DNA of 64,000 bases from a virus. A program made the position numbers and the translations under genes. How positions within the stretch are numbered: position 1 is the first letter of the stretch; the number at the start of each line of letters is the position of its first letter. The notes beneath the pieces were generated by a model. The model made no database searches, was not told where the DNA came from, and saw only the letters and a list, made by a program, of their open reading frames with translations. The stretch spans positions 13,376 to 77,375 of IMG/VR virus record IMGVR_UViG_3300046311_000263, one strand, 5' to 3'. This document shows positions 1-64,000 of the stretch, piece after piece.

Positions 1-1913
1 TAGACAATAGAGAAGAAGCTAAAGCATTCTTACTGGAAATTCTACACAGTGATGCCCCGGCAGTAGCAACAGATACTGAAACAACTGCACTTTACCCTAG
101 GGATGGGCATATTTTAGGTATGTCTCTATCCTATAAAAAGGGTTATGGTAGATATATTTTATCAGATGTTTTAGACGACGAACTATTAGGTATATATCAA
201 GAAATTGTTGATACCAAGGAAATTGTATTTCATAACCTGAAATTTGACTTCAAAATGATAGAATATCATTTTGGCATTAAATTTCGCAGAGACCATGTTC
301 ACGATACAATGGTTATGCACTACATTCTAGACGAAAACGGATCACACGGTTTAAAGCCTTTGGCGCTTAAATACACGGAATACGGAGATTACGATGCGGA
401 TCTATCCGAATTTATTTCATCGTACTGTTCTACCCATTCAATTCTTCGAGACGATTTTACTTGGGATTTAATTCCGTTTGAAATTATTTCCTTATACGCG
501 GCTATAGACCCTACAGCTACTCTAGAACTTTATTATAAGTTCAGGCCTATTATAGATGGAAACGTAAAGTTTAGCTCGGTTTATTACAAGCTACTATTAC
601 CAGGTACTTTGTTTCTTAATGATATGGAAGAAGTAGGTATACCTATTAGTATTAAGCGTATGAGAGTAGCCGATACCTATCTAGATAACGAGATTGATGC
701 GGCTAGGTTAGCTATTTATGAGTTTCCTGAAATAGCTTTGTTTGAGCAAGAGCAAGGAGTGATCTTTAACCCTAACTCTGTTCAGCAGCTACGTAAGGTA
801 TTGTTTGACTATCTAAACCTTACTCCTACAGGTAAGCTAACAGCAACGGGGGCTATCTCTACTGACGCAGAAGTATTAGAACAGTTGAGTGAAGACCACC
901 CTCTTCCGGCGGCTATTCTTAAAGTGCGTCAACTTACTAAGATTAAAAATACTTACATAAGTAAAATTCTGCCTCAGATAGATAGAGATGGTAGAATTCG
1001 TACAAACTTCAATCTTATATTTACTACTTCTGGTAGACTGTCTAGTAGTGGTAAATTTAACGCGCAACAAATACCTAGAGACAATCCAATCATTAAGGGC
1101 TGTATCGTAGCCCCTGATGGGTATAAAATAGTCTCTCAGGACTTGCAAACAGGGGAGATGTATTACGCAGCTGTACTGAGCGGAGATAAAAATCTACAAA
1201 AAGTATTCGTGGATAAGGGTGGAGACTTCCACAGCAGTATTGCTAAAATGGTATTTGATTTACCCTGCGAAGCTAAGGACGTTAAAGAACTATACCCAGA
1301 CATGAGACAGTCTGCTAAAGCTATTTCTTTTGGTATTCTGTATGGATCGGGCCCACAAAAAGTAAGTGACACTGTTAGTAAAGCAACCGGTGAGTACTAT
1401 GGTATTGATAGAGCTAAGGAAGATATTAGCACTTATTTTACTAAATTCAATAAGTTAAAGAAGTGGCTAAAAGATAGAGAAAGTTTTATACGAGCTAATG
1501 GGTTTACATATTCCTTCTTTGGTCGTAAGCGTAGACTAATCAATGTATTTTCTTCTGATAAGGGTATTGCAGCACACGAAGTTCGCTCAGGAATTAACTC
1601 TGAAGTACAGTCTATTTGTTCCGATGTTAACTTACTAGGAGCAATAGATACTGCTAACGCTATTAAGCATCTAGATGCTAAGATATTCATGTTAGTACAC
1701 GACTCTATTGTCGCTATAGTTAAAGATGAAGATGTTGAAGAGTATTGCGCTATACTTCGTAGAGAAACTCAAAAAGATCGAGGCTGCTCTATTCCGATGA
1801 CTCCAATCGGAGTAGATCAAGAAGTAGGACAGGACTATTCATTTGGAAAATTTGACAAGTATTACAGCTTTGAGTCAGGTAGCTTATCCCGTATTCCTGT
1901 TGGGCCTAAGTAA
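1..1913 (+). CDS. pol: Family A DNA polymerase (5'-truncated at window edge)
   Basis: Frame is open from position 3 and includes exonuclease I motif DTET; motif A DLQTGEM, motif B RQSAKAISFGILYG, motif C VHDS; T5 synteny. Confidence 0.97.
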   Translation, partial: DNREEAKAFLLEILHSDAPAVATDTETTALYPRDGHILGMSLSYKKGYGRYILSDVLDDELLGIYQEIVDTKEIVFHNLKFDFKMIEYHFGIKFRRDHVHDTMVMHYILDENGSHGLKPLALKYTEYGDYDADLSEFISSYCSTHSILRDDFTWDLIPFEIISLYAAIDPTATLELYYKFRPIIDGNVKFSSVYYKLLLPGTLFLNDMEEVGIPISIKRMRVADTYLDNEIDAARLAIYEFPEIALFEQEQGVIFNPNSVQQLRKVLFDYLNLTPTGKLTATGAISTDAEVLEQLSEDHPLPAAILKVRQLTKIKNTYISKILPQIDRDGRIRTNFNLIFTTSGRLSSSGKFNAQQIPRDNPIIKGCIVAPDGYKIVSQDLQTGEMYYAAVLSGDKNLQKVFVDKGGDFHSSIAKMVFDLPCEAKDVKELYPDMRQSAKAISFGILYGSGPQKVSDTVSKATGEYYGIDRAKEDISTYFTKFNKLKKWLKDRESFIRANGFTYSFFGRKRRLINVFSSDKGIAAHEVRSGINSEVQSICSDVNLLGAIDTANAIKHLDAKIFMLVHDSIVAIVKDEDVEEYCAILRRETQKDRGCSIPMTPIGVDQEVGQDYSFGKFDKYYSFESGSLSRIPVGPK

Positions 1914-2391
1914 ACCACTTACAGTAGATAAAGTAACTTTTTATGCTACAATACACGAAGAAGACGGGAAAACAATAACTAATATAGTTATTGTTGATGA
2001 CAAAAATATAGAGGGGGACACTCTCGGACTTAGAAGGGTGTCCCTTCTACGCGACGGAGTACGCATGCGTAGATTAAGTAAAGCTATATTTTTTTTAGGC
2101 GACATGATTAAATTGGCTACTAGTAAAACCTGGTTTATAGATAATAATGGGATGGTTTTTAACTACAAGAAAACTCAGTCCGCTAAGCTAAACTTTAAAC
2201 GAATTAGTAAAGTAATTCCTATTTCTACAGGTGGTGCCTTATTAGAATTGGAAGGTTCTACTGCCAGGTATAAATCGCTCTATGCGCCAACACCCCAAGA
2301 GAAATACGCCGGAATTCTAACAATAGGAGCAATGTCTATATTGTACGGCGTTTACGACACTAAGTATGATAACACCACTAGACGAATATGA
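1843..2391 (+). CDS. Conserved T5-like hypothetical protein downstream of pol
   Basis: 182-aa ORF overlapping pol and next gene; start uncertain. Confidence 0.75.
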   Translation: MENLTSITALSQVAYPVFLLGLSKPLTVDKVTFYATIHEEDGKTITNIVIVDDKNIEGDTLGLRRVSLLRDGVRMRRLSKAIFFLGDMIKLATSKTWFIDNNGMVFNYKKTQSAKLNFKRISKVIPISTGGALLELEGSTARYKSLYAPTPQEKYAGILTIGAMSILYGVYDTKYDNTTRRI

Positions 2392-2738
2392 AACTAATTG
2401 TAGCAGGTAGTAGAACTATTACCGATGAAGAATACGTACATAGATTAATTTATTTATGGGATTCTACCGTTGCTCCTATAACTGAGATAGTATCGGGTGG
2501 AGCTGCGGGAGTGGATCGTTTAGGAGAATCCTACGCTAAAGCTTTCGGTGTACCTTTAGTAGTAATGCCTGCTGAATGGGCTAAGTATGGTAGAAAAGCT
2601 GGAATAATGCGTAATCTGGATATGGCTAGATATGCGGACGGCTTACTAGCTGTATGGGATGGCACTAGTAAAGGTACCGGCAACATGATTGATACTGCTA
2701 GACGTATGGGCCTTATAACTAGAGCAAATATATATTGA
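2388..2738 (+). CDS. SLOG-family (YspA/DUF2493-like) protein
   Basis: IVAGSR, IVSGGAAGVD, AGIMRN, WDGTSKGT motifs. Confidence 0.85.
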   Translation: MKLIVAGSRTITDEEYVHRLIYLWDSTVAPITEIVSGGAAGVDRLGESYAKAFGVPLVVMPAEWAKYGRKAGIMRNLDMARYADGLLAVWDGTSKGTGNMIDTARRMGLITRANIY

Positions 2739-4027
2739 AAGCCGTAATATCAAATAGAATCTACTTAGGTAAGCCTAAGGAAGGTTTCGATTCTATAAAA
2801 CAAGCCCTTACATATAAATTAGAGCAAAAGTATGGTTCGCAAGGTAGTGTAAAAAAGCATATAGAAATTATACGTAATTACACTAGTTTTCCTAGAGATG
2901 TGTTAAGTATACCGCAAGGTAGACTTGATCTTATTCCTGAAGACTATGAAATTGTTGACAAAAGAGTTACTAATTCTATGCCTTTTCCGACTCCGCGGCT
3001 ACAGCTACGAGATGACCAAAAGCTAGTATTTGATGAGCTGGAAGACACCTGCTTTATAAATGCGTTACCTGGTTGGGGTAAGACATTTATAGCGTTATAC
3101 GCAGCAATGAAACTAGGTCAGAAAACGCTTATCATAACGCATAATACATTTCTACGAGATCAGTGGATAAGCGAAGTAGAAAAGCTATTTGGTATGCAGG
3201 CAGGTATAATAGGCTCTAGTAGTTACGATATAGATCACGTTATTGTAGTGGCTAATATTCAGACATTTACTAAGTATGCACAAGAGTTAAGCAAAGAGTT
3301 TGGCACTGTAATAATGGATGAGGCTCACCACTGCCCTGCTTCTACATTTACTACAGCTATAGATATAATGCATGCTAGATATCGTATAGGATTAAGTGGT
3401 ACAATGAAACGAAAAGACGGCAAACATATAATGTTTGCTGATTACTTTGGAAATAAAGTATTTGTGCCTCCTCAAAATAATACAGTAAATCCTACTGTCA
3501 AACTACTACGTACAGGAGTATCCTTAACTCCAGGAGCTGTATGGGCCAAAAAGATAAATAATCTACTTTACGATCCAGATTACCAAGAATACGTAGCTAT
3601 TATAGCTAAAACGCAGGCTGCTATGGGACATAAAGTACTAGTAGTAGCCGATAGAACAGAATTTTTACAGAATATAAAGGATATTATAGGTGAAAAATGT
3701 GTGCTGGCTATTGGCGAAACCTCACTTGAGGAACGTAACGGAATCGAATCAAAACTTGAAAGTGGCAAAGCTTCCATCGTTGCTGGTTCGAGACAAATAT
3801 TCTCGGAAGGTATCTCAGTAAATATTCTTAGCTGTCTAATTTTAGCTACTCCTATATCTAACGAGGCGCTATTAGAACAATTAGCCGGACGTATTATGAG
3901 AAGGCACCCTAATAAATTAGACCCTATTATTATAGACCTACAGTTTTCTGGCCCCGCAGACAAGAAACAGAATAATGTTCGTCTGGGTCTTTATATGGAT
4001 AAAGGCTGGGAAGTAGTTAGCATATAA
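2735..4027 (+). CDS. D10: SF2 ATP-dependent helicase (T5 D10-like)
   Basis: Walker A PGWGKT, DEAHH, LSGT, QLAGRIMR. Confidence 0.93.
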   Translation: MKAVISNRIYLGKPKEGFDSIKQALTYKLEQKYGSQGSVKKHIEIIRNYTSFPRDVLSIPQGRLDLIPEDYEIVDKRVTNSMPFPTPRLQLRDDQKLVFDELEDTCFINALPGWGKTFIALYAAMKLGQKTLIITHNTFLRDQWISEVEKLFGMQAGIIGSSSYDIDHVIVVANIQTFTKYAQELSKEFGTVIMDEAHHCPASTFTTAIDIMHARYRIGLSGTMKRKDGKHIMFADYFGNKVFVPPQNNTVNPTVKLLRTGVSLTPGAVWAKKINNLLYDPDYQEYVAIIAKTQAAMGHKVLVVADRTEFLQNIKDIIGEKCVLAIGETSLEERNGIESKLESGKASIVAGSRQIFSEGISVNILSCLILATPISNEALLEQLAGRIMRRHPNKLDPIIIDLQFSGPADKKQNNVRLGLYMDKGWEVVSI

Positions 4028-4036
4028 AATTTATAC

Positions 4037-4065
4037 TTGCATATGCAAGTTGTAAATGGTATAAT
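4037..4065 (+). promoter_or_regulatory. sigma70-type promoter
   Basis: TTGCAT-17 bp-TATAAT with extended TG. Confidence 0.8.
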
Positions 4066-4085
4066 AAATGTTCGATGAGGCAGTT

Positions 4086-4514
4086 ATGGCTTTAATGTTT
4101 AACCTTTATAATTTAGAGCTAGAAGCTGCAGGTAGTGATAGTCGTTTTATATCACTATTATCGAATCACTATTATAAGAAAATACCTAAAAAACAACATT
4201 TAATACCTAAACTAAATCTATACGGAAATAGTTTCATAGTATGGCCGGAGCCTTTATTTAATGCTCCTAAACACTTTGAGACTTCTTTAATCATACAATA
4301 TATAAAACTAGCAGGTAGACGAGACTATACTCTATTCAAAGAGTACGGTGTTTTAAGTTTACCTAAGTCTTATTATCCTGATTTAGATTATTCCAGTCTA
4401 GTATTAAATCCACTATTAAAAATCACTAGAACAGATATTCTGTTTAAATTTGAAGAGCAAATAAGGAAAGAAAATGGCATTAGCATTCGGCAATACTCAA
4501 GGCAAAGCGATTAA
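4086..4514 (+). CDS. Hypothetical protein
   Basis: ORF with GAGG SD before ATG 4086, upstream of D11. Confidence 0.75.
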   Translation: MALMFNLYNLELEAAGSDSRFISLLSNHYYKKIPKKQHLIPKLNLYGNSFIVWPEPLFNAPKHFETSLIIQYIKLAGRRDYTLFKEYGVLSLPKSYYPDLDYSSLVLNPLLKITRTDILFKFEEQIRKENGISIRQYSRQSD

Positions 4515-5115
4515 GTCTCAGGTAGACTCATACAAGTACGTTGATGGCGATAACGTTGTACGTATTTTTGGCGGCATTTTGCCGCGATATCTATATTGGT
4601 TAAAGGGTACTAATAATAAAGATATCCCTGTTGAGTGCCTAGCATTTGATCGTGAGAAGGAAAAGTTCAACAACTTAGTAGTTGATCACGTTCCAGAGTT
4701 TTACCCTGATCTTAAGTGCAGCTGGTCGTACAGTATTAACTGTATTGACGTTAAGAATGGCGGAGCTGTTAAGGTACTGAACCTTAAGAAGAAGCTGTTT
4801 GAACAAATCAAAACCGCAGCGGAAGAATTAGGTGATCCTACAGATCCTGAAACAGGGTGGGATATTGTGTTCAAGCGAGTTAAAACTGGCCCGCACACTT
4901 TCAACGTTGAGTATACCTTAGCCGCCCTGAAGTGCAAGCGTCGTGCACTAACGGCTGAAGAGCTAGCCGCAATTGCTGCGGATCCGGGTATTGACGCTAA
5001 GTACCCTAGGGCAACTCCGGAAGAAGTATTAGCCACTTTAGAAAAGATCGCTAAGGGCGCTCAAGCCGAGGAAGAAGTTCCCGCTGAAGCTGCCGAAGCC
5101 GTATCGGATCTATAA
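4474..5115 (+). CDS. D11: D11-like putative ssDNA-binding protein
   Basis: GDPTDPETGWDIVFKRVKTGP motif, acidic C-terminal tail, T5 synteny. Confidence 0.85.
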   Translation: MALAFGNTQGKAIKSQVDSYKYVDGDNVVRIFGGILPRYLYWLKGTNNKDIPVECLAFDREKEKFNNLVVDHVPEFYPDLKCSWSYSINCIDVKNGGAVKVLNLKKKLFEQIKTAAEELGDPTDPETGWDIVFKRVKTGPHTFNVEYTLAALKCKRRALTAEELAAIAADPGIDAKYPRATPEEVLATLEKIAKGAQAEEEVPAEAAEAVSDL

Positions 5116-5120
5116 AAATA

Positions 5121-5157
5121 AAAAGCCCCCTAAGGTTGAGCCTATAGGGGGCTTTTC
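5121..5157 (+). terminator. Intrinsic terminator
   Basis: AAAAGCCCCCTA...TAGGGGGCTTTT hairpin. Confidence 0.8.
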
Positions 5158-5174
5158 TCACTGGAGATACATAA

Positions 5175-5564
5175 ATGCACATTACTGATTTTATAAAAGA
5201 TGCTAGAAAGTATATGGTGGACACCTCTAGTACTTGCAATTATATAGGTCTTACACAACAAATTCGACAATACAGAACTATAGCATTACAGCTACCTAGA
5301 GGCAGTGGTAAAACTTACGCAGCTAATAAAATACATACCAGTACGTCTTCCTTAATGTATGGCAACTACTTAAGTAGTTATTTTGATTACGAAGTTGAAA
5401 GACGTAAATTCATGGGACGTAGTTTTAGTGGATTAAAACTAAATTGCGTTATATTTGATGAATATAGAGAGACTCCAGAAGATTTCTATAAATTACTACT
5501 TAGTGTTTTAATACCTGCTAGATTAGTGTCGGAAGACTTTCATATAATTAGATTATACACATGA
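5175..5564 (+). CDS. Short P-loop protein
   Basis: PRGSGKT Walker A and VIFDE Walker B in 129 aa. Confidence 0.6.
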   Translation: MHITDFIKDARKYMVDTSSTCNYIGLTQQIRQYRTIALQLPRGSGKTYAANKIHTSTSSLMYGNYLSSYFDYEVERRKFMGRSFSGLKLNCVIFDEYRETPEDFYKLLLSVLIPARLVSEDFHIIRLYT

Positions 5565-6508
5565 AAATACTATTCACAGCAGACATTCATTTAAAGTTAG
5601 GACAGAAGGGTGTACCTACGGAATGGTCAAAAAATAGATTTAAGTTATTCTTTAGTCAACTCAAAGATCTCAGCGCCAAGGTAGATTTAACCATACTAGG
5701 TGGGGATATTTTTGATAAGATACCTAGTATGGAAGAATTAGAGCTATACTACGATCTAATAGAAGCTATACAATCCAAGTGTTTTATCTATAGTGGGAAT
5801 CATGAGGCTCTTAAGAAAAATACTACCTTTCTTACTAATCTAAAGAAAGTAACTAGTAGACTGAATCCTAAGATACAGATTATTGATGATTTCTATAGCT
5901 ACGAGAATATAGACTTCATTCCCTATAATAAGCTGAAAGAGTATCATCCGGCGGATATAGATTTTCACGGAGATATTTTATGCACTCACGTAAGAGGAGA
6001 AATACCGCCCCATGTCAAGCCTGAGGTTTCCCTGGAATTATTTGATAGATGGCAAGTGGTCCTCGCTGGTGATCTCCATTCTTATGATAATTGCCAGCGC
6101 AATATTCTTTATCCTGGATCCCCCGTCACTACTTCATTCCATCGCAGCCGTGTCGATACGGGTGTTATCATTATTGATACTACTACACTTGATCATAGGT
6201 GGGTCAAGCTCGAACTTCCGCAACTTATTCGTAAAACAATCCGAGCAGGCGAGCCAATGCCAGCCGGAGAATACGATCACGTAGTATATGAAGTAGAAGG
6301 TGATGTAAGTGAGCTTTCTATGATTGAAAGCAGCGAACTAGTTGATAAGAAAGTTTTACGTAGAGTATCAGATATAGCTCTAATACTAGCAGCTGATATG
6401 AGTCTAGCTGATGAAGTACGCGAGTACTTACTATATATTCTAGAATTAGACGAGTACAAGGTTAACGAATTAATAATGGAGTTTTCGAAATATGTCGACC
6501 ATGACTAA
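5561..6508 (+). CDS. D12: SbcD/Mre11-like recombination nuclease (D12)
   Basis: Metallophosphoesterase motifs DIH, GGDIFD, GNHE, GDLH, YPGSP. Confidence 0.93.
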   Translation: MKILFTADIHLKLGQKGVPTEWSKNRFKLFFSQLKDLSAKVDLTILGGDIFDKIPSMEELELYYDLIEAIQSKCFIYSGNHEALKKNTTFLTNLKKVTSRLNPKIQIIDDFYSYENIDFIPYNKLKEYHPADIDFHGDILCTHVRGEIPPHVKPEVSLELFDRWQVVLAGDLHSYDNCQRNILYPGSPVTTSFHRSRVDTGVIIIDTTTLDHRWVKLELPQLIRKTIRAGEPMPAGEYDHVVYEVEGDVSELSMIESSELVDKKVLRRVSDIALILAADMSLADEVREYLLYILELDEYKVNELIMEFSKYVDHD

Positions 6509-6737
6509 TATAATTGTATGGGGCCAAGCCAATTGCAGGTATTGTGATATGGCCAAACGCCTATTAGATTCTAAAGGATTAGCTTACGAGTATAGAGCTA
6601 TAATGGGTATTGATAGCAAAAAAGAGTTTTTCGAAGCTACTAACGGTGCTAAATCTATACCGCAGATACTTATCAATGGTAAGTTGATAGGCGGATACGA
6701 GCAACTAAGGGCTCTTATTAATGACCAGATTAATTAA
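6492..6737 (+). CDS. Glutaredoxin
   Basis: CRYC active site, SIPQI cis-Pro motif, IGGY. Confidence 0.92.
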   Translation: MSTMTNIIVWGQANCRYCDMAKRLLDSKGLAYEYRAIMGIDSKKEFFEATNGAKSIPQILINGKLIGGYEQLRALINDQIN

Positions 6738-8511
6738 ACTTAGATGGTCTAACGCTTTTTCATATGGAGATAACAACTCCATAAGTTTAGACGCATGCCC
6801 TTTATTACAATTAGTAGGCAAAAACGGACACGGTAAAAGCAGTATCGCTTCTATTCTAGAAGAAGTTTTATTTAATAAAAACTCTAAAGGTATAAAGCGT
6901 ACCAATGTACTAAATAGATATGTTAAGTCTAAGAGCTACACTATTAGTCTTGATTTTGAGAATAATGGGAGTCTGTATACTATTACTACTACAAGAGGTA
7001 GTACGCAGACAGTAGTGCTAACAAAAGACGGAAAAGATATAAGTGGACATACCTCTACAGCAACGTACAAGCTGATAGAAGAAATACTCGGTATCGATCA
7101 TAAAGCTTTCTCACAGATAGTGTATCAAAGCGATCCATTTAGTTTAGAGTTTTTAACTGCTACAGATACTAATCGTAAAAAGTTTTTAATCGATCTACTG
7201 AATCTAACCAAATATACTAAGGCTGCCGAATTCTTTAAACTACAGCTAAAAGAGCTTAATAAAGAACTAGAGATAACACAAGCTAAGCTAAATTCAGTTA
7301 AGTCATGGATTGCCAAATTTAAAAATGAAGACCTAATTCCTATAGAATTAGTAACAATACCAGAAAAAGATACTATAAGCCCAACTACTCTAGCCGCAAA
7401 ACAGTTAGATCTTAGTAAGCTAGAAAGTACTAATAAAAAGATCGTACAAAATAATAAGTATATTCAGCTATTATCAAGTATATCTTTTACATCTGTCAGC
7501 GCCCCTAATATAGATCTTACCGAAATAGGTGTTAGGTTAGCTACTGCTAAAAGTCATGTAACTAAGCTACAAACTGGAATATCTGGCGCAGGACCTATTT
7601 TATCCAAATGCCCTAGCTGCGGGCAGGCTATAGATAGTAGCCACAAGAAAAAAATAGTAGAAGAGTGCACAGCAGCATTGCCAGCAGCAAAACAGTTAGT
7701 ATCAACTATTACTACTGAAAAACTAGCAGCAGAAAAGTTACTAGAAGAATATAACACTTCTCTAACTAAACAGGCGGAGATTGAAAAGTATCACGCATTA
7801 ATAGACAAAACTTTACCGCTAACACAGTTAGTAGCTTCTATTATCGAAGACGAAATTAAACTGTTAAAAGCAAATATAGATGCAAACTCTAGTGCTATAG
7901 ATAAGGCTAGTAAGCACAATCAGCGCGCTTCGGCGCACAACGCTAGGGTAGAAGTAATGCTTACTCAAAAAGACTCTATGGAGAAAGACTTAGAGAAGTT
8001 AACGGTTCAGGAAAAGGAACAGTTAATTAGGGTATCTAATCTACAAATACTTATTAAAACGTTTAGCCCTACAGGGCTGGTAGCATATAAGATAGAAACC
8101 TTAGTCAAAGATCTAGAAGATATTACTAATAAATATCTATTGGATATGAGCGATGGTAGATTCCAACTAGGCTTTAAGATTACATCTGCGGATAAGTTAG
8201 ATGTAATTATAACTGATAACGGTGTAGATATTGATATATTTGCACTAAGTAATGGCGAATTAGCAAGAGTCAACGTATCTACTCTGCTAGCTATCAGAAA
8301 GCTTATGCAGTCGTTGTCTAATACAACTATTAATTTACTTATATTAGACGAAACCGTAGAGTCCTTAGATGTAGACGGAAAAGAAAGATTAGTAGAAGTT
8401 CTATTAAAAGAAGAACATTTAAATACTATTCTTGTCAGCCATGGGTTCTCTCATCCATTACTAGAAAAAATTAATGTAGTAAAGGAGAATAATGTATCAA
8501 GGATTGAATAA
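6721..8511 (+). CDS. D13: SbcC/Rad50-like ATPase (D13)
   Basis: GKNGHGKS, coiled coils, CPSC zinc hook, LSNGE signature, LILDE. Confidence 0.94.
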   Translation: MTRLIKLRWSNAFSYGDNNSISLDACPLLQLVGKNGHGKSSIASILEEVLFNKNSKGIKRTNVLNRYVKSKSYTISLDFENNGSLYTITTTRGSTQTVVLTKDGKDISGHTSTATYKLIEEILGIDHKAFSQIVYQSDPFSLEFLTATDTNRKKFLIDLLNLTKYTKAAEFFKLQLKELNKELEITQAKLNSVKSWIAKFKNEDLIPIELVTIPEKDTISPTTLAAKQLDLSKLESTNKKIVQNNKYIQLLSSISFTSVSAPNIDLTEIGVRLATAKSHVTKLQTGISGAGPILSKCPSCGQAIDSSHKKKIVEECTAALPAAKQLVSTITTEKLAAEKLLEEYNTSLTKQAEIEKYHALIDKTLPLTQLVASIIEDEIKLLKANIDANSSAIDKASKHNQRASAHNARVEVMLTQKDSMEKDLEKLTVQEKEQLIRVSNLQILIKTFSPTGLVAYKIETLVKDLEDITNKYLLDMSDGRFQLGFKITSADKLDVIITDNGVDIDIFALSNGELARVNVSTLLAIRKLMQSLSNTTINLLILDETVESLDVDGKERLVEVLLKEEHLNTILVSHGFSHPLLEKINVVKENNVSRIE

Positions 8512-8963
8512 TGGTAGATGTAAGAGCTAAAGGCGCTAAAGCAGAAACGGACGTACGTAATATACTTAGGAAACACACTGGACTATCGTGGGAACGAACT
8601 CCTGGGTCGGGCGCTTTAGATCCTAAGCATCTGCTGAAAGGAGATTTATACGTACCGGGGGAATCTAACCTATATTGTGTAGAAGTTAAGCACTACGCCG
8701 AAGATCATATAAACAGTGGTATACTGACTCATAAGCTACCTCAAGTTATAGAATGGTGGCAGCAAACATCAAGGCAAGGTATTCAGGTAGGCAGAAAACC
8801 TGTCTTGATTTTTAAGTTCAATCGTAGTAAAATATTTGTTAGCTACGAGGATATGCCAAACTCCGACTACAGATACATCTTTATCAAAGTAGGTGAGCAT
8901 GAATTATATATTGCACTTCTAGAAGATTGGCTATTACATGATAACCCTAAATTTATAAAATGA
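8511..8963 (+). CDS. D14: D14-like PD-(D/E)xK nuclease, putative Holliday junction resolvase
   Basis: KGAKAE, PGSGA, GDL, VEVK motifs; synteny. Confidence 0.85.
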   Translation: MVDVRAKGAKAETDVRNILRKHTGLSWERTPGSGALDPKHLLKGDLYVPGESNLYCVEVKHYAEDHINSGILTHKLPQVIEWWQQTSRQGIQVGRKPVLIFKFNRSKIFVSYEDMPNSDYRYIFIKVGEHELYIALLEDWLLHDNPKFIK

Positions 8964-9814
8964 CAGTAAGCTTTAAACAAATGACTACCGCTGAGCCAAA
9001 TACAGTAATGGTGGTAGACGCCCTAAATTTAGCATTTAGATATAAACACTCTAAAGCTAAAAGTTTCGTAGATGATTACTTACATACAGTAGATAGCTTG
9101 AAAAAATCTTATAAAGCAGCTAAAGTTATTATTACCTGCGATGCTGGTAGTAGCTCCTATAGAAAAAACTTATTTCCTGAATATAAGCAAAATCGTAAAG
9201 ATAAACAAGAAACACAAACTGAACAAGAACGCGCAGAATTCGAGGTATTCTTTGAAGAGTTTATGAGAGTTATGGATGTGTATGCCGAGGGGCATGACTA
9301 CCCACTACTACGTTTTGATAAATGCGAAGCAGACGACATTGCCGCTTATATAGTAAACAAGCGTAGAAAAAAGAACAAGATATGGCTTATTAGTTCAGAT
9401 AAAGACTGGGATCTGCTTATAAGTGAGTCTGTATCTAGATTTTCCTATGTAACTAGAAAGCAGATAACTTATGATAACTGGCATGAGCATTATGATTATA
9501 GCATCGATGATCATATTAGTATTAAGTGTCTTACTGGCGACACTGGCGACAACATACCTGGCGTATCAGGTATTGGCCCTAAAAAAGCCTTTGCACTTGT
9601 TCAAGAATTCGGCTCTACTTACGATATTATTGCATCTTTGCCCATATCTAGCAAGTATAAGCATATTGCTAACCTTAATGACTTTGGGGCTGAAGCACTA
9701 CTTCTTAACTATAGGCTAATGGATTTACAGTCTAATTGTGCAGAAGCGTTAGGCGAAGAAAACTGTGCCACTATTGATAAAGTCTTAAAGGAATATTTAG
9801 ATGGAAATAATTGA
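8960..9814 (+). CDS. D15: 5'-3' exonuclease/flap endonuclease (D15)
   Basis: VDALNLAFR, EADD, SSDKD, GDTGDNIPGVSGIGPK H3TH motif. Confidence 0.95.
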   Translation: MTVSFKQMTTAEPNTVMVVDALNLAFRYKHSKAKSFVDDYLHTVDSLKKSYKAAKVIITCDAGSSSYRKNLFPEYKQNRKDKQETQTEQERAEFEVFFEEFMRVMDVYAEGHDYPLLRFDKCEADDIAAYIVNKRRKKNKIWLISSDKDWDLLISESVSRFSYVTRKQITYDNWHEHYDYSIDDHISIKCLTGDTGDNIPGVSGIGPKKAFALVQEFGSTYDIIASLPISSKYKHIANLNDFGAEALLLNYRLMDLQSNCAEALGEENCATIDKVLKEYLDGNN

Positions 9815-10124
9815 TAACGCTATTAAAAAAGCAATTCTATTAAGACAGGATTACGCAAATCATGTAGTATACGGAGAATTGCTGGCTACTTGCCTAATAC
9901 TAGGATCCCTAGTATTAATGTTATTAGCTAGGTCTATGTCTGATTTATGGTGGGTGCCTCCGGCGGTGTCTATGACTATCGTAGCTGCCTTAGCTGCTTT
10001 TAAAGAAGTCTATAGTGTTTATAGTGGCAAAGGCGAAGCCTCTGGAAAAGATTTTTTATACACTATGTACGGAGCAGTACTAGTTAATTTAGTGTACATA
10101 TTAGGAGTTGTAGTAGTTAAATGA
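9801..10124 (+). CDS. Small membrane protein
   Basis: Three hydrophobic segments. Confidence 0.7.
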   Translation: MEIIDNAIKKAILLRQDYANHVVYGELLATCLILGSLVLMLLARSMSDLWWVPPAVSMTIVAALAAFKEVYSVYSGKGEASGKDFLYTMYGAVLVNLVYILGVVVVK

Positions 10125-10552
10125 ATATAGATATTAAAGTAAGTAGTCCAATGCTGACGCCGGTTAGAGCCCATCCGTCAGATGCAGGAGCAGACCTAAA
10201 ATGCACTAGTGACTATGTATTAATGCCAGGTCAACATTCCTCTATGTTAGATACGGGAGTAGCTGTTAAAATACCTGTTGGTTATGTAGGATTGGTGTTT
10301 AGTCGATCTAGTCAAGGAGTAACTGGAGTAAGGCTAGCGAATAGCGTAGGCGTAATTGATTCCGACTACAGAGGTAATATAAAAGTAATTCTAGCTAATG
10401 ACGGTACTGTTCCGTATAAAATAGAAGCAGGTTCAACAAAAATCGCCCAACTAGTAATAGTACCTATTGTACTAGCTAATTTTATTGTACAGAATGATTC
10501 TGATTGGAATAATACTGTTCGTGGAGTTAATGGGTTTGGGAGCACTAATTAA
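10121..10552 (+). CDS. dut: Trimeric dUTPase
   Basis: AGADL, SRSS, GVIDSDYRG, IAQL, RGVNGFGST. Confidence 0.96.
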   Translation: MNIDIKVSSPMLTPVRAHPSDAGADLKCTSDYVLMPGQHSSMLDTGVAVKIPVGYVGLVFSRSSQGVTGVRLANSVGVIDSDYRGNIKVILANDGTVPYKIEAGSTKIAQLVIVPIVLANFIVQNDSDWNNTVRGVNGFGSTN

Positions 10553-12639
10553 TGGCAGTAAGTACAAGAGCACAAGTAATAACACGTCGTACGTATAATA
10601 GGCCTTTAAACGCTGAAGGTACAGTATTTGAAACGTGGGCGCAAACGGTAAATAGAGTTATACTGCACCAGACCTTTTTATGGGAAAGAGCAAAAACTGC
10701 TAATGTACTAGAAGGCATGCCGCTGCATGATGTTACTCCTGATTTACAAGAATGGGTATATCTTAATAGTACCGAAATTCAGGAACTAGAAGAATTACGA
10801 AAATTGCTGCTAGCACGTAAGTTAGCAGTAGCAGGTCGTACCCTATGGCTTGGTGGTACGGATATAGCGCGTCGCCGCGAAGCTAGTATGTTCAACTGTA
10901 GCTTTACTAACGTGGAAACGGTATATGACGCCGTTGATGTGTTCTGGCTACTATTGCAGGGGTGCGGTGTAGGCTTTAGGCCAGTTAGTGGTACTTTAAC
11001 TGGTTTTCGTAACTATATTCCAGAATTAGAAATTATTCGTAGTAATAATTCTACCAGTAAAGGTAGGGAAAATAACGAAGAAAACTGGGATGCCACAAAC
11101 AAGATATGGACCCTTAGCGTAGGCGACTCGGCTGAAGCATGGGCCAAAAGTATTGGAAAAATGCTAGCCGGCAAGTACCCAGCAAAGAAACTTATTCTGG
11201 ACTTTAGTCAGATTCGTAAGCCTGGAATACGTTTAAAAAATTATGGTTGGCTGAGTCAGGGCGACGTAGGCATGGCCAAAGCTTACACACAAGTATATGA
11301 TCTTCTAAACGCAAAAGCAGACTCCTTACTTACCGAAATAGACATTCTGGATATTATGAACCTATTAGGTACGGTGCTATCCACGCGCCGAAGTGCGCAA
11401 ATTGCCGTAATGGATGACTACAATGCTGCTGTATACGAATTTGCGGAAGCTAAGGTAGGTATCTGGGATAATGGTAAACAGCACCGTAGCCAGAGTAATA
11501 ATTCTATTATTTTCTGGAAGAAGCCTACTAAACGTGAACTTACTACTTGGTTCGAAAAGATAAATCGTGGCGGAAACGGAGAACCCGGTTTAATTAACGG
11601 ACAACAGCTTCGAGCTAGAGCTCCTTGGGCTCAAGGTATGAATCCTTGTGCAGAAATTCTATTACCCAATAAAGGGTTCTGTAATTTAGTAAGTATTGAC
11701 TTACTTAAATTTAAAGGAAACGTATTAGGATTACATGCTGCTGCTAGAATAGTTGCTAGAGCTAACTACAGACAGACGGTAGTGGATTTCCGAGACGGTA
11801 TTCTACAAGAAGCATGGCACCTTAATAATGAGCATCTACGCCTATGTGGTGTGTCTCTAATGAGCGTAGCTGGACGTACCGATATGCGTTCATATGAATA
11901 TCGTAGATTAGAAAGATCTGCTACAGCTGCTGCATATGAAATGGCGGATGAGCTAGGACTACCAAGGCCTAAAAACGTAACAGCGCTTAAGCCTGAGGGT
12001 ACTCAAAGTAAATGTTACGACGCGTATGAGGGAATGCACAAACCGCTAGGTAAATTCATTCTCAACAATGTGGCGTTCAGTAAATATGATCCTTTAGTAG
12101 AGCAGTTGCGTGCGGCTAACTATAATGTATTTAATCATCCATATGATGATTCAGCTACGTTAATTACATTCCCTGTTAAAAACGAGGGGGTCGATTTCGA
12201 CATTGTAAACGGTAAAGAAGTTAACAACGATACTGCTATACAACAGCTAGAAGTATATAAAATGCTAATGGATAGCTACTGTCAGCAAAACGTAAGTTGC
12301 ACTATAAGTTATAGTGTTGATGAAACTGAAGAAATTGTAGACTGGTTATACAGTAACTGGGATAGCTATGTTGCTGTAAGCTTCTTATTTAGAAATGATG
12401 CTAGCAAGACTGCGGCGGATTTAGGTTATCCATATCTGCCGCAAGAAGTGACTACTAAGGAAATCTATGAGGCTTATGTAGCCAAACTTCTACCTGTATA
12501 TATAGACGAGCAGTCTCCGCAACTAGAAGACAGTGTTATAATGGAATATAACGTAGTTGCTAAAGATAGTACGGAAGACGAGAATTTCTTTGAACTAAGC
12601 GATGCAGATTGCGCAACGGGCGCTTGCCCAGTAAGGTAA
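10552..12639 (+). CDS. nrdJ: Class II (adenosylcobalamin-dependent) ribonucleotide reductase
   Basis: RRTYNR, FNCSF, NPCAEI, KPEGT, C-terminal CATGACPVR; no small subunit nearby. Confidence 0.92.
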   Translation: MAVSTRAQVITRRTYNRPLNAEGTVFETWAQTVNRVILHQTFLWERAKTANVLEGMPLHDVTPDLQEWVYLNSTEIQELEELRKLLLARKLAVAGRTLWLGGTDIARRREASMFNCSFTNVETVYDAVDVFWLLLQGCGVGFRPVSGTLTGFRNYIPELEIIRSNNSTSKGRENNEENWDATNKIWTLSVGDSAEAWAKSIGKMLAGKYPAKKLILDFSQIRKPGIRLKNYGWLSQGDVGMAKAYTQVYDLLNAKADSLLTEIDILDIMNLLGTVLSTRRSAQIAVMDDYNAAVYEFAEAKVGIWDNGKQHRSQSNNSIIFWKKPTKRELTTWFEKINRGGNGEPGLINGQQLRARAPWAQGMNPCAEILLPNKGFCNLVSIDLLKFKGNVLGLHAAARIVARANYRQTVVDFRDGILQEAWHLNNEHLRLCGVSLMSVAGRTDMRSYEYRRLERSATAAAYEMADELGLPRPKNVTALKPEGTQSKCYDAYEGMHKPLGKFILNNVAFSKYDPLVEQLRAANYNVFNHPYDDSATLITFPVKNEGVDFDIVNGKEVNNDTAIQQLEVYKMLMDSYCQQNVSCTISYSVDETEEIVDWLYSNWDSYVAVSFLFRNDASKTAADLGYPYLPQEVTTKEIYEAYVAKLLPVYIDEQSPQLEDSVIMEYNVVAKDSTEDENFFELSDADCATGACPVR

Positions 12640-12643
12640 CGAA

Positions 12644-12958
12644 ATGGACGAAATTGAATCAATGATCAAGTCTAAAGGACTCAACGCCCCTAGGGTTACT
12701 CCTGCTGACATTGATGCGGCCATTACAACAGTAACGTATACTATGCTACCTAGTGGTAAAGTAATGGTATGCGAAATTACGCTACGTAATGGATTTACCG
12801 TTAGAGGAGAGGCCAGCACTGTTAGCCCCGAAAACTTTGATGAAGAAATAGGTAGAAGCATTTCGTTTAGGAACGCCAGAGATGCAATTTGGCAACTAGA
12901 AGGATACCTTCTTCAGGAAAGTCTGTACTTAGCTAAATTAAACAGCCGATACTCATAA
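12644..12958 (+). CDS. N4 gp49/Sf6 gp66-family protein
   Basis: LRNGFTVRGE, VSPENFDEEIG, IWQLEGYLL. Confidence 0.85.
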   Translation: MDEIESMIKSKGLNAPRVTPADIDAAITTVTYTMLPSGKVMVCEITLRNGFTVRGEASTVSPENFDEEIGRSISFRNARDAIWQLEGYLLQESLYLAKLNSRYS

Positions 12959-12960
12959 AG

Positions 12961-13000
12961 AAAAAAGCCCCTACAGCACTATACTGTAGGGGCTTTTTTT
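12961..13000. terminator. Bidirectional intrinsic terminator between early and late regions
   Basis: A6-GCCCCTACAG-loop-CTGTAGGGGC-T run between convergent genes. Confidence 0.9.
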
Positions 13001-13994
13001 ATTTTAAGAACTTATTAAGAAAATCTACGGTGGTTTCTTGAATAGGCTGAGAAGTCCAGGGGAAGGTTCCTCTATTACCGTGACTAGCTCCCTGTACAAC
13101 TCTACGAATAGCACATCTATTAACCGAATCAATAGCTTCTTTTAATAATTGACTTTGTCCCATAGGTACCGTACAATCTTGATCTCCGTGTAATATATAC
13201 ATAGGCGGAGGTACAAAAGTACCAACATAACTTATAGGATTAGCGCTTGTTATCTGTTCAGCACAGGTAGGGTCTAATAGACCTGCCTCGCAGCCTAATA
13301 CTCTAGATTCCGCGGAGGTAGCATCGTTATGATTACTTCCTCCAGTAGAGCAGCCTTGCAACTGTAGCTGACTATCCATTTCGTCAAACTTTGTAGGCCC
13401 ATACCAGGAAATTGCAGCCTGTACAGAACTGGAGACCCCACTATTACCTAAAGTAGTGTCCTCAAACTCTGGTACCACTCTAGCTGTAGCGGCTAAGGCG
13501 GCTAAGTGCCCACCGGCAGATGATCCGAAAGTAGCTATTCTAGTACCTTTTACATTTAAAGTACTTGCATTAAGTTTAATGTATCTAATAGCTGCTTTTA
13601 TGTCCTGTATTTGCGCAGGAAATACCGCTTCTCCGGATAATCTATAGTTAATAGAAGCTACCGCGTATCCGGCACATACTAAACGTTTTACCTGCTGAAT
13701 ATTGCTTTTATCTCCATTAGCCCAGCCTCCCCCATGAATCCATATTACTACTGGAGCAGGATTAACAGCTGGTCTGTATAGATCAAACTTATGAGCAAGA
13801 TTACCTGTAGTAGTATAAGATATGTCCTTTATAGCGTCTAAATCATGAATACAGTTAGGAGCTTCTGTAAATTCAGGTACCAGTATCACATTATCTTTTA
13901 GATTGGTTTGTACAGTAGGGCAACTAGAGGTCTGTGCTATAGCTATGTTTACTGTTAATAAACTAGCTATAAGATATAATAGTATCTTTTTCAT
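12999..13994 (-). CDS. Secreted alpha/beta-hydrolase (HSL-type esterase)
   Basis: Signal-peptide-like N-terminus, HGGG, GSSAG nucleophile, HGDQD, late His. Confidence 0.9.
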   Translation of the reverse strand: MKKILLYLIASLLTVNIAIAQTSSCPTVQTNLKDNVILVPEFTEAPNCIHDLDAIKDISYTTTGNLAHKFDLYRPAVNPAPVVIWIHGGGWANGDKSNIQQVKRLVCAGYAVASINYRLSGEAVFPAQIQDIKAAIRYIKLNASTLNVKGTRIATFGSSAGGHLAALAATARVVPEFEDTTLGNSGVSSSVQAAISWYGPTKFDEMDSQLQLQGCSTGGSNHNDATSAESRVLGCEAGLLDPTCAEQITSANPISYVGTFVPPPMYILHGDQDCTVPMGQSQLLKEAIDSVNRCAIRRVVQGASHGNRGTFPWTSQPIQETTVDFLNKFLK

Positions 13995-14003
13995 TAATAA
14001 CTT

Positions 14004-14699
14004 TCAATTGTTATACGCTAGAATTATTTCTTTACACATTCTACTACGTACAATGTCGGAATCTTCAAATTTTATAGTAGACACTCCAGCAATATGCTTT
14101 AATCTATCTACTGCGTCTTGTAGGCCAGATCCTGGAATATCGGCTTGGCTAGGATCGCCCGATAAAATAAACTTGCAGTTTTTACCTATACGGCTCAACA
14201 TCATCTTGAACTCTGTCTTAGTCATGTTCTGGCATTCATCGACTAACACTATACAATTGTCAAAAGTAGCTCCACGCATGTGTGTTAAGGGCCTAGGGTC
14301 TATACTCTTGCTCTTTAAACAATACTCATAAAAGCCTTTACCCAGAAACTTACTAAATATTGCGTCAAAAGGTTCTAAGTATGGTTCATACTTTTCTTCT
14401 ATAGTTCCTGGCAAGAAGCCCAGGCCTCGTCCAACTTCAACGTTAGGTCTGGTTAGTATTACTCTTTCAATTCGTTTATGATACAATTGATTAGCAGCAT
14501 AGTGAGTAGCTATGAAAGTCTTACCGGTACCAGCACTACCAATTCCAAAAATTATCTCGCTATCTTCAATAGCTTCCACGTATAGTTGTTGAGCATAATT
14601 TAGAGTAGTGATCTCTTTGAATTTATGCGCTACGTACTCTTCAGCCCTATTATCACTTTGCAATACTTTTCGTGACTTCTTACCAGAATTTACAGCCAT
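14004..14699 (-). CDS. phoH: PhoH-like ATPase
   Basis: GSAGTGKT, LGFLPG, MRGATF, DECQN, GDPSQAD. Confidence 0.95.
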   Translation of the reverse strand: MAVNSGKKSRKVLQSDNRAEEYVAHKFKEITTLNYAQQLYVEAIEDSEIIFGIGSAGTGKTFIATHYAANQLYHKRIERVILTRPNVEVGRGLGFLPGTIEEKYEPYLEPFDAIFSKFLGKGFYEYCLKSKSIDPRPLTHMRGATFDNCIVLVDECQNMTKTEFKMMLSRIGKNCKFILSGDPSQADIPGSGLQDAVDRLKHIAGVSTIKFEDSDIVRSRMCKEIILAYNN

Positions 14700-14712
14700 T
14701 AGAATCCTTATA

Positions 14713-16251
14713 TTACTTAATACTAAATTTAGAAACAGTATAATTACCAGCGTATTTTCTACCTTGTTTACCTTCTACATCTCTAACGTAACCTAAATCA
14801 TTACGACCTGTCAATGCTATAGATCCAGGTAAAGGTCTGAAAAACTCGTTAATGTTACTTATGCCTTCGGTATTGCCAGTGGCCGCGCTATGTGCTGCTT
14901 GAAGAGTAGTAACACTATTATATTGAGTACCTGCCCCCTGAGCCCCTACGTATCCAGGTACCCCTACTGAATCTAATATATTACCTCTAATCTTCCATCT
15001 AGCATCGTTTAGACTGCCTGTAGGTAGTCTGATGAATGCGCTGGATGTCCCTTTTACTATATTATTATCTATAAACGCAGTGGCTGTACCGGCTATAGTT
15101 CCGGTACTATACAGTCCTACAAACCCTCCCCAGCTAGTAGGGGATAAAGTAGAATCCCCTATACAAGTGTTATTATTAATATATACTGTACCAGCTATGG
15201 TTCCTGTACTTGGTGCCCAGGAAAATAGACCTGCGTAAGTATTAAACTTACTAGAATTATACTCAATATCAATAACAGTAGATACTGTTGCATTACCTGT
15301 ACCTCCATCTCCGGTAACTAAACGTACTAAAGGGTTCCCGTTTGAAGATTCAGCATTCCAATGATTGTATTTAATATTAATTCTACCAGTATCCGAAATA
15401 CCTGCTATACCTATCTGTATATTGCCGCTAGTTTCTCCATATAGATGATTTCTAAGAACGTTAACAGTACCGGAAACATCTCCTAGCATTATGCCTTGCT
15501 TTACTTGAACATTTCTACGAATATAGCACTGCTCAATATTTAATGTACCTGCAAATCCTGTACTGTTATAAAGCTGAATAGGGTCACCAATTGCGGATAC
15601 TTCATCAATACCGTTATTAACGCACATTGCACGTCTAATAGTTACAAACCCACCAGCGTGCAGAGACTGAGTAGCACTTGTACCTATAGCAATACCTTCG
15701 TCCTGCGTATTACTTACTAGAACGTCTTCTATAAGTAGGTTTGGCCTATATGCGGATATGCCAACCCTGGCATTATCTATTTTTGCGCGTTTAATAGTAG
15801 CACCTATCTGAGCCTGTGCACTAGTACCAATACTAACCGCGGAAGCCATGTCTCTAGCATTTACGATGCATACGTCTTCCACTGAACAACCAGTTCTACT
15901 AGAGTAATTGATTGCTCCTTGTAGGGTTTCGCCTGTTGCATCAATAGTCCACATTCCTTCGTGAACACCTGGAGATCTAACAACTTTGTACGTACTAGTT
16001 ATATTTGGGTACTTCCAATAAGGTATAGTTAACATTAAAATATTATCAGCTAACCCATACCCCCTGTATATCAGATTGTTGGCAGGTAGTACCAATCTAC
16101 CAAATACTGTAGTACCATTTCTAACATTTATTATATCATTAGCTACAACAGCATTACCACCAGTCATACCCGGTACAGTACGCCACGGATCTTGTTGTGT
16201 ACCTGTCCCTGCGTCGGACCCAGTTACAGGATTTACCCAGTATTCACTCAT
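14713..16251 (-). CDS. Right-handed beta-helix protein, putative depolymerase/spike
   Basis: YWVNPVTGSD N-terminus, Asn/Gly-rich beta-helix repeats. Confidence 0.7.
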   Translation of the reverse strand: MSEYWVNPVTGSDAGTGTQQDPWRTVPGMTGGNAVVANDIINVRNGTTVFGRLVLPANNLIYRGYGLADNILMLTIPYWKYPNITSTYKVVRSPGVHEGMWTIDATGETLQGAINYSSRTGCSVEDVCIVNARDMASAVSIGTSAQAQIGATIKRAKIDNARVGISAYRPNLLIEDVLVSNTQDEGIAIGTSATQSLHAGGFVTIRRAMCVNNGIDEVSAIGDPIQLYNSTGFAGTLNIEQCYIRRNVQVKQGIMLGDVSGTVNVLRNHLYGETSGNIQIGIAGISDTGRINIKYNHWNAESSNGNPLVRLVTGDGGTGNATVSTVIDIEYNSSKFNTYAGLFSWAPSTGTIAGTVYINNNTCIGDSTLSPTSWGGFVGLYSTGTIAGTATAFIDNNIVKGTSSAFIRLPTGSLNDARWKIRGNILDSVGVPGYVGAQGAGTQYNSVTTLQAAHSAATGNTEGISNINEFFRPLPGSIALTGRNDLGYVRDVEGKQGRKYAGNYTVSKFSIK

Positions 16252-16252
16252 A

Positions 16253-16741
16253 TTATCCTACCAGTATATTAACAGTTTGTACACCGCTAAGAACTACGTG
16301 GCATCCAATAGCTAAGGCACGTTTCCAGGCAAACTCAACTCTACCTAGAACTAAGGTAGTAGTAGGTACAACGATAGTCCCGGCCGCACTAGTGTTATCG
16401 TAAATAGTTATAGTAGGAGAAGCAGTAACGGCAATACAATCATATCCAGCTAATTCACACGGACCTGTAAATACAGTACCTGTAGCTGTTCTATTAACAT
16501 AGGGGGTGGATTCGGCTAATGCTAATAATTGATTATTAGCATATAGCCCACCGTTATATGGATTATACTGTACAGGGAAAAATACCTGAATTCCGTCCTT
16601 ATACTTGGCTAATCCCGCTCCTACTAACGCATCTAGTTCTGGTATTTCGTTATCTGATACTACCTCGGTAAGTCCTGGTAGTGTATATCCTACAGTAGTT
16701 ATAGTAGATAAAGTTAAATTTTGATAACTAAATTGGCTCAT
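16253..16741 (-). CDS. Hypothetical virion-associated protein
   Basis: 162-aa ORF in late operon, beta-rich C-terminus. Confidence 0.65.
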   Translation of the reverse strand: MSQFSYQNLTLSTITTVGYTLPGLTEVVSDNEIPELDALVGAGLAKYKDGIQVFFPVQYNPYNGGLYANNQLLALAESTPYVNRTATGTVFTGPCELAGYDCIAVTASPTITIYDNTSAAGTIVVPTTTLVLGRVEFAWKRALAIGCHVVLSGVQTVNILVG

Positions 16742-17082
16742 ACTTTTCTTTCAAAATGAGGAACATCTTTAAAAGACTTCCAAAACCCACCCCAATCATT
16801 CTTGGAGTCTAAAGATACCCAATAATCTCCTAGAGGTTTTAATATAGTTGTATCATATATTAAAGTACCATTTAGAAAGAAATTCAAATCAATTGCGCAT
16901 CTACGTAAATGATTACTATTCATAGTCTTGCTTCTGCCAGACTTAACATATATTTGCTGCTGTTCTGTAGTGCGGAATAGCTCTCCACCTGTTACTACAA
17001 AACCAAGCTCTTCTGCTTTAAAAATTAACTTACATACATCTAGTAAGAATTTAGATTGTGCTTGCACTAAGGAACTATACAT
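16738..17082 (-). CDS. Endolysin, M15-family L-Ala-D-Glu peptidase
   Basis: SNHL..CAID, WGG, DVPHFE zinc-peptidase motifs. Confidence 0.9.
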   Translation of the reverse strand: MYSSLVQAQSKFLLDVCKLIFKAEELGFVVTGGELFRTTEQQQIYVKSGRSKTMNSNHLRRCAIDLNFFLNGTLIYDTTILKPLGDYWVSLDSKNDWGGFWKSFKDVPHFERKV

Positions 17083-17611
17083 TTTGTTGTCCTTTTATAG
17101 CATTTGCTAAGGAAGCATCTTTATCTCTAGAGCCCTTACTGCTGCCAAAGAAATAGTTGATTATAGTGGCTACAATGCTGCCTAGCAAGAATCCTAGTAT
17201 AGTATCTACAAATCTAACATTGGTAGGAGGTATAGTCACCAAGGTAATAACGGTTATATAAACTATTGAAAATAGACTCCATCCACCTGCTAAGTAGTAA
17301 ACAAAACGTTTACTAAATTTATCGTCTTGCGCCAGCGCTGCTTTTTGCATGTCTCTAGCATTGGCTGTATTACTGTGTTCTAGCTTTACTTCTTCTAACT
17401 CTTGAGAACGTCGTTCAATAGCATATTTTTGCAAAGTCTCTTCGTGATGCATTTCTAGCTGAGCAAGCTTAATCTTACCTTCCTCAGAGCCCATTAATTT
17501 AGTAATATCTACTCCGATTTTTTCTTCAATGAAGTCTTTACCTTTTGTTGCTACCGCATTTCCTAATATACCTAGGCCGGCATTTAATAAAGTTGCTACT
17601 ATTGGAAGCAT
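17075..17611 (-). CDS. Holin-like membrane protein
   Basis: C-terminal TM helices, YFFGSS motif, adjacent to endolysin. Confidence 0.7.
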   Translation of the reverse strand: MLPIVATLLNAGLGILGNAVATKGKDFIEEKIGVDITKLMGSEEGKIKLAQLEMHHEETLQKYAIERRSQELEEVKLEHSNTANARDMQKAALAQDDKFSKRFVYYLAGGWSLFSIVYITVITLVTIPPTNVRFVDTILGFLLGSIVATIINYFFGSSKGSRDKDASLANAIKGQQNV

Positions 17612-17612
17612 A

Positions 17613-18071
17613 TTATTTTAATCCTAAAAATTTAGCTATAGTCAATAGCTTAGACACAAACGAATGCTGCCATACAGCGGTAGCTACTTCGGATGCAGAA
17701 GGGCCTGTACTTCCAGAAGTAGAGATACCCTGCGCTAATACTGGTACGGTAAGCTGTACCAGTACGTTAAAATTGCCTAAAGTAGATACCACGGGGGAAC
17801 CTCCGCCATCTACGAATAGGTTACCAGTTATTACCAGTAAGTGGTTAGCCTCCATAGGTCTTACCCTCCATCCATTTAATAAAAATATGTATGGAGGAAT
17901 AAGAAGGCCGCTACCTAGGTCATCTCCACCTACCTGCTTAAGTGCAGGTAGGTATTTGCTATTATCTGATACAACCAGCCAATCTATCCAGCTGGACCAT
18001 ATTTCGGTCGTAGAGGTAGTAGTAGAGTCTAATATTATTACCTTATTAACTGGATCAAATGAGATCGCCAT
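17613..18071 (-). CDS. Hypothetical structural protein
   Basis: 152-aa ORF in tail cluster. Confidence 0.7.
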   Translation of the reverse strand: MAISFDPVNKVIILDSTTTSTTEIWSSWIDWLVVSDNSKYLPALKQVGGDDLGSGLLIPPYIFLLNGWRVRPMEANHLLVITGNLFVDGGGSPVVSTLGNFNVLVQLTVPVLAQGISTSGSTGPSASEVATAVWQHSFVSKLLTIAKFLGLK

Positions 18072-18103
18072 AATGACCCTTTATTTAGTAATAGTACCAT
18101 CGC

Positions 18104-19738
18104 TTAAGCGTATACTCTATCTGCTTCGGCTACTAATGATAATGAAATAGCCTTACTACGAGTAAGAGTACCTGTAGCCGCCACGAATTTTCCAGTACCT
18201 GGACGTACACCTATTAATGTAACGGGTCTATCTGTACCTCCGGCAAAGCCTCCCTGAGTATTACCATCATAGTCATAATCAAACGAAATTGAAGATGTAG
18301 AGATAGTACCAGTAATAGGACTACCCGAAGCATTATTCACAGTAATAGCTCCTGACTCGCCATAATCGTTACCGGCACCAGGAGGTGTAGTAAACATTAG
18401 TCTATAGCTAGATCCAGCCCCTACTAATGGGGCGTTAAATGTAATTACACCTGCCGCAGCATATGGGTAATTACGAGCCGTGGTAGTATTATCATAAGAA
18501 GCAAAACTATTAGTATCCGCAGTACGGTATCCTAATATAGTAACTCCGGCACCTCCTCCGTTAGGGTTTACTGGAGAGTAAAAGCCTGCTTTTAGGTCAG
18601 ATCCAACAAAGTTAAGTAGAATAGAAGCAGTCTTGCCAGTAACACTGCCTGCAGAAGCTAATCCATTAATGTTAGTAGCTTGTCTTAATAGATACTGTAT
18701 CTTAGTATAAATTTGCTGCAAAGTAGCACTAATAGGTGTAGCTCTTTGTAAAGTAAAACTTAGGTTAGAAGCTGAACCTGTCACTGCTACTGTTGTAGTT
18801 ATACTAGTACTTGTAGGTGTTCCAGAAATACTGTATACTCCCTTACCGGCACCTTCGTGTACTATTAAAGTACCCCCTGCATAAGTGGCTCCAACTATAC
18901 CTGCAGCTGCAGTTGTAAAAGTTGTAGTACCGTTAGATACTCCATCTACCCCTGAATGTGTACCTACATCTACTACTATACCAAAATCTCTGGCAGACCC
19001 AGCAGTATCAATATCCTTACTAAATGTAGTTGGAAAATACTTAACATTTATTTCGCTATAAGGAGAAGCTGTGATACCCGCGTCGTTTGAAGTTATATCT
19101 AGATCAGATTCGTTTGATAGTAGTAAATTAACTAAGTTAGCCCCTGTAGAGGTTTTACCAGTATCAGCAAGAACTGAATCTTTATACTTGTAATTATACT
19201 CTCTTACAAATCCTTTAAAATAAGTTCTATTATCAAAAGTAGAAGTAGTACCATCCGCTGCAGCGTCCCCGTATACTTGAATACCTTCATTACATTGATC
19301 TGTGAAGGTAAAATTAGTAGGGGAGTCTGAGGAAGTACGCTGCCAATATAGCTGGGCTCCAGAAGATACAGATCCTAGTCCTACTATACCTACGTATTGT
19401 CTAGCTAAAGTACCTGACGAATTAAACTCTGACCATCCGCCATCTCTAAGTCTTTGTCGAGTAGTATCGTTAGCAGGTTTCCACCCACTAAAAGTGTTTC
19501 CGTCTGTACCAAACTGAAACTGACCCGATAACGCGTCGATAGCGTACATAGGGAAAGGGCTATCTTGATAAGTAGACGTAGCCCATAATTCTACAAATTT
19601 ACTATATAGAGCTTGTAGTGTGACTCCATCCTTAGCTACTAAGTTACCTGCAACGTTTAATGTAAAAGTTTTGGCAGTTTCGTCAATAGTAAGTTCCGTA
19701 CCTACGTTTAAACTAGCCCTGGAAGTGATTTTTGCCAT
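18104..19738 (-). CDS. Putative structural protein
   Basis: 544 aa, Thr/Gly/Ser-rich beta protein. Confidence 0.7.
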   Translation of the reverse strand: MAKITSRASLNVGTELTIDETAKTFTLNVAGNLVAKDGVTLQALYSKFVELWATSTYQDSPFPMYAIDALSGQFQFGTDGNTFSGWKPANDTTRQRLRDGGWSEFNSSGTLARQYVGIVGLGSVSSGAQLYWQRTSSDSPTNFTFTDQCNEGIQVYGDAAADGTTSTFDNRTYFKGFVREYNYKYKDSVLADTGKTSTGANLVNLLLSNESDLDITSNDAGITASPYSEINVKYFPTTFSKDIDTAGSARDFGIVVDVGTHSGVDGVSNGTTTFTTAAAGIVGATYAGGTLIVHEGAGKGVYSISGTPTSTSITTTVAVTGSASNLSFTLQRATPISATLQQIYTKIQYLLRQATNINGLASAGSVTGKTASILLNFVGSDLKAGFYSPVNPNGGGAGVTILGYRTADTNSFASYDNTTTARNYPYAAAGVITFNAPLVGAGSSYRLMFTTPPGAGNDYGESGAITVNNASGSPITGTISTSSISFDYDYDGNTQGGFAGGTDRPVTLIGVRPGTGKFVAATGTLTRSKAISLSLVAEADRVYA

Positions 19739-19747
19739 AGCAAATCC

Positions 19748-22321
19748 TTAAATAAAATTACGATCAGTAGTCATTGCTACGGGTATAGAAGAATCGGTAG
19801 TGGTTAGAGACAGCCCACGGATATACAGGGGAACATATCCTGTTTTGATAAAACCTACGTCAACTGTTTGTGCTCCACTATAGCTATAGTTATAGTTAGA
19901 CAGCCCGTGGCTATCTTGCTGTGCAAGAATTGTACTAGTACCTGCTGTTAGAACTACTACGTCTGTACCAATAGGTAACCCTGTAAATGTTACTACGTTG
20001 GTATCTAAAGGATACAAATTATCAACTTGAGCTGATGTAGTGGTAGTAATAGCAATACGAACATTTGTAAGTGCATTACCAACAGATGCAACTGCACAAG
20101 TTGCTCGTAACTTCAACTTAAATCCAGTCGAGGGACTAATCGATACTACACTAAGGTTAGCCGCACTAGCTGTTAACCATGTACCGTTCCATCCACTACC
20201 AATATTATACTGGAACTCAAAAGTCATATTAGCAGTATTATTGCCAGTTAACGTAGGAGCAGTATTTGATAGTGCTGTACAGCCTAGAGCGTACCATGGT
20301 AACTCCCAAGTTACCTGATCACCTATACTAGTTAATAGTACTTGTCCTAAACTATTGAAACGTGGGGTGCCTCCAGATATATAACACTCAGTAGCAGTTT
20401 CAGTAGTAGGTTCATTACCTGCTACTGATAAAAACCCGGCGGTATTACTAGTAAAATGTAAGTGCCAGTGTGTGCCGTATATAGCAGTTTGACCGGTTAC
20501 CGCAGAAGTTAAACGATTACCACGATGTATGCTATTAAGAGAGACAAGAGCACTAGTATCTGCATCATCGCCTTTTACATGTTCTATTAATATACGGTTA
20601 TCGCTGTTAGAAAACGCCCAGGCCCCTGTGCGTGTATTACTACAATATAAACGTTGAAATTTACAGTCAGCATTCAGACCGTTAGTTGTAACAATAAGGC
20701 CTGTTTGGTTTGCTGAACCTAAATTAAGTGAAGTAGTGGGAGTACCAACATTACGAAACTTTAAACCAAACGAACCAGAAGTTACCATTAATGCTAAATA
20801 TGGGTGTACATTTGTTGAACCAGACAGAAAAGATATCCCATCTACTGTAATGTTTGATGTACCCGTGGCTACGTTAACACAGGCTACTGGATTTGTAGCG
20901 GTTGTAGCTCCCGAAAATATATCAGCATAAATTAAGTTATTAATATTTATACGTTGGCACCCAGCAGCAACCTGAATTCCGCCATTTATACTCTCTAACC
21001 CATCTAATGTAAAGTCTATACAGTTAGATAGGCCCAGAGTATACGCCCCGGCGTTACCTCGATTCAACAGGCCTACAATACGACATCCATTAAAGGATAT
21101 ACCAAATGCATTAGAACACTGTACGGGGTTAGCTCCACTTGATGCCATACTGAAGCGAGCAAATAGACAGTTATCAATTTGTCCTCCAGAGAAATGAGAC
21201 GATAGGTTTAAAGCAATGGATAATAAGGAGCCTATAGGAGAAACAATTAAATCGTCCCAAACTAGCGGGGCGGCAACTTCAGAAATAACAATAGTATCAG
21301 AAATTGCGCTATGTGCAAAGTCGGCCTGAAACGCCTGTGCCATATTTAAGTACCAACTACAAACGACATTAGTCATGCTAATACTGCCCGCAGCGCTAAC
21401 AATAAATTCTTGACGCGTAGCAAGCGTGGTATTTGGTGATACTCTGGGACCAGAACCGCTAACAGTACGAGTACAGCATGTTAATATAATATTTGGTATG
21501 CGAACTCGGCAACCTGTTGGAGGTAAAAATCCTACGTTGTTAGTACCGTCACTACCAATACGAATGCCACTAGTAGTATGCCACACAATTTTACCTCGAG
21601 CATCTGTAGGAGTAGTAGCAGAGTTAACCATAGCGCCACATCCAGTAAATTTCTCAAACACTCCTGAGCCGCTAGCGGTTTCAATCCATACACCGGGGAA
21701 TACTGAGGCAAATGTGGCAGTAGTAGGACAAGGCAGTATCTGCCCTCTAGTACCACTTGTTGTACCTAACTCAAACCAATCTCCAACGGTTTCAAAAGTA
21801 CCAACACGTGGAACAGTTATTGTGGCTGTATCGGCACCTCGTACTTCAATCCAACCTACTACATCGGGTCCAGTAGCGCTAGCACTAATACCTGTTAAAG
21901 CTCCGGAAGCAAAAGCTCCACCTGTTACGGATTTAATTTTAATATACCCGCTAGCGGGCATCGCTGCTGCGGCTGCTATGGGTTCACTTTGCCAATTCTC
22001 CCATACGCCTAGCAGGGGTCCACTAACACCTCCTTGTACTATAGAAGTACCAATAGCAGGTACCGTGCCGGTGCCTGTATTAAAAGGTATAACTCTCACA
22101 GTAGTACCGTCAATACGAACAGTACCGCCAATACCAGCATAGGCTACGGTATCAAGAGAACCAAAAGCCGTACTATGTCCAGCACATTGATAGCTATCAG
22201 TATTAATAAGCAAAGTTGAAGCGTTACTGATAGTATAAACATCTAAAGTAGCATTAGTAGATCCACTAACTAAGCTATCCCATGAAGTAGTTCCACCACT
22301 ATTAATGTTAAATGCTGACAT
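19748..22321 (-). CDS. Putative tail fibre/spike with central beta-helix
   Basis: 857 aa, repetitive beta-helix-like middle region. Confidence 0.65.
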   Translation of the reverse strand: MSAFNINSGGTTSWDSLVSGSTNATLDVYTISNASTLLINTDSYQCAGHSTAFGSLDTVAYAGIGGTVRIDGTTVRVIPFNTGTGTVPAIGTSIVQGGVSGPLLGVWENWQSEPIAAAAAMPASGYIKIKSVTGGAFASGALTGISASATGPDVVGWIEVRGADTATITVPRVGTFETVGDWFELGTTSGTRGQILPCPTTATFASVFPGVWIETASGSGVFEKFTGCGAMVNSATTPTDARGKIVWHTTSGIRIGSDGTNNVGFLPPTGCRVRIPNIILTCCTRTVSGSGPRVSPNTTLATRQEFIVSAAGSISMTNVVCSWYLNMAQAFQADFAHSAISDTIVISEVAAPLVWDDLIVSPIGSLLSIALNLSSHFSGGQIDNCLFARFSMASSGANPVQCSNAFGISFNGCRIVGLLNRGNAGAYTLGLSNCIDFTLDGLESINGGIQVAAGCQRININNLIYADIFSGATTATNPVACVNVATGTSNITVDGISFLSGSTNVHPYLALMVTSGSFGLKFRNVGTPTTSLNLGSANQTGLIVTTNGLNADCKFQRLYCSNTRTGAWAFSNSDNRILIEHVKGDDADTSALVSLNSIHRGNRLTSAVTGQTAIYGTHWHLHFTSNTAGFLSVAGNEPTTETATECYISGGTPRFNSLGQVLLTSIGDQVTWELPWYALGCTALSNTAPTLTGNNTANMTFEFQYNIGSGWNGTWLTASAANLSVVSISPSTGFKLKLRATCAVASVGNALTNVRIAITTTTSAQVDNLYPLDTNVVTFTGLPIGTDVVVLTAGTSTILAQQDSHGLSNYNYSYSGAQTVDVGFIKTGYVPLYIRGLSLTTTDSSIPVAMTTDRNFI

Positions 22322-22324
22322 TTA

Positions 22325-22534
22325 TCAAGGTTCCTGATATGGGGGGAAAATGTCTTCATTAACCCCCATGGTTTCATCTGGGTATATAGCTGGGATACTA
22401 TGGGCATACAGCTCGCTATATGCTTCTAAGGTAATTTCCCAGGATTTATCATAATGTGTAGGAGGAGGGGTTAATGCTAAGTCTACAGAAATAAAATCAC
22501 CACCTACCTGATATGTTCTATACGGAGCACTCAT
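22325..22534 (-). CDS. Hypothetical protein
   Basis: 69-aa ORF coupled to neighbours. Confidence 0.6.
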   Translation of the reverse strand: MSAPYRTYQVGGDFISVDLALTPPPTHYDKSWEITLEAYSELYAHSIPAIYPDETMGVNEDIFPPYQEP

Positions 22535-22965
22535 GAGTATACCTTAATTAGTCTATCTGACCAAATATTATCAAATAAAGTGTTACCATCTGCCCAGGTT
22601 TCAGTAACGTCTCCATCATTAGCTAGATCTATACGACGAAGTCTCCATACAGCAGAGCCTTCACTACTACCGGGAGACGCTTCGCCTTTATATATTAAGA
22701 ACTCCGAAACAAAATCCACTCTTTTTGAATACATATCTAAATCCTCGGCAGAGTCTCCCTTAGGGCCTGCTATACCTGCACTAGTATGTACTGTATCCGT
22801 TTTTGTAACATCTGATACAACATTATTATTTACAGTATTTACAACTAAATTATACGGTAAAGAAAAAGAGACTATGTTAGAAGTATTGTCCTTTACAGTA
22901 ACTGTATCTGTAGCCATATCACTATTAACTACAACAGATGTAGAATTTAATTGTACTATTGACAT
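22531..22965 (-). CDS. Hypothetical structural protein
   Basis: Short GPKG collagen-like motif, AVWRLRRI..WADG..FDNIW motif. Confidence 0.65.
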   Translation of the reverse strand: MSIVQLNSTSVVVNSDMATDTVTVKDNTSNIVSFSLPYNLVVNTVNNNVVSDVTKTDTVHTSAGIAGPKGDSAEDLDMYSKRVDFVSEFLIYKGEASPGSSEGSAVWRLRRIDLANDGDVTETWADGNTLFDNIWSDRLIKVYS

Positions 22966-23555
22966 TATCTAGTAACTTCTTTTTCTACGCTTATAGTTCC
23001 GGAGGCTAACTGTAGGACGTACCCTGCAACTGTATAAAGTTCCAAGCTATAAACTGCGGATGTAAATGTAAACTCAGAACTCTGTACTGCGGATATATTT
23101 ATAGTAATAGTTTTATTAGTATTATCTAAAACTATTCCGCCGTTTGAAGTAGTAAGCTCCAGTAAAATATCTGCTGAATCTATTTTTGCTCTTATTTGAA
23201 GCCTGGCGCTATATGTTGATAAATCAGTAGGGAAATTATATTCTAGTACTCCTCCTGAAACATATGCAGTAAAACCTATGGCGTTTATATTGTTTATAGA
23301 AAGAGTGTCAGAAGTAACATCTGAAGCTATATGATAAATATCGGCGGAATTAAGCTCTTTCATGCCTACTACGTTGGTTACCTTAAATCGCCATCCCGGA
23401 GGTATAGCATGCCCAACAGAAGTTATAACTACAGGAGCCGCATTGGTTATTCCTGTTATATACTTATATACTTTTGTACTACTTTCCCAACGTAGTACTT
23501 CGCTAAAAGTGCTACCCTTATATATCTTATAGTTTAGTTTTACTGGGGCTGCCAT
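22965..23555 (-). CDS. Baseplate/fibre adaptor-like protein with FCCH-like insert
   Basis: ITNAAPVVITSVGH insert; DLSTYSARLQIR and AVYSLEL Ig-like adaptor motifs. Confidence 0.6.
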   Translation of the reverse strand: MAAPVKLNYKIYKGSTFSEVLRWESSTKVYKYITGITNAAPVVITSVGHAIPPGWRFKVTNVVGMKELNSADIYHIASDVTSDTLSINNINAIGFTAYVSGGVLEYNFPTDLSTYSARLQIRAKIDSADILLELTTSNGGIVLDNTNKTITINISAVQSSEFTFTSAVYSLELYTVAGYVLQLASGTISVEKEVTR

Positions 23556-23563
23556 ACTTATCC

Positions 23564-23854
23564 TTACTTACTTATTAACGCCAGAAAGGGGTCTAAATAA
23601 TTTCTAGCTAGTGCGCTAGCTACTAAAGTTATTAAGCCTATAATGGCCCAGGTTATTATGTTACGCTTAAATTCTGTTAAAGACTCTAAGGATCTTTTTT
23701 CCGAATCACTCTCTTTTCTATGAAAGGTACGATGCCCGGTATAGTCTATGTTACCGTCCTCATCTTTAGGAAATGCACTTTCTAGTGATTTCTTTAGATC
23801 GCCCACTGTAGACTCTAATGCTATAAGTTTTTGCGAATCTAATGGATTATTCAT
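23564..23854 (-). CDS. Small membrane protein
   Basis: Single C-terminal TM helix. Confidence 0.65.
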   Translation of the reverse strand: MNNPLDSQKLIALESTVGDLKKSLESAFPKDEDGNIDYTGHRTFHRKESDSEKRSLESLTEFKRNIITWAIIGLITLVASALARNYLDPFLALISK

Positions 23855-23876
23855 AAGGTCTCTCCTTCATAAATTA

Positions 23877-24338
23877 TTACTCTATTATGTAGGATTGGTC
23901 TACAGTTATTCTTCCAAACCCTATTCTAACTCGTCGCCTCCCAGCAGCCTGTATAGTAGCTTCTAGCAACTCCGAGCAGTACCATTTTGATACGTCTTCC
24001 CAAGAATGCTGTCTAGCTACCATACCAAATATTGCTCCCCAATCGTAAGGTTTACCTATCTGAGCCTCAATAAATGCTAATCCCTTATCTGGGTTAGGAC
24101 ACTCTATTTCCTGTACTTCGTATTTACTGGAGCCTTGTATGAATAGGGTTAAAGGTATACGGACCACACCTTTAAAAGCTGAGGCTTCTATTACGTGACT
24201 ACCGTCCGCAGTTAATACTCCTACATGAGAGTAAGGGCCAAACCAAGAAGCCAGCCTAATTAAAACTGAGCCTATAGTATGACTACGTCGATAGATAGCT
24301 ATTAATTTCCCCATATAGACCTTTAATTTTAGCTGCAT
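23877..24338 (-). CDS. Permuted papain-like NlpC/P60 amidase (YiiX/YaeF-type)
   Basis: SHVG His precedes WYCSEL Cys; GKPYD; start may be 24314. Confidence 0.85.
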   Translation of the reverse strand: MQLKLKVYMGKLIAIYRRSHTIGSVLIRLASWFGPYSHVGVLTADGSHVIEASAFKGVVRIPLTLFIQGSSKYEVQEIECPNPDKGLAFIEAQIGKPYDWGAIFGMVARQHSWEDVSKWYCSELLEATIQAAGRRRVRIGFGRITVDQSYIIE

Positions 24339-24364
24339 AAGCTATACAGCTATATTTTGATACT

Positions 24365-24393
24365 ATTATACCACTATACCAAATCTTTTGCAA
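24365..24393 (-). promoter_or_regulatory. sigma70-type promoter
   Basis: TTGCAA-17-TATAAT with TG. Confidence 0.8.
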
Positions 24394-24413
24394 GCTAAAA
24401 ATTAAATAGGGTA

Positions 24414-26018
24414 TTATATTTCTTCTATTTCTACAGACGTAGCATACATGCTAAGATAAGGATGGGATATACCACTACTAGGAGCTAGCTTTCCATATAT
24501 TTGATATAGATTTTCTTTACCTGGATCTAAATCTTCAGGAAATAAGCTTATATACACACCCAATCTTGAACCGTATATTTTTAATAGCTTTACTAATTGA
24601 TCCCTATCAGTACCAGTCATCCAATCTAGGTCAAAGGATAACTTATTGTATACGACACCATTAGTAGTTATTAAATCTCCGGCCTCACTACGCTCACTAG
24701 TACTAGTATCAGTAATATCAGTAGACATACCGTACCCGGTATTGTACGCCGGGGACCAATAGGTACCTAGTATTAGCCTACTAAACTCAAGATAGCCGGA
24801 AGTATTAACTAAATCCATGATCTCTATAGCCAAATACTTGGTTGAACTACTAGGTATATACGCTCGTATATACGCTCTATCTAGACCAAAAGTATTAGTA
24901 GCATAAGAAGGTAAACTACTCTCTTTTGTAGAGTTCCATGGGGCTCCATTTATATTCTTACCATCAGCTAATATAGTAACACCAGTAAGATTTAAGCCTA
25001 AAGCAGTTGGAGAACCTATAATAGTAGGTGCAACATTAAAGGAACTAAATCTTATATTAGCTCCTTTACTAATATTGCCTAACGTTAATACCACAGCATT
25101 AATGGAACTAGCAGTATCTAATGTAACGACAGCTGCGGCATATACTACTGTACTATATATAGTAGTATACACATTGTGAGCGAACGTTACGCCGGATGCA
25201 AGTTTAGATAAAGTTTGAGTAGTGACGTTACCTCCTGGAATAGCTGTACCCTCTCTTAAAGTACCTGTAACAGTATATGTAATTACCGTGTTTGTTGCTG
25301 ATGCATTAAAAGGTATACCAGAGTGATCCACATAGGCAGCAAAAAACGTGTTTGCATCTCCTACCGACACACTGCCTACAGTAGCCGTACCACTAGTTAC
25401 TGCAGCACTTATATTAAAAGTGCCTAATGCAGTACCTATCCCGTCGTATCTGAGAGGGGTACAGCCCTCAAATACCCATACATTACAACCTGTACCCGCG
25501 TAGCTAGTTATGGCTCCTGTATTATCTGACTGCAATCTATGTGTACTATTAGAGCATACTACTGTGATTTGATTCAGTAAGGATAATATTACAGGAACTA
25601 CTTGTACGTCTCTTAATGTACTTCCAGAACTAGGAGTGGAGGTGGTATAGGTTCTAACTGTGTAACTAGTATTAGTACTATTATCGTCAGGTACAAAAGT
25701 ATATGGTAATGGTACAGCTACTGCAGCTTCGGTTTCCCCTGAACCTGTAACAGTACAGAAAGTAGCAGGGCTACCCGTTACTGCTGTTGAAGTGACTGTA
25801 AAACCACTATGGGCTCCTGGAATTGCATATGAAGTAGATGTTTTAAAAATAACTGGAAAGTTAGAAGATACTCTAGATCCTGTTCTCCATACTGCGGACC
25901 TAGTGTCTTTCTTTAAGTTTGCGGTAGATGTAGCTGCGCTAGCTGTAGAACTACCTAATATAGTAGTCGTCGAAGCGTCGGCTTTGTTTATATGTATAAT
26001 TCTTAAATTATTTGCCAT
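24414..26018 (-). CDS. Distal-tail-like protein with large internal beta insert
   Basis: N-terminal NLKKDTRSAVWRT and C-terminal YLEFSRLILGTYWSP segments flank a Thr/Ser-rich region. Confidence 0.6.
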   Translation of the reverse strand: MANNLRIIHINKADASTTTILGSSTASAATSTANLKKDTRSAVWRTGSRVSSNFPVIFKTSTSYAIPGAHSGFTVTSTAVTGSPATFCTVTGSGETEAAVAVPLPYTFVPDDNSTNTSYTVRTYTTSTPSSGSTLRDVQVVPVILSLLNQITVVCSNSTHRLQSDNTGAITSYAGTGCNVWVFEGCTPLRYDGIGTALGTFNISAAVTSGTATVGSVSVGDANTFFAAYVDHSGIPFNASATNTVITYTVTGTLREGTAIPGGNVTTQTLSKLASGVTFAHNVYTTIYSTVVYAAAVVTLDTASSINAVVLTLGNISKGANIRFSSFNVAPTIIGSPTALGLNLTGVTILADGKNINGAPWNSTKESSLPSYATNTFGLDRAYIRAYIPSSSTKYLAIEIMDLVNTSGYLEFSRLILGTYWSPAYNTGYGMSTDITDTSTSERSEAGDLITTNGVVYNKLSFDLDWMTGTDRDQLVKLLKIYGSRLGVYISLFPEDLDPGKENLYQIYGKLAPSSGISHPYLSMYATSVEIEEI

Positions 26019-26027
26019 TACATTTCC

Positions 26028-26681
26028 TTAAGTGGGCCATTGAACGGCATCTAATTCTTCAACAGTAGTAGCTGCAAATACTTGGGCATGTAGAGATCTA
26101 GATATTTGATGTAATGAGATTACATGTGTACCCAGAGCTATCCCTACCTGTACCATGTCACTACCACTTAGAGTTCTCACAGTATTATCAAATAAAGTCC
26201 AATCTACGGAATATGGCTGTCCAGCTAAAGCAGCCTGCATGGCCAATATTACCGCTCCTTGAATTCTACTTTGACTAATAGGTATAGAATCAAAATGCGA
26301 GTTATTCCAATAAAAGCCTCCAAACTCTAGTGCTAGTCTCTTAGCTTTAAATTCATCCCATTTTAGTTGCTGTAGAGCAGGTAGTGAATTACCTGCAGTA
26401 GTACTAACTGTAGCCCCTAGCCACGGTTCCTGATTAACTATATAATTCAATATACCCAGCTTTATGTTATTATCAGTTATAGTAATTCCACTAATAGGAA
26501 CTGATATATAGGTACTACTATTGTGGCGAAGGCCACCAGCTTTAGCTGTTTCTGATACCCATGAATTAATATTAACTCTAAAGGAGTTATCTGCAATAGA
26601 TAAGTCTATTGCAGCCACTGAGTGGTACCCATAGACTGCTCCATTTGCTTGAGTTATTTCTTTAATTATGTTCATATTCAT
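26028..26681 (-). CDS. DUF4376-like tail fibre-associated protein
   Basis: FDS...SQSRI, WTLFDNTVRTL, ATTVEELDAVQW. Confidence 0.75.
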   Translation of the reverse strand: MNMNIIKEITQANGAVYGYHSVAAIDLSIADNSFRVNINSWVSETAKAGGLRHNSSTYISVPISGITITDNNIKLGILNYIVNQEPWLGATVSTTAGNSLPALQQLKWDEFKAKRLALEFGGFYWNNSHFDSIPISQSRIQGAVILAMQAALAGQPYSVDWTLFDNTVRTLSGSDMVQVGIALGTHVISLHQISRSLHAQVFAATTVEELDAVQWPT

Positions 26682-29140
26682 GGTTCGTATACTCCACCTC
26701 CACCAGAGGCATATTTTTCAGCAATTATGTTTAAACTACCTGTAGCTACCACTACGCTAGTATCTGCTGCGGTAGCTATGGCGAAATCAGCTGTAAGAAT
26801 GCTTTCTCCATTACTAGCTCTACTAGCGGCAAATACCGGTACAGTGCTAATTAAATGCCATACTCCTGCAGAAGCGGAGTCTCCGGTCAGCGTACCTGAT
26901 GTTAGTATTACTCGTATCTTGTATGCAGTACCTATATCTGTTATATTAGCTAGATACCAATCCTTACCGGAATCTGAATAAGAAGATACAGCGGTTCTTT
27001 TAGATATAGATCCATTACTATTAAATCTAATACCTGCGTATGTTGTGGCATCTGAGTTAGATACTACTGAATATAGTACTCCAATAGTAGGTACTGGGCC
27101 ATCAAACACTAAGGCAGCCGACTTATTTTTACTAAGAGTAAATCTTTGAGTAAGTGCTACGTATCCCAGGGCTAATAAAGCCGCATTTGGAGTAGCGGTA
27201 ATATCTACATATCCAGTGTCTAAACTACTAGATATAGCTGTTACTGCTACGGTTCTAGTAGTTAAAGTAGTTGTAATAGAACCATCGGAAGCAGTCCTAC
27301 TATATGTCCAGTTTGAAGAATCATCTAATCCTTTTCTGTACATATTAATTGTGGCGTTAGCCCCAGTAAACCCCGCACCAGCAGCAACTACGCCAGTAGA
27401 GTCCGCTGGCAACACCCAGCTATACTTATCTAGTTCTGCTACAGCTGGGTTAGATTCTGCGTCTGACTGTTCTATATAAAAGTCAATATTATCAAAACAT
27501 ACAGTTCCAGTAAACGTAGCGGGAAAACTAGTCCAGGAAGCCATAGCATATATTCTAATACCATATATTCTTTGGTCTTTTCCAACTTTAGCAACCCATG
27601 GAATACGTTGCCATACACCAGTAGTAGAAGATAAAGGTTGAATTTTAATATCTACTAAGTTAGGGCTTGCCAGTCCAGAACTGGTATATAATCTTATTAG
27701 TATACCTGGTAACCCTGAAGTAACTGTAGCTAGATAAATATCTACAGTACCGGATAAGTATGAACCTAAAGGTAAAGGATTAGTAGATAAATCTATAGTT
27801 TCCTTTAATAGCCCTAGATCTGTACCTACTGCATTATACTTAATGGAGTATTTACCGTTTCGGGTAATAGTAGTTTCCTTTATAGGAGCAGCTCCTTGCC
27901 AGTAGTCCCAACCGGTAGGTAGAGTAGACGGCCAATTCTCAAAAGAGCCATTTAACCCCAATGTTACTGCGTCCCCCACCCCCAACGAAGTAGTTATTGT
28001 AACTTTATCTAAAAGTATCTGTCTATCAGCGTAAGCATTAGCCCAATTTGTTCTAAATGTACTTCCTACAATATCTGTAGTAGTGTTTATATTAGCATCA
28101 TTAATCCAACTAGGTACGGTACTGAACGGATATATCATTGCAGCATCAGATCCATCGTTCATGTATCCCGCAAGACTTTCTAACTCTGCAACATATGTAG
28201 TTAGTTCAGTAGTAAGTCCTAGAGTAGTAGAGGTTGGATATAGACCTACTATTTCTTTTACTAAAGCGTCCCATTCTCTACGAATTGCTTGCTTCTCAGA
28301 AGCCGTAAGTTTACTATCATTTGATATATCAGATAGTAAAGAGGCGGAAAGAGTGATACTACTCATTTCTCCGCTACTTAATTGGTTAACTTTACTAAAT
28401 TTTTGAACTATAGAATAACTGGTAGTATTACCTGAGGCATCCCTAATATCTACTTGATACGTAACATTAGCTAAAGATTCTGAACTGGACATAGCCGATA
28501 TGTTACCAACAGTATATGTATCCGTTGCAGAGGACCCAGCCGGAACAGTAACTGCTCCGCTAGGTACTACACTTACGGAGCTAATACTAAAGGTATTAGC
28601 TCCACTAGCACCATAAGTTAAATAGGAAGTTCCTCTGAGAACTTTTATAGTATTACCAGTATTACTAAATACGGTCACTACTCCTGCTGATGATGCCGGT
28701 ACTATAACAGTACCATTGGTTATCTGTACGTCTAAGGAGTCATCTGCCTCTTTTAGATAGTAAATGTCGTAGTAAGCGTAAGTAGTTAGTCTTAAACTTT
28801 CAGTTACCGTACATCTATATCTAACATACACATTTGTACCTATGTAGCCTGAATAAGTTGAATTAGTTACAGCTAGTGTAGGACTAGTTGACGCGCTAAT
28901 AGCAATCCAGGATAACGGTGCGGAACTAAGAGAGTACTCCCACGTGTATATAGCTGAGGCCGAATATACTCCCGCTGTTAGTAAAGTAGCAGTCAAAGTT
29001 ATACTAGAAGGGCTCACGGCCCCATTATTTTTAGCTTTGGTAAATCTAGAAGAAGTAGTTGTTAAATTAACCTCACTGACCAGTAGTCTAGGTACTGTAT
29101 TTTGTAGAGCTAATTCTCTACTATTTATAATCGCTGCCAT
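26678..29140 (-). CDS. Tail fibre/host-specificity protein with carbohydrate-binding-like domain
   Basis: SNDSKLTASEK motif, LNGSFENW...VCFDNI CBM-like segment. Confidence 0.65.
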   Translation of the reverse strand: MAAIINSRELALQNTVPRLLVSEVNLTTTSSRFTKAKNNGAVSPSSITLTATLLTAGVYSASAIYTWEYSLSSAPLSWIAISASTSPTLAVTNSTYSGYIGTNVYVRYRCTVTESLRLTTYAYYDIYYLKEADDSLDVQITNGTVIVPASSAGVVTVFSNTGNTIKVLRGTSYLTYGASGANTFSISSVSVVPSGAVTVPAGSSATDTYTVGNISAMSSSESLANVTYQVDIRDASGNTTSYSIVQKFSKVNQLSSGEMSSITLSASLLSDISNDSKLTASEKQAIRREWDALVKEIVGLYPTSTTLGLTTELTTYVAELESLAGYMNDGSDAAMIYPFSTVPSWINDANINTTTDIVGSTFRTNWANAYADRQILLDKVTITTSLGVGDAVTLGLNGSFENWPSTLPTGWDYWQGAAPIKETTITRNGKYSIKYNAVGTDLGLLKETIDLSTNPLPLGSYLSGTVDIYLATVTSGLPGILIRLYTSSGLASPNLVDIKIQPLSSTTGVWQRIPWVAKVGKDQRIYGIRIYAMASWTSFPATFTGTVCFDNIDFYIEQSDAESNPAVAELDKYSWVLPADSTGVVAAGAGFTGANATINMYRKGLDDSSNWTYSRTASDGSITTTLTTRTVAVTAISSSLDTGYVDITATPNAALLALGYVALTQRFTLSKNKSAALVFDGPVPTIGVLYSVVSNSDATTYAGIRFNSNGSISKRTAVSSYSDSGKDWYLANITDIGTAYKIRVILTSGTLTGDSASAGVWHLISTVPVFAASRASNGESILTADFAIATAADTSVVVATGSLNIIAEKYASGGGGVYEP

Positions 29141-31911
29141 TATACCATCACCTCTACTTCTATTGTACTTTTAGACCAATTAGGACTTAAAGATATAACT
29201 TGACCGGTTTTACCACTACCTAAGCCAAACCTTGGATGGGTTAAAGTTACTTGTTGTCCTAACTTAAGTCCTAATAATTTGGACGTTCCTGTGAAGGTGT
29301 AAACAGTTCTAGGTAACTTGTAGTAATTTAGCAATCTAGTTGCTTCCTCGTTTGCTGCAAGAGTAGTTATTAAATACGAATCTCTTTGTATAGGTTCGGT
29401 TGTTAATCTGTAGGTTGAAACAGTAAGAGGATCAGTAACTGTTTCTATTAACCATTCTGTGGACATAGCATCTTTATTTGAATCTGGAATAGCAGTAGTA
29501 ATATTTGACTGTACTGTCCAATTTTTGCAGTAAGCCAACTTAATACTTCCTAATATATCTGGCCTATTACTAATAGAGAAGCTACCTGCGTACATATCAC
29601 TAGCTGTTATATCGGTAATGTTGGGATTACTAAAAGGGCTACCTAATCTAAGTAACTGCAGCAATCCTTGTCTATTTATATATACTTGACAGCCTATACT
29701 ATAAGCCAAAGTTTGTATAGTTTCCAGTAGATTTTCTCTATCTAGAACTACGTAACCCATTGCAGGAATATTAACAAAACTTGCAGATAGGGCGCTAAGA
29801 CCACTAATATCTATTTCGCTCTCCGCGAAACGCTTAGTAGGTTGTCCGTAGGATGTTACTAATAGTTGAATAATATCCACTACATTATTTGTATATCCTA
29901 TGTTTGATTTATAAACACCCTGTACAGAGCAAGTGATAGTACCAGATGCGGGGGAAGTTAGAGTAAAGGTACCCTGACTATTGTTAACTACGGCCCCGGT
30001 TTCTATACCACCTCTTGTGTAAATAGGATAGCCATTATCTCTAATTTCTGTAATACCTTCACTATATCCATCATTAAATAAATAAGTCAAAGTGCTAGGA
30101 TCTATTAGTATTGGAGTTATGTTATGCACTTCACCAAATACTATCGGGCGAACTACGTCTTGATTTGTTTGTCCAGATGCCCAAGTACCTGTAGTGCCTA
30201 TTAAGCGTTCAGTAACTGGACCATTTAATCTTTCCTGTTTATCTCTCAGTACCAGATTTACAGTATCTCTAGATCGGGATTTACATTCATCTATAACGCC
30301 ATTGTAAATTAGACTAAATATAGAATCTATATCATCTATAGTAGCTAGCTCCCACGTAGGGTCCCCGAAATAAATCTTTATCTCTCTATTACTCCATACG
30401 TATTTGCCAGAGTCTAACCAATCGTCAATGGCTCCATTTGGGTTACTAAGTTCTATATCTCCATAAGAAACACTAGGTGTATTATCTAGTCCTAGTGCTT
30501 CTGAAATAATGAAATTTTTACTTATTAAAGGTTCAAATACTACAAGACTATCCTGTGTGATTAAACTACTATTAGATAAATATACATTTTCTTCTTCAGT
30601 AGTTATAATATCTAGCGAGGTAGTAGGTATTGCAGTAGCATAAACAGATACTTTTTGTACCCATTGCTGACCTTGCTGGCCCCCACTAGAGCTCCATCCG
30701 GCGTTACCTATACCTAGCCTACTATTAGATACAGGCATACTTCCGGTAACATCAGTAGTTCCTAGTATACCATTTGCTGCTACATTAAACAAGGTTGCTT
30801 TAGCTGCCCATGCTGCAGATAGTACCTCACCGGAAGTAAATGTAACTCCAGAAGTAATGTTTGCACTATTTACTCCGGCAGATTTAGTAGTACCCCAAAT
30901 AACTCCTGAAGCATCTGTGTACAAGTACGAAGTATTATTAATGTTGGCTCCGCCAATACTAAGCAATACCATGTCATTAGTATTATACTTTATGGTGCCC
31001 TCATATGCTAAAGTATATTCGGTAGCGTTGAACCAAGGAGACAGTGTATTTACTAGCACCACATCCGCGGATCTAGTAACAGCGGCGTTAGTTGTTTTAA
31101 TAGAACTTGTAGGGAACGTTCCTATTTCTAGCTGAGGTAGTCCTATAAGAACAGTTAAGTCTATAGCCAATCCGGAAGTCAGGCCTATAGAGAATAACAT
31201 ATAAACTCTATCTGATGTGGCTTCAGTAATGTAATTATTACTAAATTTAAGTAAATTATTTGTTAGAGCTACTGCTTCTACTTGCTGAGATATAAATCCA
31301 CCACTATCATAACTCATTAACGTTATTCCAGTAGAACCTACGTTAGTTAAGGAACCCGCAGCTAACTGTAAATACGCCGATCCAGATACATTAGTACCTG
31401 GACTGAACAACAAATTGGCAGTAGTGTCAAATGATATAAAAGTAGTGCCGTTAGCAGACGGGGTGCCGCTAATACGTAGTTCTATACAAGGTACCCCATT
31501 ATATGTGGATATAGACACAACAGTTGTGCTGATGCCTGTAGCTCCATTGGTAAAACTATTCCAGTTGGTTGGAAGCGTGCCGGGTACCCCCACGACAGCT
31601 CCCACCATAGTATTATTTCTAATATAGTTAGTTCTTGTTTCTTCTACTAATAAGCCTAACGGAGCTAAAGTAGTAGGATCATGATCTATTCTAGGTACAT
31701 TTGCTTCTGCAAACTCTAGTAGGCCTTTAGAGTTTGTAAAGGCCGCTGAAGAGGCTCTAGTAAATGTGATTCTAGGATCTATAGTGCCGCCGCTATTAAT
31801 AAAATCTAGAAAAAGAGAAGGTACTTCCGGCGCTTGCGGTTTCCTTTTAGCAATAACAAATAACCCTCTGGCACGGGTACTATCTTCTAACCATTCCTGC
31901 GAATACGCCAT
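29140..31911 (-). CDS. Tail-tip/hub protein with LamG-like insert
   Basis: RITFTRAS/GLLVEETRTN spike-like domain; C-terminal PIVFGEVHNITP and LGQQVTLTHPRFGL; follows tape measure. Confidence 0.7.
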   Translation of the reverse strand: MAYSQEWLEDSTRARGLFVIAKRKPQAPEVPSLFLDFINSGGTIDPRITFTRASSAAFTNSKGLLEFAEANVPRIDHDPTTLAPLGLLVEETRTNYIRNNTMVGAVVGVPGTLPTNWNSFTNGATGISTTVVSISTYNGVPCIELRISGTPSANGTTFISFDTTANLLFSPGTNVSGSAYLQLAAGSLTNVGSTGITLMSYDSGGFISQQVEAVALTNNLLKFSNNYITEATSDRVYMLFSIGLTSGLAIDLTVLIGLPQLEIGTFPTSSIKTTNAAVTRSADVVLVNTLSPWFNATEYTLAYEGTIKYNTNDMVLLSIGGANINNTSYLYTDASGVIWGTTKSAGVNSANITSGVTFTSGEVLSAAWAAKATLFNVAANGILGTTDVTGSMPVSNSRLGIGNAGWSSSGGQQGQQWVQKVSVYATAIPTTSLDIITTEEENVYLSNSSLITQDSLVVFEPLISKNFIISEALGLDNTPSVSYGDIELSNPNGAIDDWLDSGKYVWSNREIKIYFGDPTWELATIDDIDSIFSLIYNGVIDECKSRSRDTVNLVLRDKQERLNGPVTERLIGTTGTWASGQTNQDVVRPIVFGEVHNITPILIDPSTLTYLFNDGYSEGITEIRDNGYPIYTRGGIETGAVVNNSQGTFTLTSPASGTITCSVQGVYKSNIGYTNNVVDIIQLLVTSYGQPTKRFAESEIDISGLSALSASFVNIPAMGYVVLDRENLLETIQTLAYSIGCQVYINRQGLLQLLRLGSPFSNPNITDITASDMYAGSFSISNRPDILGSIKLAYCKNWTVQSNITTAIPDSNKDAMSTEWLIETVTDPLTVSTYRLTTEPIQRDSYLITTLAANEEATRLLNYYKLPRTVYTFTGTSKLLGLKLGQQVTLTHPRFGLGSGKTGQVISLSPNWSKSTIEVEVMV

Positions 31912-31938
31912 ATAAATCCTTACCTTTATAATATAGCT

Positions 31939-31967
31939 ATTATAACATACACCAAAATTACTGTCAA
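31939..31967 (-). promoter_or_regulatory. sigma70-type promoter
   Basis: TTGACA-17-TATAAT with TG. Confidence 0.88.
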
Positions 31968-32021
31968 GAGTAATTTTGGTGTATGGACAAACAGCCCAAT
32001 ATTTCTATTGAGCTGTTTGTA

Positions 32022-35000
32022 TTATGAACCCTGGTACTCTGTTTGAGTTCTCCAGAATTCTTCTTTAGATGTTTCTTCCACGGTTTTAGCAATTACAACC
32101 GCAGCTGCTTGTGTTGATTGATCGTTAGTAATTATTATTGCATTAGTTTGTGCTTCTTGTTCTTCGCGTAACAGGCGTAGGGCTTCTTTTAAACCAACTA
32201 TTTCATTAACTAGAGGTTGTAAATCTATAGTTATCTGAGGTACAGGAGGCTGAACAGTTACTGCTGCTAACATGTCTTGTTGCCATACTAGCATTGCGGA
32301 GTCCGAAACTAGTTTTGCTTCGTCGCTGACTATTTTCTGTGCCTGTAGTTCGTTTATTAGTTGTCTTGTATAGTCTATGTTTAATTTAGAGGTGTCGTCG
32401 ATTGAGTCTAAAATTAAGTTACTAGTCTTAATTTCTTCAAGTTGCATATCTGCGGCGGATTTCTGTTCAGATAATATTGAAGTATTACTGTCCAGAGTAT
32501 TCAGTACAGAATTAAAATCTGTAATGTACTTATCTCCGCTTGCAAATAGCAATCTAGAACTATCAAGGAACTTATCCGCAGCTGTAGGCAGTTCGCTAAG
32601 GGCTTTAGTTTTTTCTTCTTCTGACGAAGTAGTTGAAGCAGCTACAGCTCTTAAACGTTCAAATTCTGACTGTACTTCTTGGTATTTCTGAAGAGGAGTT
32701 AAAATAGATTTATCTCCTGCTAGTAGTACCTCTCTATAGTTAGTAAGACTATCAAGAGAAGTTTGTAAGGACTTTGACAGTTTGTCTAGAGCGTCTCTTT
32801 GTTTAATTAGTTTATCTTTTGATCGTTTTTCGTCTTCTAATGCATATATATACTCTTGATTAGCTATTAGTATTTCCGACTGAGCAGCCGGGTACTTCTT
32901 TAACTCTTCAATTTCGGCAGCACGTCTAATTGCGACTATCTTTAGCTGACTTTCTTCGTCGCCTAGAAGCTCCAGAATTTTAATCTGTTGGGCTTCTACT
33001 TTTTGACGCATTTCCAGTACTGACAATGCTTCTTGCGCAGACTCATATACTTTAGCAAATGCTGGAGCTAAGTCTAGCAATGTATTATATAGTTCTCTAG
33101 CGCTAGGGTTACTTAAATCTTTAGCTAAAGTTAACGTTAAGGCTTTAAATTCTTCTTTTGTATCAATTGAGCTTAAGCCTAGTTCTGCTAGTCTTTCTGT
33201 TAAATCTTTCTGAATTGGAGCTAAACGTTCAGCTTCGGACAAGAAATTATCAAGGAAAAATCTTTGCTTATCTAGGAACTCATCCAGCCCACCTGCTAGT
33301 GAGGCCAAAGCTTCAGTGATTTCTATACTCTTAAGTTTAATTTGCTCGGTGGTAATACCTTCCGAAATTATCTCACTTAAAGCACTAACTGAATCAATAC
33401 CTAGGCTTTTGAACGACAACAATACTTTTTCATTTGTGTCTAGTACACGCAGAACTGTCTCTGCCATACCTTCTCCAAATTTACGGTACTGAAGCAAGGA
33501 GTCAAAAACTGCCCCGGCTGCACTATCCATCATAGCACTAATTATATTACCTAGCTCTTCCTCTAACTCCGCGCCTTTTAGACCTCTTAGTGAGGCCAGC
33601 ATGGCTACAGGTACAGAAGCTAATCCTGCTAAGATATCCTCTTTAGCTCTACCTAACTTATCTCCTAATTCTAGGAAAAGGTCTGTGGCATTACTAAATA
33701 TATTTGAAATTTCTGCTGCCACACCGGCATCAAGATCCTTAAACTGATCACTAGTTTTAACACTAGTACTGCCACCAATTCCTAAGAATCCGCTCTTCTT
33801 CTTAGTAGTTTGTAAGGTTTCGTACTGTTGAATACTTCCGGCTTTGTTAAGAGCTAGGTCAATGAAACTTCCTACGAACTTAACTCCACTATCAATAATA
33901 TTCTTACTAGTAGTGCTTCCGAATAGTCCTGTAATTCCACTAGTCTTAGTACTTTCCTTTGTACCAAAACCTGTACCAGTCCTTAAGCCTGCTACTCCAT
34001 ATAGGTTTCTAGCGGCTCCGCCTATAGCTTCGTTAATGCTTTCTAGTAGCTTTACTGTCTTGCTATCATAAGTTAAACCTTCAATGCTTGTCTCTTTAAT
34101 TCTATCTAAAGAATTTTGAATTGACTTGCTCTTAGCGTCTGCATCTCCAAAAACACCGCCACCGTTTTCAACTTTCTTACCGTCTACCCAGGACATTCCT
34201 GTACCTTGAGTTTCCTGTCTGTCAGCTGCAGAAGATCCGGCCTTTATATTTACGCTAGAGCCGCCACCAAGTACGGAGGCAACAGCTGCTGCAACTAGAG
34301 CTCCAATAGCAATTTTCATAAACCAAGGGCTATCCTTCATAGAGTCTACTACAGCTTCTTTACCTTTTACGGTAGCTCGTGTAGTAGAGTTAGCAACAGC
34401 ACTAACAGTTGCCGAGGCGTCCATAACCATTTCTCTGATAGAGTTAGCTAATTTAATAGCAGCCAGGCCTTTTTCAAGTCCAGCAAATAGTTTGTATGCT
34501 GCGGTCTTTTCTTTAAATAGTTTCTTTGTAGAACCTATTGCCTTAATAGCAGTTTCGTCCTCCAATTTTACACGCTTTTTAGCGAACTTATCTTCTATTT
34601 CTGCCTGCTCTTCGGCACTCTTACCAATTTTCTCATTATCACGTTGCTTAGTTAGTTCTTCGCTTTTCTTAGTAGCTTCAAACATCGAGGCCGCTAAGTC
34701 CCCTACAGCGGAACCTAAACTACCAAAAACTACTTCTAGTCCTTTGATAATATCCTCTTGATTTTTTAGTTCAAGATTTAACTTAATCTGCTCATCTGTC
34801 TGTTGTTTTGTAAGTTCTATGCCAGAAACCTTGAAGGCATTAATTCGTGTAATACCAGATACCTGAGTAGCGTAAGCTGCTTGAGCTGCCGCAGCCTCAG
34901 CTTCTAGAAACTGTTTTTCTCTACTACCATCTTCGGCCTTAGATAGTTTATTATCAATACCTAGTTTAACCTCTCTGTAGGCTAAAGCTGCTGAACGTAG

Positions 35001-38000
35001 TTGGTCAAAATAATCTAACTCTAGCTTTGATAAAGATATTCTTTCTTGCTCTTTAGCATAGTACTCTTCCGAAATTAAATTTCTTTGTTGTAAGCTGGAT
35101 AATTCTTGTAGTCTAAGATCGGATTCTTGCAGTAAACTTTCTTTTGTAATACTACCTACTTGATTTAATCTGTCTGTCTGTATAGCCCTAAGTTGAGTCT
35201 CAAACTCAAAACTCTTAGTATAGTAATTATCATTGATCTGGCTACGTTTTTGCGCAGCCTCTCTCTCCGCTAAGCCTTTATCTGCTTCTACAGACTTAAT
35301 TTTTTCAGCTATTTTACCGTCTCTGTCTCCAGCTGTTTTTCTTACTTTTTCTAGTTGATCTAATTCAGATTGAAGCTTTATTTTTTGCTTGAGTTCATCG
35401 CTAGCTACCTTATCTAACTCAAATTGTTTTTGCTTTTCTAAGGTGAAATTACCTGCTACTCCTAATAAGGACGCGTAACTACCTAGAGCGGCACTATCAA
35501 TATTAGATTGCTTATCTTTAGAAACGGCAATATCTACTTCGGCCGCTGCCTTTATTGCCACGGATTCTAGAGAGTTTTGTAACAATTTACCAAACTCTGC
35601 TGCTTTAAGTTTAACTAACTCTAGTTGTTTATTAAGCGTTTGTGCCACATATGTCTGCAATATAGCGGCCCCACCTGCTTCGTCTGGATTATTACTAGAC
35701 ATTGCTGCTGTAATACTTTTAATATTACCGGATTTCTTTAAAGCTTCTGCTATTCCTAATTGTTTTAGTGACGCAACAATTTGAGCTAGTTGTGCTCTAT
35801 CTTCATCATTTTTGTTATTTTTCGCGTTTAATAGCTTTTCTTTTTCAGTTAAAACTAATTTCTCTAGTTGTAGACTTAAATTAGTAGTAGCTTCTACGTT
35901 AGCATATAAAGCATTCACAGATGAAACCTGTGCAGCTGTTTCCGCTTTAATTACTTCGCGATCTCTTGCTGTAGTATCTACGCCTAGATTTTTAGCAGCA
36001 GATAGCGCTGATTTTTGTACCTCTAAACCAGCTTGTCTTATACCAACACTAAAGGATTGTAGAAGTTTCTCGTTTCCTTTTACAACAAGCTCTTGCCCTA
36101 TTCTTGCGAATTCGGCATTTTTTGCGGAAATTACTCCTAATAGTCTTGCTTCGTCTCTTTGTAGTCTATCAAGTTCCGCTGAGGCAGTACTGCGTACTTT
36201 AGTGGTACTTCCCGTACGGCTTAACTTTTCAGTCTCTCTAATTTTATCTCTTAATTCACCAAGAGATTTAAGTAGGGCGTCTATATTATTTTTACTATTT
36301 AGTAGTAATGTAACCGAATCAGTAGGTAGGATACTAAGCGAGTTAATATCCTTAAGAAGTACGCTTATTCCAACAAGGCCTTTTTGTGGATCTTTTAAGG
36401 CTTCGTTAAAGCTTTTGCCTGCATTAACGGCTAAGGTACCAATTTTAGACATTTCGTCCTTAGGTAACAATTTGGCCATTGAAGATGACATCTCTGTAGA
36501 TAGCTGGTCTAAGCCGCTCTTAAATGAAGTCAGTGCCGCGGCGGAAGTGTTAACTTCCCCACTAATAAGCTTAAACACCGAACCTACTTCTTTAGAAGTA
36601 GCCAGGGCGTCTTTTAGATCTAGATCGTCAATAAATTCTGCTACTGCTTCTTTATCTCCTATATCTATACCCTTAAATAATTTGGAAATCTTTCTTTCTG
36701 CTTTTGCCTTAATTTTAGGGTCTTCAATAGCATCTAAAGAAGCTAAGATAGAAGTTGCTAGACTATTACCTAAATCATCGGTTGCAGAAAAACCAAATAT
36801 ATCAAGGAACTTATCCTTGAATCTATCGTAGGTTCTTTGGCTATCAACTAGCTTCTGTAAACCAGAGATAACACTTTCCACAGCATCCGAAACACCTAGC
36901 AATGAAGTAGCTAGAGCTTGGCTGCTTTCGGTACTAATTTTGTCTGCAGCACTCTTTTTAGCAATAGCTTGTAAAGAACTCTGTACTGTAGTAGAAGCAC
37001 TATTTAAGGTTTCTAAAGAGTTTGAGTAGTCTTCTAATTGCTTAGCTGACTGAGAAAATACAGAGTCAAGAATCTGAAAAGCTGCTGCAACAATACCCGC
37101 GTACATAAACATACTACCAAGTGAGCTTATAAGAGTACCTGCCGCTTGACCAACAATTCTAAACGCTCCTGCCGATTTAGTAAGAACAGCATTAAAATTG
37201 GTCATATTCTTACGACCGTCTTCAAACTTTTTACCTGTTATATCTATACCGTTTTGTGCGTCTCTAACGTTAGCATTTAATTCTCTAAGCGCTCCGGCCA
37301 CTCCTAGAATAGGGGCCTTATCAGTTATATTATTTAATATATCTAATCTTTGGGATTTTTGTGAGGCTTTATTAGCAATACGCTCTTGCTGAGCGGTTAC
37401 TGAAAAATACTCCTTTAACTTTGCAGGCCTATCTTCAATTAATTTGTCTAACTGTGTTTCCGAAACTAATTGTTCTTTTTTTGCAGCTATAATAGCTCGT
37501 ATACCTGCAACTTCGTCAAGTCTAGCTTGTTTAGTTTTATCTGTTAAATTACTACGCGATAGAATATTATCTATACGCTGAGCCTGCTTATCTAGCTTAT
37601 CAATCTCTTCTTGGGATGCTAAAGCTCCAGAGGTAGGTAATATTTCTACCGTTCCTTTTAAGGCTTTCTTAAGATCTAACTTATTTATAGCTGCCTGTGC
37701 GGAAGCCTTAGCTTGCTCTAATTTAGTAATTAGAGGGGCTATTATTTTATCTTCTTTATCTATTTCACGAAGTCTTGCAGCCTGCTTTCTAGCATTAGCA
37801 CTTTCAATAACAAACTTACGCTGAGATTCGGCAGCTTTATCTAGCCTAGCTCTCCAGTCTGTTAATGCAGGAATAGCTTGCTTTAATAAAATACTGGCTA
37901 TACCCGCTAAAGCCACACTTAAAGCGGCAGGACTAGCATTCAATATACTAAGAACTGGAGATAAAGCAGTATTTAATAACTGCCCGAAAGCAATACTTAA

Positions 38001-38831
38001 GTTCTGTACTGTAGCTAGAAGTTTTGAGTAGGGGTTAGCCGCTAAATCAATAGCTCCGAATTTAGCTTCACCTTGTGCTAGTACAGCATTCGCGAATGCT
38101 TGTCTACGCTCAAAATCTGTTAAGCTAGTAGAAGTCTTACCAATGCTAGATGCGTACTTACGGGTTGCATCGTCTAGACGTACCATAATACCGATTTCAT
38201 CTAATAGTTCGGGTTCTAGCTTTGTAATACCTCGGGTAAGACGGTTAACCGCATCAGGCATAGATACACCTAACGCCTGGGAAGCAGTCTTAGCAACTTT
38301 ACCTAAACGTAATATATTAGTTGCACTCAATCCTCCGGCGCTAGCATTAGCGGTCGATCTAAGAGCATCTTCTAACGAAATAGCACCGTCAGTAACTTTT
38401 ACTAAGTCTTTGGCTAGAGAACCTAGATTTTTACCAGATGCGGCACCTAACTGATCTAAGCCTTTTACTAGGTTAGATACGTCTGCCGCTTTTGACAAGG
38501 CGCTGAAAGCAGCTGTAGCCGCAAATAAGTTTGCAGCAAACGTAGCGTAAACCTGTACAAGGCCGCCAAGTCCCTGAGATTGCTTAGCAAAATCTCGACC
38601 AGCAGCACCAGTACCTGGACCAATACTGCGAGTAAGACCAGACGCTTCACCGTCTTCTCTGCCACGCGCAGACGCAGCTACGCCGCGCCTAGCTGCCTGT
38701 ACAGCAGGAGACACAGAACTAGCGGATGCTGCAGCCCTTCTTAATTCGGCTGTTAACGCTTTGGCTTCATCAGTAGTCCTACCAATAGAGCCGTTATCGG
38801 TAAGATTAATATTTACATTTGCTGTTGCCAT
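32022..38831 (-). CDS. Tape measure protein (pb2-like)
   Basis: 2269 aa, Ala/Leu/Lys-rich helical, KLEPELLDEIGI motif, follows tail chaperones. Confidence 0.93.
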   Translation of the reverse strand: MATANVNINLTDNGSIGRTTDEAKALTAELRRAAASASSVSPAVQAARRGVAASARGREDGEASGLTRSIGPGTGAAGRDFAKQSQGLGGLVQVYATFAANLFAATAAFSALSKAADVSNLVKGLDQLGAASGKNLGSLAKDLVKVTDGAISLEDALRSTANASAGGLSATNILRLGKVAKTASQALGVSMPDAVNRLTRGITKLEPELLDEIGIMVRLDDATRKYASSIGKTSTSLTDFERRQAFANAVLAQGEAKFGAIDLAANPYSKLLATVQNLSIAFGQLLNTALSPVLSILNASPAALSVALAGIASILLKQAIPALTDWRARLDKAAESQRKFVIESANARKQAARLREIDKEDKIIAPLITKLEQAKASAQAAINKLDLKKALKGTVEILPTSGALASQEEIDKLDKQAQRIDNILSRSNLTDKTKQARLDEVAGIRAIIAAKKEQLVSETQLDKLIEDRPAKLKEYFSVTAQQERIANKASQKSQRLDILNNITDKAPILGVAGALRELNANVRDAQNGIDITGKKFEDGRKNMTNFNAVLTKSAGAFRIVGQAAGTLISSLGSMFMYAGIVAAAFQILDSVFSQSAKQLEDYSNSLETLNSASTTVQSSLQAIAKKSAADKISTESSQALATSLLGVSDAVESVISGLQKLVDSQRTYDRFKDKFLDIFGFSATDDLGNSLATSILASLDAIEDPKIKAKAERKISKLFKGIDIGDKEAVAEFIDDLDLKDALATSKEVGSVFKLISGEVNTSAAALTSFKSGLDQLSTEMSSSMAKLLPKDEMSKIGTLAVNAGKSFNEALKDPQKGLVGISVLLKDINSLSILPTDSVTLLLNSKNNIDALLKSLGELRDKIRETEKLSRTGSTTKVRSTASAELDRLQRDEARLLGVISAKNAEFARIGQELVVKGNEKLLQSFSVGIRQAGLEVQKSALSAAKNLGVDTTARDREVIKAETAAQVSSVNALYANVEATTNLSLQLEKLVLTEKEKLLNAKNNKNDEDRAQLAQIVASLKQLGIAEALKKSGNIKSITAAMSSNNPDEAGGAAILQTYVAQTLNKQLELVKLKAAEFGKLLQNSLESVAIKAAAEVDIAVSKDKQSNIDSAALGSYASLLGVAGNFTLEKQKQFELDKVASDELKQKIKLQSELDQLEKVRKTAGDRDGKIAEKIKSVEADKGLAEREAAQKRSQINDNYYTKSFEFETQLRAIQTDRLNQVGSITKESLLQESDLRLQELSSLQQRNLISEEYYAKEQERISLSKLELDYFDQLRSAALAYREVKLGIDNKLSKAEDGSREKQFLEAEAAAAQAAYATQVSGITRINAFKVSGIELTKQQTDEQIKLNLELKNQEDIIKGLEVVFGSLGSAVGDLAASMFEATKKSEELTKQRDNEKIGKSAEEQAEIEDKFAKKRVKLEDETAIKAIGSTKKLFKEKTAAYKLFAGLEKGLAAIKLANSIREMVMDASATVSAVANSTTRATVKGKEAVVDSMKDSPWFMKIAIGALVAAAVASVLGGGSSVNIKAGSSAADRQETQGTGMSWVDGKKVENGGGVFGDADAKSKSIQNSLDRIKETSIEGLTYDSKTVKLLESINEAIGGAARNLYGVAGLRTGTGFGTKESTKTSGITGLFGSTTSKNIIDSGVKFVGSFIDLALNKAGSIQQYETLQTTKKKSGFLGIGGSTSVKTSDQFKDLDAGVAAEISNIFSNATDLFLELGDKLGRAKEDILAGLASVPVAMLASLRGLKGAELEEELGNIISAMMDSAAGAVFDSLLQYRKFGEGMAETVLRVLDTNEKVLLSFKSLGIDSVSALSEIISEGITTEQIKLKSIEITEALASLAGGLDEFLDKQRFFLDNFLSEAERLAPIQKDLTERLAELGLSSIDTKEEFKALTLTLAKDLSNPSARELYNTLLDLAPAFAKVYESAQEALSVLEMRQKVEAQQIKILELLGDEESQLKIVAIRRAAEIEELKKYPAAQSEILIANQEYIYALEDEKRSKDKLIKQRDALDKLSKSLQTSLDSLTNYREVLLAGDKSILTPLQKYQEVQSEFERLRAVAASTTSSEEEKTKALSELPTAADKFLDSSRLLFASGDKYITDFNSVLNTLDSNTSILSEQKSAADMQLEEIKTSNLILDSIDDTSKLNIDYTRQLINELQAQKIVSDEAKLVSDSAMLVWQQDMLAAVTVQPPVPQITIDLQPLVNEIVGLKEALRLLREEQEAQTNAIIITNDQSTQAAAVVIAKTVEETSKEEFWRTQTEYQGS

Positions 38832-38886
38832 AATCTCTCTTTATTCAATGTGCCGAAAAAATTCGTCACCACTTTAGCATGCTCCA

Positions 38887-38915
38887 ATTATATCACTATA
38901 CCAACGCGGTGTCAA
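38887..38915 (-). promoter_or_regulatory. sigma70-type promoter
   Basis: TTGACA-17-TATAAT with TG. Confidence 0.88.
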
Positions 38916-38935
38916 TAAGTAAAATTTTAGAGCAT

Positions 38936-38971
38936 AAAAAAACCCCGTAAGTTTTATCTTACGGGGTTTTT
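38936..38971 (-). terminator. Intrinsic terminator
   Basis: AAAAACCCCGTAAG...CTTACGGGGTTTTT. Confidence 0.8.
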
Positions 38972-39277
38972 AGTTTCTGGCTTCTTACTCTCGCTAAACA
39001 TCTTTTTACGTATAGCATCGATTACACTTACCATATCGAAAGTAAAACGTCGATCCTCCTCCGGTACTTCTAGAATATTAAATATATCCACTATACCGTT
39101 AAAATTCTTACCTAGATACCTACCATTAAAGTAGTCCCAATCATCTTTTAGTTTATCATAAAGATATAAAATATGCTGGACGCTAGGATGTAGATCGGAG
39201 TACTCTATAGGCATGTCCTCTTCTCTAATAGCTTCTCCTAGAGCTTCGCAGGCTTGTATATAACCCTCACGGGTCAT
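38954..39277 (-). CDS. Tail assembly chaperone, C-terminal (frameshift) part
   Basis: Frame open back to slippery site at 39346-39352. Confidence 0.8.
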   Translation of the reverse strand: MTREGYIQACEALGEAIREEDMPIEYSDLHPSVQHILYLYDKLKDDWDYFNGRYLGKNFNGIVDIFNILEVPEEDRRFTFDMVSVIDAIRKKMFSESKKPETKNPVR

Positions 39278-39318
39278 ACCAAGCTTGCTATTTTCAAAAT
39301 AAGAAGTTAAGTCAGCAG

Positions 39319-39738
39319 TTACTTGGTTTCGCTGCGCTTCGAAAAGTTTCCCAGTTCTGTCACAATTTCAGAAACAAATGCGTCGAAATTAGAAGACGAT
39401 TGCATTAGGAACAATGCGTTTTCGTCGGTGAAGTCTAATTCAGATTCTTTATCATTAGTACCTAGATCTACCGGAGCTAGCTGCTCTAGATAAGACAGCT
39501 TAAGGCCCTTCCAGCCCTTAATAGCTGCAGCTACGTATAGCTGTAAGAATAACTTGTCATCTAATTCTTCAATTTGCTGACGATTCTTGAATACCTGCTT
39601 GGTAGATTTCTTGCGAATGTTAATTAACGTTTCGCGAGATAGGAACGATAGATTCAATGTGAAGCCCGGCATACCTGGGTAGTCAACTTCCACGCTCTTG
39701 CTTGGAACTAACAGGGTCTTCAGTGATAATTGTGACAT
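39319..39738 (-). CDS. Tail assembly chaperone
   Basis: Between major tail and tape measure genes; AAGGA SD before ATG 39738. Confidence 0.85.
   Translation of the reverse strand: MSQLSLKTLLVPSKSVEVDYPGMPGFTLNLSFLSRETLINIRKKSTKQVFKNRQQIEELDDKLFLQLYVAAAIKGWKGLKLSYLEQLAPVDLGTNDKESELDFTDENALFLMQSSSNFDAFVSEIVTELGNFSKRSETK
39346..39352 (-). other. Programmed -1 ribosomal frameshift site G GGA AAC
   Basis: X XXY YYZ heptamer in phase; -1 frame runs open into the downstream ORF. Confidence 0.85.
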
Positions 39739-39808
39739 ATTGGATTTTATCCTTTTGTAATGGTATGGAAAAAGAAGGGTGGTGATCAAGCCACCCCTGT
39801 AAAACTAA

Positions 39809-41239
39809 TCAGGCAGAGAAGTAACGAATACGTAGATCGTTAGCAGCTGCAATATCGTAAATAGCTGTAGCTCCTGCAATGTTGCTGTGTCCCTGCGCGG
39901 TAAAATTAATAGTAGTGGAAATAACGTCAGCAGTTTCTACTGTAGGTACTTGTAGTAAGCAACCTGGCATTAACACTTCTACCTTAGTAAGGTTAGCTAA
40001 GCCGCCGATTTCAATCTGAGTGTAAAACTTAGTTTCCGAAGCGTTTAGGGTCAGAATGTCCTTTAGTAGCTGCGCTGATAGGTTTGTACCTACTCTTAAA
40101 TACGCAGTAACGTTACCACTGATAGAACGCGAACCAGTAAAGTAACCAATAGGCTCGTTAACAACTCCAAGGTTACTAGGAGTAATATAGTTAACGTTGT
40201 TGGCGATAGTAATATTACCACCTGTCAACGCTACTGTGTAAGTAGTACCACCACTTCCACCAATGTTACCCTTTAGCTGCATTGTGGACAGCTTATTAGT
40301 AATATAGTTAGCAGTAGTTTCCTTGGCTTTAGCAGTACCTGTAGCTAAACCGGTTCCACCGAATACGGCAGGGTTAGCTGTAGAGATAGTAGCAGTATCA
40401 ATATAGTTAAGCTTAGTGCCCTTGATAGTCCAAGCAATCGTTGCAATACCGTCTAGTGAGAAGTCGATTGACGCCTGATCTACAACGCAGTTGTCGATGG
40501 CGTATACTGCGTTATCTACTAAGAAAATCATACCAAACTTTTGTAGCTGGTTCTTATTAGATAGAGCTGAAGTTACTTGACCGAACGCAGCGTTACCTGC
40601 TTGGGCGATATTATCTGTCCATGCTGAAGTGTTAAACTTAACAGCAGTAGTTGCACTAGGGGCTGCGCTTGTAGGAGCATCTAGGTAAGTTAATACGATG
40701 CTGGTAGCGGTTAGAGTTTTAACCCTTGCTGGGGCGTTATAGTCGGGGCCAGAGGCGCCTGTAAAGCCGCTCATGTTGTATACTTCACCTACCACAACAC
40801 CAGCAAAGGTCATCGCAGTTCCAGCAATAGTAAGTTCGCCAGTACCAGCGCTATAAGTAGTTGCCAGGGTTACTGTACCACCTAGAGCTACCGAAGTGCC
40901 CATAGCTACATCGGAGAATATTGCGTTCCATAGAACGCTTTCTTCTGCATTAACGGAGGTAGAGGGTTTGTGAGGGCGAATATATGTAGAGAAAGTAATA
41001 TCTACCGGATCTAGAGTAACGTTGAATGCTCTCTGTCCACGAACAGGGGCGCTACCTGCTTCAGCAATCTGAATGGTAGTTTGCTGAGTTGACTGTGTAA
41101 AGCTAAATCCGTCTAATACCTGAATTTCAGTGGTATTAGCGCTGGTAACTGTGGCACCGGAACGTTCAATAACACCAGTACTGGCGTTTACGTTTGTAGT
41201 GAAGAATAGTCTACTATTACGTACTAAGTTAAATGACAT
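39809..41239 (-). CDS. Major tail (tube) protein, pb6-like
   Basis: LVRNSRLF, EIQVLDGFSF, FSTYIRP, DFSLDGIATIAW, FTGSRSISG. Confidence 0.92.
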   Translation of the reverse strand: MSFNLVRNSRLFFTTNVNASTGVIERSGATVTSANTTEIQVLDGFSFTQSTQQTTIQIAEAGSAPVRGQRAFNVTLDPVDITFSTYIRPHKPSTSVNAEESVLWNAIFSDVAMGTSVALGGTVTLATTYSAGTGELTIAGTAMTFAGVVVGEVYNMSGFTGASGPDYNAPARVKTLTATSIVLTYLDAPTSAAPSATTAVKFNTSAWTDNIAQAGNAAFGQVTSALSNKNQLQKFGMIFLVDNAVYAIDNCVVDQASIDFSLDGIATIAWTIKGTKLNYIDTATISTANPAVFGGTGLATGTAKAKETTANYITNKLSTMQLKGNIGGSGGTTYTVALTGGNITIANNVNYITPSNLGVVNEPIGYFTGSRSISGNVTAYLRVGTNLSAQLLKDILTLNASETKFYTQIEIGGLANLTKVEVLMPGCLLQVPTVETADVISTTINFTAQGHSNIAGATAIYDIAAANDLRIRYFSA

Positions 41240-41340
41240 AATGTCTTCCTTATTTATTGTATATACGTTAGTACGCTAACTAGATAATTATCTGTGATTG
41301 GTACATGTGTATATATTTTCGTACTAAGAGGTACGATAAC

Positions 41341-41784
41341 TCATTTCATTATTTGGTAGCGTACAAGGAGATTTATCTCTCCTACGCCGTACGGAGCAAG
41401 TAGTCCTTCATCCGTAGTAATAGAGGTTATAGAAATTTCGGAAGTAGTATGGTTATTAGTAGAGTCGTAGGTTATAACACCCAGAGTACTGTCTAATACT
41501 TTTTCTACATCCTCTAGTAATAATTCTAGCTCGTCTTGAGGGTTCTCTCCCTTAGTGTACACTTTTATAGATACACTAAGGAAGCCCCAGGAGAAGTTGG
41601 AAGGCATATAGTCTCTCGATTCAGACCCTGCAACTACATATACGCAGGGAAAATCATTGACTTCGTCCCAGAATTTTAACTTTGCGAATACATTACCATA
41701 CAGATTAGAAGTATATGTAGAGTTTCCATCAATCACCTTTAACTGTTCAGTTATTGCTTTTACAATACTTGTTCTTTTACTCAT
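41341..41784 (-). CDS. Tail terminator protein
   Basis: RTSIVKA, ITTDEGLLAPYG; T5 synteny. Confidence 0.88.
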   Translation of the reverse strand: MSKRTSIVKAITEQLKVIDGNSTYTSNLYGNVFAKLKFWDEVNDFPCVYVVAGSESRDYMPSNFSWGFLSVSIKVYTKGENPQDELELLLEDVEKVLDSTLGVITYDSTNNHTTSEISITSITTDEGLLAPYGVGEINLLVRYQIMK

Positions 41785-43247
41785 ACTAGTACTGCCCTTA
41801 GTCTATTACCTACCTGCTCAGCGGCTATATCTCGTACACTTCTAGAAATTAACAACTTAGGGTCTCTTGTTTTGGGAAATTCTTGACGCCCTCCTTGAGA
41901 GAACGTAGCATAAGGATTGCGCATATAACTATAAAACGCTGTAACCATTCCAGCTCTGGATTCGCTTAGGCGCTCTACTCTCACGGACTCAGCAAATCTA
42001 CCTGATTGTAGATTAAGTACGTTTGAGGAGCTTCCGTCGCCCATGTTCTGTTTAACTTGCTGAACTATATTAGCTTGTAGTAGTACAAGTAAGCTTGGTA
42101 GGCTAATTAAACTGGTTGTACTGATAGAGTTTATAGCTTGTACAACTGGACTCGCTGAACTAGTTGTTTTTAATTTAGCTTTAATACCTTTTAACTTAGA
42201 TATTAAAGTCTTATTATTAGCTGGCTTATCAACTTTAATAGTTCTAGCAGCTATTTTTGTTTTAGGTACTCTATAAACTTTTTTACTTACGGGAGTACCT
42301 TCTACAATATTAGCTAGTTTTTGTGCTAGTAAATCTATGAAAGAAGGAGATCCTTTGGTATTTAATAGAGATTCACCTAAAGCTGGAGACTTAGCTATAA
42401 CCGCTTCCAGATCTTTATTATTGACAGAAAATATAGAGCGCAATTCCGTAACGGCTAATATTGACTTTCTACCAGATTCTTGGTTCAAGGCCTGGCCTTG
42501 TATTTCTACTAAATATTTGTCAGAGCTTTTAATGTAGCTTGCGTATAGTTCCTGATTTACAGCGTCCGGTAGGTTAGCCGAAGCTAAGTCGTCCGCCTGT
42601 AATTTAGCAATATATTTATCTAGGACTTCTACCAGAAGCTTTCGCTGACCTTCTGCTAACTCGGTAGCAGAAGCAACTTTATCTCTAAATTCTTTAGATA
42701 AGTTAGTAGCAATACTAACTACGTGACCTTTGTTAAAATACTTACCAAAACCTATTTCTTTAGCTGCCTTTTCTATAGCGTTAAAACGCTTTTTACGTTC
42801 TGCCGCTGATATTGATTTATCTGCCGCTAAGGAGGCTTTGTTTTCTAACTCAAATTTATCTCTAGCTTCAAAGTAGGCTTCTTGTACATCGTCGTACTCA
42901 TCTATTAAATCTCTAACTTTTGTAGAAATAGTATCAAAGCCAATAGAGTCAAACTTTACTGCTCTATCTTTACCGTTTATCTTAATAATAGAGTTTGGAG
43001 TCTTATCTCCTGCGGCTATTTTGTCAATAAATAATTTAGCTTCAAAACTAGGTAGTGACTTACCCGTAATAGTTTTAAATATATCTTGTACGTTTTTCTC
43101 AGATAATATAAAAGACGTCTTGCTAGCACTCTGCTGACTGGCACGTAGAGCATCTACTGTGCTATTAACTATATTAGCGTCCAGTTTTTCTAGCCAGTCT
43201 GTATAGACTTTGCTCTTAATTACAGCGCTAAATGCATCAACAGACAT
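41781..43247 (-). CDS. Tail completion protein with long N-terminal extension
   Basis: C-terminal SGRFAESV, YMRNPY, RDPKLLI; 488 aa. Confidence 0.75.
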   Translation of the reverse strand: MSVDAFSAVIKSKVYTDWLEKLDANIVNSTVDALRASQQSASKTSFILSEKNVQDIFKTITGKSLPSFEAKLFIDKIAAGDKTPNSIIKINGKDRAVKFDSIGFDTISTKVRDLIDEYDDVQEAYFEARDKFELENKASLAADKSISAAERKKRFNAIEKAAKEIGFGKYFNKGHVVSIATNLSKEFRDKVASATELAEGQRKLLVEVLDKYIAKLQADDLASANLPDAVNQELYASYIKSSDKYLVEIQGQALNQESGRKSILAVTELRSIFSVNNKDLEAVIAKSPALGESLLNTKGSPSFIDLLAQKLANIVEGTPVSKKVYRVPKTKIAARTIKVDKPANNKTLISKLKGIKAKLKTTSSASPVVQAINSISTTSLISLPSLLVLLQANIVQQVKQNMGDGSSSNVLNLQSGRFAESVRVERLSESRAGMVTAFYSYMRNPYATFSQGGRQEFPKTRDPKLLISRSVRDIAAEQVGNRLRAVLV

Positions 43248-43817
43248 TTAATCATAACTCCCTCGATATAGATCAAGCACGCGCTTAATATGTGCAGGTA
43301 AATTAGTGCTGGTTACGTACTCTATCTGTACTGAATTTGTACCTGGAGCCTTAGGGCTATGAATAGCCATGTCGTTCTTTAGATAGTATCCAACTAAGTC
43401 TAATACTGCTACTTTTAAATCTTCAGGTAGTATTTCGTAGCCGCCTGTATAAGTTATCTTGTATCCGTTTATGTACTTAGGGAACGTTTCCGAAGCTGTA
43501 CAATATAAAGCGTCGTCTTCCTGGTCAAATACATATTGGTTATACAGTTCTAATTCTGTGTAGGTCTGACCGTAATCGTAACTAATCTCAACGGAGGATA
43601 AATTAATTACAGGATATTCTTTTAGATATATCTTAGAGCTTCCATTACCGCTAGTAACTTCAATTTTAGCGTCTGAAACATAATCCACAAAAGTTCTACG
43701 ACATAGATTCTTTACTAGTGCAGAAACTTTAGGAATTACGTTGTTAATTGCGGCATCTTGAGTACTACTAGATATACCAGCGTATGCCTTATATTCTGCT
43801 AGAGTAACTAGATCCAT
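43248..43817 (-). CDS. Head completion/head-tail adaptor
   Basis: ITYTGGY, PEDLKVA, PAHIKRVLDLYR. Confidence 0.88.
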   Translation of the reverse strand: MDLVTLAEYKAYAGISSSTQDAAINNVIPKVSALVKNLCRRTFVDYVSDAKIEVTSGNGSSKIYLKEYPVINLSSVEISYDYGQTYTELELYNQYVFDQEDDALYCTASETFPKYINGYKITYTGGYEILPEDLKVAVLDLVGYYLKNDMAIHSPKAPGTNSVQIEYVTSTNLPAHIKRVLDLYRGSYD

Positions 43818-43833
43818 TTTTATTATCCTTTAG

Positions 43834-43895
43834 TGTCTTTTATAAACTGTCATATCTGGACAGTTTATAAAAGACAAGGGCCGAAGCCCTTGTCT
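43834..43895 (-). terminator. Double hairpin/terminator after capsid gene
   Basis: AAGACAAGGGC-CGAA-GCCCTTGTCTT overlapping GTCTTTTATAAACTGTC...GACAGTTTATAAAAGAC. Confidence 0.75.
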
Positions 43896-43902
43896 TAAGA
43901 TA

Positions 43903-45873
43903 TTATACTAACCAACGGAAGGTAGAAACACCTAAGCCGTTTACAGTACTGATCTGAGTCATACCCATACGTAGACTTGCTACTAGAACCTTACGCTGTT
44001 CGGCAACGATATCATCAGTGTCGAAACGTAGACCACGTTGAGTACCAAGCAAGAAGTTACTTGCGTTAATAGCGATCGCGCCAACGTTGGTAACGATACC
44101 AGGAGCAGTGTTTGCACCCGAAGTCTTAGCAGGTAGTTCAGCGCTAACTACAACAGGAGATCCACCTACCATACCAACCTGACCAGTTAGGATAGTAGCC
44201 TTATCGCCCACTTTATCCATTGTCTGGAATAGTGCGTCTTCCATTAGATCGTAATATGCTTCGGTGTTAACAACGTAAACAACTTCCGAAGGATCAAGAC
44301 CCCATGCACCTAAGTCTTTACGTAGAGCACGTAGATGAGCAGTGGTGAACGCGTTAGCAACCTGAGCAGTAACGGCCGAAACTTCGTCGTACTTAGCTAA
44401 ACCCTTGATAGGATCGGTAGTTCCGTTCGCTGTACCTAAGAAGATAGCACGATCAACTGAACGAGCTGTACGACGAACCATAGCGTCGCGCACGATAGGA
44501 AGAATAACGATTAGTGAATCTTCTTCTTCTTCAAAGTTCATGTACTCTTTAGTAGCTAGCTTGTAGGTATTTAGAGTCACTTCTTTCAGAGCGTGAGTAG
44601 CGGCAGCACCAGAGGAGTTATCGGTACCGAACTGAGCGTTAGTAACCCATGTTCCTAGACCAGCTTCAGGGTTAACTGGGAAGCTCATCACGTTAGTCTG
44701 CATAGGTACCGAGCGAATTCCTAGATCGCCAGACACTAGACGACGACGGATTTCAGCTTCCATAGTCATAGAAACTTCGTGTTCCCAGGTCTGCGAAGGT
44801 AGGTGAGCACTAGTAGCAGCACCGGCACCCAGAGCCTTAGTAATTACGCTCTTACCGAAATTAGTATTTTCGATAGACTTACCCATAATCTTAGCTAGGA
44901 AAACGGCCTTTTCCTTATCAGCATAGGATACTGCATCTTTCTGGCTGCCTTCGGCAAAGGTCATCTTGCTACGCTGTAGTGCTGCAACTTCAGCAGCCTT
45001 TTCAGCGATGGTAGCGTGTAGACCGTCTAGAACGTTCTTTGTCTTTTCGGCTTCGTCGGAGAAACGCTTCTCGATCTCGGCCAATAGCTTTTCGCTACCA
45101 GTTGTCGAAGGAGTAACTTTAGCTACAGCTTCAGCGATACGCTTTTGCATAATAGCTTCTTCTTCAGCTGCTTTTTCACGAGCAGCAACTTCAGCCTTTT
45201 GGGCGTCTAATATGCTCTTAGTAGCAGTTTCGGCAGCATTTTTAGCTGCGGCATCAAGCATAGCTTGTAATTCTTTTGGATCCATTCCAATTTCCTTATG
45301 ATTTTTGCTCTTTACCGAAGCGGGATGTTCTAGCCCTTTAGCTGAGCTGTCCTCTTTCGTAAATTGCTGTTTAAATAACTTATATTCTTCGTCGGTTTCA
45401 AACGACTTAGATAAAACAAAAAGTGTATCTTGATTACACGGAACTGCTACTATCGAAATCTCTAATAGCTCTAACTCTTTAATTACAAATAGTTCAGTAA
45501 CAGAATTATATTCTGCGTCCTTTACTCTAAACCCTATACTAAGGGCTGTTAATACACCGTCTTTAACCAGGTTAAATACTTCTGAAGCGGCAGAAATTCT
45601 GGCCTTTATCCATAATCCCTTAGAGTCTATTTTATGCTCTACCATTCTACCGACTGGATCGTCGTGGTCATGATATGCAAGAATTATAGGATTTTTTAGA
45701 TAATTCTGAAGACCTTTTTCCCAGACAGAGCTAGGAACCACGTCCCCATCTCTATCTGGTTCATTTGAACTAGCATATCCAGTAATATAAATACTGTCAA
45801 TAGGCTCGTCAGCTGTAGGTAGTTCTTTTGTAAACTGGCTATCTAGATGGATTATCTTATTCTTATAGTCCAT
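43903..45873 (-). CDS. HK97-type prohead protease fused in frame to major capsid protein (internal start 45285)
   Basis: Protease motifs ILAYHD, LSIGF, EISIVAVPCN; coiled-coil scaffold then HK97 fold; internal AAGGA SD and ATG. Confidence 0.93.
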   Translation of the reverse strand: MDYKNKIIHLDSQFTKELPTADEPIDSIYITGYASSNEPDRDGDVVPSSVWEKGLQNYLKNPIILAYHDHDDPVGRMVEHKIDSKGLWIKARISAASEVFNLVKDGVLTALSIGFRVKDAEYNSVTELFVIKELELLEISIVAVPCNQDTLFVLSKSFETDEEYKLFKQQFTKEDSSAKGLEHPASVKSKNHKEIGMDPKELQAMLDAAAKNAAETATKSILDAQKAEVAAREKAAEEEAIMQKRIAEAVAKVTPSTTGSEKLLAEIEKRFSDEAEKTKNVLDGLHATIAEKAAEVAALQRSKMTFAEGSQKDAVSYADKEKAVFLAKIMGKSIENTNFGKSVITKALGAGAATSAHLPSQTWEHEVSMTMEAEIRRRLVSGDLGIRSVPMQTNVMSFPVNPEAGLGTWVTNAQFGTDNSSGAAATHALKEVTLNTYKLATKEYMNFEEEEDSLIVILPIVRDAMVRRTARSVDRAIFLGTANGTTDPIKGLAKYDEVSAVTAQVANAFTTAHLRALRKDLGAWGLDPSEVVYVVNTEAYYDLMEDALFQTMDKVGDKATILTGQVGMVGGSPVVVSAELPAKTSGANTAPGIVTNVGAIAINASNFLLGTQRGLRFDTDDIVAEQRKVLVASLRMGMTQISTVNGLGVSTFRWLV

Positions 45874-45907
45874 AATTTTCCTTTGATAGCATTTTTATGT
45901 TGTTCCA

Positions 45908-45936
45908 ATTATAGCATTGTAGCAACAGGTAGTCAA
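45908..45936 (-). promoter_or_regulatory. sigma70-type promoter
   Basis: TTGACT-17-TATAAT with TG. Confidence 0.85.
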
Positions 45937-45952
45937 GGTGTATTTTTTCTAC

Positions 45953-47140
45953 CTATTCTTTTGGTTTTGTGACGGGACGGCCGCCTTTAGAAGGATCCAC
46001 AGCTGATCCAGCAATATTAGCAGGTATTCTAAGCGTGTCACTCTCTGCATCCTTATCTTTTTCATATCTCAGTTCTGTACGTGCCTCGTTAACTGTTAAT
46101 ATACCACCGTTAACTAGGGTTGTATGATATGCTGCGATATCTTTAAGTTCTGGCTGCAGTGCTGAGATATTTGTGGTTATGGCCTCTATGTCATAGCCGT
46201 ACATTTGTTCTATACAAGAAACAAATTTACGTACTATAGGCAGTACGGTCTCCAAGTAAAATAGGCGCAGGTTTGGAGAAATATTGGCTTGGTTTCCTCC
46301 ATCCAGTAAAACTGGGGGTACGCCAAGTGTTTCTAGGACTTTAACATTATGAGTTTTAATGCTGGTGTCAAAATCCAGATCTTTAAAGTTGGAAGTAAAT
46401 AGCTGAACGGGCTTAAGTCCACTATCAATAATAATAGGTCTGCGTGCAGAATTCTTTACATTGTACTTGGCAACCCAGTTATTGATTGTACGTTCCTTAG
46501 CTTGAGCGCTAAGTGTATTATCAGTAGCTAGTGCAAATCCTGGAATAGCGCCGTTATCGAAGAAAGTTTGCTGAAAGTCAGTCATCTTTGTAAGGATGGT
46601 TAGTGACTTAGTAGCAGCGGACAATCTACTAGTACCTCTGTAGATGCTAGTAGAACTGGCGTCTCGGAAGTAAAATACCTCATCTGCCCTAAATTCAGTC
46701 TGACCCGCGTAGCGGTAGCCAGCAATAAACGTCTTAGGATCAGGTAGTATTTCTACGTCGCTAGCAGGCAAGTGGTATAGGAACGCTCCGTCATAGTAAA
46801 TGAATGCATTACCTTCCAGCAGGAAATCAGTAAATAGTGCAGTTCTAAATGCTTGTACTGATTGGTAAGGATTAGGACGATAGTTTAACAAGCTATTAAG
46901 AGTCTTTACTCGCATAGCTGGAATAGTACCTTCCGAGTGCTTATCCTTAATATCGTAGTCTAGAGAGGCACACGCAGAGACTATCATGTTTATTCCGCGG
47001 TTTACAACCTCAACTGTACTAAAAGCAGTTAGATAAGAGGTAGGTTGTGTAGTCCCTACCTGGGTGCCCTCATCAGAGTATATGTGAGGCTGAGCTGGAT
47101 TCATCTTTTCTTTGATCCAGCCCATAATAGTATTAGCCAT
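45953..47140 (-). CDS. Portal protein
   Basis: LLNYRPNPYQ, GNAF, FFDNGA, LGVPPVLL, GILTVNEAR. Confidence 0.95.
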   Translation of the reverse strand: MANTIMGWIKEKMNPAQPHIYSDEGTQVGTTQPTSYLTAFSTVEVVNRGINMIVSACASLDYDIKDKHSEGTIPAMRVKTLNSLLNYRPNPYQSVQAFRTALFTDFLLEGNAFIYYDGAFLYHLPASDVEILPDPKTFIAGYRYAGQTEFRADEVFYFRDASSTSIYRGTSRLSAATKSLTILTKMTDFQQTFFDNGAIPGFALATDNTLSAQAKERTINNWVAKYNVKNSARRPIIIDSGLKPVQLFTSNFKDLDFDTSIKTHNVKVLETLGVPPVLLDGGNQANISPNLRLFYLETVLPIVRKFVSCIEQMYGYDIEAITTNISALQPELKDIAAYHTTLVNGGILTVNEARTELRYEKDKDAESDTLRIPANIAGSAVDPSKGGRPVTKPKE

Positions 47141-47148
47141 TTTGTTCC

Positions 47149-47580
47149 TTACGTGAAGTCGCTAAAGAACGAACCTAGTATCTTAGGCTTGTCTGATACT
47201 ACTCCCGACTGTTTATCGATCTGTTTCTGTATCCAACGCGATTGTTTATCTGCAGTACCTAGAGGAGGCTTCTTGCCGTAAACACCATGAAGCATCACGT
47301 GGTGCTTATTGCATAGTGTAAATACGTCTTCGTAAATCTCTTTATGGTGACTCTCAATAAACTCGTCTCGTACAGCCAGAATACCTTCGTCAGTAGATAT
47401 ATCGTAGCCATTAAGTCTAGCCCAGTTCTCTAACAGTATTGTTATTGAGTGAGTATGATGTAACTCTAAATCTTCAGTAGTTCCGCAAATATGGCAAGTA
47501 TCTTTCTTATCATACGCAGCTTTCGCTCTATCACGTACCCACTTAACAGGAATTCTGTTATTTCCAGTATTCTTAGCCAT
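47149..47580 (-). CDS. HNH nicking endonuclease (T5 Sci-like)
   Basis: CHIC..ELHH..TLCNKHH..LH; between portal and terminase as in T5. Confidence 0.88.
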   Translation of the reverse strand: MAKNTGNNRIPVKWVRDRAKAAYDKKDTCHICGTTEDLELHHTHSITILLENWARLNGYDISTDEGILAVRDEFIESHHKEIYEDVFTLCNKHHVMLHGVYGKKPPLGTADKQSRWIQKQIDKQSGVVSDKPKILGSFFSDFT

Positions 47581-47607
47581 TTTTGTAACCAAAGTTTCAG
47601 TAGTTAA

Positions 47608-47636
47608 ATTATAGCAGCATGCATAAACAATGTCAA
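47608..47636 (-). promoter_or_regulatory. sigma70-type promoter
   Basis: TTGACA-17-TATAAT with TG. Confidence 0.85.
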
Positions 47637-47654
47637 GCTCTTTTTTGCGGACGT

Positions 47655-47686
47655 AAAAAAGCCCGCGTTTTACTGCGGGCTTTTTA
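47655..47686 (-). terminator. Intrinsic terminator after terL
   Basis: AAAAAAGCCCGC...GCGGGCTTTTT. Confidence 0.8.
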
Positions 47687-47687
47687 A

Positions 47688-49004
47688 TCATAAAGTATAC
47701 GTATATACTGCGTACCTTATAGCGTCGGGTATGTGACTGTGCGTATGCAAAGGCTTTTCCTTTGTCAGCGTAGCTTTAGTATCCCATTGATACTGATCAA
47801 GAGCAGCTAGAGTATGTACGCAATGAGGAGAAATCTTTAGTCGATTATTATCTATTAAAGACTGCACATATGCAATACCTGGCAATACGTCTTTCTTAGC
47901 TTTGATAGTGGAAATGTTATAAATGTGTGCTAAATCGGACGCAAATTGTGGCGCTGCTGAGTCTATAAATATGGAGTCTATTTTCCATTTGTCTACAAAC
48001 TCAGCAATAGAAGCAGCGTGCTCTGGTGTATTACGCTCGGCTTCTAAATACTCGTCCACGATATGAAATACGTCGTCTAGTGGGCTATACACTATTACTA
48101 CGAAAGCCGTAGGGTCGCGATACCCAGGGTCTAGGCCAGCTATTACTTCAGTGCCATCAACTGGTAAGTACTCGCAAACATTAGAGTCTACAACGCTATA
48201 AATCTGACCCTCGAATGAGTTAAATGACGCCATGTACTCTTGTTCAAATTCGTTCTTTGACATAGAGTTACGAGCTTCAGCAGCGTCAGACTCAAGCATT
48301 CTATGGTTCTCACGATAGTCAGCTTTAATAGATACCCACTCAGGATACTTATCAGAATACCCACGCTGGAAGAATGTACTGAACCAGTTATTCTTACCGC
48401 GGGGAGTAGAGATAAATATAGCTTTAGAATTCTTACGATCTAGCGTGGGTCGTAGAGATACGTTGAAAGCTGCTTCGCCATCAGCACCTAGAGCAGCTTC
48501 GTCGAAGATAATCAAATTATACGAACGTCCAACTGAAGAGTCTACTGTGGATAAAGATCCCATTCGTACTGAAGAGCCGTTAGATAGCTCAATTACCTTA
48601 TCTTTTAAGTTATCTCTAGCAACCTCTAAATCAAAAGAAGCAATCAAATGACGCTGTATTTCGAACGAGATGGAAGATAGACTGAAGTTAGGAGACATAA
48701 TCAGTACGTTACAGGAAGGTACTAGAGCTACTAACTGCCCAATAATATTAGAAATATAAGTTTTACCCAATCGGCGCGCTAGTGCAGCACAAACAAATCT
48801 AATCCTAGGATCGTTGATTGCATTAATAAGCGCAATCTGGGGGTCATTGATCTGATCCCACGCAGTGGAAGGCTCGTCTGTTACAGGATCGCGCGCTGGT
48901 AATAACTTTAAATACGGTGTGATAGGTAATTTGATAAACCTATCCGCCATTGGAAACTCAGTAATTTCAGTACTAGAGATTCCTGGTCTGCTAATTTCCA
49001 GCAT
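47688..49004 (-). CDS. terL: Terminase large subunit
   Basis: RRLGKT, IFDEAA, ISTPRG, GLDPG, DAIRYA. Confidence 0.96.
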   Translation of the reverse strand: MLEISRPGISSTEITEFPMADRFIKLPITPYLKLLPARDPVTDEPSTAWDQINDPQIALINAINDPRIRFVCAALARRLGKTYISNIIGQLVALVPSCNVLIMSPNFSLSSISFEIQRHLIASFDLEVARDNLKDKVIELSNGSSVRMGSLSTVDSSVGRSYNLIIFDEAALGADGEAAFNVSLRPTLDRKNSKAIFISTPRGKNNWFSTFFQRGYSDKYPEWVSIKADYRENHRMLESDAAEARNSMSKNEFEQEYMASFNSFEGQIYSVVDSNVCEYLPVDGTEVIAGLDPGYRDPTAFVVIVYSPLDDVFHIVDEYLEAERNTPEHAASIAEFVDKWKIDSIFIDSAAPQFASDLAHIYNISTIKAKKDVLPGIAYVQSLIDNNRLKISPHCVHTLAALDQYQWDTKATLTKEKPLHTHSHIPDAIRYAVYTYTL

Positions 49005-49120
49005 ATAGATAGAGAGCCGTTAAACCAACGTATATTATAGAGGCTTTTATAATATCGTACAAAGGGAATAAATGCGATAAGCCTAAAGCTATAACCATAG
49101 GTATCAGTAAAAGGTAATTC

Positions 49121-49600
49121 TTATTCATTGTTAATTATCCCTGAAGTAAGCTGACGAATAAGGTTATCATACTTGGATCCGCCATTGTTAACCTGCACAT
49201 TTAGCTGGTTTTTAATATTAGCTGAACGTGCTTTCTCTAGATCTATTTGTTTAGACATCTCATCCATGGTCATCTTGTGGCTTAGGGCCAGCAATTCAGC
49301 AATATCCTTAGCCGATCCAGTTTCTGATTCTTCCAGTTCCTGAAATTTCTTCTGAATAATAGCATCCATAGCTCTTCGCATTTTGAACCTATTATTAAAC
49401 CCCATATTGAAGAATACGTGATCTATGTAAGCTTTCACTTCTCTGCGATTTAGAGTTTCTGTGACAATTTCGGGAGGAAGGTCTAATTCTTCCGAGGTCG
49501 CTCGTATATCCTGGAGCTGAAGATAACTATTAGCAATTTCCAGGTACTCTGGGCTAATTGCTAGAACTTCGGCGGGGGTGTGTGTTGGTAGATTAGCCAT
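49121..49600 (-). CDS. terS: Terminase small subunit
   Basis: ISPE..IANSYL, SAKDIAELL; immediately upstream of terL. Confidence 0.88.
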   Translation of the reverse strand: MANLPTHTPAEVLAISPEYLEIANSYLQLQDIRATSEELDLPPEIVTETLNRREVKAYIDHVFFNMGFNNRFKMRRAMDAIIQKKFQELEESETGSAKDIAELLALSHKMTMDEMSKQIDLEKARSANIKNQLNVQVNNGGSKYDNLIRQLTSGIINNE

Positions 49601-49626
49601 GGTGTAAAATAAGTGCGATTGGTACA

Positions 49627-49655
49627 ATTATACCACCTAGGGTAATCACGTGCAA
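49627..49655 (-). promoter_or_regulatory. sigma70-type promoter for terS
   Basis: TTGCAC-17-TATAAT with TG. Confidence 0.8.
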
Positions 49656-49934
49656 GTGTATTTTTCTAGGGTTTAAAGCTTACTTGAATAATCTAGGTTA
49701 TTTTGTTAAAATAATGGCTTGGCACCGTAATTGTTTTCTAAAATTTTCTAAATAGGCCTTGGTGGTGGGTGTATAGGCATGGGTGGACATGTTAGTCAAG
49801 TATCCCCCCCAGTATACCACAGTCTCATGGCCCACGGCAAGCTAAAAGATGTAACAACCTGTAACTTATAAGGTTATTGTTGTAGGTTAATTTTCGTGTT
49901 ATACTACGTTCACGCAATCAAAAAGGACTCCCAA

Positions 49935-50318
49935 ATGAACCGCGATACCGTTCTGCTCTCGATCATCAAGCAACTTATGCTGTCCCTCGACTCCTATGAG
50001 ATGAGGGCTCTTCTGGAAAAGGTTCTGGACAAGGAGCCGGAAGCTATTGCTCGCGGCCTGGGTGTTCATGTCCCTGTCCCTGTGACTGTAGAGGCGACCC
50101 CGGCATGGGCGTATGAGACGGTTGCCTTTCTGCGGAGCGCACACAAGGTGTCAGCTATCAAGGCTGTGCGTGCCGCTACCGGCATGGGCTTGAAGGAGGC
50201 AAAAGACACGATTGATTACTTCAGCGGGTACGGGGACGTTACTCACTACGGCCTATGTTACAAGGGGCAGGAGGCTGTTGCTGCCCTGCGTCGTGTTACC
50301 GGTACACTCTATATCTAA
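49935..50318 (+). CDS. Protein with ribosomal bL12 (L7/L12) C-terminal-domain-like motif
   Basis: KVSAIKAVRAATGMGLKEAKDTID; AGGA SD. Confidence 0.75.
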   Translation: MNRDTVLLSIIKQLMLSLDSYEMRALLEKVLDKEPEAIARGLGVHVPVPVTVEATPAWAYETVAFLRSAHKVSAIKAVRAATGMGLKEAKDTIDYFSGYGDVTHYGLCYKGQEAVAALRRVTGTLYI

Positions 50319-50473
50319 GTAGAGCAATAGGGGTTAGCCCCTATTGGCGCCTAAATTATACCACATAATTTAGGCCCGTGTCAACGTGCAGGACGTAACA
50401 ACCTGTAACTTGTAAGGTTGTTGCATTCCTAGAATTTTGCTGCTATACTACGTTCATTGTATAGGAGATAGAG

Positions 50474-50605
50474 ATGAGCAACCCGAACCAAGCCCGCTAC
50501 CTGACCCTGATCTGCGAAGCTGAGCGTTGGGGGAATCAAAGGGCATGTACGAAGTTGCCGCTATCTACTACGCTGCTGCTAACAAGCTGGAGATTAACTG
50601 AATGA
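50474..50605 (+). CDS. Small ORF, possibly frameshifted in a G5 run
   Basis: AGGAG SD; alternative frame after TGGGGG reads GMYEVAAIYYAAANKLEIN. Confidence 0.5.
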   Translation: MSNPNQARYLTLICEAERWGNQRACTKLPLSTTLLLTSWRLTE

Positions 50606-50757
50606 AACTCTTTCGCATCGCCTACCGCTTCATGATCAGCGACTTTCATGTCGAGGTGCAGTTCCGTGCCGCAAACAAGCAAATAGCCAAGGAGCTATTC
50701 ACTGAATTCATGCAACCGCAACATACCGAGATCGTGCTGGTCGAAACTGTCAAGTAA
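50602..50757 (+). CDS. Hypothetical protein (51 aa)
   Basis: MKLFRIAYRF..., GGAG SD, ends at repeat. Confidence 0.7.
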   Translation: MKLFRIAYRFMISDFHVEVQFRAANKQIAKELFTEFMQPQHTEIVLVETVK

Positions 50758-50922
50758 TTAATTGTAACAGCAAGTTGCTCGCTGTTACAATTTTGCGCCA
50801 AAATTATACCATATAATTTTGGGGCGGGTCAAAAAAGAACTGTAACAACCTGTAACTTGTAGGGGTATTACTTCACTAGAATTTTTTATGTTATACTACG
50901 TTCACTTTATAGGAGATATGAG

Positions 50923-51108
50923 ATGCCTAAAGCTCTCGAAAACCCCGAAATCCCTCTCTACGTGCGTCGCGTGTTGGCCGATGCTGCGCTCGAATACGCT
51001 AACGCTTTGGTTAAGAGCGAAAACGTCGAGCGTGCCTTCCGAGCCCTCAACCTTGCAGCAGATGATGCGATAACGTGTCTGCGTGCCTCCTATCTGGGGA
51101 TGAAGTAA
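50923..51108 (+). CDS. Hypothetical protein
   Basis: AGGAG SD, promoter upstream. Confidence 0.75.
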   Translation: MPKALENPEIPLYVRRVLADAALEYANALVKSENVERAFRALNLAADDAITCLRASYLGMK

Positions 51109-51332
51109 TGAACGGGCTGCGTCAAGTTTCTAGCCCGATGGTGCTGATTCCTGCATACGGTCGCGTATACACTACCCGCGAGGCTATGCTAAAAGACTGG
51201 GAGGCGGGTAAAGATTTCCGTGTGGTTGGGCATGGGTGCTACACCAGTATCCGTGATCTGGCCATGTTGCGGGAAAGTAGCAGCAGCGTTACCCTGCACG
51301 AGCCGCGCGCGCATATTCACATCAAGCTGTAA
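51108..51332 (+). CDS. Hypothetical protein
   Basis: TAATG coupling; PAYGRVY..DWEAGKDF motif. Confidence 0.75.
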   Translation: MNGLRQVSSPMVLIPAYGRVYTTREAMLKDWEAGKDFRVVGHGCYTSIRDLAMLRESSSSVTLHEPRAHIHIKL

Positions 51333-51565
51333 ACAATAACCCTACAGGTTGTAGGGTTATTTGCGCCGATTATACCATATATAATCGCCCCGCGTCACGC
51401 GGAGAAGTGTAACAATGTGTAAGCACGTTGTTACGATTTGCGCCAAAATTATACCACACCGCGTATGCACTGTCTATAGGAGTTTACCACTAGCAAATAG
51501 TTGTTGACTCTGTACCTAGCAGGCATCATAATAGATTCATCGGATCAAGAAACGGACTGCCAAAA

Positions 51566-51754
51566 ATGACCTCCTCCAAGTTCACTCCCGCCGTCGGTCT
51601 GCGTTGCTGGGTTCGCGTGTACTCTAGCGGCCGCACGGAAGTTCACTTTGTGGAAATCGTCGAACTGTTCGGCGTGGTAGGTGCTCGCGTGCAGATCATT
51701 GGGGATCGCATCATCCGCGTTTGTCAGTCGCAACTGTGCGCTAACCCTGTCTAA
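51566..51754 (+). CDS. Hypothetical protein
   Basis: Promoter TTGACT-17-CATAAT upstream; stop codon begins the cassette repeat. Confidence 0.7.
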   Translation: MTSSKFTPAVGLRCWVRVYSSGRTEVHFVEIVELFGVVGARVQIIGDRIIRVCQSQLCANPV

Positions 51755-51785
51755 GGGTTTGTCCCAATAGCCTTAGGAGTTACAA

Positions 51786-51926
51786 ATGGACACGAATCCC
51801 AACATGTACAAGCAAATGAATTCCCGCTTTGCCTACGCGGCTGTCAATTCGTCATTCGCTGACAACTTCTACTGGCAGGACACTGGCGGTTTTGCGTCCA
51901 TGTGGCTTATGGGCGGCGAGCTGTAA
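51786..51926 (+). CDS. Hypothetical protein (46 aa)
   Basis: AGGAG SD; MDTNPNMYKQ...GGEL. Confidence 0.7.
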   Translation: MDTNPNMYKQMNSRFAYAAVNSSFADNFYWQDTGGFASMWLMGGEL

Positions 51927-51991
51927 GGGTTTGTCCTAATAGCGGCAGGACTGCAAAGCCGCTAAACTGTGATCTCACTTTTGGAGTTTCT

Positions 51992-52123
51992 ATGAACCGC
52001 TTTCAACGTGGCTTTACCCTGTTTGAACTGATCTTTGTGATCGTTTGGCTGGCCTTTGCTGGCGCAGGCATCTACCTGCTGTCCCTGGTGGTGCGTGCGC
52101 TGCTGAAATACATTGGCGGCTAA
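51992..52123 (+). CDS. Mini prepilin-like protein (class III signal peptide only, 43 aa)
   Basis: MNRFQRG|FTLFELIFVIV: Gly-1, Phe+1, Glu+5, hydrophobic helix; GGAG SD. Confidence 0.8.
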   Translation: MNRFQRGFTLFELIFVIVWLAFAGAGIYLLSLVVRALLKYIGG

Positions 52124-52189
52124 GGGTTTGTACTAATAGCGGCAGCACACAAAAGCCGCTAAACTGTGATCTCACTTTTGGAGTTTTTG

Positions 52190-52360
52190 ATGAAGATTTT
52201 TGCTGGTTTCCTAAGCCTTGTCGGCCTGATTCTGTCCTCGATTGTTGGGTACCAGCTGGTGCAGGCTGTGATGCCGTCGCTGTTTCCACTGTGGCTGGCT
52301 AGCACACTGTTTATTTGGTGTGGGCTGGTGGCTAATACTGTTTCCAGGATGGAACAGTAA
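52190..52360 (+). CDS. Small two-helix membrane protein (56 aa)
   Basis: GGAG SD; hydrophobic. Confidence 0.7.
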   Translation: MKIFAGFLSLVGLILSSIVGYQLVQAVMPSLFPLWLASTLFIWCGLVANTVSRMEQ

Positions 52361-52432
52361 GGGTTTGTCCTAATAGCGGCAGGACTGCAAAGCCGCTAAA
52401 CTGTGATCTCACTTCAACGATTGGACTGTAAA

Positions 52433-52603
52433 ATGAACCTGACCCGTGCAAACGAAATCCGCGCTTCCCTCGGTCTGGCTCCGGTGGCTGGCCCTGATGC
52501 TGTGGCTGTCCAGGCGCAGAAGCGTCGTCAGGCTGCCAACAAGGCCGCCCGCGCGCAGGAGTCGCGCGATCTGAAGGCCAAGCGAGGCAGCCGCTCCAAG
52601 TGA
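52433..52603 (+). CDS. Small basic protein (56 aa)
   Basis: NEIRASLGLAP then Arg/Lys/Ala-rich tail. Confidence 0.7.
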   Translation: MNLTRANEIRASLGLAPVAGPDAVAVQAQKRRQAANKAARAQESRDLKAKRGSRSK

Positions 52604-52743
52604 GCAAAGCCCCTACAAGCTGTAGGGGCTTTTTGCGCCAAAATTATACCATACAATTTTGGGGCGGGTCAAAAAAGAACTGTAACAACCTGTAACTTGT
52701 AGGGGTATTATACACCAGCGAATTTCCGTGCTAGAATGCATGC

Positions 52744-52959
52744 ATGGTCAAAATCATCTCCTGGATAGGTACTGCAACTAGCATTGCTGGATCTTTCATC
52801 GTTGCTTCACAAATGTTTTTGCTTGGCTATTGCTTTTTTCTCGTTGGCAGCGTATCATGGCTGTATGTCGGGGCTGTCCGTCGGGAGGCCTCCCTAGTAG
52901 TTTTGAACGGCACATTCTTTGCCGCTAACCTTTTGGGGCTTTACAATGCTGCATTTTAG
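52744..52959 (+). CDS. Small three-TM membrane protein, probably leaderless
   Basis: Hydrophobic; ATG 6 nt after TAGAAT. Confidence 0.75.
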   Translation: MVKIISWIGTATSIAGSFIVASQMFLLGYCFFLVGSVSWLYVGAVRREASLVVLNGTFFAANLLGLYNAAF

Positions 52960-53019
52960 CTTTTTGTTTGTCGTCATTCTGGCATTCGTGCCGCTCAGTA
53001 TTGTGTACAGGAACCTGAA

Positions 53020-53169
53020 ATGAAATTCGGTATTCTTTTCCAGCCGGGAGCTTTCTGGATCGGTGTGCATTATTCACCATTTTGCAAACGGTATTGCATC
53101 AATTTGATTCCGTTTGTTACCCTCTGGGTCGCTGAAAAAGACGGCAAAATTCCGCACTCCACGCGATGA
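53020..53169 (+). CDS. Hypothetical protein (49 aa)
   Basis: FWIGVHYSPFCKRYCINLIPFVTLW; AGGA SD. Confidence 0.7.
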   Translation: MKFGILFQPGAFWIGVHYSPFCKRYCINLIPFVTLWVAEKDGKIPHSTR

Positions 53170-53249
53170 AAGAATATCAGATTCAGAAACTGATAAATTC
53201 CGCGCTGCTGGAAGTACTTGCGATTTTTGGTTATTTGCCTAGGAGTTAA

Positions 53250-53451
53250 TATGTGGTTTCCGTACGATGATTCTAAGGTAAACGATTTTTTCAGCAAGGA
53301 AAAAGATTTCTTGCTGAAATTGGATTATACTCGTGTTGTGATAGCGGGGTTATTCAATAATGGCGTTGATGGGTATCAATGGATTACCAGCGAGAATTGC
53401 CGAGTAATTCCCAGGGATAGAATCACGGATTACATGAGCATTCCGGACTAA
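53250..53451 (+). CDS. Hypothetical protein
   Basis: AGGAG SD before MWFPYDD; start approximate. Confidence 0.6.
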
Positions 53452-53456
53452 ACAGC

Positions 53457-53609
53457 ATGAAAGATAATCAAATGTGGCAAAAATGGTTTGCTTGGTATCC
53501 AGTAGCTTTTGGCCCTTATATCGTGTGGATGAAAACTGTCCAGCGAAAACAAGTGATTATGGAGGGACGTAAATATTGGTTCTATCGTAGAAACGTATTT
53601 CCGCTCTAA
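53457..53609 (+). CDS. Hypothetical protein (50 aa)
   Basis: WFAWYPV...IVWMK motif. Confidence 0.6.
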   Translation: MKDNQMWQKWFAWYPVAFGPYIVWMKTVQRKQVIMEGRKYWFYRRNVFPL

Positions 53610-53739
53610 TAAATAAGGGGAAACCCTTATTTTTGCGCCAATTTTACCACATAAAATTGGGCCAGGTCAAAAAAGAATTGTAACAACCTGTAACTTGTAG
53701 GGCTATTGCTTCGCTAGAATTTTCTGTTATACTCTACGC

Positions 53740-54120
53740 ATGATGACACCTGAACAGATGCTGGCGGACGCTCTACCCTGGGCAGACTATTGGTGGGCGA
53801 AGTTTAAGGGCATATATCGCTTGACTAAGCCTATGTCGACGTTTAAAATGAATAAACGGCTTAAGACAACGGCCGGGCGTAATTTCTGGATCGAGCGGGT
53901 TATTGATCTAAGCGTGGAATTGTATGGACAATATCCAGACGAATTTCGGTGCGAGATAATCCCGCATGAGTTGGCCCATCAAGTTACGTTTGACGTATAT
54001 GGAGAATGTCGGCAGATTCACGGCACAGAATGGAAATCTGTGATGCGTGCGGTAGGTCGAGAGCCTAGCACGTATCACAGTATGGAAAATCAGATTCACG
54101 CAGCGAGGAAAGCAAAATGA
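53740..54120 (+). CDS. SprT-like zinc metalloprotease, probably leaderless
   Basis: RLKTTAG, HELAH, HGTEWK. Confidence 0.88.
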   Translation: MMTPEQMLADALPWADYWWAKFKGIYRLTKPMSTFKMNKRLKTTAGRNFWIERVIDLSVELYGQYPDEFRCEIIPHELAHQVTFDVYGECRQIHGTEWKSVMRAVGREPSTYHSMENQIHAARKAK

Positions 54121-54239
54121 AAATTTTCGAGATTGTGTTTTGGAACGGGCAGAGCCAAATTGTTTTTGCTGAAACCCGTCGCGAGATTCGCAAAAAATTC
54201 ATTGGTATTCGTGAAATTAACCGGGTGGAAATTCATTGA
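54117..54239 (+). CDS. Hypothetical protein (40 aa)
   Basis: ATGA coupling, GAGG SD. Confidence 0.6.
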   Translation: MKIFEIVFWNGQSQIVFAETRREIRKKFIGIREINRVEIH

Positions 54240-54600
54240 TGGAAGCCGTTACTGTTCTTTTGTGGTGCGCTGCAGCGCTGCCCCTTTCTTGTGTTTTGTT
54301 TGGTGCTATTCAGGGGTTGTTCGACCCTGATATTCCGGATATTACCCATTCGGATATTGATCCGGAAATGTAATAGTAACCAATAAGGGTAAACCCTTAT
54401 TGGCGCCATTTTACTGTGGTAAAATGGGCCGTGTCAAGCGGTACTGTGTAACAGTTTGTAACAGCGTCTGCCGATAGGTAGGCGCCAAAATTATACCACA
54501 CGCCGAAACGGCTGTCTATAGGTGTTTTCACCTAGAAAATAGTTGGCACGAAACGGAAAAGTGCGATAGAATAGCATCACTGTAGAGCAAAGGACGCATA

Positions 54601-55077
54601 ATGGCAACGATTCGCAAGGTTTCGATTTACGACATGGATGGCACGATTGTGGATTCGACGCATCGCTATCGCACGCAAACCATTAACGGCGTCGAGAAAA
54701 TTGACCTTGAATATTGGCGTGCAAATGAATATCGCGCAATGGAAGATGGTTTGCTCCCGCTGGCGGATCAGTATATGGACGAATTGCGCGATCCGTCCGT
54801 CTATGTGATTATTGCCACTGCCCGCGTTATGGGCGCTGCCGACTGGCAGTTTGTGCGCAATATTCTCGGCGAACCCGATTACTTTATTTCCCGCGCTGCG
54901 GACGATACTCAGTCCGGCGGTTCGCTGAAAATCAAGGGGTTGCAAAAGTTTTTCAATCTGCGGCAGTTTCGCAAAGCTGATGCGGTTTTCTACGAAGATA
55001 ATACTTCGTATCTGAAGGCGGTTTGTGACCATTTTCAAATTCGGGGTGTTTACATTCCGTCGAAGCAGGGGCACTAA
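54601..55077 (+). CDS. dmp: HAD-family deoxynucleoside-5'-monophosphatase (T5 Dmp-like)
   Basis: YDMDGTIVDSTHR, DGLLPL, IIATARVM, YEDN match recalled T5 Dmp motifs. Confidence 0.85.
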   Translation: MATIRKVSIYDMDGTIVDSTHRYRTQTINGVEKIDLEYWRANEYRAMEDGLLPLADQYMDELRDPSVYVIIATARVMGAADWQFVRNILGEPDYFISRAADDTQSGGSLKIKGLQKFFNLRQFRKADAVFYEDNTSYLKAVCDHFQIRGVYIPSKQGH

Positions 55078-55185
55078 AATGGGGGTTCTGTATATTTTCC
55101 TAATTCTTTTGGGAATATTCGGAGCCTATTTCCTGCTGGAATGGGCATGGGATTTTCTGGTTTCTTGGCCTTTTGAGGAATGAAT

Positions 55186-55353
55186 ATGGGTATGCTCGTA
55201 AATAAACTGATTTTCCAGCTTGGCAAAATTGAGCTGGAAATTTATCGGCTGAATACTGCTAAATCCTCGGCCGATATTTACGAGCGTAGTGAAATCCAAT
55301 ATAGGCTAGATAGCCTATACCGCGAGAAACAAGTATTGCTAGCGAGTATTTGA
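55186..55353 (+). CDS. Hypothetical coiled-coil protein (55 aa)
   Basis: GAGG SD; open frame. Confidence 0.6.
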   Translation: MGMLVNKLIFQLGKIELEIYRLNTAKSSADIYERSEIQYRLDSLYREKQVLLASI

Positions 55354-55601
55354 GATACTAATAAGGGTTTACCCTTATTTTTGCGCCAAAATTATACCAT
55401 ACAATTTTGGGCCGTGTCAATAGGGTAAACCCCTATTGACACAAACAAATGTGTAACATTTGTAACAGCTGTAGGCGCCAAAAATTATACCACACCCGAA
55501 AAAAGCTGTCAATAGGGGTTTGTCCTAGTGACGCGGTCGGCGGGATAGGGTAGACTCTACTTTGATCGCGCATTCCTGCCCGACATACTCTGGAATATAT
55601 A

Positions 55602-56300
55602 ATGGCCCGCAAGCAGTTTTTCATTGGTATTGATACTGAAACCACCATTACTGATAAGGTTGTGGATTTTGGCGCGGTTATTCACGATCGGGCCGGTAAT
55701 ATCTACGGCCAATGTGGCATTCTGGTTCGTGATGTTTTCGGCGTTGACGATTTGTTTTATGATCGTAATTCCTCGGGTATCTGGGCGCGTAATAGTATTG
55801 CCCGCCGGATGAATAACTACAACCAAATGCTGGATTCTGGTATTCGTATGTTGGCATCTGTTAATGCTATCAATAACTGGCTTGCTAAGGCAATTGGCAA
55901 ATATGATCCGACTATGTATGCCTATAATCTGGCATTTGACGAATCTAAATGCCGGAATACCGGAATTGATTTGAATGGGTTTTCCAATCGTTTCTGCCTT
56001 TGGGGCGCTGCGGTTGGCAACATCTGCAATACCAAAAAGTATCGGCAGTTTGTCATGGATAATCATCTGTTCAATAATCGTACCGAAAAGGGTAACATGA
56101 CCTTTTCGACTACTGCGGAATCGGTTACTGCTTTTCTTCGTGGCGAGTATACGGATGAACCGCATACTAGCGTCGAAGATATTATCGGGTATGAGATGCC
56201 GACCCTGGTACATATTCTGAAAAAGAAGGATTGGAAGGAAAAGATTACCCCCTATAACTGGCGCGGTTTTCAGGTCAAAAACCATTTTCAGGCTAAGTAA
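55602..56300 (+). CDS. DEDDh 3'-5' exonuclease
   Basis: IDTET, AYNLAFD, HTSVED. Confidence 0.88.
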   Translation: MARKQFFIGIDTETTITDKVVDFGAVIHDRAGNIYGQCGILVRDVFGVDDLFYDRNSSGIWARNSIARRMNNYNQMLDSGIRMLASVNAINNWLAKAIGKYDPTMYAYNLAFDESKCRNTGIDLNGFSNRFCLWGAAVGNICNTKKYRQFVMDNHLFNNRTEKGNMTFSTTAESVTAFLRGEYTDEPHTSVEDIIGYEMPTLVHILKKKDWKEKITPYNWRGFQVKNHFQAK

Positions 56301-56302
56301 TC

Positions 56303-56638
56303 ATGCGAATTCACGAATTTGTCGAGTATCTGGATCTGGAGTTTCCCTATACTATTAAGCTGAAAAGCAAAGGTTGTCGAGATACTGCCAGATACTGGAA
56401 TATGGTAAATGATGAACATGGGCTGGAGTATCACCTGATTCATGTTTATCTCGGGAATCTAGGTAAACCCGGTGAGCGAGATTTGGAAACCCTTATTGCC
56501 CATGAATTGATTCACGCATGGCAGACTGAGCAGAATATGGATGAAATTCACGGCAAGGGGTTTATTAAAATGGCGGGCAAAATGTCCAAGAAATTCGATT
56601 TACCCCGTATCTATATACCCGAGGTAGATATTCCGTAA
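56303..56638 (+). CDS. Second SprT-like metalloprotease
   Basis: TLIAHELIH, HGKGF. Confidence 0.75.
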   Translation: MRIHEFVEYLDLEFPYTIKLKSKGCRDTARYWNMVNDEHGLEYHLIHVYLGNLGKPGERDLETLIAHELIHAWQTEQNMDEIHGKGFIKMAGKMSKKFDLPRIYIPEVDIP

Positions 56639-57006
56639 AAAACCCCGAAAGGGGTTTTTTATTATCTGCGGGATACTAATAAGGGTTTACCCTTATTTTG
56701 CGCCAAAATTATATCATATAATTTTGGGCCCGGGCCAATTGATTTTTTCAATTGGCCCGTGAGACGCCATAGGTAAGGCCTATGGCGCCAAAATTATACC
56801 ATACCCGCAAAAAGCTGTCAATAGGGGAAAGCACCTAAAATTTAGTCTTGCGCGGGCCACCGGATTCGGGCATAATAGATTTATCGGATCAGGAAACAGA
56901 CAGAACGGGGCGCAACAAGCAAAGTCCCTACAGTTGACAAGGGTTTCTGGTTCGGTTATACTGTGTTCTCTGTTGATTAACTTGTGTCTCGAAAGGACTA
57001 CTGAAA

Positions 57007-57384
57007 ATGGCTACCGCTAAGACTGTGAACTACACCCCCGAACAAACCGCGGAACTCAAGGCCGCTTACGTGGCATCCCCGAATGCCGATACCGTGGCGC
57101 TGTTTGCCGAAAAGTTTGGCAAGACCGTGAAATCGGTCGTGGCGAAGCTCTCGCGCGAAGGTGTGTACAAGGCGAAGGAATATGTGAGCAAGACCGGCGA
57201 GAAGCCGGTGAAAAAGGATACGCACGCTGACGCTATCGGTGCGGTTCTCAAGATGACCGAAGCGGAAATCGAATCGCTGACGAAGGCCAACAAAACGGCG
57301 CTTGTCAAGATTTTTCAAGCTCTGGCAAATTCCAAGCCGTTGGAAAACGGCGAGGATCGGGCAGGCGAAAAGGCCCCCGAGTAA
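57007..57384 (+). CDS. A2: A2-like DNA-binding protein, paralog 1
   Basis: NYTPEQT, KSVVAKLSREGVY, SLTKANKTAL resemble recalled T5 A2/D3; two tandem promoters upstream. Confidence 0.8.
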   Translation: MATAKTVNYTPEQTAELKAAYVASPNADTVALFAEKFGKTVKSVVAKLSREGVYKAKEYVSKTGEKPVKKDTHADAIGAVLKMTEAEIESLTKANKTALVKIFQALANSKPLENGEDRAGEKAPE

Positions 57385-57855
57385 GCAATAGGGGGAAACC
57401 CCTATTGTAAAATCCTAGGACAAACCCGGCGCTCCGGGGGTCTTAAAATAAATCCTGTCTAGGTCAGGTGAGAATAGCCCTGTCAAGTACAGGGCTATTT
57501 TTTGGCCTGGCGCTGTTACAAACTTTTACATTTTTCCGCTTGACTTTTCGTGCGCAGCGTGTTATAATACAAGCGCAGGCGCGCCAAAATTTTGTTACAA
57601 ATTTGCGCCAAAATTATAACATATAGTTTTGGCCAGTGTCAACAACTTTCTTCTAGGGGTTTTCACCTATGTTTTTATTTTGGCGTCGTGAGATACTATC
57701 TTTGTTGGTTGAGGGGCTTTGTAGGGTGTGGGGGATAGGCTCCCACTCTGCCTAGCAGCGGATGACTCTAGCCGGGTACACTCTACAAAGCCCCTACAGT
57801 TGATAAGGTTTCTAGTTTCGGTTATACTGTGTTTCTACTTTGAAAGGTTCTGAAA

Positions 57856-58197
57856 ATGTCTGCTTCCAATTCCAAGCTGTCCGCTGTGCAAAAGAGTGAA
57901 CGTAGGCGGCTGCTTGCGGCGCTTCCCAAGGGTTCCGTTCTGGCAATGTCTGAATGTGGTGTTACCGTCCTGACGATTCCCGATGGTGCAGTTACTCGCA
58001 TGTATACGTCGGTTGCATCCCAGACGGAAAAAAAGCTGCGTCGCAAGGTTGGTGAGTACAACGTGCTGATGCGTGAGTATCATGGTGGTGGCGACGTGGT
58101 TTTGCAGCGTCATATGGATGCTGAGGGGGTGGTTGTCGATCTATTTGGTGGAGTGGCCGGAACCGAAGACGGTATGCCCTTCATCCGTTACCTGTAA
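57856..58197 (+). CDS. Hypothetical protein
   Basis: Promoter and SD similar to those of 57007. Confidence 0.75.
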   Translation: MSASNSKLSAVQKSERRRLLAALPKGSVLAMSECGVTVLTIPDGAVTRMYTSVASQTEKKLRRKVGEYNVLMREYHGGGDVVLQRHMDAEGVVVDLFGGVAGTEDGMPFIRYL

Positions 58198-58438
58198 TAG
58201 GCGAGTTAATTGAATAATATTCGCGCTCCGCCCTGACGGGTATATTATAAAAAATATTATAGATAAAACCCCGCGCGCTGCGGGGTTTTTGTTTGTCAAG
58301 CATTGTTACATTTGTTACACTTTGTTACAAGTTTGCGCCAATTTTACCACATAAAATTGGCGCACGTCAATAGGGGAAAGCACCTATATTTTTTGTTTTT
58401 TTCTGTGGCACAATGGATTTATCTGCTTAGGAGGTAGT

Positions 58439-58591
58439 GTGGCTAACAAGGAATACAAGCGCTATGCGTCTTTCGGGCCGGGCGGCTTCAATTGCGCTGC
58501 TCCGGGCAGGGTCAGAAAAGCGACCCTGAGGCGTGCAAAGCGCATCGAACGTGCTAAAATGCGTCGTCAGCTTGAAAAGGAATCGAAATGA
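58439..58591 (+). CDS. Small basic protein (50 aa)
   Basis: AGGAGG SD, GTG start, GPGG motif. Confidence 0.65.
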   Translation: MANKEYKRYASFGPGGFNCAAPGRVRKATLRRAKRIERAKMRRQLEKESK

Positions 58592-58719
58592 CAGATATTA
58601 TCTGGGTCTGGAGTCGGCGATACCCCGACTATGCAGAACGTATGCGTGCCATGTCGCACCCCAATAACGTGCAGAACGCCTTTGAAGCGGCGTCGATGAT
58701 GTTTCTGGAGCCTATTTAA
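58588..58719 (+). CDS. Hypothetical protein (43 aa)
   Basis: ATGA coupling, AAGGA SD. Confidence 0.6.
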   Translation: MTDIIWVWSRRYPDYAERMRAMSHPNNVQNAFEAASMMFLEPI

Positions 58720-58950
58720 ATGACGCTTTCCCCTTTTGAATACCCGGTCGATCGGGCCATCGCAAGTTTCAACGATACTCAGCTGAATCCCCGGCTGCCT
58801 ATCGAGGAAATTCAAGGCTTGCATGATTCTGGCCTTTCGACCGACGAAGACGGCGAAGCCATCGTCGATACTATCGACCCCGAAATTCCGTTTGGATGGC
58901 GGGTTATTGAGGCTGACGACCCTTTGATTCTCAACCCCCAGGAGATTTAA
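58720..58950 (+). CDS. Small acidic protein
   Basis: 76 aa, Asp/Glu-rich. Confidence 0.7.
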   Translation: MTLSPFEYPVDRAIASFNDTQLNPRLPIEEIQGLHDSGLSTDEDGEAIVDTIDPEIPFGWRVIEADDPLILNPQEI

Positions 58951-58952
58951 AC

Positions 58953-59207
58953 ATGGGAGTATGTGTCCAGTTTTACAAAAAGGGTTCTAGTAACCCTGAA
59001 AAGCTGGCAGACATTGATAATGCTATTTGTAAGCATTTCGGCGTCGAACCGGATCCCAAACTGTGGTTTGAATACTGGTTTGATACTGTCGGATTCTTTC
59101 TGGCGTGCGGAAAGGATTATGACTGGATTGTGAGAGAATATCCCGAGCGTCAGGCACTTTGTGTGTTTCTCGCACAAAACTACGAAGTTAGCCACTGGAG
59201 AGAATAA
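58953..59207 (+). CDS. Hypothetical protein
   Basis: AGGAG SD; IDNAICKHFGVEPDPK. Confidence 0.75.
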   Translation: MGVCVQFYKKGSSNPEKLADIDNAICKHFGVEPDPKLWFEYWFDTVGFFLACGKDYDWIVREYPERQALCVFLAQNYEVSHWRE

Positions 59208-59337
59208 TAAAAACCCGCCGTAGCGGGTTTTTTTATTATCTACGACATACTAATAAGGGTAAACCCTTATTGGCGCCATTTTAACATATAAAATGGGCAC
59301 CTGTCAAGGATTGTTACAAATTTTTACATACTCCCTA

Positions 59338-59356
59338 AATGCGAATGCGTCTCATT
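59338..59356. promoter_or_regulatory. Fur-box-like site
   Basis: AATGCGAATGCGTCTCATT, 16/19 to AATGAGAATGATTCTCATT. Confidence 0.6.
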
Positions 59357-59434
59357 ACGGCTAATTTGCGCCAAAATTATACCACAGAAAAACTGCCCGC
59401 GTCAAGCGCTGTTACATCTGTTACACTTAAGTAA

Positions 59435-59505
59435 GTGAGCACTTACGGGGGCGGTCTAAGTAAGTGAGCGCTCACTGGGCGCTTTACAAGTTGGTGAGCA
59501 CTCAC
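59435..59505. promoter_or_regulatory. Three SlmA-binding-sequence-like palindromes
   Basis: GTGAGCACTTAC 59435, GTGAGCGCTCAC 59464, GTGAGCACTCAC 59494 vs consensus GTGAGTACTCAC. Confidence 0.7.
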
Positions 59506-59562
59506 TATCGTACCATTGGCCGCGGAGGCGGCGAATTGCCGTGGCGGCAAAAAGTCCTTATG

Positions 59563-59575
59563 AATCAATGACTTA
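59563..59575 (+). promoter_or_regulatory. IHF-binding consensus
   Basis: AATCAATGACTTA = WATCAANNNNTTR with upstream A-tract. Confidence 0.65.
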
Positions 59576-59981
59576 CGTATTTTCGCAGCTCCTTGCGAGC
59601 TGCGCCAGTGGTAAAACTAGCTAAAATTTCTGCACGTGCGCTGCGCCAAAATTATACAGTGCCAAAGCTATCTGAGTCAAGTAAATATTTTCACACTTGA
59701 CGTGGCCATCCAAAAGTGACAAAATGAATATTCTTCGGCGGACAAGCGAACCAAATGGGTTAACCTGTCGAAGCAACCTCGTTTATGCGTTAAATTAGCG
59801 ACTCAAATTTTTGGTGACTATACTCATACATCAGAAAATATTGTCTTGCACAACGAGGCGGTTTACGTTACAATAGATTCATCGGTTGGGAAGAGAGACA
59901 AGCTAACCGAGACGAACAAAAATTCTATCTTGTCTGTGTTTCTAATAGTGCGATATAATAATTCTTTAGAAGGGAATTCAA

Positions 59982-60320
59982 ATGACTGAAAAGACCAAGG
60001 CCGTGAACTACACCGCCGAACAAGTTGCTGAGATGGTTGAAGCTTACAAGGCTGTGTCGACCAAGGCTACCGTGAAGGCCCTGGCTGAAAAGCTGGGCAA
60101 GACCGAGCGTAGCGTTATCGCTAAGCTGGCAAAGGAAGGGGTTTACCAGAGCGAGGCGAAGGAAGCCGGCAAGCGTGCCATGCTGAAGAGCGAGATGGTG
60201 GCTAAGCTGGCGGAGCTGACCGGCGCGAGCGAGGAACAGCTGGACAGCCTGGAGAAGGCTACCGGTACTGCACTGATGGTGCTGGTGAAGGCTCTGACTG
60301 CGGCGCAAGCCGCTGAGTGA
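59982..60320 (+). CDS. A2: A2-like DNA-binding protein, paralog 2
   Basis: VNYTAEQ, GKTERSVIAKLAKEGVY, SLEKATGTAL; clearly paralogous to 57007. Confidence 0.8.
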   Translation: MTEKTKAVNYTAEQVAEMVEAYKAVSTKATVKALAEKLGKTERSVIAKLAKEGVYQSEAKEAGKRAMLKSEMVAKLAELTGASEEQLDSLEKATGTALMVLVKALTAAQAAE

Positions 60321-60347
60321 GCAACCCGAGGGTCAGAAAATTTTGAC

Positions 60348-60467
60348 TTGACCCTCGAGGTATTTTAATCTATAATAGATATATCGATTGGGGAATAGCA
60401 GCAACAGACACCAGCGTCGAATGACTAAAAATTCTGTCTTGACTCGCTGCTAATTCTTCTGTATAAT
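60348..60467 (+). promoter_or_regulatory. Two tandem consensus sigma70-type promoters for the ncRNA operon
   Basis: TTGACC-17-TATAAT (60348-60376) and TTGACT-17-TATAAT (60439-60467). Confidence 0.88.
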
Positions 60468-60473
60468 GAATGT

Positions 60474-60906
60474 ATGCCAGGCGGAATGCTGGCGGCGTAA
60501 GTACCAGAAACACTGGCAGCCATAAATGAAAGTGTGGGTGGACAGCGGTGGTGCTGGCAGCATAAATCATGCTGTTACAGGTTGATCCAAGCGTCCTTAA
60601 TTGCCGAGAATATTAGAGAGACTTTGCAGTATTTACACTACCAAAGTAAACCTAGAGCCGAGCGTCAGCCCTTCAGAACACCGATTGAAATCCCTGCCGC
60701 ACTTTACCAGTGCAGGCATATGACCTGCAGACAACATTAAGGCGGGGATTTCAATGGGTGGTTTGAGACCCCGCCGTAAGGCCGGGATAAAAGCTTAATG
60801 GAGTCTGAAATACTCGAGTCTCCGCCCAGTAAATTAGTCTATTTTGTTGACCCCCGGCGAGTCAAGTGTTTTCGCAAGTCTATGTTAGACTCGCCGGGGA
60901 AGGCTG
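60474..60906 (+). ncRNA. Structured non-coding RNA(s), family unassigned
   Basis: 15-bp stem 60684-60698/60741-60755, 12-bp stem 60852-60863/60888-60899, several small hairpins. Confidence 0.6.
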
Positions 60907-60915
60907 TGAAGTATT

Positions 60916-60990
60916 GCCGTATTCGTCTAGTGGTTAGGACACCGGGGTTTCATCCCGTCAACGAGAGTTCGATTCTCTCATATGGTACCA
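60916..60990 (+). tRNA. tRNA-Glu(UUC), copy 1
   Basis: Cloverleaf, TTC anticodon, GAGAG-TTCGATT-CTCTC T arm, encoded CCA. Confidence 0.92.
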
Positions 60991-61105
60991 AACGCAAACT
61001 CTGATGATGACTCCGCGTTAAGTGAGTCGAAACTCTAGCTATCTGTAGCAAATCGCTGAAGCAACTTCAGTCTGCCTCACTTGCTATAACCTAGGGTCAG
61101 GAAGT
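60991..61105 (+). ncRNA. Type I hammerhead ribozyme, copy 1 (cut after C61098)
   Basis: CUGAUGA, stem II GACUC/GAGUC, GAAA, stem III ACUCUAG/CUAGGGU, GUC site, AACGC/GCGUU pseudoknot. Confidence 0.85.
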
Positions 61106-61108
61106 ATT

Positions 61109-61183
61109 GCCGTATTCGTCTAGTGGTTAGGACACCGGGGTTTCATCCCGTCAACGAGAGTTCGATTCTCTCATATGGTACCA
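61109..61183 (+). tRNA. tRNA-Glu(UUC), copy 2
   Basis: Identical to copy 1. Confidence 0.92.
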
Positions 61184-61298
61184 AACGCAAACTCTGATGA
61201 TGACTCCGCGTTAAGTGAGTCGAAACTCTAGCTATCTGTAGCAAATCGCTGAAGCAACTTCAGTCTGCCTCACTTGCTATAACCTAGGGTCAGGAATT
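61184..61298 (+). ncRNA. Type I hammerhead ribozyme, copy 2 (cut after C61291)
   Basis: Identical core to copy 1. Confidence 0.85.
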
Positions 61299-61300
61299 TA

Positions 61301-61932
61301 TACCACTGGCCATGGCGGCCAAAGCTAAATAGTAATATCTAAGAGATCGCAACTTAGGTTCCTAAATCCGGAAACCAACGGTGCACGTATTGCATGTCCG
61401 TGGTAATGCCAAAAGGCTACTGATATTCGGATAACTAACCACTTACAGAGCTGGTGCTCGTTGGTGGAGGTTACATGTGTCACCAGCCGTCTATCTGAGG
61501 TCAACCTATGCTCAGATTGCACGATATATAATGGCTCCTAGTGAACTGTCGTTCATAGCTGGGGGAAGCAGAACGACGTTAGCCTACCCCTTTATGGACG
61601 AGAGCGGTAGAGGTGAAGTTAAGATGCCAAAGTAGATGAAATTTCTACAACCTAGATAGGCCCTGATAAGCAATCACCACTAAGGTGAGAGTGCTCATAG
61701 TCAAAACCTTTAAATAGTAGCTTGGTGATCTACTAGTCTAGACAGCTGCGAGATAGTGACTTATCGTCTCCTTAGACCAAGAATGGTACACTTGGTGCAG
61801 ATAAAGAAATCTCGGATGCGCGACCGAGTGTGAACATGTTACGAAATATGTAGGAAGCATATCCTCCCCTAATAAGGTATAGAAAAGCAGCCAGTAGTGC
61901 CAACCAGCCAGACTGAAATTAAATCGGTGGTA
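61301..61932 (+). ncRNA. Large ornate ncRNA (~630 nt; ROOL/GOLLD-like in size and context)
   Basis: Closing stem TACCACTG/CGGTGGTA, more than 12 internal hairpins, no + strand ORF of 60 aa or more, terminator follows. Confidence 0.75.
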
Positions 61933-61941
61933 CGATTTATC

Positions 61942-61975
61942 CAGCCCCTACGTCGAAAGACCTAGGGGCTGTTTT
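61942..61975 (+). terminator. Intrinsic terminator of the ncRNA operon
   Basis: CAGCCCCTA-CGTC-GAAA-GAC-CTAGGGGCTG-TTTT. Confidence 0.85.
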
Positions 61976-62179
61976 CGTTCCTGCGCCAATATTATACAGT
62001 GCCAAAACTATCTGTGTCAAGTGAGAATTTACTCAGCCGACCCTACGTCAGAGCAGTCTCCCGCCTCCGGCGGGTACTTGCTCAAATTTAGGCATCTGCT
62101 CAAATTTGAGCAAATACCCAAACTTAGGCCAATTATCGCTTCTAACCGATATTTTGAAAATATCGCCTCTAGCCGATAT

Positions 62180-62230
62180 AAAATGCAAAAAGCCCACACA
62201 GTATTACGCTGTGTGGGCTTTTTGCATTTT
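62180..62230 (-). terminator. Long hairpin terminator after D3-like gene
   Basis: AAAATGCAAAAAGCCCACACAG...CTGTGTGGGCTTTTTGCATTTT. Confidence 0.85.
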
Positions 62231-62561
62231 AGACACCTGCTTCGCAGGGAGATAATTTCTCAATAATTAGCTTTAATATGCTTTTATTGACCTTACCTAG
62301 ACTTTCTGCGAGATCTATGTCGATTTCTAGCAATTCTGCGAGTTTTTGGACGTAAAACTCTTTTTTAACTGGAGGTTCGCCGGTTTTTCCGACGTAGGAC
62401 TTCTTTTTGTAGAGGCCCATAGAGCTGAGCTTGGCTATGATGCTTCGCTCAGTGGTGCCAAATTGCGACGCAAGCTCGCAGGTTGGCACGCCTGAGGTGA
62501 ACTGAGCTACTAGGGACTTCGTTATCTCGTGTGTGTATTCTAACTTACCAAGGGGCGTCAT
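62229..62561 (-). CDS. D3: D3-like DNA-binding protein (A2/D3 family)
   Basis: GTTERSIIAKLS, YVGKTGEPPVKK shared with 57007; directly follows D2-like gene. Confidence 0.75.
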   Translation of the reverse strand: MTPLGKLEYTHEITKSLVAQFTSGVPTCELASQFGTTERSIIAKLSSMGLYKKKSYVGKTGEPPVKKEFYVQKLAELLEIDIDLAESLGKVNKSILKLIIEKLSPCEAGV

Positions 62562-63345
62562 ACGAAAAAGTTTTTTCCTGTTGTTTAGGCTCCGCTACAA
62601 ACACGGAAGAACTCACCAGCGGAGCGGGTGTAGCGTCCCAATTCCTAGGGTCTAGGATCATGTACTGGTGACGGTTTTCTGGGTGAGCTACCCAGATCTG
62701 CGTGAGCATAGCTTTAAGGTACAGAGGCATACCCCCTAGGGCTGTCTGTTCAATGCGAGACAAACTGTGGTAGGTTTTTGGATTACGTGGTGATTTGCCC
62801 GGCACCGAAAGTCCTAGGTCCCGAATTTCGACCAATTTTTGGGGCTGGAGCTCCCGAGCTACGTCTGCAGGCAGGTCATAACTAACTGCATCCCATAGTA
62901 GTTGATCTACTAGGTGCTTTACCTCGTTGCGCACCCAAACCCCGTACGGAATGTTGTTGAACTTTTTTTGTGCTGCCATATAAAGAGGCACTAAAGCACA
63001 ATAAGGCAGGCTTTCAGGTAGGGTCTGCTTACCCATGACCTTGCTACGGCTGACTTTAGTGATAAACCTCCATATACCAAGCTCTCTAGGCTTACCTAAT
63101 ACGTTTAGGTCTAGAAATTGTCGTGCTGAGATGTTTTGGGTGGATGGAAGCCTATATGAAGCTAAGTGTGCTAGTAGCTGAGGACCTAACCATTCCCAGG
63201 TTTCTTGGTTTCTCAGCTTGTGCAGCTTAACAAAATCTTCTACTATAGTAGAAGACGCATCTCCGCCACTTACATCTGCTAAAAGGTTTTGGTATTCGAA
63301 CTCAATATTTTCGAAAGGAATGGTTTTAATATCTTTTTTGACCAT
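62545..63345 (-). CDS. D2: D2-like protein
   Basis: LVPLYMAAQKKFNNIPYGVW and MLTQIWVAHP resemble recalled T5 D2. Confidence 0.7.
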   Translation of the reverse strand: MVKKDIKTIPFENIEFEYQNLLADVSGGDASSTIVEDFVKLHKLRNQETWEWLGPQLLAHLASYRLPSTQNISARQFLDLNVLGKPRELGIWRFITKVSRSKVMGKQTLPESLPYCALVPLYMAAQKKFNNIPYGVWVRNEVKHLVDQLLWDAVSYDLPADVARELQPQKLVEIRDLGLSVPGKSPRNPKTYHSLSRIEQTALGGMPLYLKAMLTQIWVAHPENRHQYMILDPRNWDATPAPLVSSSVFVAEPKQQEKTFSYDAPW

Positions 63346-63761
63346 GGAACTGTTTAAGTGTAAGAAAGTGATATCACTCTGACCCTAGGCTGTAGCAGGC
63401 AAGAGCAATATATTGGATTGACCCTAGGTTGGGGCGAAAAGCAAAAACGGGAAAATTGCTCGAACCTAGGGTAAGAGCAAATAAAGAAACTAGGAATAAA
63501 ACGGGTTTTTCCTTAGCGGGGCGAAACCTGTTAGGGGAAAATTAGCTTTAATTTGCATTTTTTTAGAAAAAATCGGATTTTATAAGAAAAAATTATAAAT
63601 GCAAATTTAAAAAATAGGTGTGGCGATTTGCATCACGCAGCGCTGATTTGTTCTACTCTCGCAGTCTGCACATCTTCCTCGGCGGAGCTCCTCATTGTGC
63701 AGCCGTTCTTTTGAAAAATCGCGCTGCCTGTTATCGCCACTTTACTCTCTAGTATAACTAA

Positions 63762-63790
63762 ATTATATCACGGATTTTTTTCATTTTCAA
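63762..63790 (-). promoter_or_regulatory. sigma70-type promoter for D2-D3 with a ~410-nt leader
   Basis: TTGAAA-17-TATAAT with TG. Confidence 0.8.
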
Positions 63791-63803
63791 GCTCATATAG
63801 TTC

Positions 63804-64000
63804 CTAGGTTTGTACTTTATCTATTACTCTCTTATAGACGGATTGCCGCTTTCCTTGTCCTGGAATTCTTTTCTTATTCTCATAATGTTGATGGTCCGTA
63901 TACTTTTCTAGCCACACGATCTCGTCGTATATGACTGTTGGTAGGAACGCGAACTTAATTACTTTTCTAGAGTCGTTATTATTTGGATACGTAAATCTCA
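63804..64000 (-). CDS. Hypothetical protein, start at window edge
   Basis: RFTYPNNNDSRKVIKFAFLPTVIYDEIVWLEKY...; motif resembles 53457 ORF. Confidence 0.6.
   Translation of the reverse strand, partial: RFTYPNNNDSRKVIKFAFLPTVIYDEIVWLEKYTDHQHYENKKRIPGQGKRQSVYKRVIDKVQT

Follow-up and report, generated by a model that had tools for sequence, protein, structure and literature searches.

A one-way array of near-consensus promoters and hairpins between gene blocks in an uncultured freshwater relative of phage T5

This uncultured phage, a freshwater relative of T5, carries 19 near-consensus sigma70-type promoters on the minus strand, at 49806-62020 of the window (the whole stretch of DNA analyzed, 64,000 nucleotides of IMG/VR record IMGVR_UViG_3300046311_000263). 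Their layout is TTGACA, 17 or 18 bp, TGnTATAAT, and then (TTT)GGCGC. The explanation we favor, tentatively and at just under an even chance, is that they are real promoters forming the backward half of cassette-boundary modules similar to inverted PeSLs (promoter-early stem-loops), and that short or antisense RNA from them would insulate or damp the early blocks. Treating them as putative promoters for a sigma70-type polymerase assumes a fit to the promoters of the host. We found no published description of a backward promoter-hairpin element in the literature. The core palindrome with co-varying arms, two units resembling small RNAs, the match of GGCGC to T5 nick sites, and the strand bias of a promoter-less repeat are newly described here.

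A scan of the window for TTGAC-N16-19-TATAAT returned 17 matches against 0.26 expected, 10 of them on the minus strand within 50355-62020, and under looser settings 49500-62400 contained 17 minus-strand sites in which 10 or more of the 12 hexamer positions matched. Adding a GGCGC requirement to the promoter scan defined the 19 elements, all on the minus strand. An earlier sequence-only reading had described about 18 promoters facing left against the plus-strand genes, which agrees with our count and with the placement of family hits on plus-strand ORFs only. It had also called the GGCGC invariant; this holds for 18 of 19 elements and fails at 49840-49806, which has TATACT and GGGGG. Its spacer lengths were correct throughout: 17 bp in a subclass (51440, 54482, 55475, and 56785, or 51476, 54518, 55512, and 56821 by their other ends), 18 bp in most others, and 17 bp in the six gene-driving promoters between 24365 and 49655. 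The sole departure is the weak copy 56738-56700 (−35 TTGGCC, 19-bp spacer). The gene-driving minus-strand promoters beyond the array (24393, 31967, 38915, 45936, 47636, and 49655) also have A+T-rich discriminators and no GGCGC. A core palindrome covering spacer, −10 box, and GGCGC is present in 11 of the 19 elements, and its arms co-vary.

The genes of the 49.9-60.3 kb region lie on the plus strand and have ribosome-binding sites, with PHROG family matches on plus-strand ORFs only. The plus-strand blocks of small genes between the elements include dmp-family and A2-family members (Table 1). T5 dmp matches phrog_415 at 4e-57 and T5 A2 matches phrog_1725 at 4e-52; the A2-family gene and its paralogues match the latter at E 1.2e-6, 1.6e-3, and 3.5e-4. 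Because these families hold the T5 proteins, the array region is, on sequence comparison, homologous to the T5 pre-early region. Every copy in the window sits 3' of the last gene of a plus-strand block and ahead of the next block's own promoter, about 25-70 nt past the stop where the gene call is complete. The cassette including its forward half is about 110 bp long, and the arrangement tabulated at 50833 recurs after 49840, 50384, 52672, and 53670. The distance from backward −35 to forward −10 is 57-59 bp in the four copies measured (49840, 50384, 50832, and 53670).

Table 1. Backward elements and associated features of the window
Position	Strand	Feature	Surroundings
49806..49840	-	Degenerate element: TTGCCG, 18 bp, TGGTATACT, GGGGG	Nearest to the small terminase gene
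50347..50384	-	18-bp-spacer element; 11-nt palindrome with compensated variant CCTAAATTAT / ATAATTTAGG	29 nt past stop of plus-strand gene 49935-50318
50795..50832	-	18-bp-spacer element; 14-nt palindrome arms, then 15-bp hairpin	
50833..50922	+	Cassette forward half: TGTAACAACCTGTAAC core, then extended −10 promoter TGTTATACT	Drives next plus-strand gene
51363..51398	-	−35 GTGACG, 18-bp spacer, 8-nt compensated palindrome CGATTATA / TATAATCG	
51440..51476	-	17-bp class, −35 TAGACA, no core palindrome	Tandem, upstream of copy at 51398
52635..52672	-	18-bp-spacer element; 11-nt palindrome, then 12-bp hairpin	Hairpin is the preceding plus-strand block's terminator
53635..53670	-	−10 TAAAAT; 9-nt compensated arms CCAATTTTA / TAAAATTGG	
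54403..54437	-	−10 TAAAAT; 9-nt compensated arms CCATTTTAC / GTAAAATGG	
54482..54518	-	17-bp class	Tandem, upstream of copy at 54437
54601..55077	+	dmp-family (HAD) gene	phrog_415, E 7e-12; 32% identity to T5 dmp over 91 aa
55383..55420	-	12/12 hexamer positions, 18-bp spacer, 11-nt palindrome	30 nt past stop of plus-strand gene 55186-55353
55475..55512	-	17-bp class, 12/12	−35 box abuts TAGGGG..CCCTA palindrome
56636..56738	-	Weak −35, 19-bp spacer, 11-nt palindrome, self-contained unit of ~69 nt	Unit 56704-56636: 5' hairpin, linker, strong terminator with U tail; fold z-score −4.0
56785..56821	-	17-bp class, 12/12	11-bp hairpin starts with GGCGC itself
57007-57384	+	A2-family paralogue	phrog_1725
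57605..57642	-	12/12, 12-nt palindrome	Faces convergent plus-strand promoter 57540-57568; minus-strand terminator follows (57438-57425)
58258..58370	-	Perfect 13-nt palindrome (fold z-score −5.0), unit of ~80 nt	Unit 58339-58258: three GTAACA repeats, terminator at end
59205..59307	-	−10 TAAAAT, 8-nt palindrome, self-contained unit of ~73 nt	Unit 59277-59205: homologous to 56636-56704 unit; 5' hairpin and terminator, z-score −4.4
59368..59405	-	18-bp-spacer element, no palindrome	Two TGTAACA repeats precede
59602..59680	-	Third promoter class: spacer CAGATAGCTTTGGCACTG, GGCGCAG	Within gene-free block 59208-59981; one promoter-less CACTGGCGCAG unit after it, at 59610
59982..60320	+	A2-family DNA-binding protein gene	phrog_1725
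61983..62020	-	Third promoter class, 12/12, with GGCGCAGG	
62229-62561	-	A2-family paralogue	phrog_1725

At least 118 IMG/VR stretches contain the core 17-mer without a mismatch, and 530 unique family copies keep the −35 box, the extended −10, and the −10. The sequence-only reading had suggested looking for a common orientation and confinement in related genomes. Both are found: in five near-complete relatives the elements occupy one strand only, that of the terminase (TerL), in one 5-8 kb block that adjoins the terminase on its upstream side. Contigs of different samples have the promoter core alone in common and diverge on either side of it. Relatives have 4-8 copies each and this phage 19; the count seems to track how many gene blocks there are, not a fixed dose, so a dosage device is a poor fit.

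These results bear on the main proposal of the sequence-only reading, namely that the sites soak up RNA polymerase non-productively or else anchor or ratchet the DNA in first-step transfer; we now consider this highly unlikely. Near-consensus extended −10 promoters bind holoenzyme tightly, and promoter escape can limit them; the proposal also accommodates the missing downstream genes and the confinement of the elements to a block homologous to the T5 first-step-transfer region. However, 4-8 copies, the number in each relative, are too few to titrate the polymerase when one genome enters. Assuming terminase-proximal entry as in T5, the promoters point to DNA already inside, so transcription could not pull DNA in. 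Strict block-end placement and immediate hairpins are likewise unexplained, and nothing that we found supports a decoy or entry device directly.

The earlier observation that most promoters run into a palindrome extends to the whole family, where 425 of 442 unique copies have a hairpin starting no more than 25 nt from GGCGC, and in most cases 0-4 nt from it. The mean stem score of these hairpins is 10, versus 6.5 at random places. A U-rich tail in the promoter direction follows 28% of them (16% at random), and most backward transcripts would thus have no obvious termination. Opposite-strand ORFs are faced by 366 of 479 family copies. Five "same-strand" downstream ORFs that we inspected were shadow ORFs without ribosome-binding sites. 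The sequence-only reading had named real minus-strand ORFs or long RNAs downstream as evidence against itself. No convincing gene lies downstream of an element, among the window copies or in the five near-complete relatives; the copy at 62020 alone may drive a long RNA, since the ~700 nt downstream of it are ORF-free and strongly folding.

Sequence, orientation, conservation, synteny, and arm co-variation are observed; polymerase binding, transcripts, and function are what we infer from them, as follows. The elements would be genuine promoters for the main, sigma70-type polymerase of the host and would make up the backward halves of conserved modules at the borders between pre-early and early cassettes. 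Each module comes where a plus-strand block has ended, and its promoter aims back to the terminase-proximal end. Transcription would start at or beside GGCGC and run straight into the hairpin, often the terminator of the preceding block, yielding either antisense RNA across that block or a short RNA capped by the hairpin. Locally, the backward promoter would halt or collide with read-through polymerases and damp the block it faces; with read-through stopped, we propose, each cassette could be expressed independently of its neighbors. As dispersed near-identical repeats, the modules may double as recombination linkers that shuffle cassettes. Tiny RNAs and insulation by convergent transcription had been offered earlier beside the decoy idea, and both fit better than the decoy: closure of two to four copies by their own terminators suits the former, and the position of all copies at block boundaries suits the latter.

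Could the array instead be a dispersed family of small-RNA genes, whose relevant product is a free-acting RNA, 65-80 nt long and carrying a 5' hairpin? We give this very little credence. Complete small-RNA-like units are found in two copies, 56704-56636 and 59277-59205, which are mutually homologous and fold into a 5' hairpin and terminator, and the unit 58339-58258 is also terminator-ended. Against this, the transcribed sequence is conserved neither between copies nor between phages, the promoter alone being conserved, and most copies have no terminator in the promoter direction. An Rfam search returned nothing above threshold.

The boundary-module explanation has its own difficulties. Strong antisense transcription over the first-needed genes would cost much, and sigma70 by itself leaves the conserved spacer, GGCGC, and co-varying palindrome unaccounted for. 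Because they have the GC-rich discriminator, 18-bp spacer, and palindrome in common, the backward promoters would be regulated together as a single class, which probably responds to DNA topology or to a factor directed at the discriminator. GC-rich discriminators confer supercoiling sensitivity. The same features, with a cruciform-capable palindrome, would keep the promoters silent on relaxed, freshly entered DNA in an alternative that we consider unlikely, a timed antisense shut-off. Torsional closure of the genome, or the appearance of a phage factor, would then switch the promoters on, and convergent transcription would silence the pre-early blocks and send polymerases toward the late genes. 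Consistent with this, all copies lie on the late-operon strand upstream of the terminase in six genomes, and their discriminator and spacer length are distinct from those of gene-driving promoters. In T5 itself, in line with both readings, the discriminator is the main difference between promoter classes, and its contacts are acted on by a phage protein (PMC7472727). However, the late genes have their own consensus promoters, several backward units meet terminators before any gene, and no regulator was identified, the T5.026 homologue not being found in this incomplete contig.

The promoter-less CACTGGCGCAG repeat has the same strand bias as the elements, which suggests that GGCGC is read by something besides RNA polymerase. 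We weighed a composite of promoter and nick site, in which G|GCGC is the core of a T5-type single-chain interruption; overall, we judge this improbable. On this view, virion DNA would have a nick in its non-template strand wherever a backward promoter starts transcription. The palindrome might serve to expose that site to a nickase, and the nick could ease melting of the GC-rich, 18-bp-spacer promoter, an effect limited to the relaxed genome as it enters. Nicks of T5 have the consensus NPu|GCGCN, the major ones R|GCGCRGG (PMC3517423; also feature notes), and T5-like nicks lie on the minus strand (PMC10644984). GGCGC matches Pu|GCGC, all 18 GGCGC-bearing elements are on the T5-nicked strand with the late genes oriented as in T5, and the copy at 61983 is a full match to the major-nick consensus. 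The T5 nick at 9748 is located in the stop-signal region, a part of the terminal repeat rich in repeats, and directly precedes a palindrome; the repeats flanking this nick have a ATTTGCAC core in common with the promoter-less family repeat (TTTGCACTTGA..CACTGGCGCAG), whose strand bias is 104 to 6. Co-variation of palindrome arms is expected of a DNA hairpin, not a protein half-site. On the other hand, GGCGC has no strand preference in the block (24 plus versus 20 minus), and just 1 of 19 copies has RGG after GCGC. The four major nick sites of T5 have no promoter-like context and, unlike the elements, share a GTAAT box ~30 nt upstream. A conserved −35 box would be superfluous for a nickase, and no nickase gene was identified.

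Among the closest known systems, and in support of the boundary-module explanation, are the PeSLs of the T4-type phages RB49 and phi1, dispersed intergenic cassettes that mediate shuffling and lie, like the elements here, among small, variable early genes (Arbiol et al. 2010, PMC2839356). Both have a strong sigma70-like promoter and a stem-loop that lies between or over the boxes or shortly after them, but PeSLs end in the Shine-Dalgarno and start codon of the gene they drive (PMC2839356), whereas the elements here oppose genes and drive none. In both, the promoter is better conserved than its flanks, making the copies candidate recombination linkers. Unlike PeSLs, the elements belong to a T5-like siphovirus, and their family alone has the GGCGC start region and a co-varying palindrome that overlies the −10 box. 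The OOP RNA of phage lambda is a single-copy, 77-nt product of promoter pO with an RNase III-dependent effect. It similarly uses a strong promoter 3' of a gene, aimed into its 3' end, to make a short, terminated antisense RNA, in one copy against 19 here, most of which have no clear terminator. Brophy and Voigt reportedly showed in 2016 that engineered 3' antisense promoters tune gene expression; their synthetic device, a mechanistic analogy only, also has a constitutive promoter at the unit's 3' end firing back through a one-way terminator. With the nicks of T5 and BF23, the elements have in common the Pu|GCGC core on the minus strand, adjoining palindromes, a repeat-rich pre-early location, and the ATTTGCAC core in nearby repeats; T5 sites differ in their upstream GTAAT box and lack of a surrounding promoter, and the elements are candidate nick sites. 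Finally, the T5 injection-stop region, Repeat Region 3 (Davison, bioRxiv 10.1101/866236), has no consensus promoters, unlike 59208-59981 of the window, but resembles it in other respects: both are gene-free, lie ~9-10 kb from the terminase-proximal boundary, and are dense in direct repeats and palindromes, with a minus-strand GCGC site.

A search for TTGAC-N16-19-TATAAT returned 17 matches in the window against 0.26 expected, and 19 elements, all on the minus strand within 49806-62020, emerged once the word GGCGC was required after the -10 box. By sequence alone, their promoter quality is high, reaching 12/12 hexamer positions plus an extended -10. GGCGC, which the sequence-only reading had called invariant, lies 0-5 nt past the -10 box in 18 of the 19, the degenerate copy at 49840 being the exception. 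The subclass of 17-bp spacers reported in the same reading was borne out in four elements (51476, 54518, 55512, and 56821); the rest have 18 bp, apart from the weak copy 56738 with 19 bp. Also confirmed was the 17-bp spacer of all gene-driving minus-strand promoters in the late region, which have A+T-rich discriminators without GGCGC. A -35 box, an extended -10, and a -10 box conserved at the correct spacing in hundreds of copies are hard to explain other than through recognition by the host holoenzyme.

That these backward promoters have no gene to transcribe, as had been claimed, held up. Plus-strand genes with ribosome-binding sites fill 49.9-60.3 kb, laid out as one to four plus-strand genes, then one or two backward promoters, then the next block's own promoter. 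Within this interval, PHROG matches fell on plus-strand ORFs only and never on minus-strand ORFs, and inspection downstream of the antisense promoters turned up no ORF that has a ribosome-binding site. Across related IMG/VR loci with the same exact core 17-mer (the family), a crude caller placed opposite-strand ORFs downstream in 366 of 479 copies among the matches listed, and the five same-strand exceptions that we inspected were all shadow ORFs (5/5). Given the missing PHROG matches and these shadow ORFs, we rejected minus-strand genes as the promoter targets. Two plus-strand genes in the block, 52744-52959 and 53740-54120, start 6-7 nt past an extended -10 box with no ribosome-binding site, and their mRNAs look leaderless.

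Rfam covariance models gave no match downstream of the promoters. Only the two tRNA-Glu genes passed thresholds, so tRNA or other RNA genes were rejected as an explanation for the GC-rich block. These two tRNA-Glu(UUC) genes are carried by an exact 196-bp tandem duplication (60908-61296), where a search at E up to 1 returned no hammerhead and no other family. Between the pair and backward promoter 62020 lie ~700 nt without a plausible ORF (61290-61985), which fold far better than shuffles, equally well on either strand (z-scores -4.2 and -5.0), and are partly shared by only one of the relatives compared (family locus L061). The region may be compared with T5, which carries rnaX, a stable RNA of unknown function, beside a tRNA.

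Three promoter classes could be distinguished in the array. In the palindromic 18-bp class, arms of 8-14 nt reach from the spacer over the -10 box into GGCGC (11 of 19 copies); a perfect 13-nt inverted repeat occupies 58335-58370 (fold z-score -5.0), and arm variants are compensated on both sides (ATTTTA with TAAAAT, CGATTATA with TATAATCG, and CCTAAATTAT with ATAATTTAGG). The 17-bp class lacks the core palindrome and has a TAGGGG..CCCCTA palindrome abutting the -35 box. The third class (59680 and 62020) is defined by the spacer CAGATAG(C/T)TTTGGCACTG and the start region GGCGCAG. In five cassettes, the backward -35 box is paired with a forward extended -10 promoter, TGTTATACT, at a distance of 57-59 bp in the four measured, and a TGTAACAACCTGTAAC core sits between the two.

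Some elements head complete small units. Those at 56704-56636 and 59277-59205 are homologous and consist of promoter, 5' hairpin, linker, and strong terminator (z-scores -4.0 and -4.4), and the backward units from 58339 and 57605 also meet a terminator ahead of any gene. That such elements act through free-acting small RNAs seems to us highly improbable. Elsewhere in the array, an 11/12 plus-strand promoter (57540-57568) faces backward promoter 57642, with a GGCGCGCC palindrome between predicted starts that are only ~30 nt apart; family loci L006, L016, and L108 have comparable face-to-face pairs. Just upstream of backward -35 boxes, and family-wide too, lie TGTAACA/GTTACA repeats with ~10-11-bp phasing, which look like sites for some binding factor. 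The A2-family paralogues are candidate binders of either these repeats or the repeated palindromes. Positions of these and other features are collected in the table.

Features in and beside the backward promoter array (window positions unless a family locus is named)
Feature	Position	Strand	Remark
TGTAACA/GTTACA repeats	49860-49890, 50400-50430, 50845-50875, 52685-52715		upstream of backward -35 boxes
TGTAACA/GTTACA repeats	53680-53710, 58290-58330, 59405-59430		upstream of backward -35 boxes
Promoter and start regions of the two putatively leaderless genes	52709-52746 and 53716-53742	+	
Promoter-less CACTGGCGCAG unit, single window copy	59610 (59602-59620)		
Promoter-less CACTGGCGCAG unit in relatives	e.g. 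L101:2100-2230, L099, L047		
Small terminase gene	49121-49627	minus	end of late genes
dmp-family gene	54601-55077	+	phrog_415, 7e-12
A2-family paralogue	57007-57384	+	phrog_1725
A2-family paralogue	59982-60320	+	phrog_1725
A2-family paralogue	62229-62561	-	phrog_1725; in or beside array

At least 118 IMG/VR stretches contain the exact 17-mer TGGTATAATTTTGGCGC, and the family loci behind our counts sum to 1.06 Mb. Among the matches listed, there were 530 unique TTGAC-N18/19-TAWAAT sites, 412 of them with GGCGC within 14 nt, and the family consensus runs on through the spacer. The palindrome tracks the discriminator: spacers match discriminators of their own type over 7.6-8.6 nt vs 4.5-5.0 nt for other types. 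Such co-variation would be expected of a hairpin-forming sequence pattern and not of one fixed protein half-site. A hairpin begins at most 25 nt after GGCGC in 425 of the 442 family copies listed, mostly after 0-4 nt. We rejected the idea that these hairpins are simple terminators, since the enrichment of U-rich tails in the promoter direction is just modest (28% of family hairpins vs 16% at random).

Five relatives with a completeness of 96-100% carry 4-8 elements each, all on the strand of the large terminase gene and gathered in a single 5-8 kb block upstream of it, and the window is arranged alike. The shared orientation and the confinement that the sequence-only reading had proposed to check were seen in these five genomes, the confinement being to one block. 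The terminal repeats of T5 and My1 contain no such array. Searches of 50,697 phage records for cultured relatives, by megablast with the region and by blastn with a single element, gave nothing meaningful, and the searchable literature yielded no account of the elements. In four metagenomes, contigs break off or branch at elements, many sharing the promoter core alone, and the joints (e.g. 59251 to 54382 and 52634 to 55383) could be assembly artefacts or belong to other phages. A ~58-74 bp repeat also occurs three times (51923, 52121, and 52357) between very small plus-strand genes at 51923-52414; one contig from the metagenome run X5 lacks the 434 bp between its outer copies and would represent a cassette-level deletion variant.

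Our leading explanation, which we hold tentatively and at slightly below an even chance, is that the elements form the backward half of cassette-boundary modules that damp or insulate gene blocks and act as linkers for cassette exchange. A local boundary function is suggested by the strict block-end placement, the fixed geometry relative to the forward promoter, hairpins that follow at once, and the copy number, which seems to track the number of blocks. Backward transcription would collide with read-through from the preceding block and damp that block, and the repeats may double as linkers when cassettes are exchanged. A timed, topology-dependent antisense shut-off we regard as unlikely. The decoy or entry device of the sequence-only reading is less probable still, and very doubtful; for transcription-driven DNA entry, the promoters would have the wrong orientation if the terminase-proximal end enters first, as in T5. 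Antitermination of the Q type loses weight, since the late genes come with promoters of their own, and Chi-like protection against RecBCD was set aside by argument, as it needs no promoter.

Judged from its large proteins (DNA polymerase, an SbcC-like nuclease, ribonucleotide reductase, tape measure, major tail and head proteins, and both terminase subunits), we identify the source phage, a 77,375-bp virus record of which bases 13376-77375 make up the window, as a distant T5-like siphovirus. Its large terminase has 45% identity to cultured Demerecviridae and 65-70% to the five near-complete uncultured relatives (101-128 kb). The gene order is T5-like, with plus-strand replication genes, then minus-strand late genes, and the small terminase last; the array directly past the terminase occupies the position of the right terminal repeat in T5. 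Because T5 dmp and A2 match the same two PHROG families as the window's dmp- and A2-family genes (the three A2-family copies at 1e-6 to 2e-3), we consider the region homologous to the T5 pre-early region. T5, however, carries dmp and A2 on its minus strand, so that these genes in the window are inverted relative to it. Within this incomplete 77-kb contig, T5 A1 had no match, T5.026 had no homologue, and the contig ends were not repeated. Seven freshwater-metagenome runs, one per study, contained half or more of the words sampled from the region. In metagenome run X2, contigs over 50841-60937 stood at ~1.5-2x flank depth (37-48 vs 23-27), a step that would suit a ~10 kb terminal repeat and that run X3 does not show.

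The likeness to T5 also bears on a composite of nick site and promoter, which we consider an unlikely account of the elements. T5 nicks follow the consensus NPu↓GCGCN, with major nicks at R↓GCGCRGG (PMC3517423), and lie on the minus strand (PMC10644984; T5 annotation). The G↓GCGC of this consensus is found in 18 of the 19 elements, a weak match given how common GGCGC is, and all elements occupy the strand nicked in T5, with late genes and terminase oriented as in T5. The major T5 nick at 9748 falls within the stop-signal region, which is rich in repeats; repeats holding ATTTGCAC flank the nick, and a palindrome follows it at once. The gene-free block at 59208-59981 lies a comparable distance in, ~9.4-10.2 kb from the terminase-proximal boundary against 9.1-10.1 kb of the repeat for the T5 stop-signal region. 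A promoter-less unit, (A/G)AATTTGCACTTGA..CACTGGCGCAG, has the ATTTGCAC core in common with the T5 direct repeats beside that nick; in the family, it forms two to four tandem copies downstream of third-class promoters, with a strand bias of 104 to 6 among the matches listed. Three GTGAG(T/C)(G/A)CTCAC palindromes occur in the gene-free block (59428-59510), and relatives have AGTACTAAAGTACT-type palindromes at the matching place past the CACTGGCGCAG repeats.

Against the composite, GGCGC alone had to be rejected as a strand-specific word (24 on plus, 20 on minus in the block), and the RGG of the major nicks follows GCGC in one element of 19 (61983). T5 nick sites, moreover, lack a promoter context, and their GTAAT box at -30 is absent from the elements. 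A narrower reading, in which G↓GCGC would be a T5-type nick placed at the start site on the non-template strand, leaving ~19 pre-nicked, easily melted promoters on the packaged genome, appears improbable. Such promoters would capture host RNA polymerase on incoming DNA only, until sealing by ligase ended this. Were it true, nicks would be a mark of the parental genome read by transcription, and the enigmatic nicks of T5-like phages would acquire a function; any nick at the GGCGC start region would tie these unexplained nicks to transcription and make an old question testable.

New here are the finding that palindrome arms co-vary with the type of discriminator, the division of the promoters into three classes, the small units that are self-contained, the terminase synteny in complete relatives, the promoter-less CACTGGCGCAG repeat, and the agreement with T5 nicks in consensus and strand. 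Hundreds of near-perfect gene-less promoters in one orientation throughout a lineage imply that transcription or polymerase binding serves some purpose besides mRNA production. Acting as antisense dampers or insulators, the elements would parallel an engineered device in nature and could supply compact, strong parts. The cassettes would also mark swap points of new early genes, which is relevant to phage genome plasticity.

Two known systems offer a comparison. In T5, it is chiefly the discriminator that sets promoter classes apart, and the contacts it makes are acted on by gpT5.026 (PMC7472727); by analogy, the common discriminator of the elements probably marks one regulatory class, as in T5. 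The promoter-early stem-loops (PeSLs) of the T4-type phages RB49 and phi1 combine a strong sigma70-like promoter, which the elements match in sequence, with stem-loops that sit between the promoter boxes or overlap them (PMC2839356). Recombination among PeSL copies shuffles or excises cassettes, and the contig joints at the elements may bear on a similar role here. The elements likewise have a stem-loop in or beside the promoter, be it the core palindrome, the palindrome abutting the -35 box, or the hairpin after GGCGC. Whereas a PeSL drives the adjacent gene through a Shine-Dalgarno sequence and ATG, every copy here is antisense to genes, and the elements would follow the PeSL logic with the promoter inverted.

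Follow-up and report, generated by a model that had tools for sequence, protein, structure and literature searches.

Judged from its own sequence and those of its relatives, the 43-codon open reading frame at positions 51992..52123 of an uncultured T5-like phage from freshwater is a genuine gene, and its product belongs to a conserved, previously undescribed family of very small membrane peptides rather than being a one-off mimic. Positions are those of the window, the whole 64,000-nucleotide stretch of DNA that was analysed, which belongs to an IMG/VR virus record of 77,375 bp with an estimated completeness of 73%. The peptide combines a class III (prepilin) signal with a single hydrophobic helix and a C-terminal tail that is absent from pilins. 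We tentatively propose that, once processed by a prepilin peptidase, it may jam the assembly of a type IV pilus or a type II secretion system (T2SS), a reading that we consider quite possible without calling it probable.

Results

Reading frame and start of the gene

The gene runs on the plus strand from ATG 51992 to a TAA stop at 52121-52123 (stop included in 51992..52123) and is translated as MNRFQRGFTLFELIFVIVWLAFAGAGIYLLSLVVRALLKYIGG (43 aa). A GGAG ribosome-binding site lies 5 nt 5′ of the ATG, and an earlier note on this DNA, which had called a 43-aa protein with this Shine-Dalgarno sequence, read it correctly. It had also remarked that the list of open reading frames obscured the gene by starting at 51902. 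That competing frame of 73 aa begins with GTG 51902, overlaps the 3′ end of the 51786-51926 gene and crosses an intergenic repeat. Because all 31 members of the family described below start 4-7 residues before the Gly position, ATG 51992 was taken as the start, and a second, independent gene caller also gave the 43-aa form (P0001). Thus, the GTG 51902 start was rejected as a longest-ORF artefact.

A family of mini-proteins from metagenomes

A word-based search retrieved only the 43-aa protein itself. Seven homologues of 42-45 aa with full-length alignments were found by an exhaustive phmmer search of 1.84 billion representatives, and a profile search of 5.8 billion proteins brought the family to 31 members, nearly all of 41-45 aa, with E values from 7e-19 to 2.5e-3 (alignment A8). 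Family members align end to end, the relatives are 33-70% identical overall, and all members come from metagenomes; for example, P0035, P0019 and P0026 are encoded on contigs of 110.6 kb, 61 kb and 28 kb. A length of 41-45 aa, one transmembrane (TM) helix and a C-terminal (V/I)RALLKYIGS define the family, and the peptide has all three. One family member, with PRGFTLMEVL…VIQALLKYIN, makes up the last 41 residues of P0037 (135 aa, from a 1.6-kb ENA contig), where it is preceded by a charged N-terminal part; P0037 is either a very-long-leader fusion or a gene-calling artefact.

Six sub-alignment profile scans of IMG/VR found no family member besides the present record. Three matches from one of these scans were rejected as ordinary long pilin-like proteins; they lie on unrelated IMG/VR contigs (L082:7986-9224, L083:189-539 and L084:7617-8549), have canonical RGFTL(V)EL N-termini, and continue for 412, 116 and ~190 aa after the motif, respectively. 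Among cultured phages, no megablast match to the region was obtained, and tblastn gave chance matches only, both with P0001 and P0029 as queries against phages and with P0018 against plasmids. Structural look-alikes of the peptide in the ESM Atlas scored 0.80, which is chance level, and no match of the peptide to any holin or toxin family was found in Pfam, NCBIfam or PHROG.

Class III signal and predicted mature peptide

The N-terminal MNRFQRG (51992..52012) forms a predicted leader ending in Gly-1, and cleavage after it would leave a mature peptide of 36 aa (52013..52120) with Phe+1, Glu+5, a 22-residue hydrophobic core and the tail RALLKYIGG. The leader, Gly-1, Phe+1 and Glu+5 had been named in the earlier note, and all are present. 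The NCBIfam model TIGR02532 (IV_pilin_GFxxxE) scored 18.5 bits, above its curated cut-off of 16.3, but the Pfam N_methyl model PF07963 scored 20.0 bits (E 4.9e-4), just below its gathering score of 21.2, so the anticipated HMM match to the N-methyl motif holds for the first model and falls short in the second. The rest of the 77-kb record contained no other N_methyl match, and a relaxed G[FYW..][TS]x.E scan, covering six frames of ~0.85 Mb of 80 related phage loci, gave no further N-terminal instance. The exhaustive search returned no pilin at E <= 1e-3, the pilin likeness being confined to a motif of ~14-20 residues.

A canonical class III signal occurs in 25 of the 31 family members. These 25 have 4-7 residues before the Gly, with R/K immediately before it in 23 of them; Gly-1, Phe/Tyr/Trp at +1, Thr/Ser at +2 and Glu at +5 are each found in 25/25, and 23/25 have a predicted mature length of exactly 36 residues. 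Other helix positions are free to vary in the same proteins, while Gly-1 and Glu+5 are fixed. Such conservation in a drifting helix is hard to explain except by selection on the motif.

The review by Berry and Pelicic (PMC4471445) places processing by the prepilin peptidase on the cytoplasmic face and calls the Gly critical to it, whereas Glu5 is dispensable for processing and required for assembly. That Glu+5 is invariant though dispensable for cleavage suggests a post-cleavage step, and would favour engagement of the assembly machinery over simple titration of the peptidase. The earlier note had described processing by PilD as established; its motif stands, but the word was too strong, and cleavage is treated here as a prediction. 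When the peptide family was modelled in complex with PilD of P. aeruginosa (LEP4_PSEAE), the score was 0.01, which counts neither for nor against cleavage.

Helix, conserved tail and motif-less relatives

AF2 predicted one continuous helix over residues 10-42 (pLDDT 88), which resembles pilin alpha1. The globular pilin head, with alpha1-C packed on a beta-sheet, is absent, and the claim that the 36 predicted mature residues hold no globular domain is thus borne out. Conservation within the family is highest in the C-terminal (V/I)RALLKYIGS, which in this peptide reads RALLKYIGG (52094..52120); A36, L37, K39 and Y40 are found in at least 90% of the 31 members (A8), and AL.[KR][YF] in 30 of 31. 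RALLKYIGS is absent from pilins. Six members (P0026, P0028-P0031 and P0033) keep the helix and the tail with unrelated N-termini that have no Gly/Glu, and they group loosely together, closest to a member that bears the motif. This indicates a possibility that the core activity does not need the pilin pathway.

No family member was found when 185,579 bacterial genomes and the JGI metagenomes were scanned with a sequence pattern. The matches included XRE/HTH regulators from gut Firmicutes that have a TM anchor at the N-terminus, with an invariant RALLKYI-x-S at the end of the anchor, and the genome matches were accordingly rejected as family members. The raw pattern matches numbered 31, against ~29 expected by chance according to our own rough estimate, and are not enough by themselves to establish a likeness. 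The family profile, however, retrieved XRE regulators at database-wide E values down to 1.5e-4, and hhalign matched the family to the XRE anchors with 96.6% probability (E 5.5e-10), which makes the likeness credible, on ~44 largely hydrophobic columns whose composition may inflate it.

Downstream of the regulator genes come those for a MobA/MobL relaxase, a primase and a VapE-like protein, neighbours that indicate a mobilizable element. Since the HTH domain must be cytoplasmic, RALLKYI faces the cytoplasm in the XRE regulators, which is opposite to the prepilin topology. A hairpin does not settle this conflict, because AF2 gives one continuous helix. The flank charges of the peptide are balanced and its topology is not fixed by charge count, and the long, highly basic N-terminal extension of P0031 argues for an N-in/C-out orientation, which is that of prepilins.

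The anchored regulators were seen at L087:8004-8339, L095:7971-8342 and 11 further Firmicutes loci. An identical regulator occurs in Blautia, Gemmiger, Flintibacter and Lachnospiraceae, directly upstream of the MobA/MobL relaxase, a CHC2 primase and the VapE-like gene, and the locus is an integrative mobilizable element common to several genera. In human-gut metagenome contigs (L104-L107, for example L106:3815-4777 and 4774-5145), a truncated VirD4/TraG-like ORF ends in a second TM-RALLKYI copy, possibly a stand-alone 37-aa peptide, immediately before the XRE gene with the same module. This arrangement looks like an element inserted into a coupling-protein gene.

A repeat-flanked cassette in a five-gene operon

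The gene is the third of five small plus-strand genes between a promoter and a terminator. The predicted promoter (51504..51532) is sigma-70-like, TTGACT-17-CATAAT, with 10/12 matches in a consensus scan. Gene 1 (51566..51754, 62 aa) and gene 2 (51786..51926, 46 aa, soluble) were taken from the ORF list; neither belongs to a known family according to Pfam, NCBIfam and PHROG, and neither has a homologue in 80 related loci. Gene 4 (52190..52360) encodes 56 aa with two predicted TM helices. Gene 5 (52433..52603, 56 aa, basic and Ala/Lys/Arg-rich) gave tblastn matches of 49-52% identity in three related loci (L041, L029 and L008) and, alone among the operon genes, has homologues in related phages, leaving four of the five, the 43-aa gene included, with no counterpart in the 80 loci. 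An intrinsic terminator hairpin followed by a T-run (52608..52635) ends the operon; its fold energy is -22 kcal/mol (z = -3.7), and 0/200 shuffles folded as well. The G+C content of the operon is 48-58%, compared to ~39-45% in its surroundings, and the whole stretch from the small terminase subunit to dmp is hypervariable among the 80 relatives.

A repeat of ~60 nt spans the distance from each operon stop codon to the next ribosome-binding site. The copy at 51924..51991 (~60-68 nt; families D3/D6, alignment A1) begins at the TAA of the preceding gene, includes a hairpin, TAGCGGC/GCCGCTA, and extends to the GGAG of the 43-aa gene. A second full copy (52121..52189), 84% identical to the reference copy, bears the ribosome-binding site of gene 4, and a third (52358..52432) is 97% identical to the 51924 copy. 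The repeat folded no better than shuffled sequence, so that a structured-RNA role finds no support in this comparison.

Contigs of other samples carry the 43-aa gene unchanged in three cases and a deletion in the fourth. In the deletion contig (run X5), 51922 is connected to 52357 by 58 nt that could belong to either flank, and the loss is a clean 434 bp. Recombination between the 51924..51991 copy on the left and the 52358..52432 copy on the right removed the 43-aa gene together with its 2-TM neighbour, gene 4. The 43-aa gene is thus a dispensable, recombining cassette, accessory to the phage and flanked by repeats. Since the joint of the X5 deletion, from which two cassettes are gone, lies at the repeats, the stop-to-RBS repeat (window 51752-52432) acts as a recombination site through which the array gains and loses single small genes.

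The strongest sigma-70 matches in the surrounding 49811-55512 (up to 12/12, with extended -10) are all on the minus strand, opposing conserved plus-strand genes. Examples are 50384-50355, 50832-50803, 52672-52643, 55420-55391 and 55512-55484, and most of these matches lie directly after plus-strand terminators and overlap a palindrome.

The phage and its early region

By its terminase and its dmp gene, the phage is assigned to the T5-like phages, which are virulent. The large terminase, encoded on the minus strand at 47688-49004, shares ~45% identity with its counterparts in T5-like phages of Serratia, Pectobacterium and Vibrio, and the terminases of 80 metagenomic relatives are 57-77% identical to it. 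The DNA was found in freshwater metagenomes of at least 8 studies. The 43-aa gene sits between the terminase and 54601-55077, a homologue of the T5-family deoxynucleoside-5′-monophosphatase gene dmp, which in T5 is a pre-early gene (bioRxiv 10.64898/2026.04.02.716235; 10.1101/866236). The region of small genes after the terminase plausibly corresponds by synteny to the T5 terminal-repeat (first-step-transfer) region, which would make pre-early timing plausible. The 43-aa gene is therefore probably early and may be pre-early, in line with the setting that the earlier note had proposed.

Several other genes of this region were noted. The gene at 52744-52959 encodes a 71-aa protein with two to three TM segments and a near-threshold DUF6552 match (26.7 vs 27 bits) and, unlike its neighbours, is kept in 13 related phages. 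A SprT-like zinc metalloprotease (53740-54120, 126 aa) and a 232-aa phrog_20187 protein with no assigned function (55602-56300) are early-region genes conserved in 21-24 relatives. Close to the end of the record, two tRNA-Glu(UUC) genes (60916-60990 and 61109-61183) are separated by 120 nt. G001, a relative of the phage with a complete genome of 99.7 kb, encodes a 75-aa protein that begins MKRANKG followed by FTVTELIMLIAVV and has a tiny C-terminal part with two cysteines (L112:1345-1584, minus strand, which is the same as ~2630-2870 of G001:C1). It is prepilin-like by eye and was rejected as a counterpart of the 43-aa protein, being sub-threshold in the HMMs and non-syntenic with the cassette.

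Discussion

Proposed mechanism

Direct observation covers the gene, its family, the motif with its conservation, the helix, the operon and the dispensability of the gene. In the mechanism that we propose, the peptide would insert into the inner membrane as a single helix in the way of a type IV prepilin, with its N-terminus inside and its C-terminus in the periplasm. A host prepilin peptidase of the PilD/GspO type, whose presence, like that of pili, we assume, would then cut off MNRFQRG and methylate Phe+1, and the product would be a 36-residue 'stalk' with Glu+5 and the conserved periplasmic tail RALLKYIGG. This headless stalk, with its pilin assembly interface, would join the pilin pool and engage the platform of a type IV pilus, a type II secretion system or a competence system, where in our model an assembly interface without a head makes a non-productive subunit. 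The conserved tail would supply the blocking contact, and filament assembly would be blocked or weakened. The likely gain to the phage would be removal of the receptor of competing phages (superinfection exclusion) or the shutting down of a host envelope function.

The accessory nature of the gene, absent from 80 related loci and deleted in one population, fits a function in competition, and the promoter-like site, the GGAG ribosome-binding site and the strong terminator are predicted expression signals that lend support. Against a jamming role stand the non-pilin tail as the best-conserved part, the motif-less relatives, the opposite topology of the XRE regulators and the Pfam N_methyl score below the gathering score.

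Alternative readings

The same observations could mean that the active part is the TM helix with the juxtamembrane RALLKYIGS motif, which would act as an effector on another host membrane protein or as a self-associating anchor. The class III signal would then be only a device for insertion, maturation or topology, and neither pilus nor secretion would be the target. This reading is possible and rather doubtful. The near-invariance of RALLKYIGS (A36, L37, K39 and Y40 in at least 90% of the 31 members) speaks for it, as do the six members that lack the prepilin motif, keep both helix and tail and are nearest to a motif-bearing member, and the recurrence of the module as an XRE anchor on Firmicutes mobilizable elements, where it cannot be a pilin. 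On the other hand, 25 members at ~50% overall identity all retain the buried Glu, the Gly and Thr+2, with a fixed mature length of 36; a mere insertion signal needs no Glu+5, which is dispensable for cleavage (PMC4471445); and the XRE likeness, on its ~44 largely hydrophobic columns, is possibly inflated by composition.

In a further reading, the 36-residue peptide would be a modular phage weapon. The class III signal would be the delivery address, via PilD to a type IV platform, and the RALLKYIGS tail a stalling warhead; the helix-plus-tail would be reused with other N-termini and as a regulator anchor of Gram-positive mobile elements, and would thus form an undescribed cross-phylum, orientation-tolerant membrane interaction module. 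We offer this as a speculation that is rather unlikely to hold in full.

Two further alternatives we judge improbable to a similar extent. The peptide might be a decoy, a high-affinity or abundant substrate that titrates PilD/GspO and leaves host prepilins and pseudopilins unprocessed, in keeping with its canonical leader and Gly-1 and with the multi-promoter early region of a T5-like phage; yet this leaves the invariant Glu+5, the fixed 36-aa length, the C-terminal motif and the motif-less relatives unexplained, and enzyme turnover would make titration by a cleavable substrate inefficient. It might also perturb membranes like a viroporin, a holin or a type I toxin, its helix oligomerizing and depolarizing or permeabilizing the inner membrane for takeover or for the timing of lysis. 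A single helix of 33 residues that has small residues (G/A/S) at its centre and ends in a basic tail, the adjoining tiny 2-TM protein, and a weak, non-significant match to Pfam Phage_MS2_lysis (E 0.09) would suit such a role, but the peptide has no similarity to holin or toxin families, depolarization at a pre-early or early stage would presumably harm the phage's own cycle, and conservation of the prepilin motif is left unexplained. That the ORF is non-functional, a chance frame or what is left of a host pilin gene that was captured and is decaying, is suggested by its very short length, its absence from all related phages examined (80 loci) and its loss in one population, and is very improbable in view of 31 relatives of the same length that are conserved from end to end and share a conserved non-pilin C-terminus, a proper ribosome-binding site within a repeated cassette, and a gene identical in three independent samples.

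Comparison with known systems

Returning to the proposed block of filament assembly, the general idea of a phage-encoded pilin-like protein is already known. What is new here is the fixed 36-residue mature length, the invariant non-pilin tail, the motif-less siblings and the link to Firmicutes anchors. FimU-like pilins of prophages give anti-phage defence, and truncated PilA-like proteins comprising ~60 N-terminal residues are encoded by six virulent Pseudomonas phages, for which inhibition of pilus assembly was suggested and not assayed (PMC12952977). The 30-aa membrane peptide PfsE of Pf phages blocks pili via PilC (PMC8764522).

A close parallel is the truncated P-PilA (Sztanko et al., Cell Rep 2026, PMC12952977), which is carried by non-temperate phages, as ours probably is, and consists of the N-terminal pilin helix only, with no head; its proposed roles are incorporation without receptor sites or inhibited pilus assembly. 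Our peptide differs from its description in a mature length of 36 aa vs ~60, in the RALLKYIGS tail, in its motif-less siblings and in its T5-like freshwater phage. P-FimU of F10-like Pseudomonas phages likewise carries a phage-encoded class III signal; it enters the host pilus system and protects against other pilus-dependent phages, but is a full-length minor pilin with a globular domain, located at the pilus tip without loss of function and expressed from a prophage (PMC12952977). PfsE is a tiny, single-helix inner-membrane peptide of a phage with a cytoplasmic N-terminus, as is proposed for our peptide, and it stops pilus extension and excludes pilus-dependent phages (PMC8764522). It has no prepilin signal, acts with a YAWGW aromatic motif and PilC binding, and shares no sequence similarity with the 43-aa peptide; a PfsE-type YxWGW aromatic motif is absent from the 43-aa sequence.

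With type IV pilins and T2SS pseudopilins (PF07963, TIGR02532; Berry & Pelicic 2015, PMC4471445), the peptide shares the hydrophilic leader ending in Gly, Phe+1, Thr+2, Glu+5 and the alpha1-N helix. Unlike them, it has no alpha1-C/beta-sheet head and no D-region, its hydrophobic stretch is of 27 vs ~21 residues and is followed by the family-specific tail, and its gene does not lie beside pilus or T2SS assembly genes, being one of five small, unrelated genes that make up an operon of the phage. The Firmicutes XRE/HTH anchor has a TM helix of similar length and the invariant RALLKYI-x-S end that underlie the profile-profile match, and differs in having no prepilin motif, in its fusion to a cytoplasmic HTH domain with the motif on the cytoplasmic side, and in its Gram-positive gut hosts.

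Significance

The family is real, conserved and experimentally tractable, and the XRE and motif-less data raise a serious alternative to reading it as a pilus poison. Its fixed mature length, the invariant Gly-1 and Glu+5 and the separate invariant tail provide clear mutational handles, which make the role of truncated phage pilins, a question raised by the work on P-PilA (PMC12952977), directly testable. The motif-less siblings and the Firmicutes anchor add a natural control that separates address from effector. If the peptide is indeed processed and stalls assembly, no smaller substrate and inhibitor of type IV filament machines would be known, and its 36 residues would serve as a defined probe of pilin recognition and membrane extraction and as a template for designing anti-virulence peptides that target pili and type II secretion. 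It would also be an example of phage-versus-phage competition in freshwater communities.

Follow-up and report, generated by a model that had tools for sequence, protein, structure and literature searches.

The injection stop signal (iss) of phage T5 is annotated at positions 9140-10149 of NC_005859 (misc_feature) and corresponds to Repeat Region 3 of the left terminal repeat, where it was described as better conserved than the adjacent ORFs and as containing paired DnaA boxes in an IRD'-spacer-IRC' arrangement, which recurs in inverted orientation several kb further left (Davison, bioRxiv 10.1101/866236). The signal occupies the untranslated inner end of this long direct repeat, at the limit of the first-step DNA, and has so far been mapped by position only. 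Also relevant to the present locus are the PeSL (promoter-early stem-loop) cassettes of T4-like phages, a parallel for modules made of a promoter and a stem-loop (PMC4122927, PMC2839356), and the SlmA-binding sites of Escherichia coli, for which mutagenesis yielded a rule that fixes positions 1, 2, 4 and 5 as G, T, A and G and admits any purine at position 3 and any pyrimidine at position 6 (PMC3020112).

The window (the whole stretch of viral DNA that was analysed, 64,000 nucleotides) originated from a freshwater metagenome. Sequence comparison indicated that its phage is T5-like and a distant relative of T5, with a TerL that was 45% identical to Demerecviridae TerL; the known hosts of this family are Gammaproteobacteria. 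A GC-rich island of ~12 kb (49.8-62.0 kb) carried three A2 homologues (phrog_1725) and one dmp homologue and enclosed the block under study (59208-59981, ~770 bp). Gene A1 is needed by T5 for second-step transfer. Neither the window's record nor any of four near-complete relatives contained A1 (phrog_1745), in a search that as a control found two members in T5 and two in phage phi3.

On balance, we favour the interpretation that the block is a composite promoter and protein-docking region controlling the A2-like gene immediately to its right, located within an A1-less island of modules. The ~12-kb island, which is of pre-early type, probably represents the long terminal repeat in the genome of a T5-related freshwater phage without A1.

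Layout and conservation of the block

A sequence-only reading had described the block as a gene-free region of ~770 bp, packed with host-factor-like sites and lying about 9.5 kb after a switch in composition, and had proposed it as the equivalent of the T5 iss. Its description of the region was borne out by our analysis. The longest ORF was 51 aa, none of the ORFs was conserved, and a tblastx comparison to the syntenic relative G002 showed nothing matching across 58974-59976. GC content stepped up at 49.9-50.0 kb in the window, thereby placing the block start ~9.2-9.5 kb past the composition switch. Every listed element was recovered at or near the coordinates first given for it. The block was the longest intergenic region of the island, yet of the same kind as the other island intergenic regions. 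The elements identified, including the gene that follows, were:

59209-59232, no strand: bidirectional intrinsic terminator, scored on both strands, with its hairpin present in the fold of the leftward RNA
59252-59271, no strand: 20-bp palindrome AATAAGGGTAAACCCTTATT (AAGGG...CCCTT), repeat family D9, one of six island copies
59278-59307, minus strand: leftward sigma-70 promoter 1 (TTGACA, 18-bp spacer, TAAAAT, extended -10)
59338-59356, no strand: 'Fur-like box', by sequence match a decayed 7-1-7 palindrome of the Demerecviridae type (family consensus AAATGAGAATCATTCTCATTT)
59376-59405, minus strand: leftward promoter 2, one instance of the cassette GCGCCAAAATTATACCA...GTCAA found island-wide; it did not vary among four relatives (alignment A1)
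59410-59425, plus strand: two TGTTACA sites 9 bp apart (starts 59410 and 59419) beside the -35 of promoter 2, kept in all four aligned relatives
59429-59505, no strand: three phased palindromes (59435-59446, 59464-59475 and 59494-59505; 29 + 30 bp spacing)
59510-59552, no strand: GC-rich segment with short palindromes, seen in the sequence and not alignable in relatives
59563-59575, plus strand: exact IHF consensus match WATCAANNNNTTR, at chance level and not conserved in relatives
59584-59610, no strand: GC hairpin CGCAGCTC/GAGCTGCG (59584-59604) running into the motif GCGCCAGTG, which was invariant in four relatives
59651-59680, minus strand: leftward promoter 3, present in G002 and G006
59847-59885, plus strand: rightward promoter P1 with conserved start region ATAGATTCATCGG, invariant across relatives
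59930-59981, plus strand: rightward promoter P2 (TTGTCT, 18-bp spacer, TATAAT) together with the A2-like gene's ribosome-binding site, conserved in the alignment
59982-60320, plus strand: A2-like gene, 112 aa (phrog_1725, E 1.2e-6)

The product of the A2-like gene was 29% identical to A2 of phi3 and was the best T5 A2 homologue in the window; A2 of T5 matched the same family at 4e-52. The A2-like proteins are encoded at 57007-57384, 59982-60320 and 62229-62561. Promoter P1 occurred in four copies, located ahead of gene 51566, two A2-like genes and a tRNA zone. On the minus strand, each of the three promoters matched 11 of 12 consensus positions, and promoter-like sites were enriched both around the block (12 at 58.5-60.5 kb versus 2.5 expected) and over the whole island (55 versus 23.8 expected). 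The terminator would end the upstream plus-strand gene (58953-59207) and would also stop leftward transcripts from the block; terminators were found at the equivalent position in G002, G006 and G003. A transcript from promoter 1 would be ~62 nt long, terminating at 59209-59232, with AATAAGGGTAAACCCTTATT as its predicted 5' hairpin, while one from promoter 3 would cross the palindrome array and reach ~435 nt if it extended to the terminator.

Homologous blocks were present in G002, G006 and G003, and alignment A1 retained the promoter cassette, the TGTTACA pair, one palindrome, GCGCCAGTG, P1, P2 and the ribosome-binding site. The block centre (59409-59650) gave no blastn match to G002 or G006, in comparison to flanking genes that were 66-76% identical. 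In the relative L017, GCGCCAGTG likewise came after an array and hairpin. The IHF site of the sequence-only reading does exist as an exact match, but the number of matches to WATCAANNNNTTR in the window was at chance (5 versus 4.1 expected) and the site was not kept in relatives. LexA boxes were absent from the block, and a search of GenBank phages for DNA nearly identical to the block, like a protein search with a 232-aa island protein, returned no match. An Rfam scan placed two tRNAs alone above threshold; weak matches in or beside the block to rimP, rsmX and istR fell below threshold and are a reflection of the terminator hairpins.

Repeated modules and palindrome arrays

Many of the elements belonged to families distributed throughout the island. 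The three reverse promoters of the sequence-only reading were present as described, but they, the AAGGG...CCCTT palindrome and the TGTTACA sites were all copies of modules repeated through 49.8-62.0 kb. TGTTACA occurred 27 times in the window versus 10 expected, with 21 of these scattered over the island and no concentration in the block, where a third site was located at 59312; pairs at equal spacing were found elsewhere in the island too. The leftward cassette was confined to 50.3-62.0 kb in one orientation throughout, and its ~18 promoters retained the -35, the extended -10 and a spacer length of 17-18 bp around a variable spacer sequence. A reading of the cassette on the plus strand, as a T4 middle-promoter-like box with a -10, was rejected because many copies lacked the plus-strand -10, in contrast to the -35 and -10 of the minus strand, which every copy retained.

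The ~18 cassettes were located between single small genes across 49.8-62.0 kb, and contigs of sister strains (runs X2 and X4-X6) were joined at cassettes: 53661>57645, 55411>59397, 59251>54382 and 53661>59401. The joint 59251>54382 falls at the palindrome 59252-59271, and 55411>59397 and 53661>59401 fall at promoter 2.

Two elements of the block, the palindrome triplet and the 7-1-7 copy, are real signals. All three palindromes of the triplet fit the published SlmA site rule GTRAGYRCTYAC, in line with the SlmA-like triplet first proposed here, and counts exceeded expectation, as GTNAGYRCTNAC occurred three times in the window, each time in the block, versus 0.39 expected. The consensus of this palindrome family was cGAAGTGAGTRCTCACTTCg. 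Complete relatives had SlmA-rule sites nowhere outside the island. A phage-encoded binder of TetR type was sought for these sites and dropped, as none of these phages was found to encode a TetR-family protein.

The box at 59338-59356 had been read as Fur-like. A good Fur box, scored either as GATAATGATAATCATTATC or in the 7-1-7 form TGATAATnATTATCA, was not found there: agreement with GATAATGATAATCATTATC was 7/19 at the register first proposed and 12/19 at the best register, and 126 window positions scored as high. The signal instead stood as a decayed 7-1-7 palindrome, with two mismatches to AATGAGAATCATT at 59344-59356 on the minus strand, and was the sole copy in the window. Arrays of the 7-1-7 palindrome TGAGAATnATTCTCA occupied the equivalent position in relatives (L017, L032 and L048), and the homologous blocks of G002 and G006 each held one good copy. 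In L017, three copies with a 30-bp period were situated at the position where the window has its three SlmA-rule palindromes. As Fur boxes, the motif copies of relatives and of T5 scored far better, and one T5 copy had a single mismatch to TGATAATnATTATCA.

In the window, G002, G005, L048, L021, L045 and G001 (twice), A2-like genes were preceded at a distance of 300-650 bp by palindrome sites or arrays; in phi3, a single 7-1-7 site precedes A2 by 36 bp and another precedes the adjacent gene by 30 bp. From these sequence features we infer that the block is transcribed, bound by proteins and regulatory in the following manner. The bidirectional terminator would close the upstream gene, and the three nested leftward sigma-70 promoters, with palindromes after each, would produce non-coding transcripts that stop at that terminator. 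Two tandem rightward promoters and a leader would serve the gene for the A2-like DNA-binding protein. Dimeric DNA-binding proteins, for which the candidates are A2-like paralogues encoded by the phage itself or SlmA- or Fur-type proteins of the host, may dock on the TGTTACA pairs and on the array position, comprising the three phased SlmA-rule palindromes and the one decayed T5-family 7-1-7 palindrome. Such docking could set the firing of the back-to-back promoters and thereby the timing of A2-like expression. The repeated promoter-palindrome modules may additionally act as recombination points that shuffle small genes between strains.

Several observations speak against this control-region interpretation. 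P1 and P2 are 350-450 bp away from the array, a long distance for a simple operator, and the leftward promoters have no gene to transcribe. Furthermore, G004 lacked both palindrome types, G002 held variant sites only, and the array of L017 was followed by 1.8 kb without a clear gene rather than by an A2-like gene. Should A2, Fur and SlmA fail to bind, the block would be an ordinary promoter region, if a crowded one, within an early island that shuffles genes. The control region may additionally take part in DNA entry.

Alternative explanations for the block

The block may instead be the equivalent of the T5 iss, as the sequence-only reading had it, where DNA entry would pause as the palindrome array reaches the cell envelope. 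We regard this as unlikely, and attach the same low probability to the accompanying proposal that host DNA-binding proteins already present, or the structure of the DNA, would maintain the pause until A2-like protein has been made. The kinship of the phage agrees with such a role, as TerL is T5-like and homologues of dmp and A2 reside in the island, and the block begins right after a terminator closing rightward genes, as in T5. The 7-1-7 motif is moreover the core repeat of the T5 iss, where AATGAGAATCATT-type palindromes (DRC/DRE, palE and related repeats) form an array: 9 of 10 matches in the T5 left repeat lie at 9552-9709. It also fills the corresponding region of phage My1, and short-word BLAST gave 26 nt at 96% identity (E 3e-5). 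The L017 array, three such palindromes with a 30-bp period at the position of the window's SlmA-rule triplet, also argues for this role.

Sequencing depth bears on the same question. In run X2, depth from ~50.0 kb to 60.9-61.3 kb was 1.6-2x that of the flanks, expressed as per-contig values because the runs are stored as contigs: 37-48 over the contigs spanning 50.84-60.94 kb in comparison to 27.3 for the left contig (47.2-50.84 kb, which lies partly in the island) and 23.2 for a contig of 10.7 kb that begins at 61267. Such a profile is suggestive of a terminal repeat of ~11 kb (~50.0-61.1 kb) that starts at the composition switch and includes the block, in keeping with an iss. The block would then lie 1-2 kb from the repeat end, and the repeat would run at least 0.95 kb past it, so that a second gene-poor zone at 60321-62228 becomes the better positional match for an iss. 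Runs X4, X5 and X6 had no depth step or doubling; this counts nominally against an iss, but we gave these runs no weight either way.

Against the iss equivalent, the window held only a single, decayed copy of the iss motif. The DRD repeats GTGCAAATCCGACA, of which the T5 iss has nine, were absent from the window and appeared in relatives solely as stray matches with two mismatches, and none of the four DnaA-box matches (TTWTNCACA) in the window fell in the block. A long inverted-repeat partner was sought and not found, and A1 was missing from the clade despite the positive control search. The promoters and TGTTACA sites were island-wide, the IHF match was at chance and the block centre was poorly conserved. 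Arrays also adjoined other A2-like genes, one of them near the left edge of the island in G001, and G004 was devoid of these palindromes. Overall, the original proposal was partly supported.

A narrower version is that the array position alone serves as the functional equivalent of the T5 and My1 injection-stop core, as a phased docking array for a dimeric protein that marks or holds the first-entering DNA end. We assign it the same low likelihood. The site type would be interchangeable between lineages, being Fur-like 7-1-7 in T5, My1 and L017 and SlmA-rule here, with a host protein or A2 as the partner. If this were true, the T5 stop signal and the role of A2 would gain a defined sequence to test. 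A clade that lacks A1 and possesses dmp, several A2 copies and phased arrays narrows the candidate working element to a short array, and the arrays point to direct binding tests with A2, Fur and SlmA.

A quite unlikely explanation is that the left 470 bp encodes small non-coding RNAs of ~62, 160 and 435 nt with one common terminator; these RNAs would be the functional products, for instance as antisense RNAs or decoys. The promoters come close to consensus, and promoter 1, the 5' hairpin and the terminator together resemble a classic small-RNA unit with a predicted fold z-score of -4.6; the longer predicted leftward RNA (59645>59385) had a z-score of -3.7. The order of gene, terminator, hairpin and leftward promoter also recurred in G002, G006 and G003 with a different hairpin sequence. 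However, the low fold energies are a direct consequence of the palindromes, no Rfam family was detected at threshold, sequence between the promoters was poorly conserved and most island copies of the leftward promoter lacked a downstream terminator.

Very unlikely is a decoy function, in which the three SlmA-rule palindromes titrate host SlmA, the 7-1-7 sites of relatives titrate Fur, and the incoming DNA alters division or iron regulation. Such a function is consistent with the agreement of all three sites with an experimentally derived rule, with the exact GTGAGTACTCAC carried by some relatives, with the restriction of SlmA-rule sites to the island in complete relatives, with the lack of a TetR-family protein in the phages and with the gammaproteobacterial hosts known for Demerecviridae. 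On the other side, the host here may or may not have SlmA; other palindrome types occupied the same position and G004 had none; the palindromes fit equally well as RNA hairpins with 4-nt loops or as sites for an A2-like protein; and three sites per genome would titrate little protein.

A replication origin, to which the three phased iteron-like repeats, the IHF-consensus match, the hairpin and the GC- and AT-rich parts might point, was rejected as extremely improbable, as the block had no DnaA boxes, the IHF match was at chance, the repeats were palindromes common to promoter cassettes, no replication gene was nearby and the T5 origins lie near the middle of the genome (Davison, bioRxiv 10.1101/866236).

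Comparison with known systems

The three palindromes obey the same rule as the SlmA-binding sites (SBS) of E. coli (consensus GTGAGTACTCAC; Tonthat et al. 2011, PMC3020112). Unlike the SBS, these putative sites belong to a phage, where they form a phased triplet flanked by conserved GAA/TTC.

The cassettes share with the PeSL of T4-like phages their nature as short composites of promoter and stem-loop between small genes of a plastic early region, and both are recombination points joining otherwise unrelated genes, seen here as cassette-to-cassette joints in sister strains. In contrast to PeSL, the cassette promoter that is conserved reads from the minus strand, away from the plus-strand genes supported by homology, and separate rightward promoters accompany it; the stem-loops are of several sequence types, two of which resemble host transcription-factor sites.

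In comparison to the T5 iss, the block lacks the paired DnaA boxes, the IRD'-spacer-IRC' arrangement, its second inverted copy and the DRD repeats, and its array follows the SlmA rule instead of being Fur-like. The block is also full of consensus promoters, whereas the T5 left repeat showed no excess (43 versus 36 expected); its centre is poorly conserved, an A2-like gene follows it and the clade is without A1. In general plan, both regions are untranslated, ~0.8-1 kb long and palindrome-rich, follow a terminator that closes rightward pre-early genes, and lie late in a region of ~10-11 kb with dmp and A2. They have the motif family AATGAGAATCATT/TGAGAATnATTCTCA in common, present as arrays in T5, My1 and L017 and as one decayed copy in the block, and in both a GC hairpin and then GCGC are found just past the array.

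The virus record and its GC-rich island

The source record is linear (77,375 bp; CheckV completeness 73%); the window covers its bases 13376-77375, and base 64000 of the window is the end of the contig. Between 13 and 49.6 kb the structural genes lie on the minus strand; among them are genes for TerS (49121-49627), TerL, the portal and major tail proteins, and an apparent head protease-capsid fusion. TerL was 45% identical to Demerecviridae TerL (Pectobacterium My1, Vibrio phi3, Serratia Slocum), which makes the phage a distant relative of T5; genomes in the clade of T5 relatives G000 and G002-G005 are about 102-105 kb. Head maturation protease families and major head protein families alike match the 656-aa protein encoded at 43903-45873, whose gene therefore appears to be a fused protease-capsid gene; in phi3 the two proteins are encoded separately.

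GC content changes from approximately 0.38-0.41 to 0.45-0.53 at 49.9-50.0 kb and is elevated until about 63 kb. The early-gene island that begins at this switch carries small, plus-strand genes and, on the minus strand, one of three A2 paralogues, as listed below.

Genes of the island
54601-55077, HAD-type phosphatase, homologue of T5 Dmp (tblastn, 32% identity)
57007-57384, A2 paralogue 1 (phrog_1725, E 1.6e-3)
59982-60320, A2 paralogue 2 (phrog_1725, E 1.2e-6)
62229-62561, minus strand, A2 paralogue 3 (phrog_1725, E 3.5e-4)
Within the island, two SprT-like genes
Within the island, a conserved 232-aa protein (phrog_20187)

For comparison, the DNA-binding protein A2 of T5 itself matches phrog_1725 at 4e-52, and the 59982 protein showed 29% identity to phi3 A2. 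A1 (phrog_1745) had no match in the window's record or in four relatives that are 96-100% complete, while the same search returned two matches in T5 and two in phi3. Members of the clade (G000, G002-G005) carry three or four A2-like paralogues without detectable A1, and one of these paralogues adjoins a conserved 266-aa protein gene on the opposite strand (62545-63345 in the window).

Promoter cassettes and palindromes of the gene-free block

No intergenic stretch of the island is longer than the one at 59208-59981. The sequence-only reading had proposed it as a gene-free landing pad for host DNA-binding proteins that halts DNA injection, and our analysis confirmed both its gene-free status (longest ORF ≤51 aa; translated comparison with the syntenic relative G002 gave no match) and the presence of every element then listed. 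Rfam returned nothing above threshold in the block, and neither DnaA nor LexA boxes were found there.

Much of this content is not particular to the block. On the minus strand between 49811 and 62030, approximately 18 near-consensus sigma-70 promoters point against the plus-strand genes, and every one combines TTGAC and an extended -10 with a spacer of 17-18 bp. The promoter core GCGCCAAAATTATACCA (plus-strand reading) occurs 12 times, all at 50.3-62.0 kb and in a single orientation, with only one match (three mismatches, same strand) in the rest of the 77-kb record. Hexamers and spacer length are constant while spacer sequence varies, which is the mark of real promoters. Directly after each promoter stands a palindrome that belongs to a small set of types; the AATAAGGG...CCCTTATT palindrome of the block has six copies in the island, and TGTTACA was counted 27 times in the window (10 expected), with 21 of these sites within the island. 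The three reverse promoters, this palindrome and the TGTTACA sites of the block are all members of these island-wide families, and the bulk of the block is thus material found across the island. GCGC is present at the predicted transcript start in all leftward cassettes, and antisense RNA, short hairpin RNA or supercoiling effects are possible roles for these promoters.

Sister-strain Logan contigs from four freshwater runs contained cassette-to-cassette joints (53661>57645, 55411>59397, 59251>54382 and 59428>54513), and the modules are therefore recombination points. Joints at 53661, 55411, 57645, 59251, 59397-59428 and others link promoter cassettes or palindromes, so that natural populations show deletion or reordering of the gene modules that lie between cassettes. 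The PeSL cassettes of T4-like phages are likewise recombination points (PMC4122927, PMC2839356); unlike in PeSLs, the conserved promoter of the island cassettes is oriented against the genes.

The right third of the block is a predicted promoter region for the A2-like gene at 59982:

59847-59874, rightward, promoter P1 with start region ATAGATTCATCGG
59930-59959, rightward, promoter P2

Both promoters and the ribosome-binding site are kept in the homologous blocks of relatives G002, G006 and G003, and the ATAGATTCATCGG start region also occurs upstream of gene 51566, the first A2-like gene and the tRNA zone.

Partial backing for the landing-pad proposal comes from the SlmA-rule triplet and from the motif link to T5, both described below. 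Three matches to GTNAGYRCTNAC were found in the 64-kb window where 0.39 were expected, and these are the block's three phased palindromes, which are a real signal. Mutagenesis of sites for the host protein SlmA defined a rule of G, T, A and G at positions 1, 2, 4 and 5 with a purine at 3 and a pyrimidine at 6 (PMC3020112), and all three palindromes satisfy it. The consensus in relatives is cGAAGTGAGTRCTCACTTCg (36 instances); strict matches in complete relatives are confined to the island (eight in G001, two each in G003 and G005, none in G002 or G004) in comparison to 0-1 for the reversed control pattern. No TetR-family protein is encoded by these phages. The supposed Fur-like box is a decayed copy of the family motif AAATGAGAATCATTCTCATTT, a 7-1-7 palindrome (TGAGAATnATTCTCA). 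Read as host-factor signals, however, the IHF and Fur-consensus sites were rejected for their chance-level counts and do not back the proposal: IHF consensus occurred five times in the window against 4.1 expected, with no conservation of the block's match found in relatives, and the Fur score was 7/19 at the register first proposed and 12/19 at best, equalled by 126 window positions.

One good 7-1-7 copy is present in the homologous block of G002 and one in that of G006, and the motif is present in one or more copies in four further relatives (L032/G005, L048, L021, L045). The related record L017 has three copies with an exact 30-bp period, flanked by a leftward promoter cassette and by a GC hairpin that is followed by GCGCCAGTG, in the position equivalent to the window's three SlmA-rule palindromes. 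In window orientation, an A2-like gene is preceded by palindrome sites or arrays at a distance of 300-650 bp in the window, G002, G005, L048, L021 and L045; G001 has two arrays upstream of A2-like genes, one near the island's left edge, the L017 array is followed by 1.8 kb without a clear gene, and neither motif was found in G004. Arrays are therefore recurrent, not universal, and are linked more closely to A2-like genes than to one island end. Overall, we lean towards the block being a composite region, made of mobile promoter-palindrome modules, for protein docking and for transcription control of the A2-like gene.

Contig depth and a possible terminal repeat

Per-contig word depth in freshwater metagenome run X2 was 1.6-2 times that of both flanks over about 50000-61300, as seen from contigs only, in which read starts are not visible.

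Word depth of X2 contigs
47.2-50.84 kb, 27.3
50.84-60.94 kb, five contigs, 47.6, 54.5 (230 bp), 46.1, 37.1 and 37.1
59254-60937, 42.7
61267 onward (10.7 kb), 23.2

This may reflect a terminal repeat of about 11 kb, from the GC switch to within or just after the tandem tRNA-Glu repeat, and the excess in the 47.2-50.84 kb contig would be explained by a high-depth start at about 50.0-50.2 kb, at the composition switch. Alternatively, the depth also fits a second phage in the sample with a shared island. No depth step was seen in runs X4-X6. If a terminal repeat exists, the block would lie 1-2 kb inside its right end, and a second gene-poor zone (60321-62228, 1.9 kb) would be closer to that end. 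This zone contains:

60348-60467, promoter pair, 83-84% identity in G002 and G006
60908-61293, tRNA-Glu gene in two identical copies, an exact tandem of 193 bp
61575-61631 and 61921-61979, short conserved patches
61983-62020, last leftward cassette
62179-62231, perfect 23-bp inverted repeat at the convergence of plus- and minus-strand genes

Comparison with T5, My1 and phi3

An injection-stop function for the block, as first proposed, is unlikely on present evidence, and the comparison with the T5 injection stop signal (iss) bears on it from both sides. Of ten 7-1-7 matches in the first 11.5 kb of T5, nine fall at 9552-9709, within the annotated iss (9140-10149) of a left repeat ending at 10219; by sequence comparison, the block's family motif is the core repeat of the iss. 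Short-word BLAST of the iss matched L032 (26 nt, 96% identity, E 3e-5) as well as L017 and G006, and the same array is found in Pectobacterium phage My1, at 12187-12340 in a repeat of 12,854 bp. T5 also has a perfect Fur-type 7-1-7 site (TGATAATCATTATCA) close to its left end, at 233-247 within the dmp coding region. In phi3, single 7-1-7 palindromes at 111929 (TGAGAGTGATTCTCA) and 112309 (TGAGAATGTTTCTCA) stand 36 bp before A2 and 30 bp before the neighbouring gene, respectively, a placement that resembles that of operators.

The block lacks the DnaA-box inverted repeats, the DRD repeats and the high conservation of the iss, and its clade lacks A1. The T5 repeat, unlike the island, has no excess of consensus promoters (43 vs 36 expected), and it has no SlmA-rule sites in comparison to three in the block. 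At 9729-9749 in T5, a GC hairpin followed by GCGC marks the major nick directly after the palindrome array, and the matching place in the block (59584-59610) and in relatives has a GC hairpin followed by conserved GCGCCAGTG. Block and iss share the 7-1-7 motif family, of which the block has one decayed copy, together with an untranslated, post-terminator position late in a dmp- and A2-bearing region of about 10-11 kb and a phased palindrome array that precedes a GC hairpin and GCGC.

Follow-up and report, generated by a model that had tools for sequence, protein, structure and literature searches.

A predicted hammerhead-released non-coding RNA with a small conserved core in a distant relative of T5-like phages

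What purpose is served in a phage genome by a stretch of several hundred nucleotides that follows a predicted self-cleaving ribozyme, ends at a terminator and encodes no protein? We address this question in the right-hand 64 kb of a 77-kb IMG/VR virus record with an estimated completeness of 73% (this whole 64,000-nucleotide stretch is called the window below). To our knowledge, little is understood of what hammerheads do biologically in phages and bacteria, and we are aware of few described large tRNA-linked phage RNAs (GOLLD, ROOL), none with a known function. The locus offers a compact case: its promoters are strong and of the host type, a ribozyme is expected to fix the 5' end of an RNA, a core of ~110 nt covaries clearly, and related loci in nature, some having the tRNA and some lacking it, carry different downstream RNAs. 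The sequencing runs containing window DNA are freshwater metagenomes, and its genes include those of a tape-measure protein, a head protein/protease, DNA polymerase A, a ribonucleotide reductase and an SbcC-like protein. Because the best matches are to T5-like phages of enterobacteria and Vibrio (portal ~40% identity, DNA polymerase ~52%), the earlier note was right to call the phage T5-like, in the sense of a distant kinship.

The + strand order at the locus is two promoters, a leader, two tRNA-Glu/hammerhead units, the RNA under study and a terminator. The two tandem sigma-70-type promoters (TTGACC-17-TATAAT, 60348-60376, and TTGACT-17-TATAAT, 60439-60467) each match 11 of 12 consensus positions and, judged by their sequence, are consensus host-type promoters that would drive the whole non-coding operon; the promoter region 60348-60467 is conserved in relatives. 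On the upstream side lies a DNA-binding-type gene of 112 aa (59982-60320, + strand) that matches phrog_1725 and phrog_323 'D5-like regulator'. Its paralog of 110 aa (62229-62561, - strand), 35% identical to it, matches phrog_1725 only, not phrog_323, and is followed, past the RNA operon, by a 266-aa gene. The bracketing of the non-coding operon by these paralogous small genes of a DNA-binding family is seen in the relatives as well as in the window.

Through the protein family of the 266-aa neighbour, we fetched 117 related loci from viral and metagenome contigs, a set that leaves aside the contigs of P0002 (76%) and P0003 (60%), the closest relatives. Most of these loci come from lake or other freshwater samples; a scan of genome contigs gave one distant locus, which was left out of the analysis. 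The gene order is conserved: a DNA-binding gene, a non-coding region, often a tRNA-Glu, a hammerhead, several hundred bases leading to a strong terminator, an opposing promoter, the paralog and the 266-aa gene. GenBank phages showed no DNA similarity to the RNA or the surrounding 8 kb; at the protein level, neither the 112-aa neighbour nor P0005, which is homologous to the 266-aa neighbour, had a match there.

The non-coding leader (~440 nt, 60475-60915, + strand) has nhmmer matches in dozens of related loci and contains a three-way-junction module of ~75 nt (60754-60828, + strand) that covaries across 20 sequences, with 6 of 6 pairs covarying in its 3' hairpin. The module, with the consensus AUGGGUGUUAUGAG[hairpin]AUAACAACUURAU[hairpin]GCCCA, is kept in at least 20 related loci (e.g., L027:7211-7283:- and L016:7101-7173:-), which makes it far more widely conserved than the downstream RNA at 61292-61980. 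It has no Rfam match, either in the window leader at E<=10 or in the related loci at the gathering score. What comes after the module is a tRNA-Glu or, in tRNA-less relatives, the hammerhead directly. In the window, two identical 193-nt units follow (60916-61291, + strand), each with a tRNA-Glu(UUC), at 60916-60990 and 61109-61183, and then a hammerhead. One DNA run yielded a contig in which 60812-61107 is swapped for 36 other bases, which may represent a variant or relative having a single tRNA-hammerhead unit and no tandem pair.

Whether the RNA has a defined 5' end depends on the second of the two hammerheads (61001-61098 and 61194-61291, + strand), which have type-I topology and predicted cuts after 61098 and after 61291. 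In the latter copy, CUGAUGA occupies 61194-61200, GAAA occupies 61222-61225 and the GUC cut site ends at 61291. Across 26 distinct copies from related phages, the core reads CUGAUGA in 22 and CUGACGA in 4, the cut site ends in UC in 21 and in UA in 5 (GUC or GUA), stem II is a hairpin, and stem III consists of 6-7 pairs closing a structured insert of ~50-70 nt. Stems II and III are paired in at least 24 of the 26 copies and show 2-5 pair types per position; since our search pattern demanded stem II/III pairing, only the variety of pair types, and not the pairing rate, counts as evidence for these stems. Stem I measures 3 bp in most copies and 5 bp in some. The window has a stem I of 2 bp, the weakest of the 26 copies and the only one with a mismatch at position 3. 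Its two hammerheads are also the most divergent of the 26, with a loop II of CGCGUUAAGU in place of the family UGCAAKU; this loop may pair with AACGC just upstream, forming a pseudoknot that compensates for the short stem I. Rfam hammerhead models gave no match at E<=10 in 60200-62300, none at the gathering score in 13 related loci and none at E<=1 in L105 and L040, probably because of the long stem III insert and the short stem I. Given the 2-bp stem I and the lack of an Rfam hammerhead score, cleavage in the window is not certain. The recurrence of the core in 26 copies, with varied pair types in stems II and III, nevertheless makes the cut at 61291/61292 a credible 5' end, and we conclude that a genuine hammerhead, conserved across the family and predicted to cleave, very probably sets this end.

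Type I hammerheads are found in transcripts of phages and prophages (Perreault et al. 2011, PMC3088659; review PMC6765202). The window copy resembles them in its full catalytic core, GUC site, stems II and III (which vary in pair type across the family) and open stem I, and in its place within a phage transcript of several parts, which it would cut into fragments that differ in stability (PMC3088659, PMC6765202). It differs from known type I examples in that its family fails the Rfam models, carries the ~50-70-nt stem III insert and has a stem I of 3-5 bp (2 bp in the window), and in that the ribozyme stands after a tRNA or a three-way-junction module and before a long non-coding RNA rather than a gene. 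The tRNA-less relatives retain the hammerhead directly behind the conserved leader module, so the ribozyme serves the flanking RNAs and not the tRNA alone.

The cut falls on the ribozyme's 3' flank, so that the RNA beyond it would start at 61292 with a 5'-hydroxyl, and the proposed start at 61301 does lie 9 nt past the predicted second cut (61291/61292). At the other end stands an intrinsic terminator (61942-61980, + strand) with a 9-bp G+C-rich stem that extends to 12 bp with a GAAA loop (stem 61942-61971), followed by UUUUCGUU; its stem begins at 61942, in agreement with the description of an RNA ending at 61932, 9 nt before a terminator. Counted to the terminator U-tract, the predicted hammerhead-released RNA (61292-61980, + strand) is ~689 nt long, with a 5'-OH and no coding potential.

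The lack of a + strand reading frame stands up to closer inspection: the longest + ORF has 52 aa, each of the six frames holds 11-19 stops of all three kinds, and no coding capacity appears on either strand under any stop reassignment. If one or more small proteins were nevertheless encoded, the candidates would be the 52-aa ORF itself, which starts with GTG (61477-61635), and an AUG at 61624 preceded at 7 nt by the strong Shine-Dalgarno-like GAGGUGA. That AUG opens an ORF of 3 codons and is missing in three homologs (L023, L037 and L039), the conserved block lies in different frames among homologs, and tblastn against the homologous regions found no conserved peptide, returning only matches of 6-15 aa, in several frames at once, at nucleotide-conserved blocks. 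We therefore regard a coding function as extremely improbable. As for the motif itself, the 7-nt GAGGUGA (within 61611-61635 of the window) is invariant in 5 of 5 homologs of the core module described below, would pair perfectly with the 3' end of 16S rRNA, and is masked inside a helix of that module (P_b). From its sequence and that of its relatives, 61292-61980 is a genuine non-coding RNA unit of the + strand, bounded by a predicted ribozyme cut at the 5' end and by a terminator at the 3' end, which upholds the + strand non-coding unit of the earlier note, with the intrinsic terminator as its 3' end.

Is this RNA a member of a catalogued class? At the gathering score, Rfam recognizes in the window the two tRNAs only and in the related loci likewise only tRNAs; at E<=10, on both strands of 60200-62300, there is no ROOL, GOLLD, OLE, intron, RNase P, tmRNA, T-box or hammerhead match. 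The Rfam comparison that the earlier note had proposed thus gave no family match, which places the RNA outside the catalogued families, and its suggestion of a divergent ROOL or GOLLD member finds no support, as neither covariance model matches at E<=10. GOLLD (RF01998) and ROOL (RF03087) are large phage or prophage RNAs that often lie near tRNA islands (bioRxiv 10.1101/2024.12.08.627333; PMC5737381), and in GOLLD the 3' region is described as conserved and the 5' region as less so, with tRNAs sometimes in the linker (bioRxiv 10.1101/2024.12.08.627333). Like them, the window RNA is phage-borne and ORF-free, falls in the range of 500-800 nt, shares its unit with tRNA genes and is unevenly conserved. 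Unlike them, it has structure conserved over ~200 nt only and not over the whole molecule, it has a (predicted) ribozyme-made 5' end, and the family found is tiny, with five core homologs.

How much of the RNA is structured? All the stems quoted with coordinates lie where they were reported (GCTGGTG/CACCAGC at 61450/61481, ATCTGAG/CTCAGAT at 61493/61511, GTCGTTC/GAACGAC at 61548/61571, CCAAG/CTTGG at 61777/61791 and CTCGG/CCGAG at 61811/61824). The 8-bp stem said to close the molecule, TACCACTG (61301-61308) with CGGTGGTA (61925-61932), is likewise present, with one G-U pair, but it has no conserved counterpart in L002, L023 or L037; we rejected it as a closing element, since complements of 7-8 nt with G-U pairs arise several times by chance in the same transcript. 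Compared with shuffled sequence, the folding energy of the whole stretch has a z of -1.6 on the + strand and -2.7 on the - strand, and windows of 150 nt range from +0.1 to -2.1, the terminator excepted. These unexceptional energies make the phrase 'packed with hairpins' true as a description and not beyond chance. The claim of a dense structure over ~630 nt is accordingly not upheld: comparative support is confined to a core at ~61450-61652 and to the 3' hairpin and terminator, and beyond the central module and the terminator the consensus fold of the four full-length homologs retains no more than a few doubtful helices.

The comparative evidence is concentrated in that core. nhmmer searches with 61292-61990 found homologs in L002 and L023 (one contig each) and, weakly, in L037, and a covariance model of the core module M1 (61546-61652, + strand; helices P_a 61547-61578, P_b 61579-61616 and P_c 61632-61648) added a fifth member, L039 (E 2e-4, ending at the contig end), with further compensatory changes in P_b. 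These are the only five core homologs among the 117 fetched loci, and exact-pattern scans of viral contigs with two core motifs led to no contigs beyond those already found. M1 contains the invariant sequences CGUUAGCCUAC and GUAGAGGUGAA. Covariation among homologs, which had been named beforehand as the test, is present: in 12 of 26 pairs both sides have changed in a compensatory way, paired cells make up 96%, and the covariation score was reached by 0 of 500 column shuffles, with slid controls giving 1-3 covarying pairs. A ~90% variant from a sequencing run supplies additional compensatory pairs at 61634/61646, 61636/61644 and 61592/61601, and within the hairpin 61548-61577 all of its substitutions are in the loop. 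The same holds for the hairpin at 61450-61487 (+ strand) just upstream. In the next hairpin (61493-61517, + strand), the stem AUCUGAG/CUCAGAT becomes AUAGA/UCUAU in L037, and the 11-nt loop GUCAACCUAUG is conserved. Near the 3' end, the hairpin AAAUCG[GUGGUA]CGAUUU (61921-61938, + strand), which contains the CGGTGGTA arm, has a covarying stem that takes three forms in all (AAAAAUG/CAUUUUU in L037, AAAUA/UAUUU in L039), with the loop UGGU(A/G) kept. The hairpins of the 3' half lack such comparative support, and this half varies freely. Taken together, the alignments show or strongly indicate selection for + strand RNA structure at ~61450-61652 and in the 3' hairpin plus terminator, with the remainder being variable spacer.

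The same alignments bear on the choice of strand. An opposing promoter (TTGACA-18-TATAAT, 62020-61991, - strand) matches 12 of 12 consensus positions, points into the terminator and the RNA, and is conserved past the terminator in many relatives. The functional product could thus be an antisense RNA that starts there, runs across the terminator and the 3' hairpin and perhaps further, and regulates the + RNA or blocks read-through; the slightly better overall folding of the - strand (z = -2.7) and terminator-like sites on that strand at 61910-61888 and 61828-61811 fit such a product. These sites are weak, however, and by eye the one at 61910-61888 has no counterpart in L002. Moreover, M1 contains 12 G-U cells and 0 A-C cells, which indicates that the + strand is the functional, selected one, since the G-U pairs of the covarying helices would become A-C mismatches on the - strand. 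We consider an antisense product quite unlikely. Further consensus sigma-70 promoters on the - strand lie at 59680-59651 and 59405-59376.

Outside the core, the RNA changes quickly. The four full-length homologs measure 480-790 nt, differ by large indels and can be aligned only in islands; their consensus fold retains 59 pairs over 841 columns, most of them in M1 and the terminator, and only about a quarter of the alignment lies in conserved helices. In the ~90% variant, 61741-61818 (78 nt, including the CCAAG/CTTGG hairpin) is replaced by 14 other bases. In 26 related loci besides the window, a simple script search put the first predicted terminator 382-924 nt from the hammerhead, with sequences that differ between lineages; these distances are approximate, as the 584 of L005 reflects a weak hairpin ~260 nt short of the strong terminator and the 456 of L038 reflects a second terminator, ~200 nt beyond the first. 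Stop-to-stop frames in the tRNA-bearing loci show open frames of at most ~100 aa in some downstream stretches.

Such turnover would be expected if the hammerhead and the terminator were there to mature and terminate the leader/tRNA transcript and the segment between them were a functionless, fast-evolving 3' trailer whose hairpins slow nucleases or aid termination. The variable homolog lengths with their large indels, the 78-nt replacement in a close variant, the z near zero across 61590-61860 and the confinement of conserved helices to about a quarter of the alignment are all in line with a trailer. After cleavage, though, a trailer would be detached and unable to protect the tRNA, and every relative keeps an RNA of at least ~380 nt ending at a terminator, even in the absence of a tRNA. 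Simple nuclease barriers would also have no need of the invariant nucleotides and covariation of M1, and the RNA-library contigs described below are located on the core. A functionless trailer is therefore a possibility that we take seriously but find doubtful. We favour the reading as a + strand RNA with a selected core, one that evolves fast, is modular and conserves only a small core, a description that suits it better than that of a large ornate RNA.

A second RNA lineage (L015, L027, L031, L040, L050, L077, L080 and L105) has a conserved 5' module of ~95 nt with covarying hairpins, 3-8 copies of a small hairpin followed by GUUAAAAG (e.g., CGACCCUAAGUCGUUAAAAG), and GACCCTAA/TTAGGGTC inverted repeats, which also flank the next terminator. 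GTTAA occurs 54 times against 26 expected over 27 RNAs and is not enriched in the window. The commonness of inverted repeats in the relatives, the presence of paralogous DNA-binding-protein genes on both sides and the convergent consensus promoters would fit another role for the region, as a control element at the DNA level that binds the flanking D5/A2-like DNA-binding proteins or carries a signal for replication or injection. However, neither the GACCCTAA repeat nor the hairpin with GUUAAAAG is enriched in this window, and compensatory changes that keep G-U helices on one strand indicate selection on RNA, so we judge a purely DNA-level role very unlikely.

Is the RNA made? In one lake metatranscriptome, two exact contigs of 151 nt span 61376-61664, the sole exact matches across the 2.7 kb compared, and they coincide with the conserved core. 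In this run, 61292-61375, 61665-61980, the tRNAs and the flanking ORFs lie outside the exact contigs, which cannot by themselves show absence. Because the contigs carry neither strand nor ends and DNA carry-over is possible, they only hint at expression.

With modest confidence, we hold that the best explanation of the locus as a whole is a hammerhead-released + strand phage RNA with a selected core, which may act in trans as a decoy or scaffold. Under this explanation, host RNA polymerase would transcribe the protein-free operon from the two consensus promoters through to the intrinsic terminator, and the strength of these host-type promoters suggests early and heavy transcription during infection. 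Self-cleavage of the hammerhead after C61291 would then free the 3' product 61292-61980 with a 5'-hydroxyl. In Gram-negative bacteria, which may not include this host, decay of the RNase E type is stimulated by a 5' monophosphate, and a 5'-OH is a poor entry point. The 5'-OH together with the 3' hairpins may thus keep the RNA stable, with the two 3' hairpins probably blocking exonucleases, and, as a trans-acting decoy or scaffold, the RNA would bind a host or phage factor through its conserved core. In M1, invariant positions, both single-stranded and helical and including the masked GAGGUGA, point to recognition by a partner and favour this mode of action; the rapid turnover of the flanking parts fits a role in an arms race. 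In the specific form of a stable, trans-acting 5'-OH decoy or scaffold, the proposal is tentative, and we think it rather unlikely to hold in every part. Should the released RNA turn out to be abundant and to act early as an effector, host take-over by T5-like phages would gain a layer based on RNA, and the retention of the ribozyme there would be explained.

A bolder extension of the preferred reading, which we regard as speculative and unlikely, would make the whole early transcript of ~1.5 kb a new class of self-processing modular phage RNA whose released 5'-OH decoy disables a host factor or defence at the start of infection. Its modules would be one or more three-way-junction leader modules, an optional tRNA-Glu, the hammerhead and an exchangeable effector RNA, with phage lineages placing different effector cassettes in one slot. 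As candidate mechanisms, the masked Shine-Dalgarno-like core might engage ribosomes, or the UGGU loop might engage the CCA end of tRNA-Glu.

Other modes of action were considered for the window RNA. A sponge of the CsrB/RsmZ type was rejected, as GGA occurs 8 times against 10.7 expected in the window RNA and 207 times against 210 over 27 family RNAs, and no repeated binding motif is enriched in the window RNA. Antisense targets, sought as reverse complements of the single-stranded part of M1 and of the loop GUCAACCUAUG, were not found elsewhere in the window. By description alone, the window RNA can be likened to 'species 1 and 2' (rnaC and rnaD) of the phage T4 tRNA cluster, stable non-coding RNAs of ~120-140 nt that are co-transcribed with tRNAs and cut from a common precursor, there by host RNases and not by a ribozyme. 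A T-box riboswitch was also rejected: no + strand gene follows, there is no Rfam T-box match, no antiterminator alternative is apparent, and the T-box-like GGUGGUAC occupies the loop of another hairpin, clear of the terminator stem (61942-61971). Located at 61926-61933 within the 3' hairpin, this GGUGGUAC is similar to the T-box core and includes a UGGU whose complement is the ACCA terminus of the tRNA-Glu made on the same transcript.
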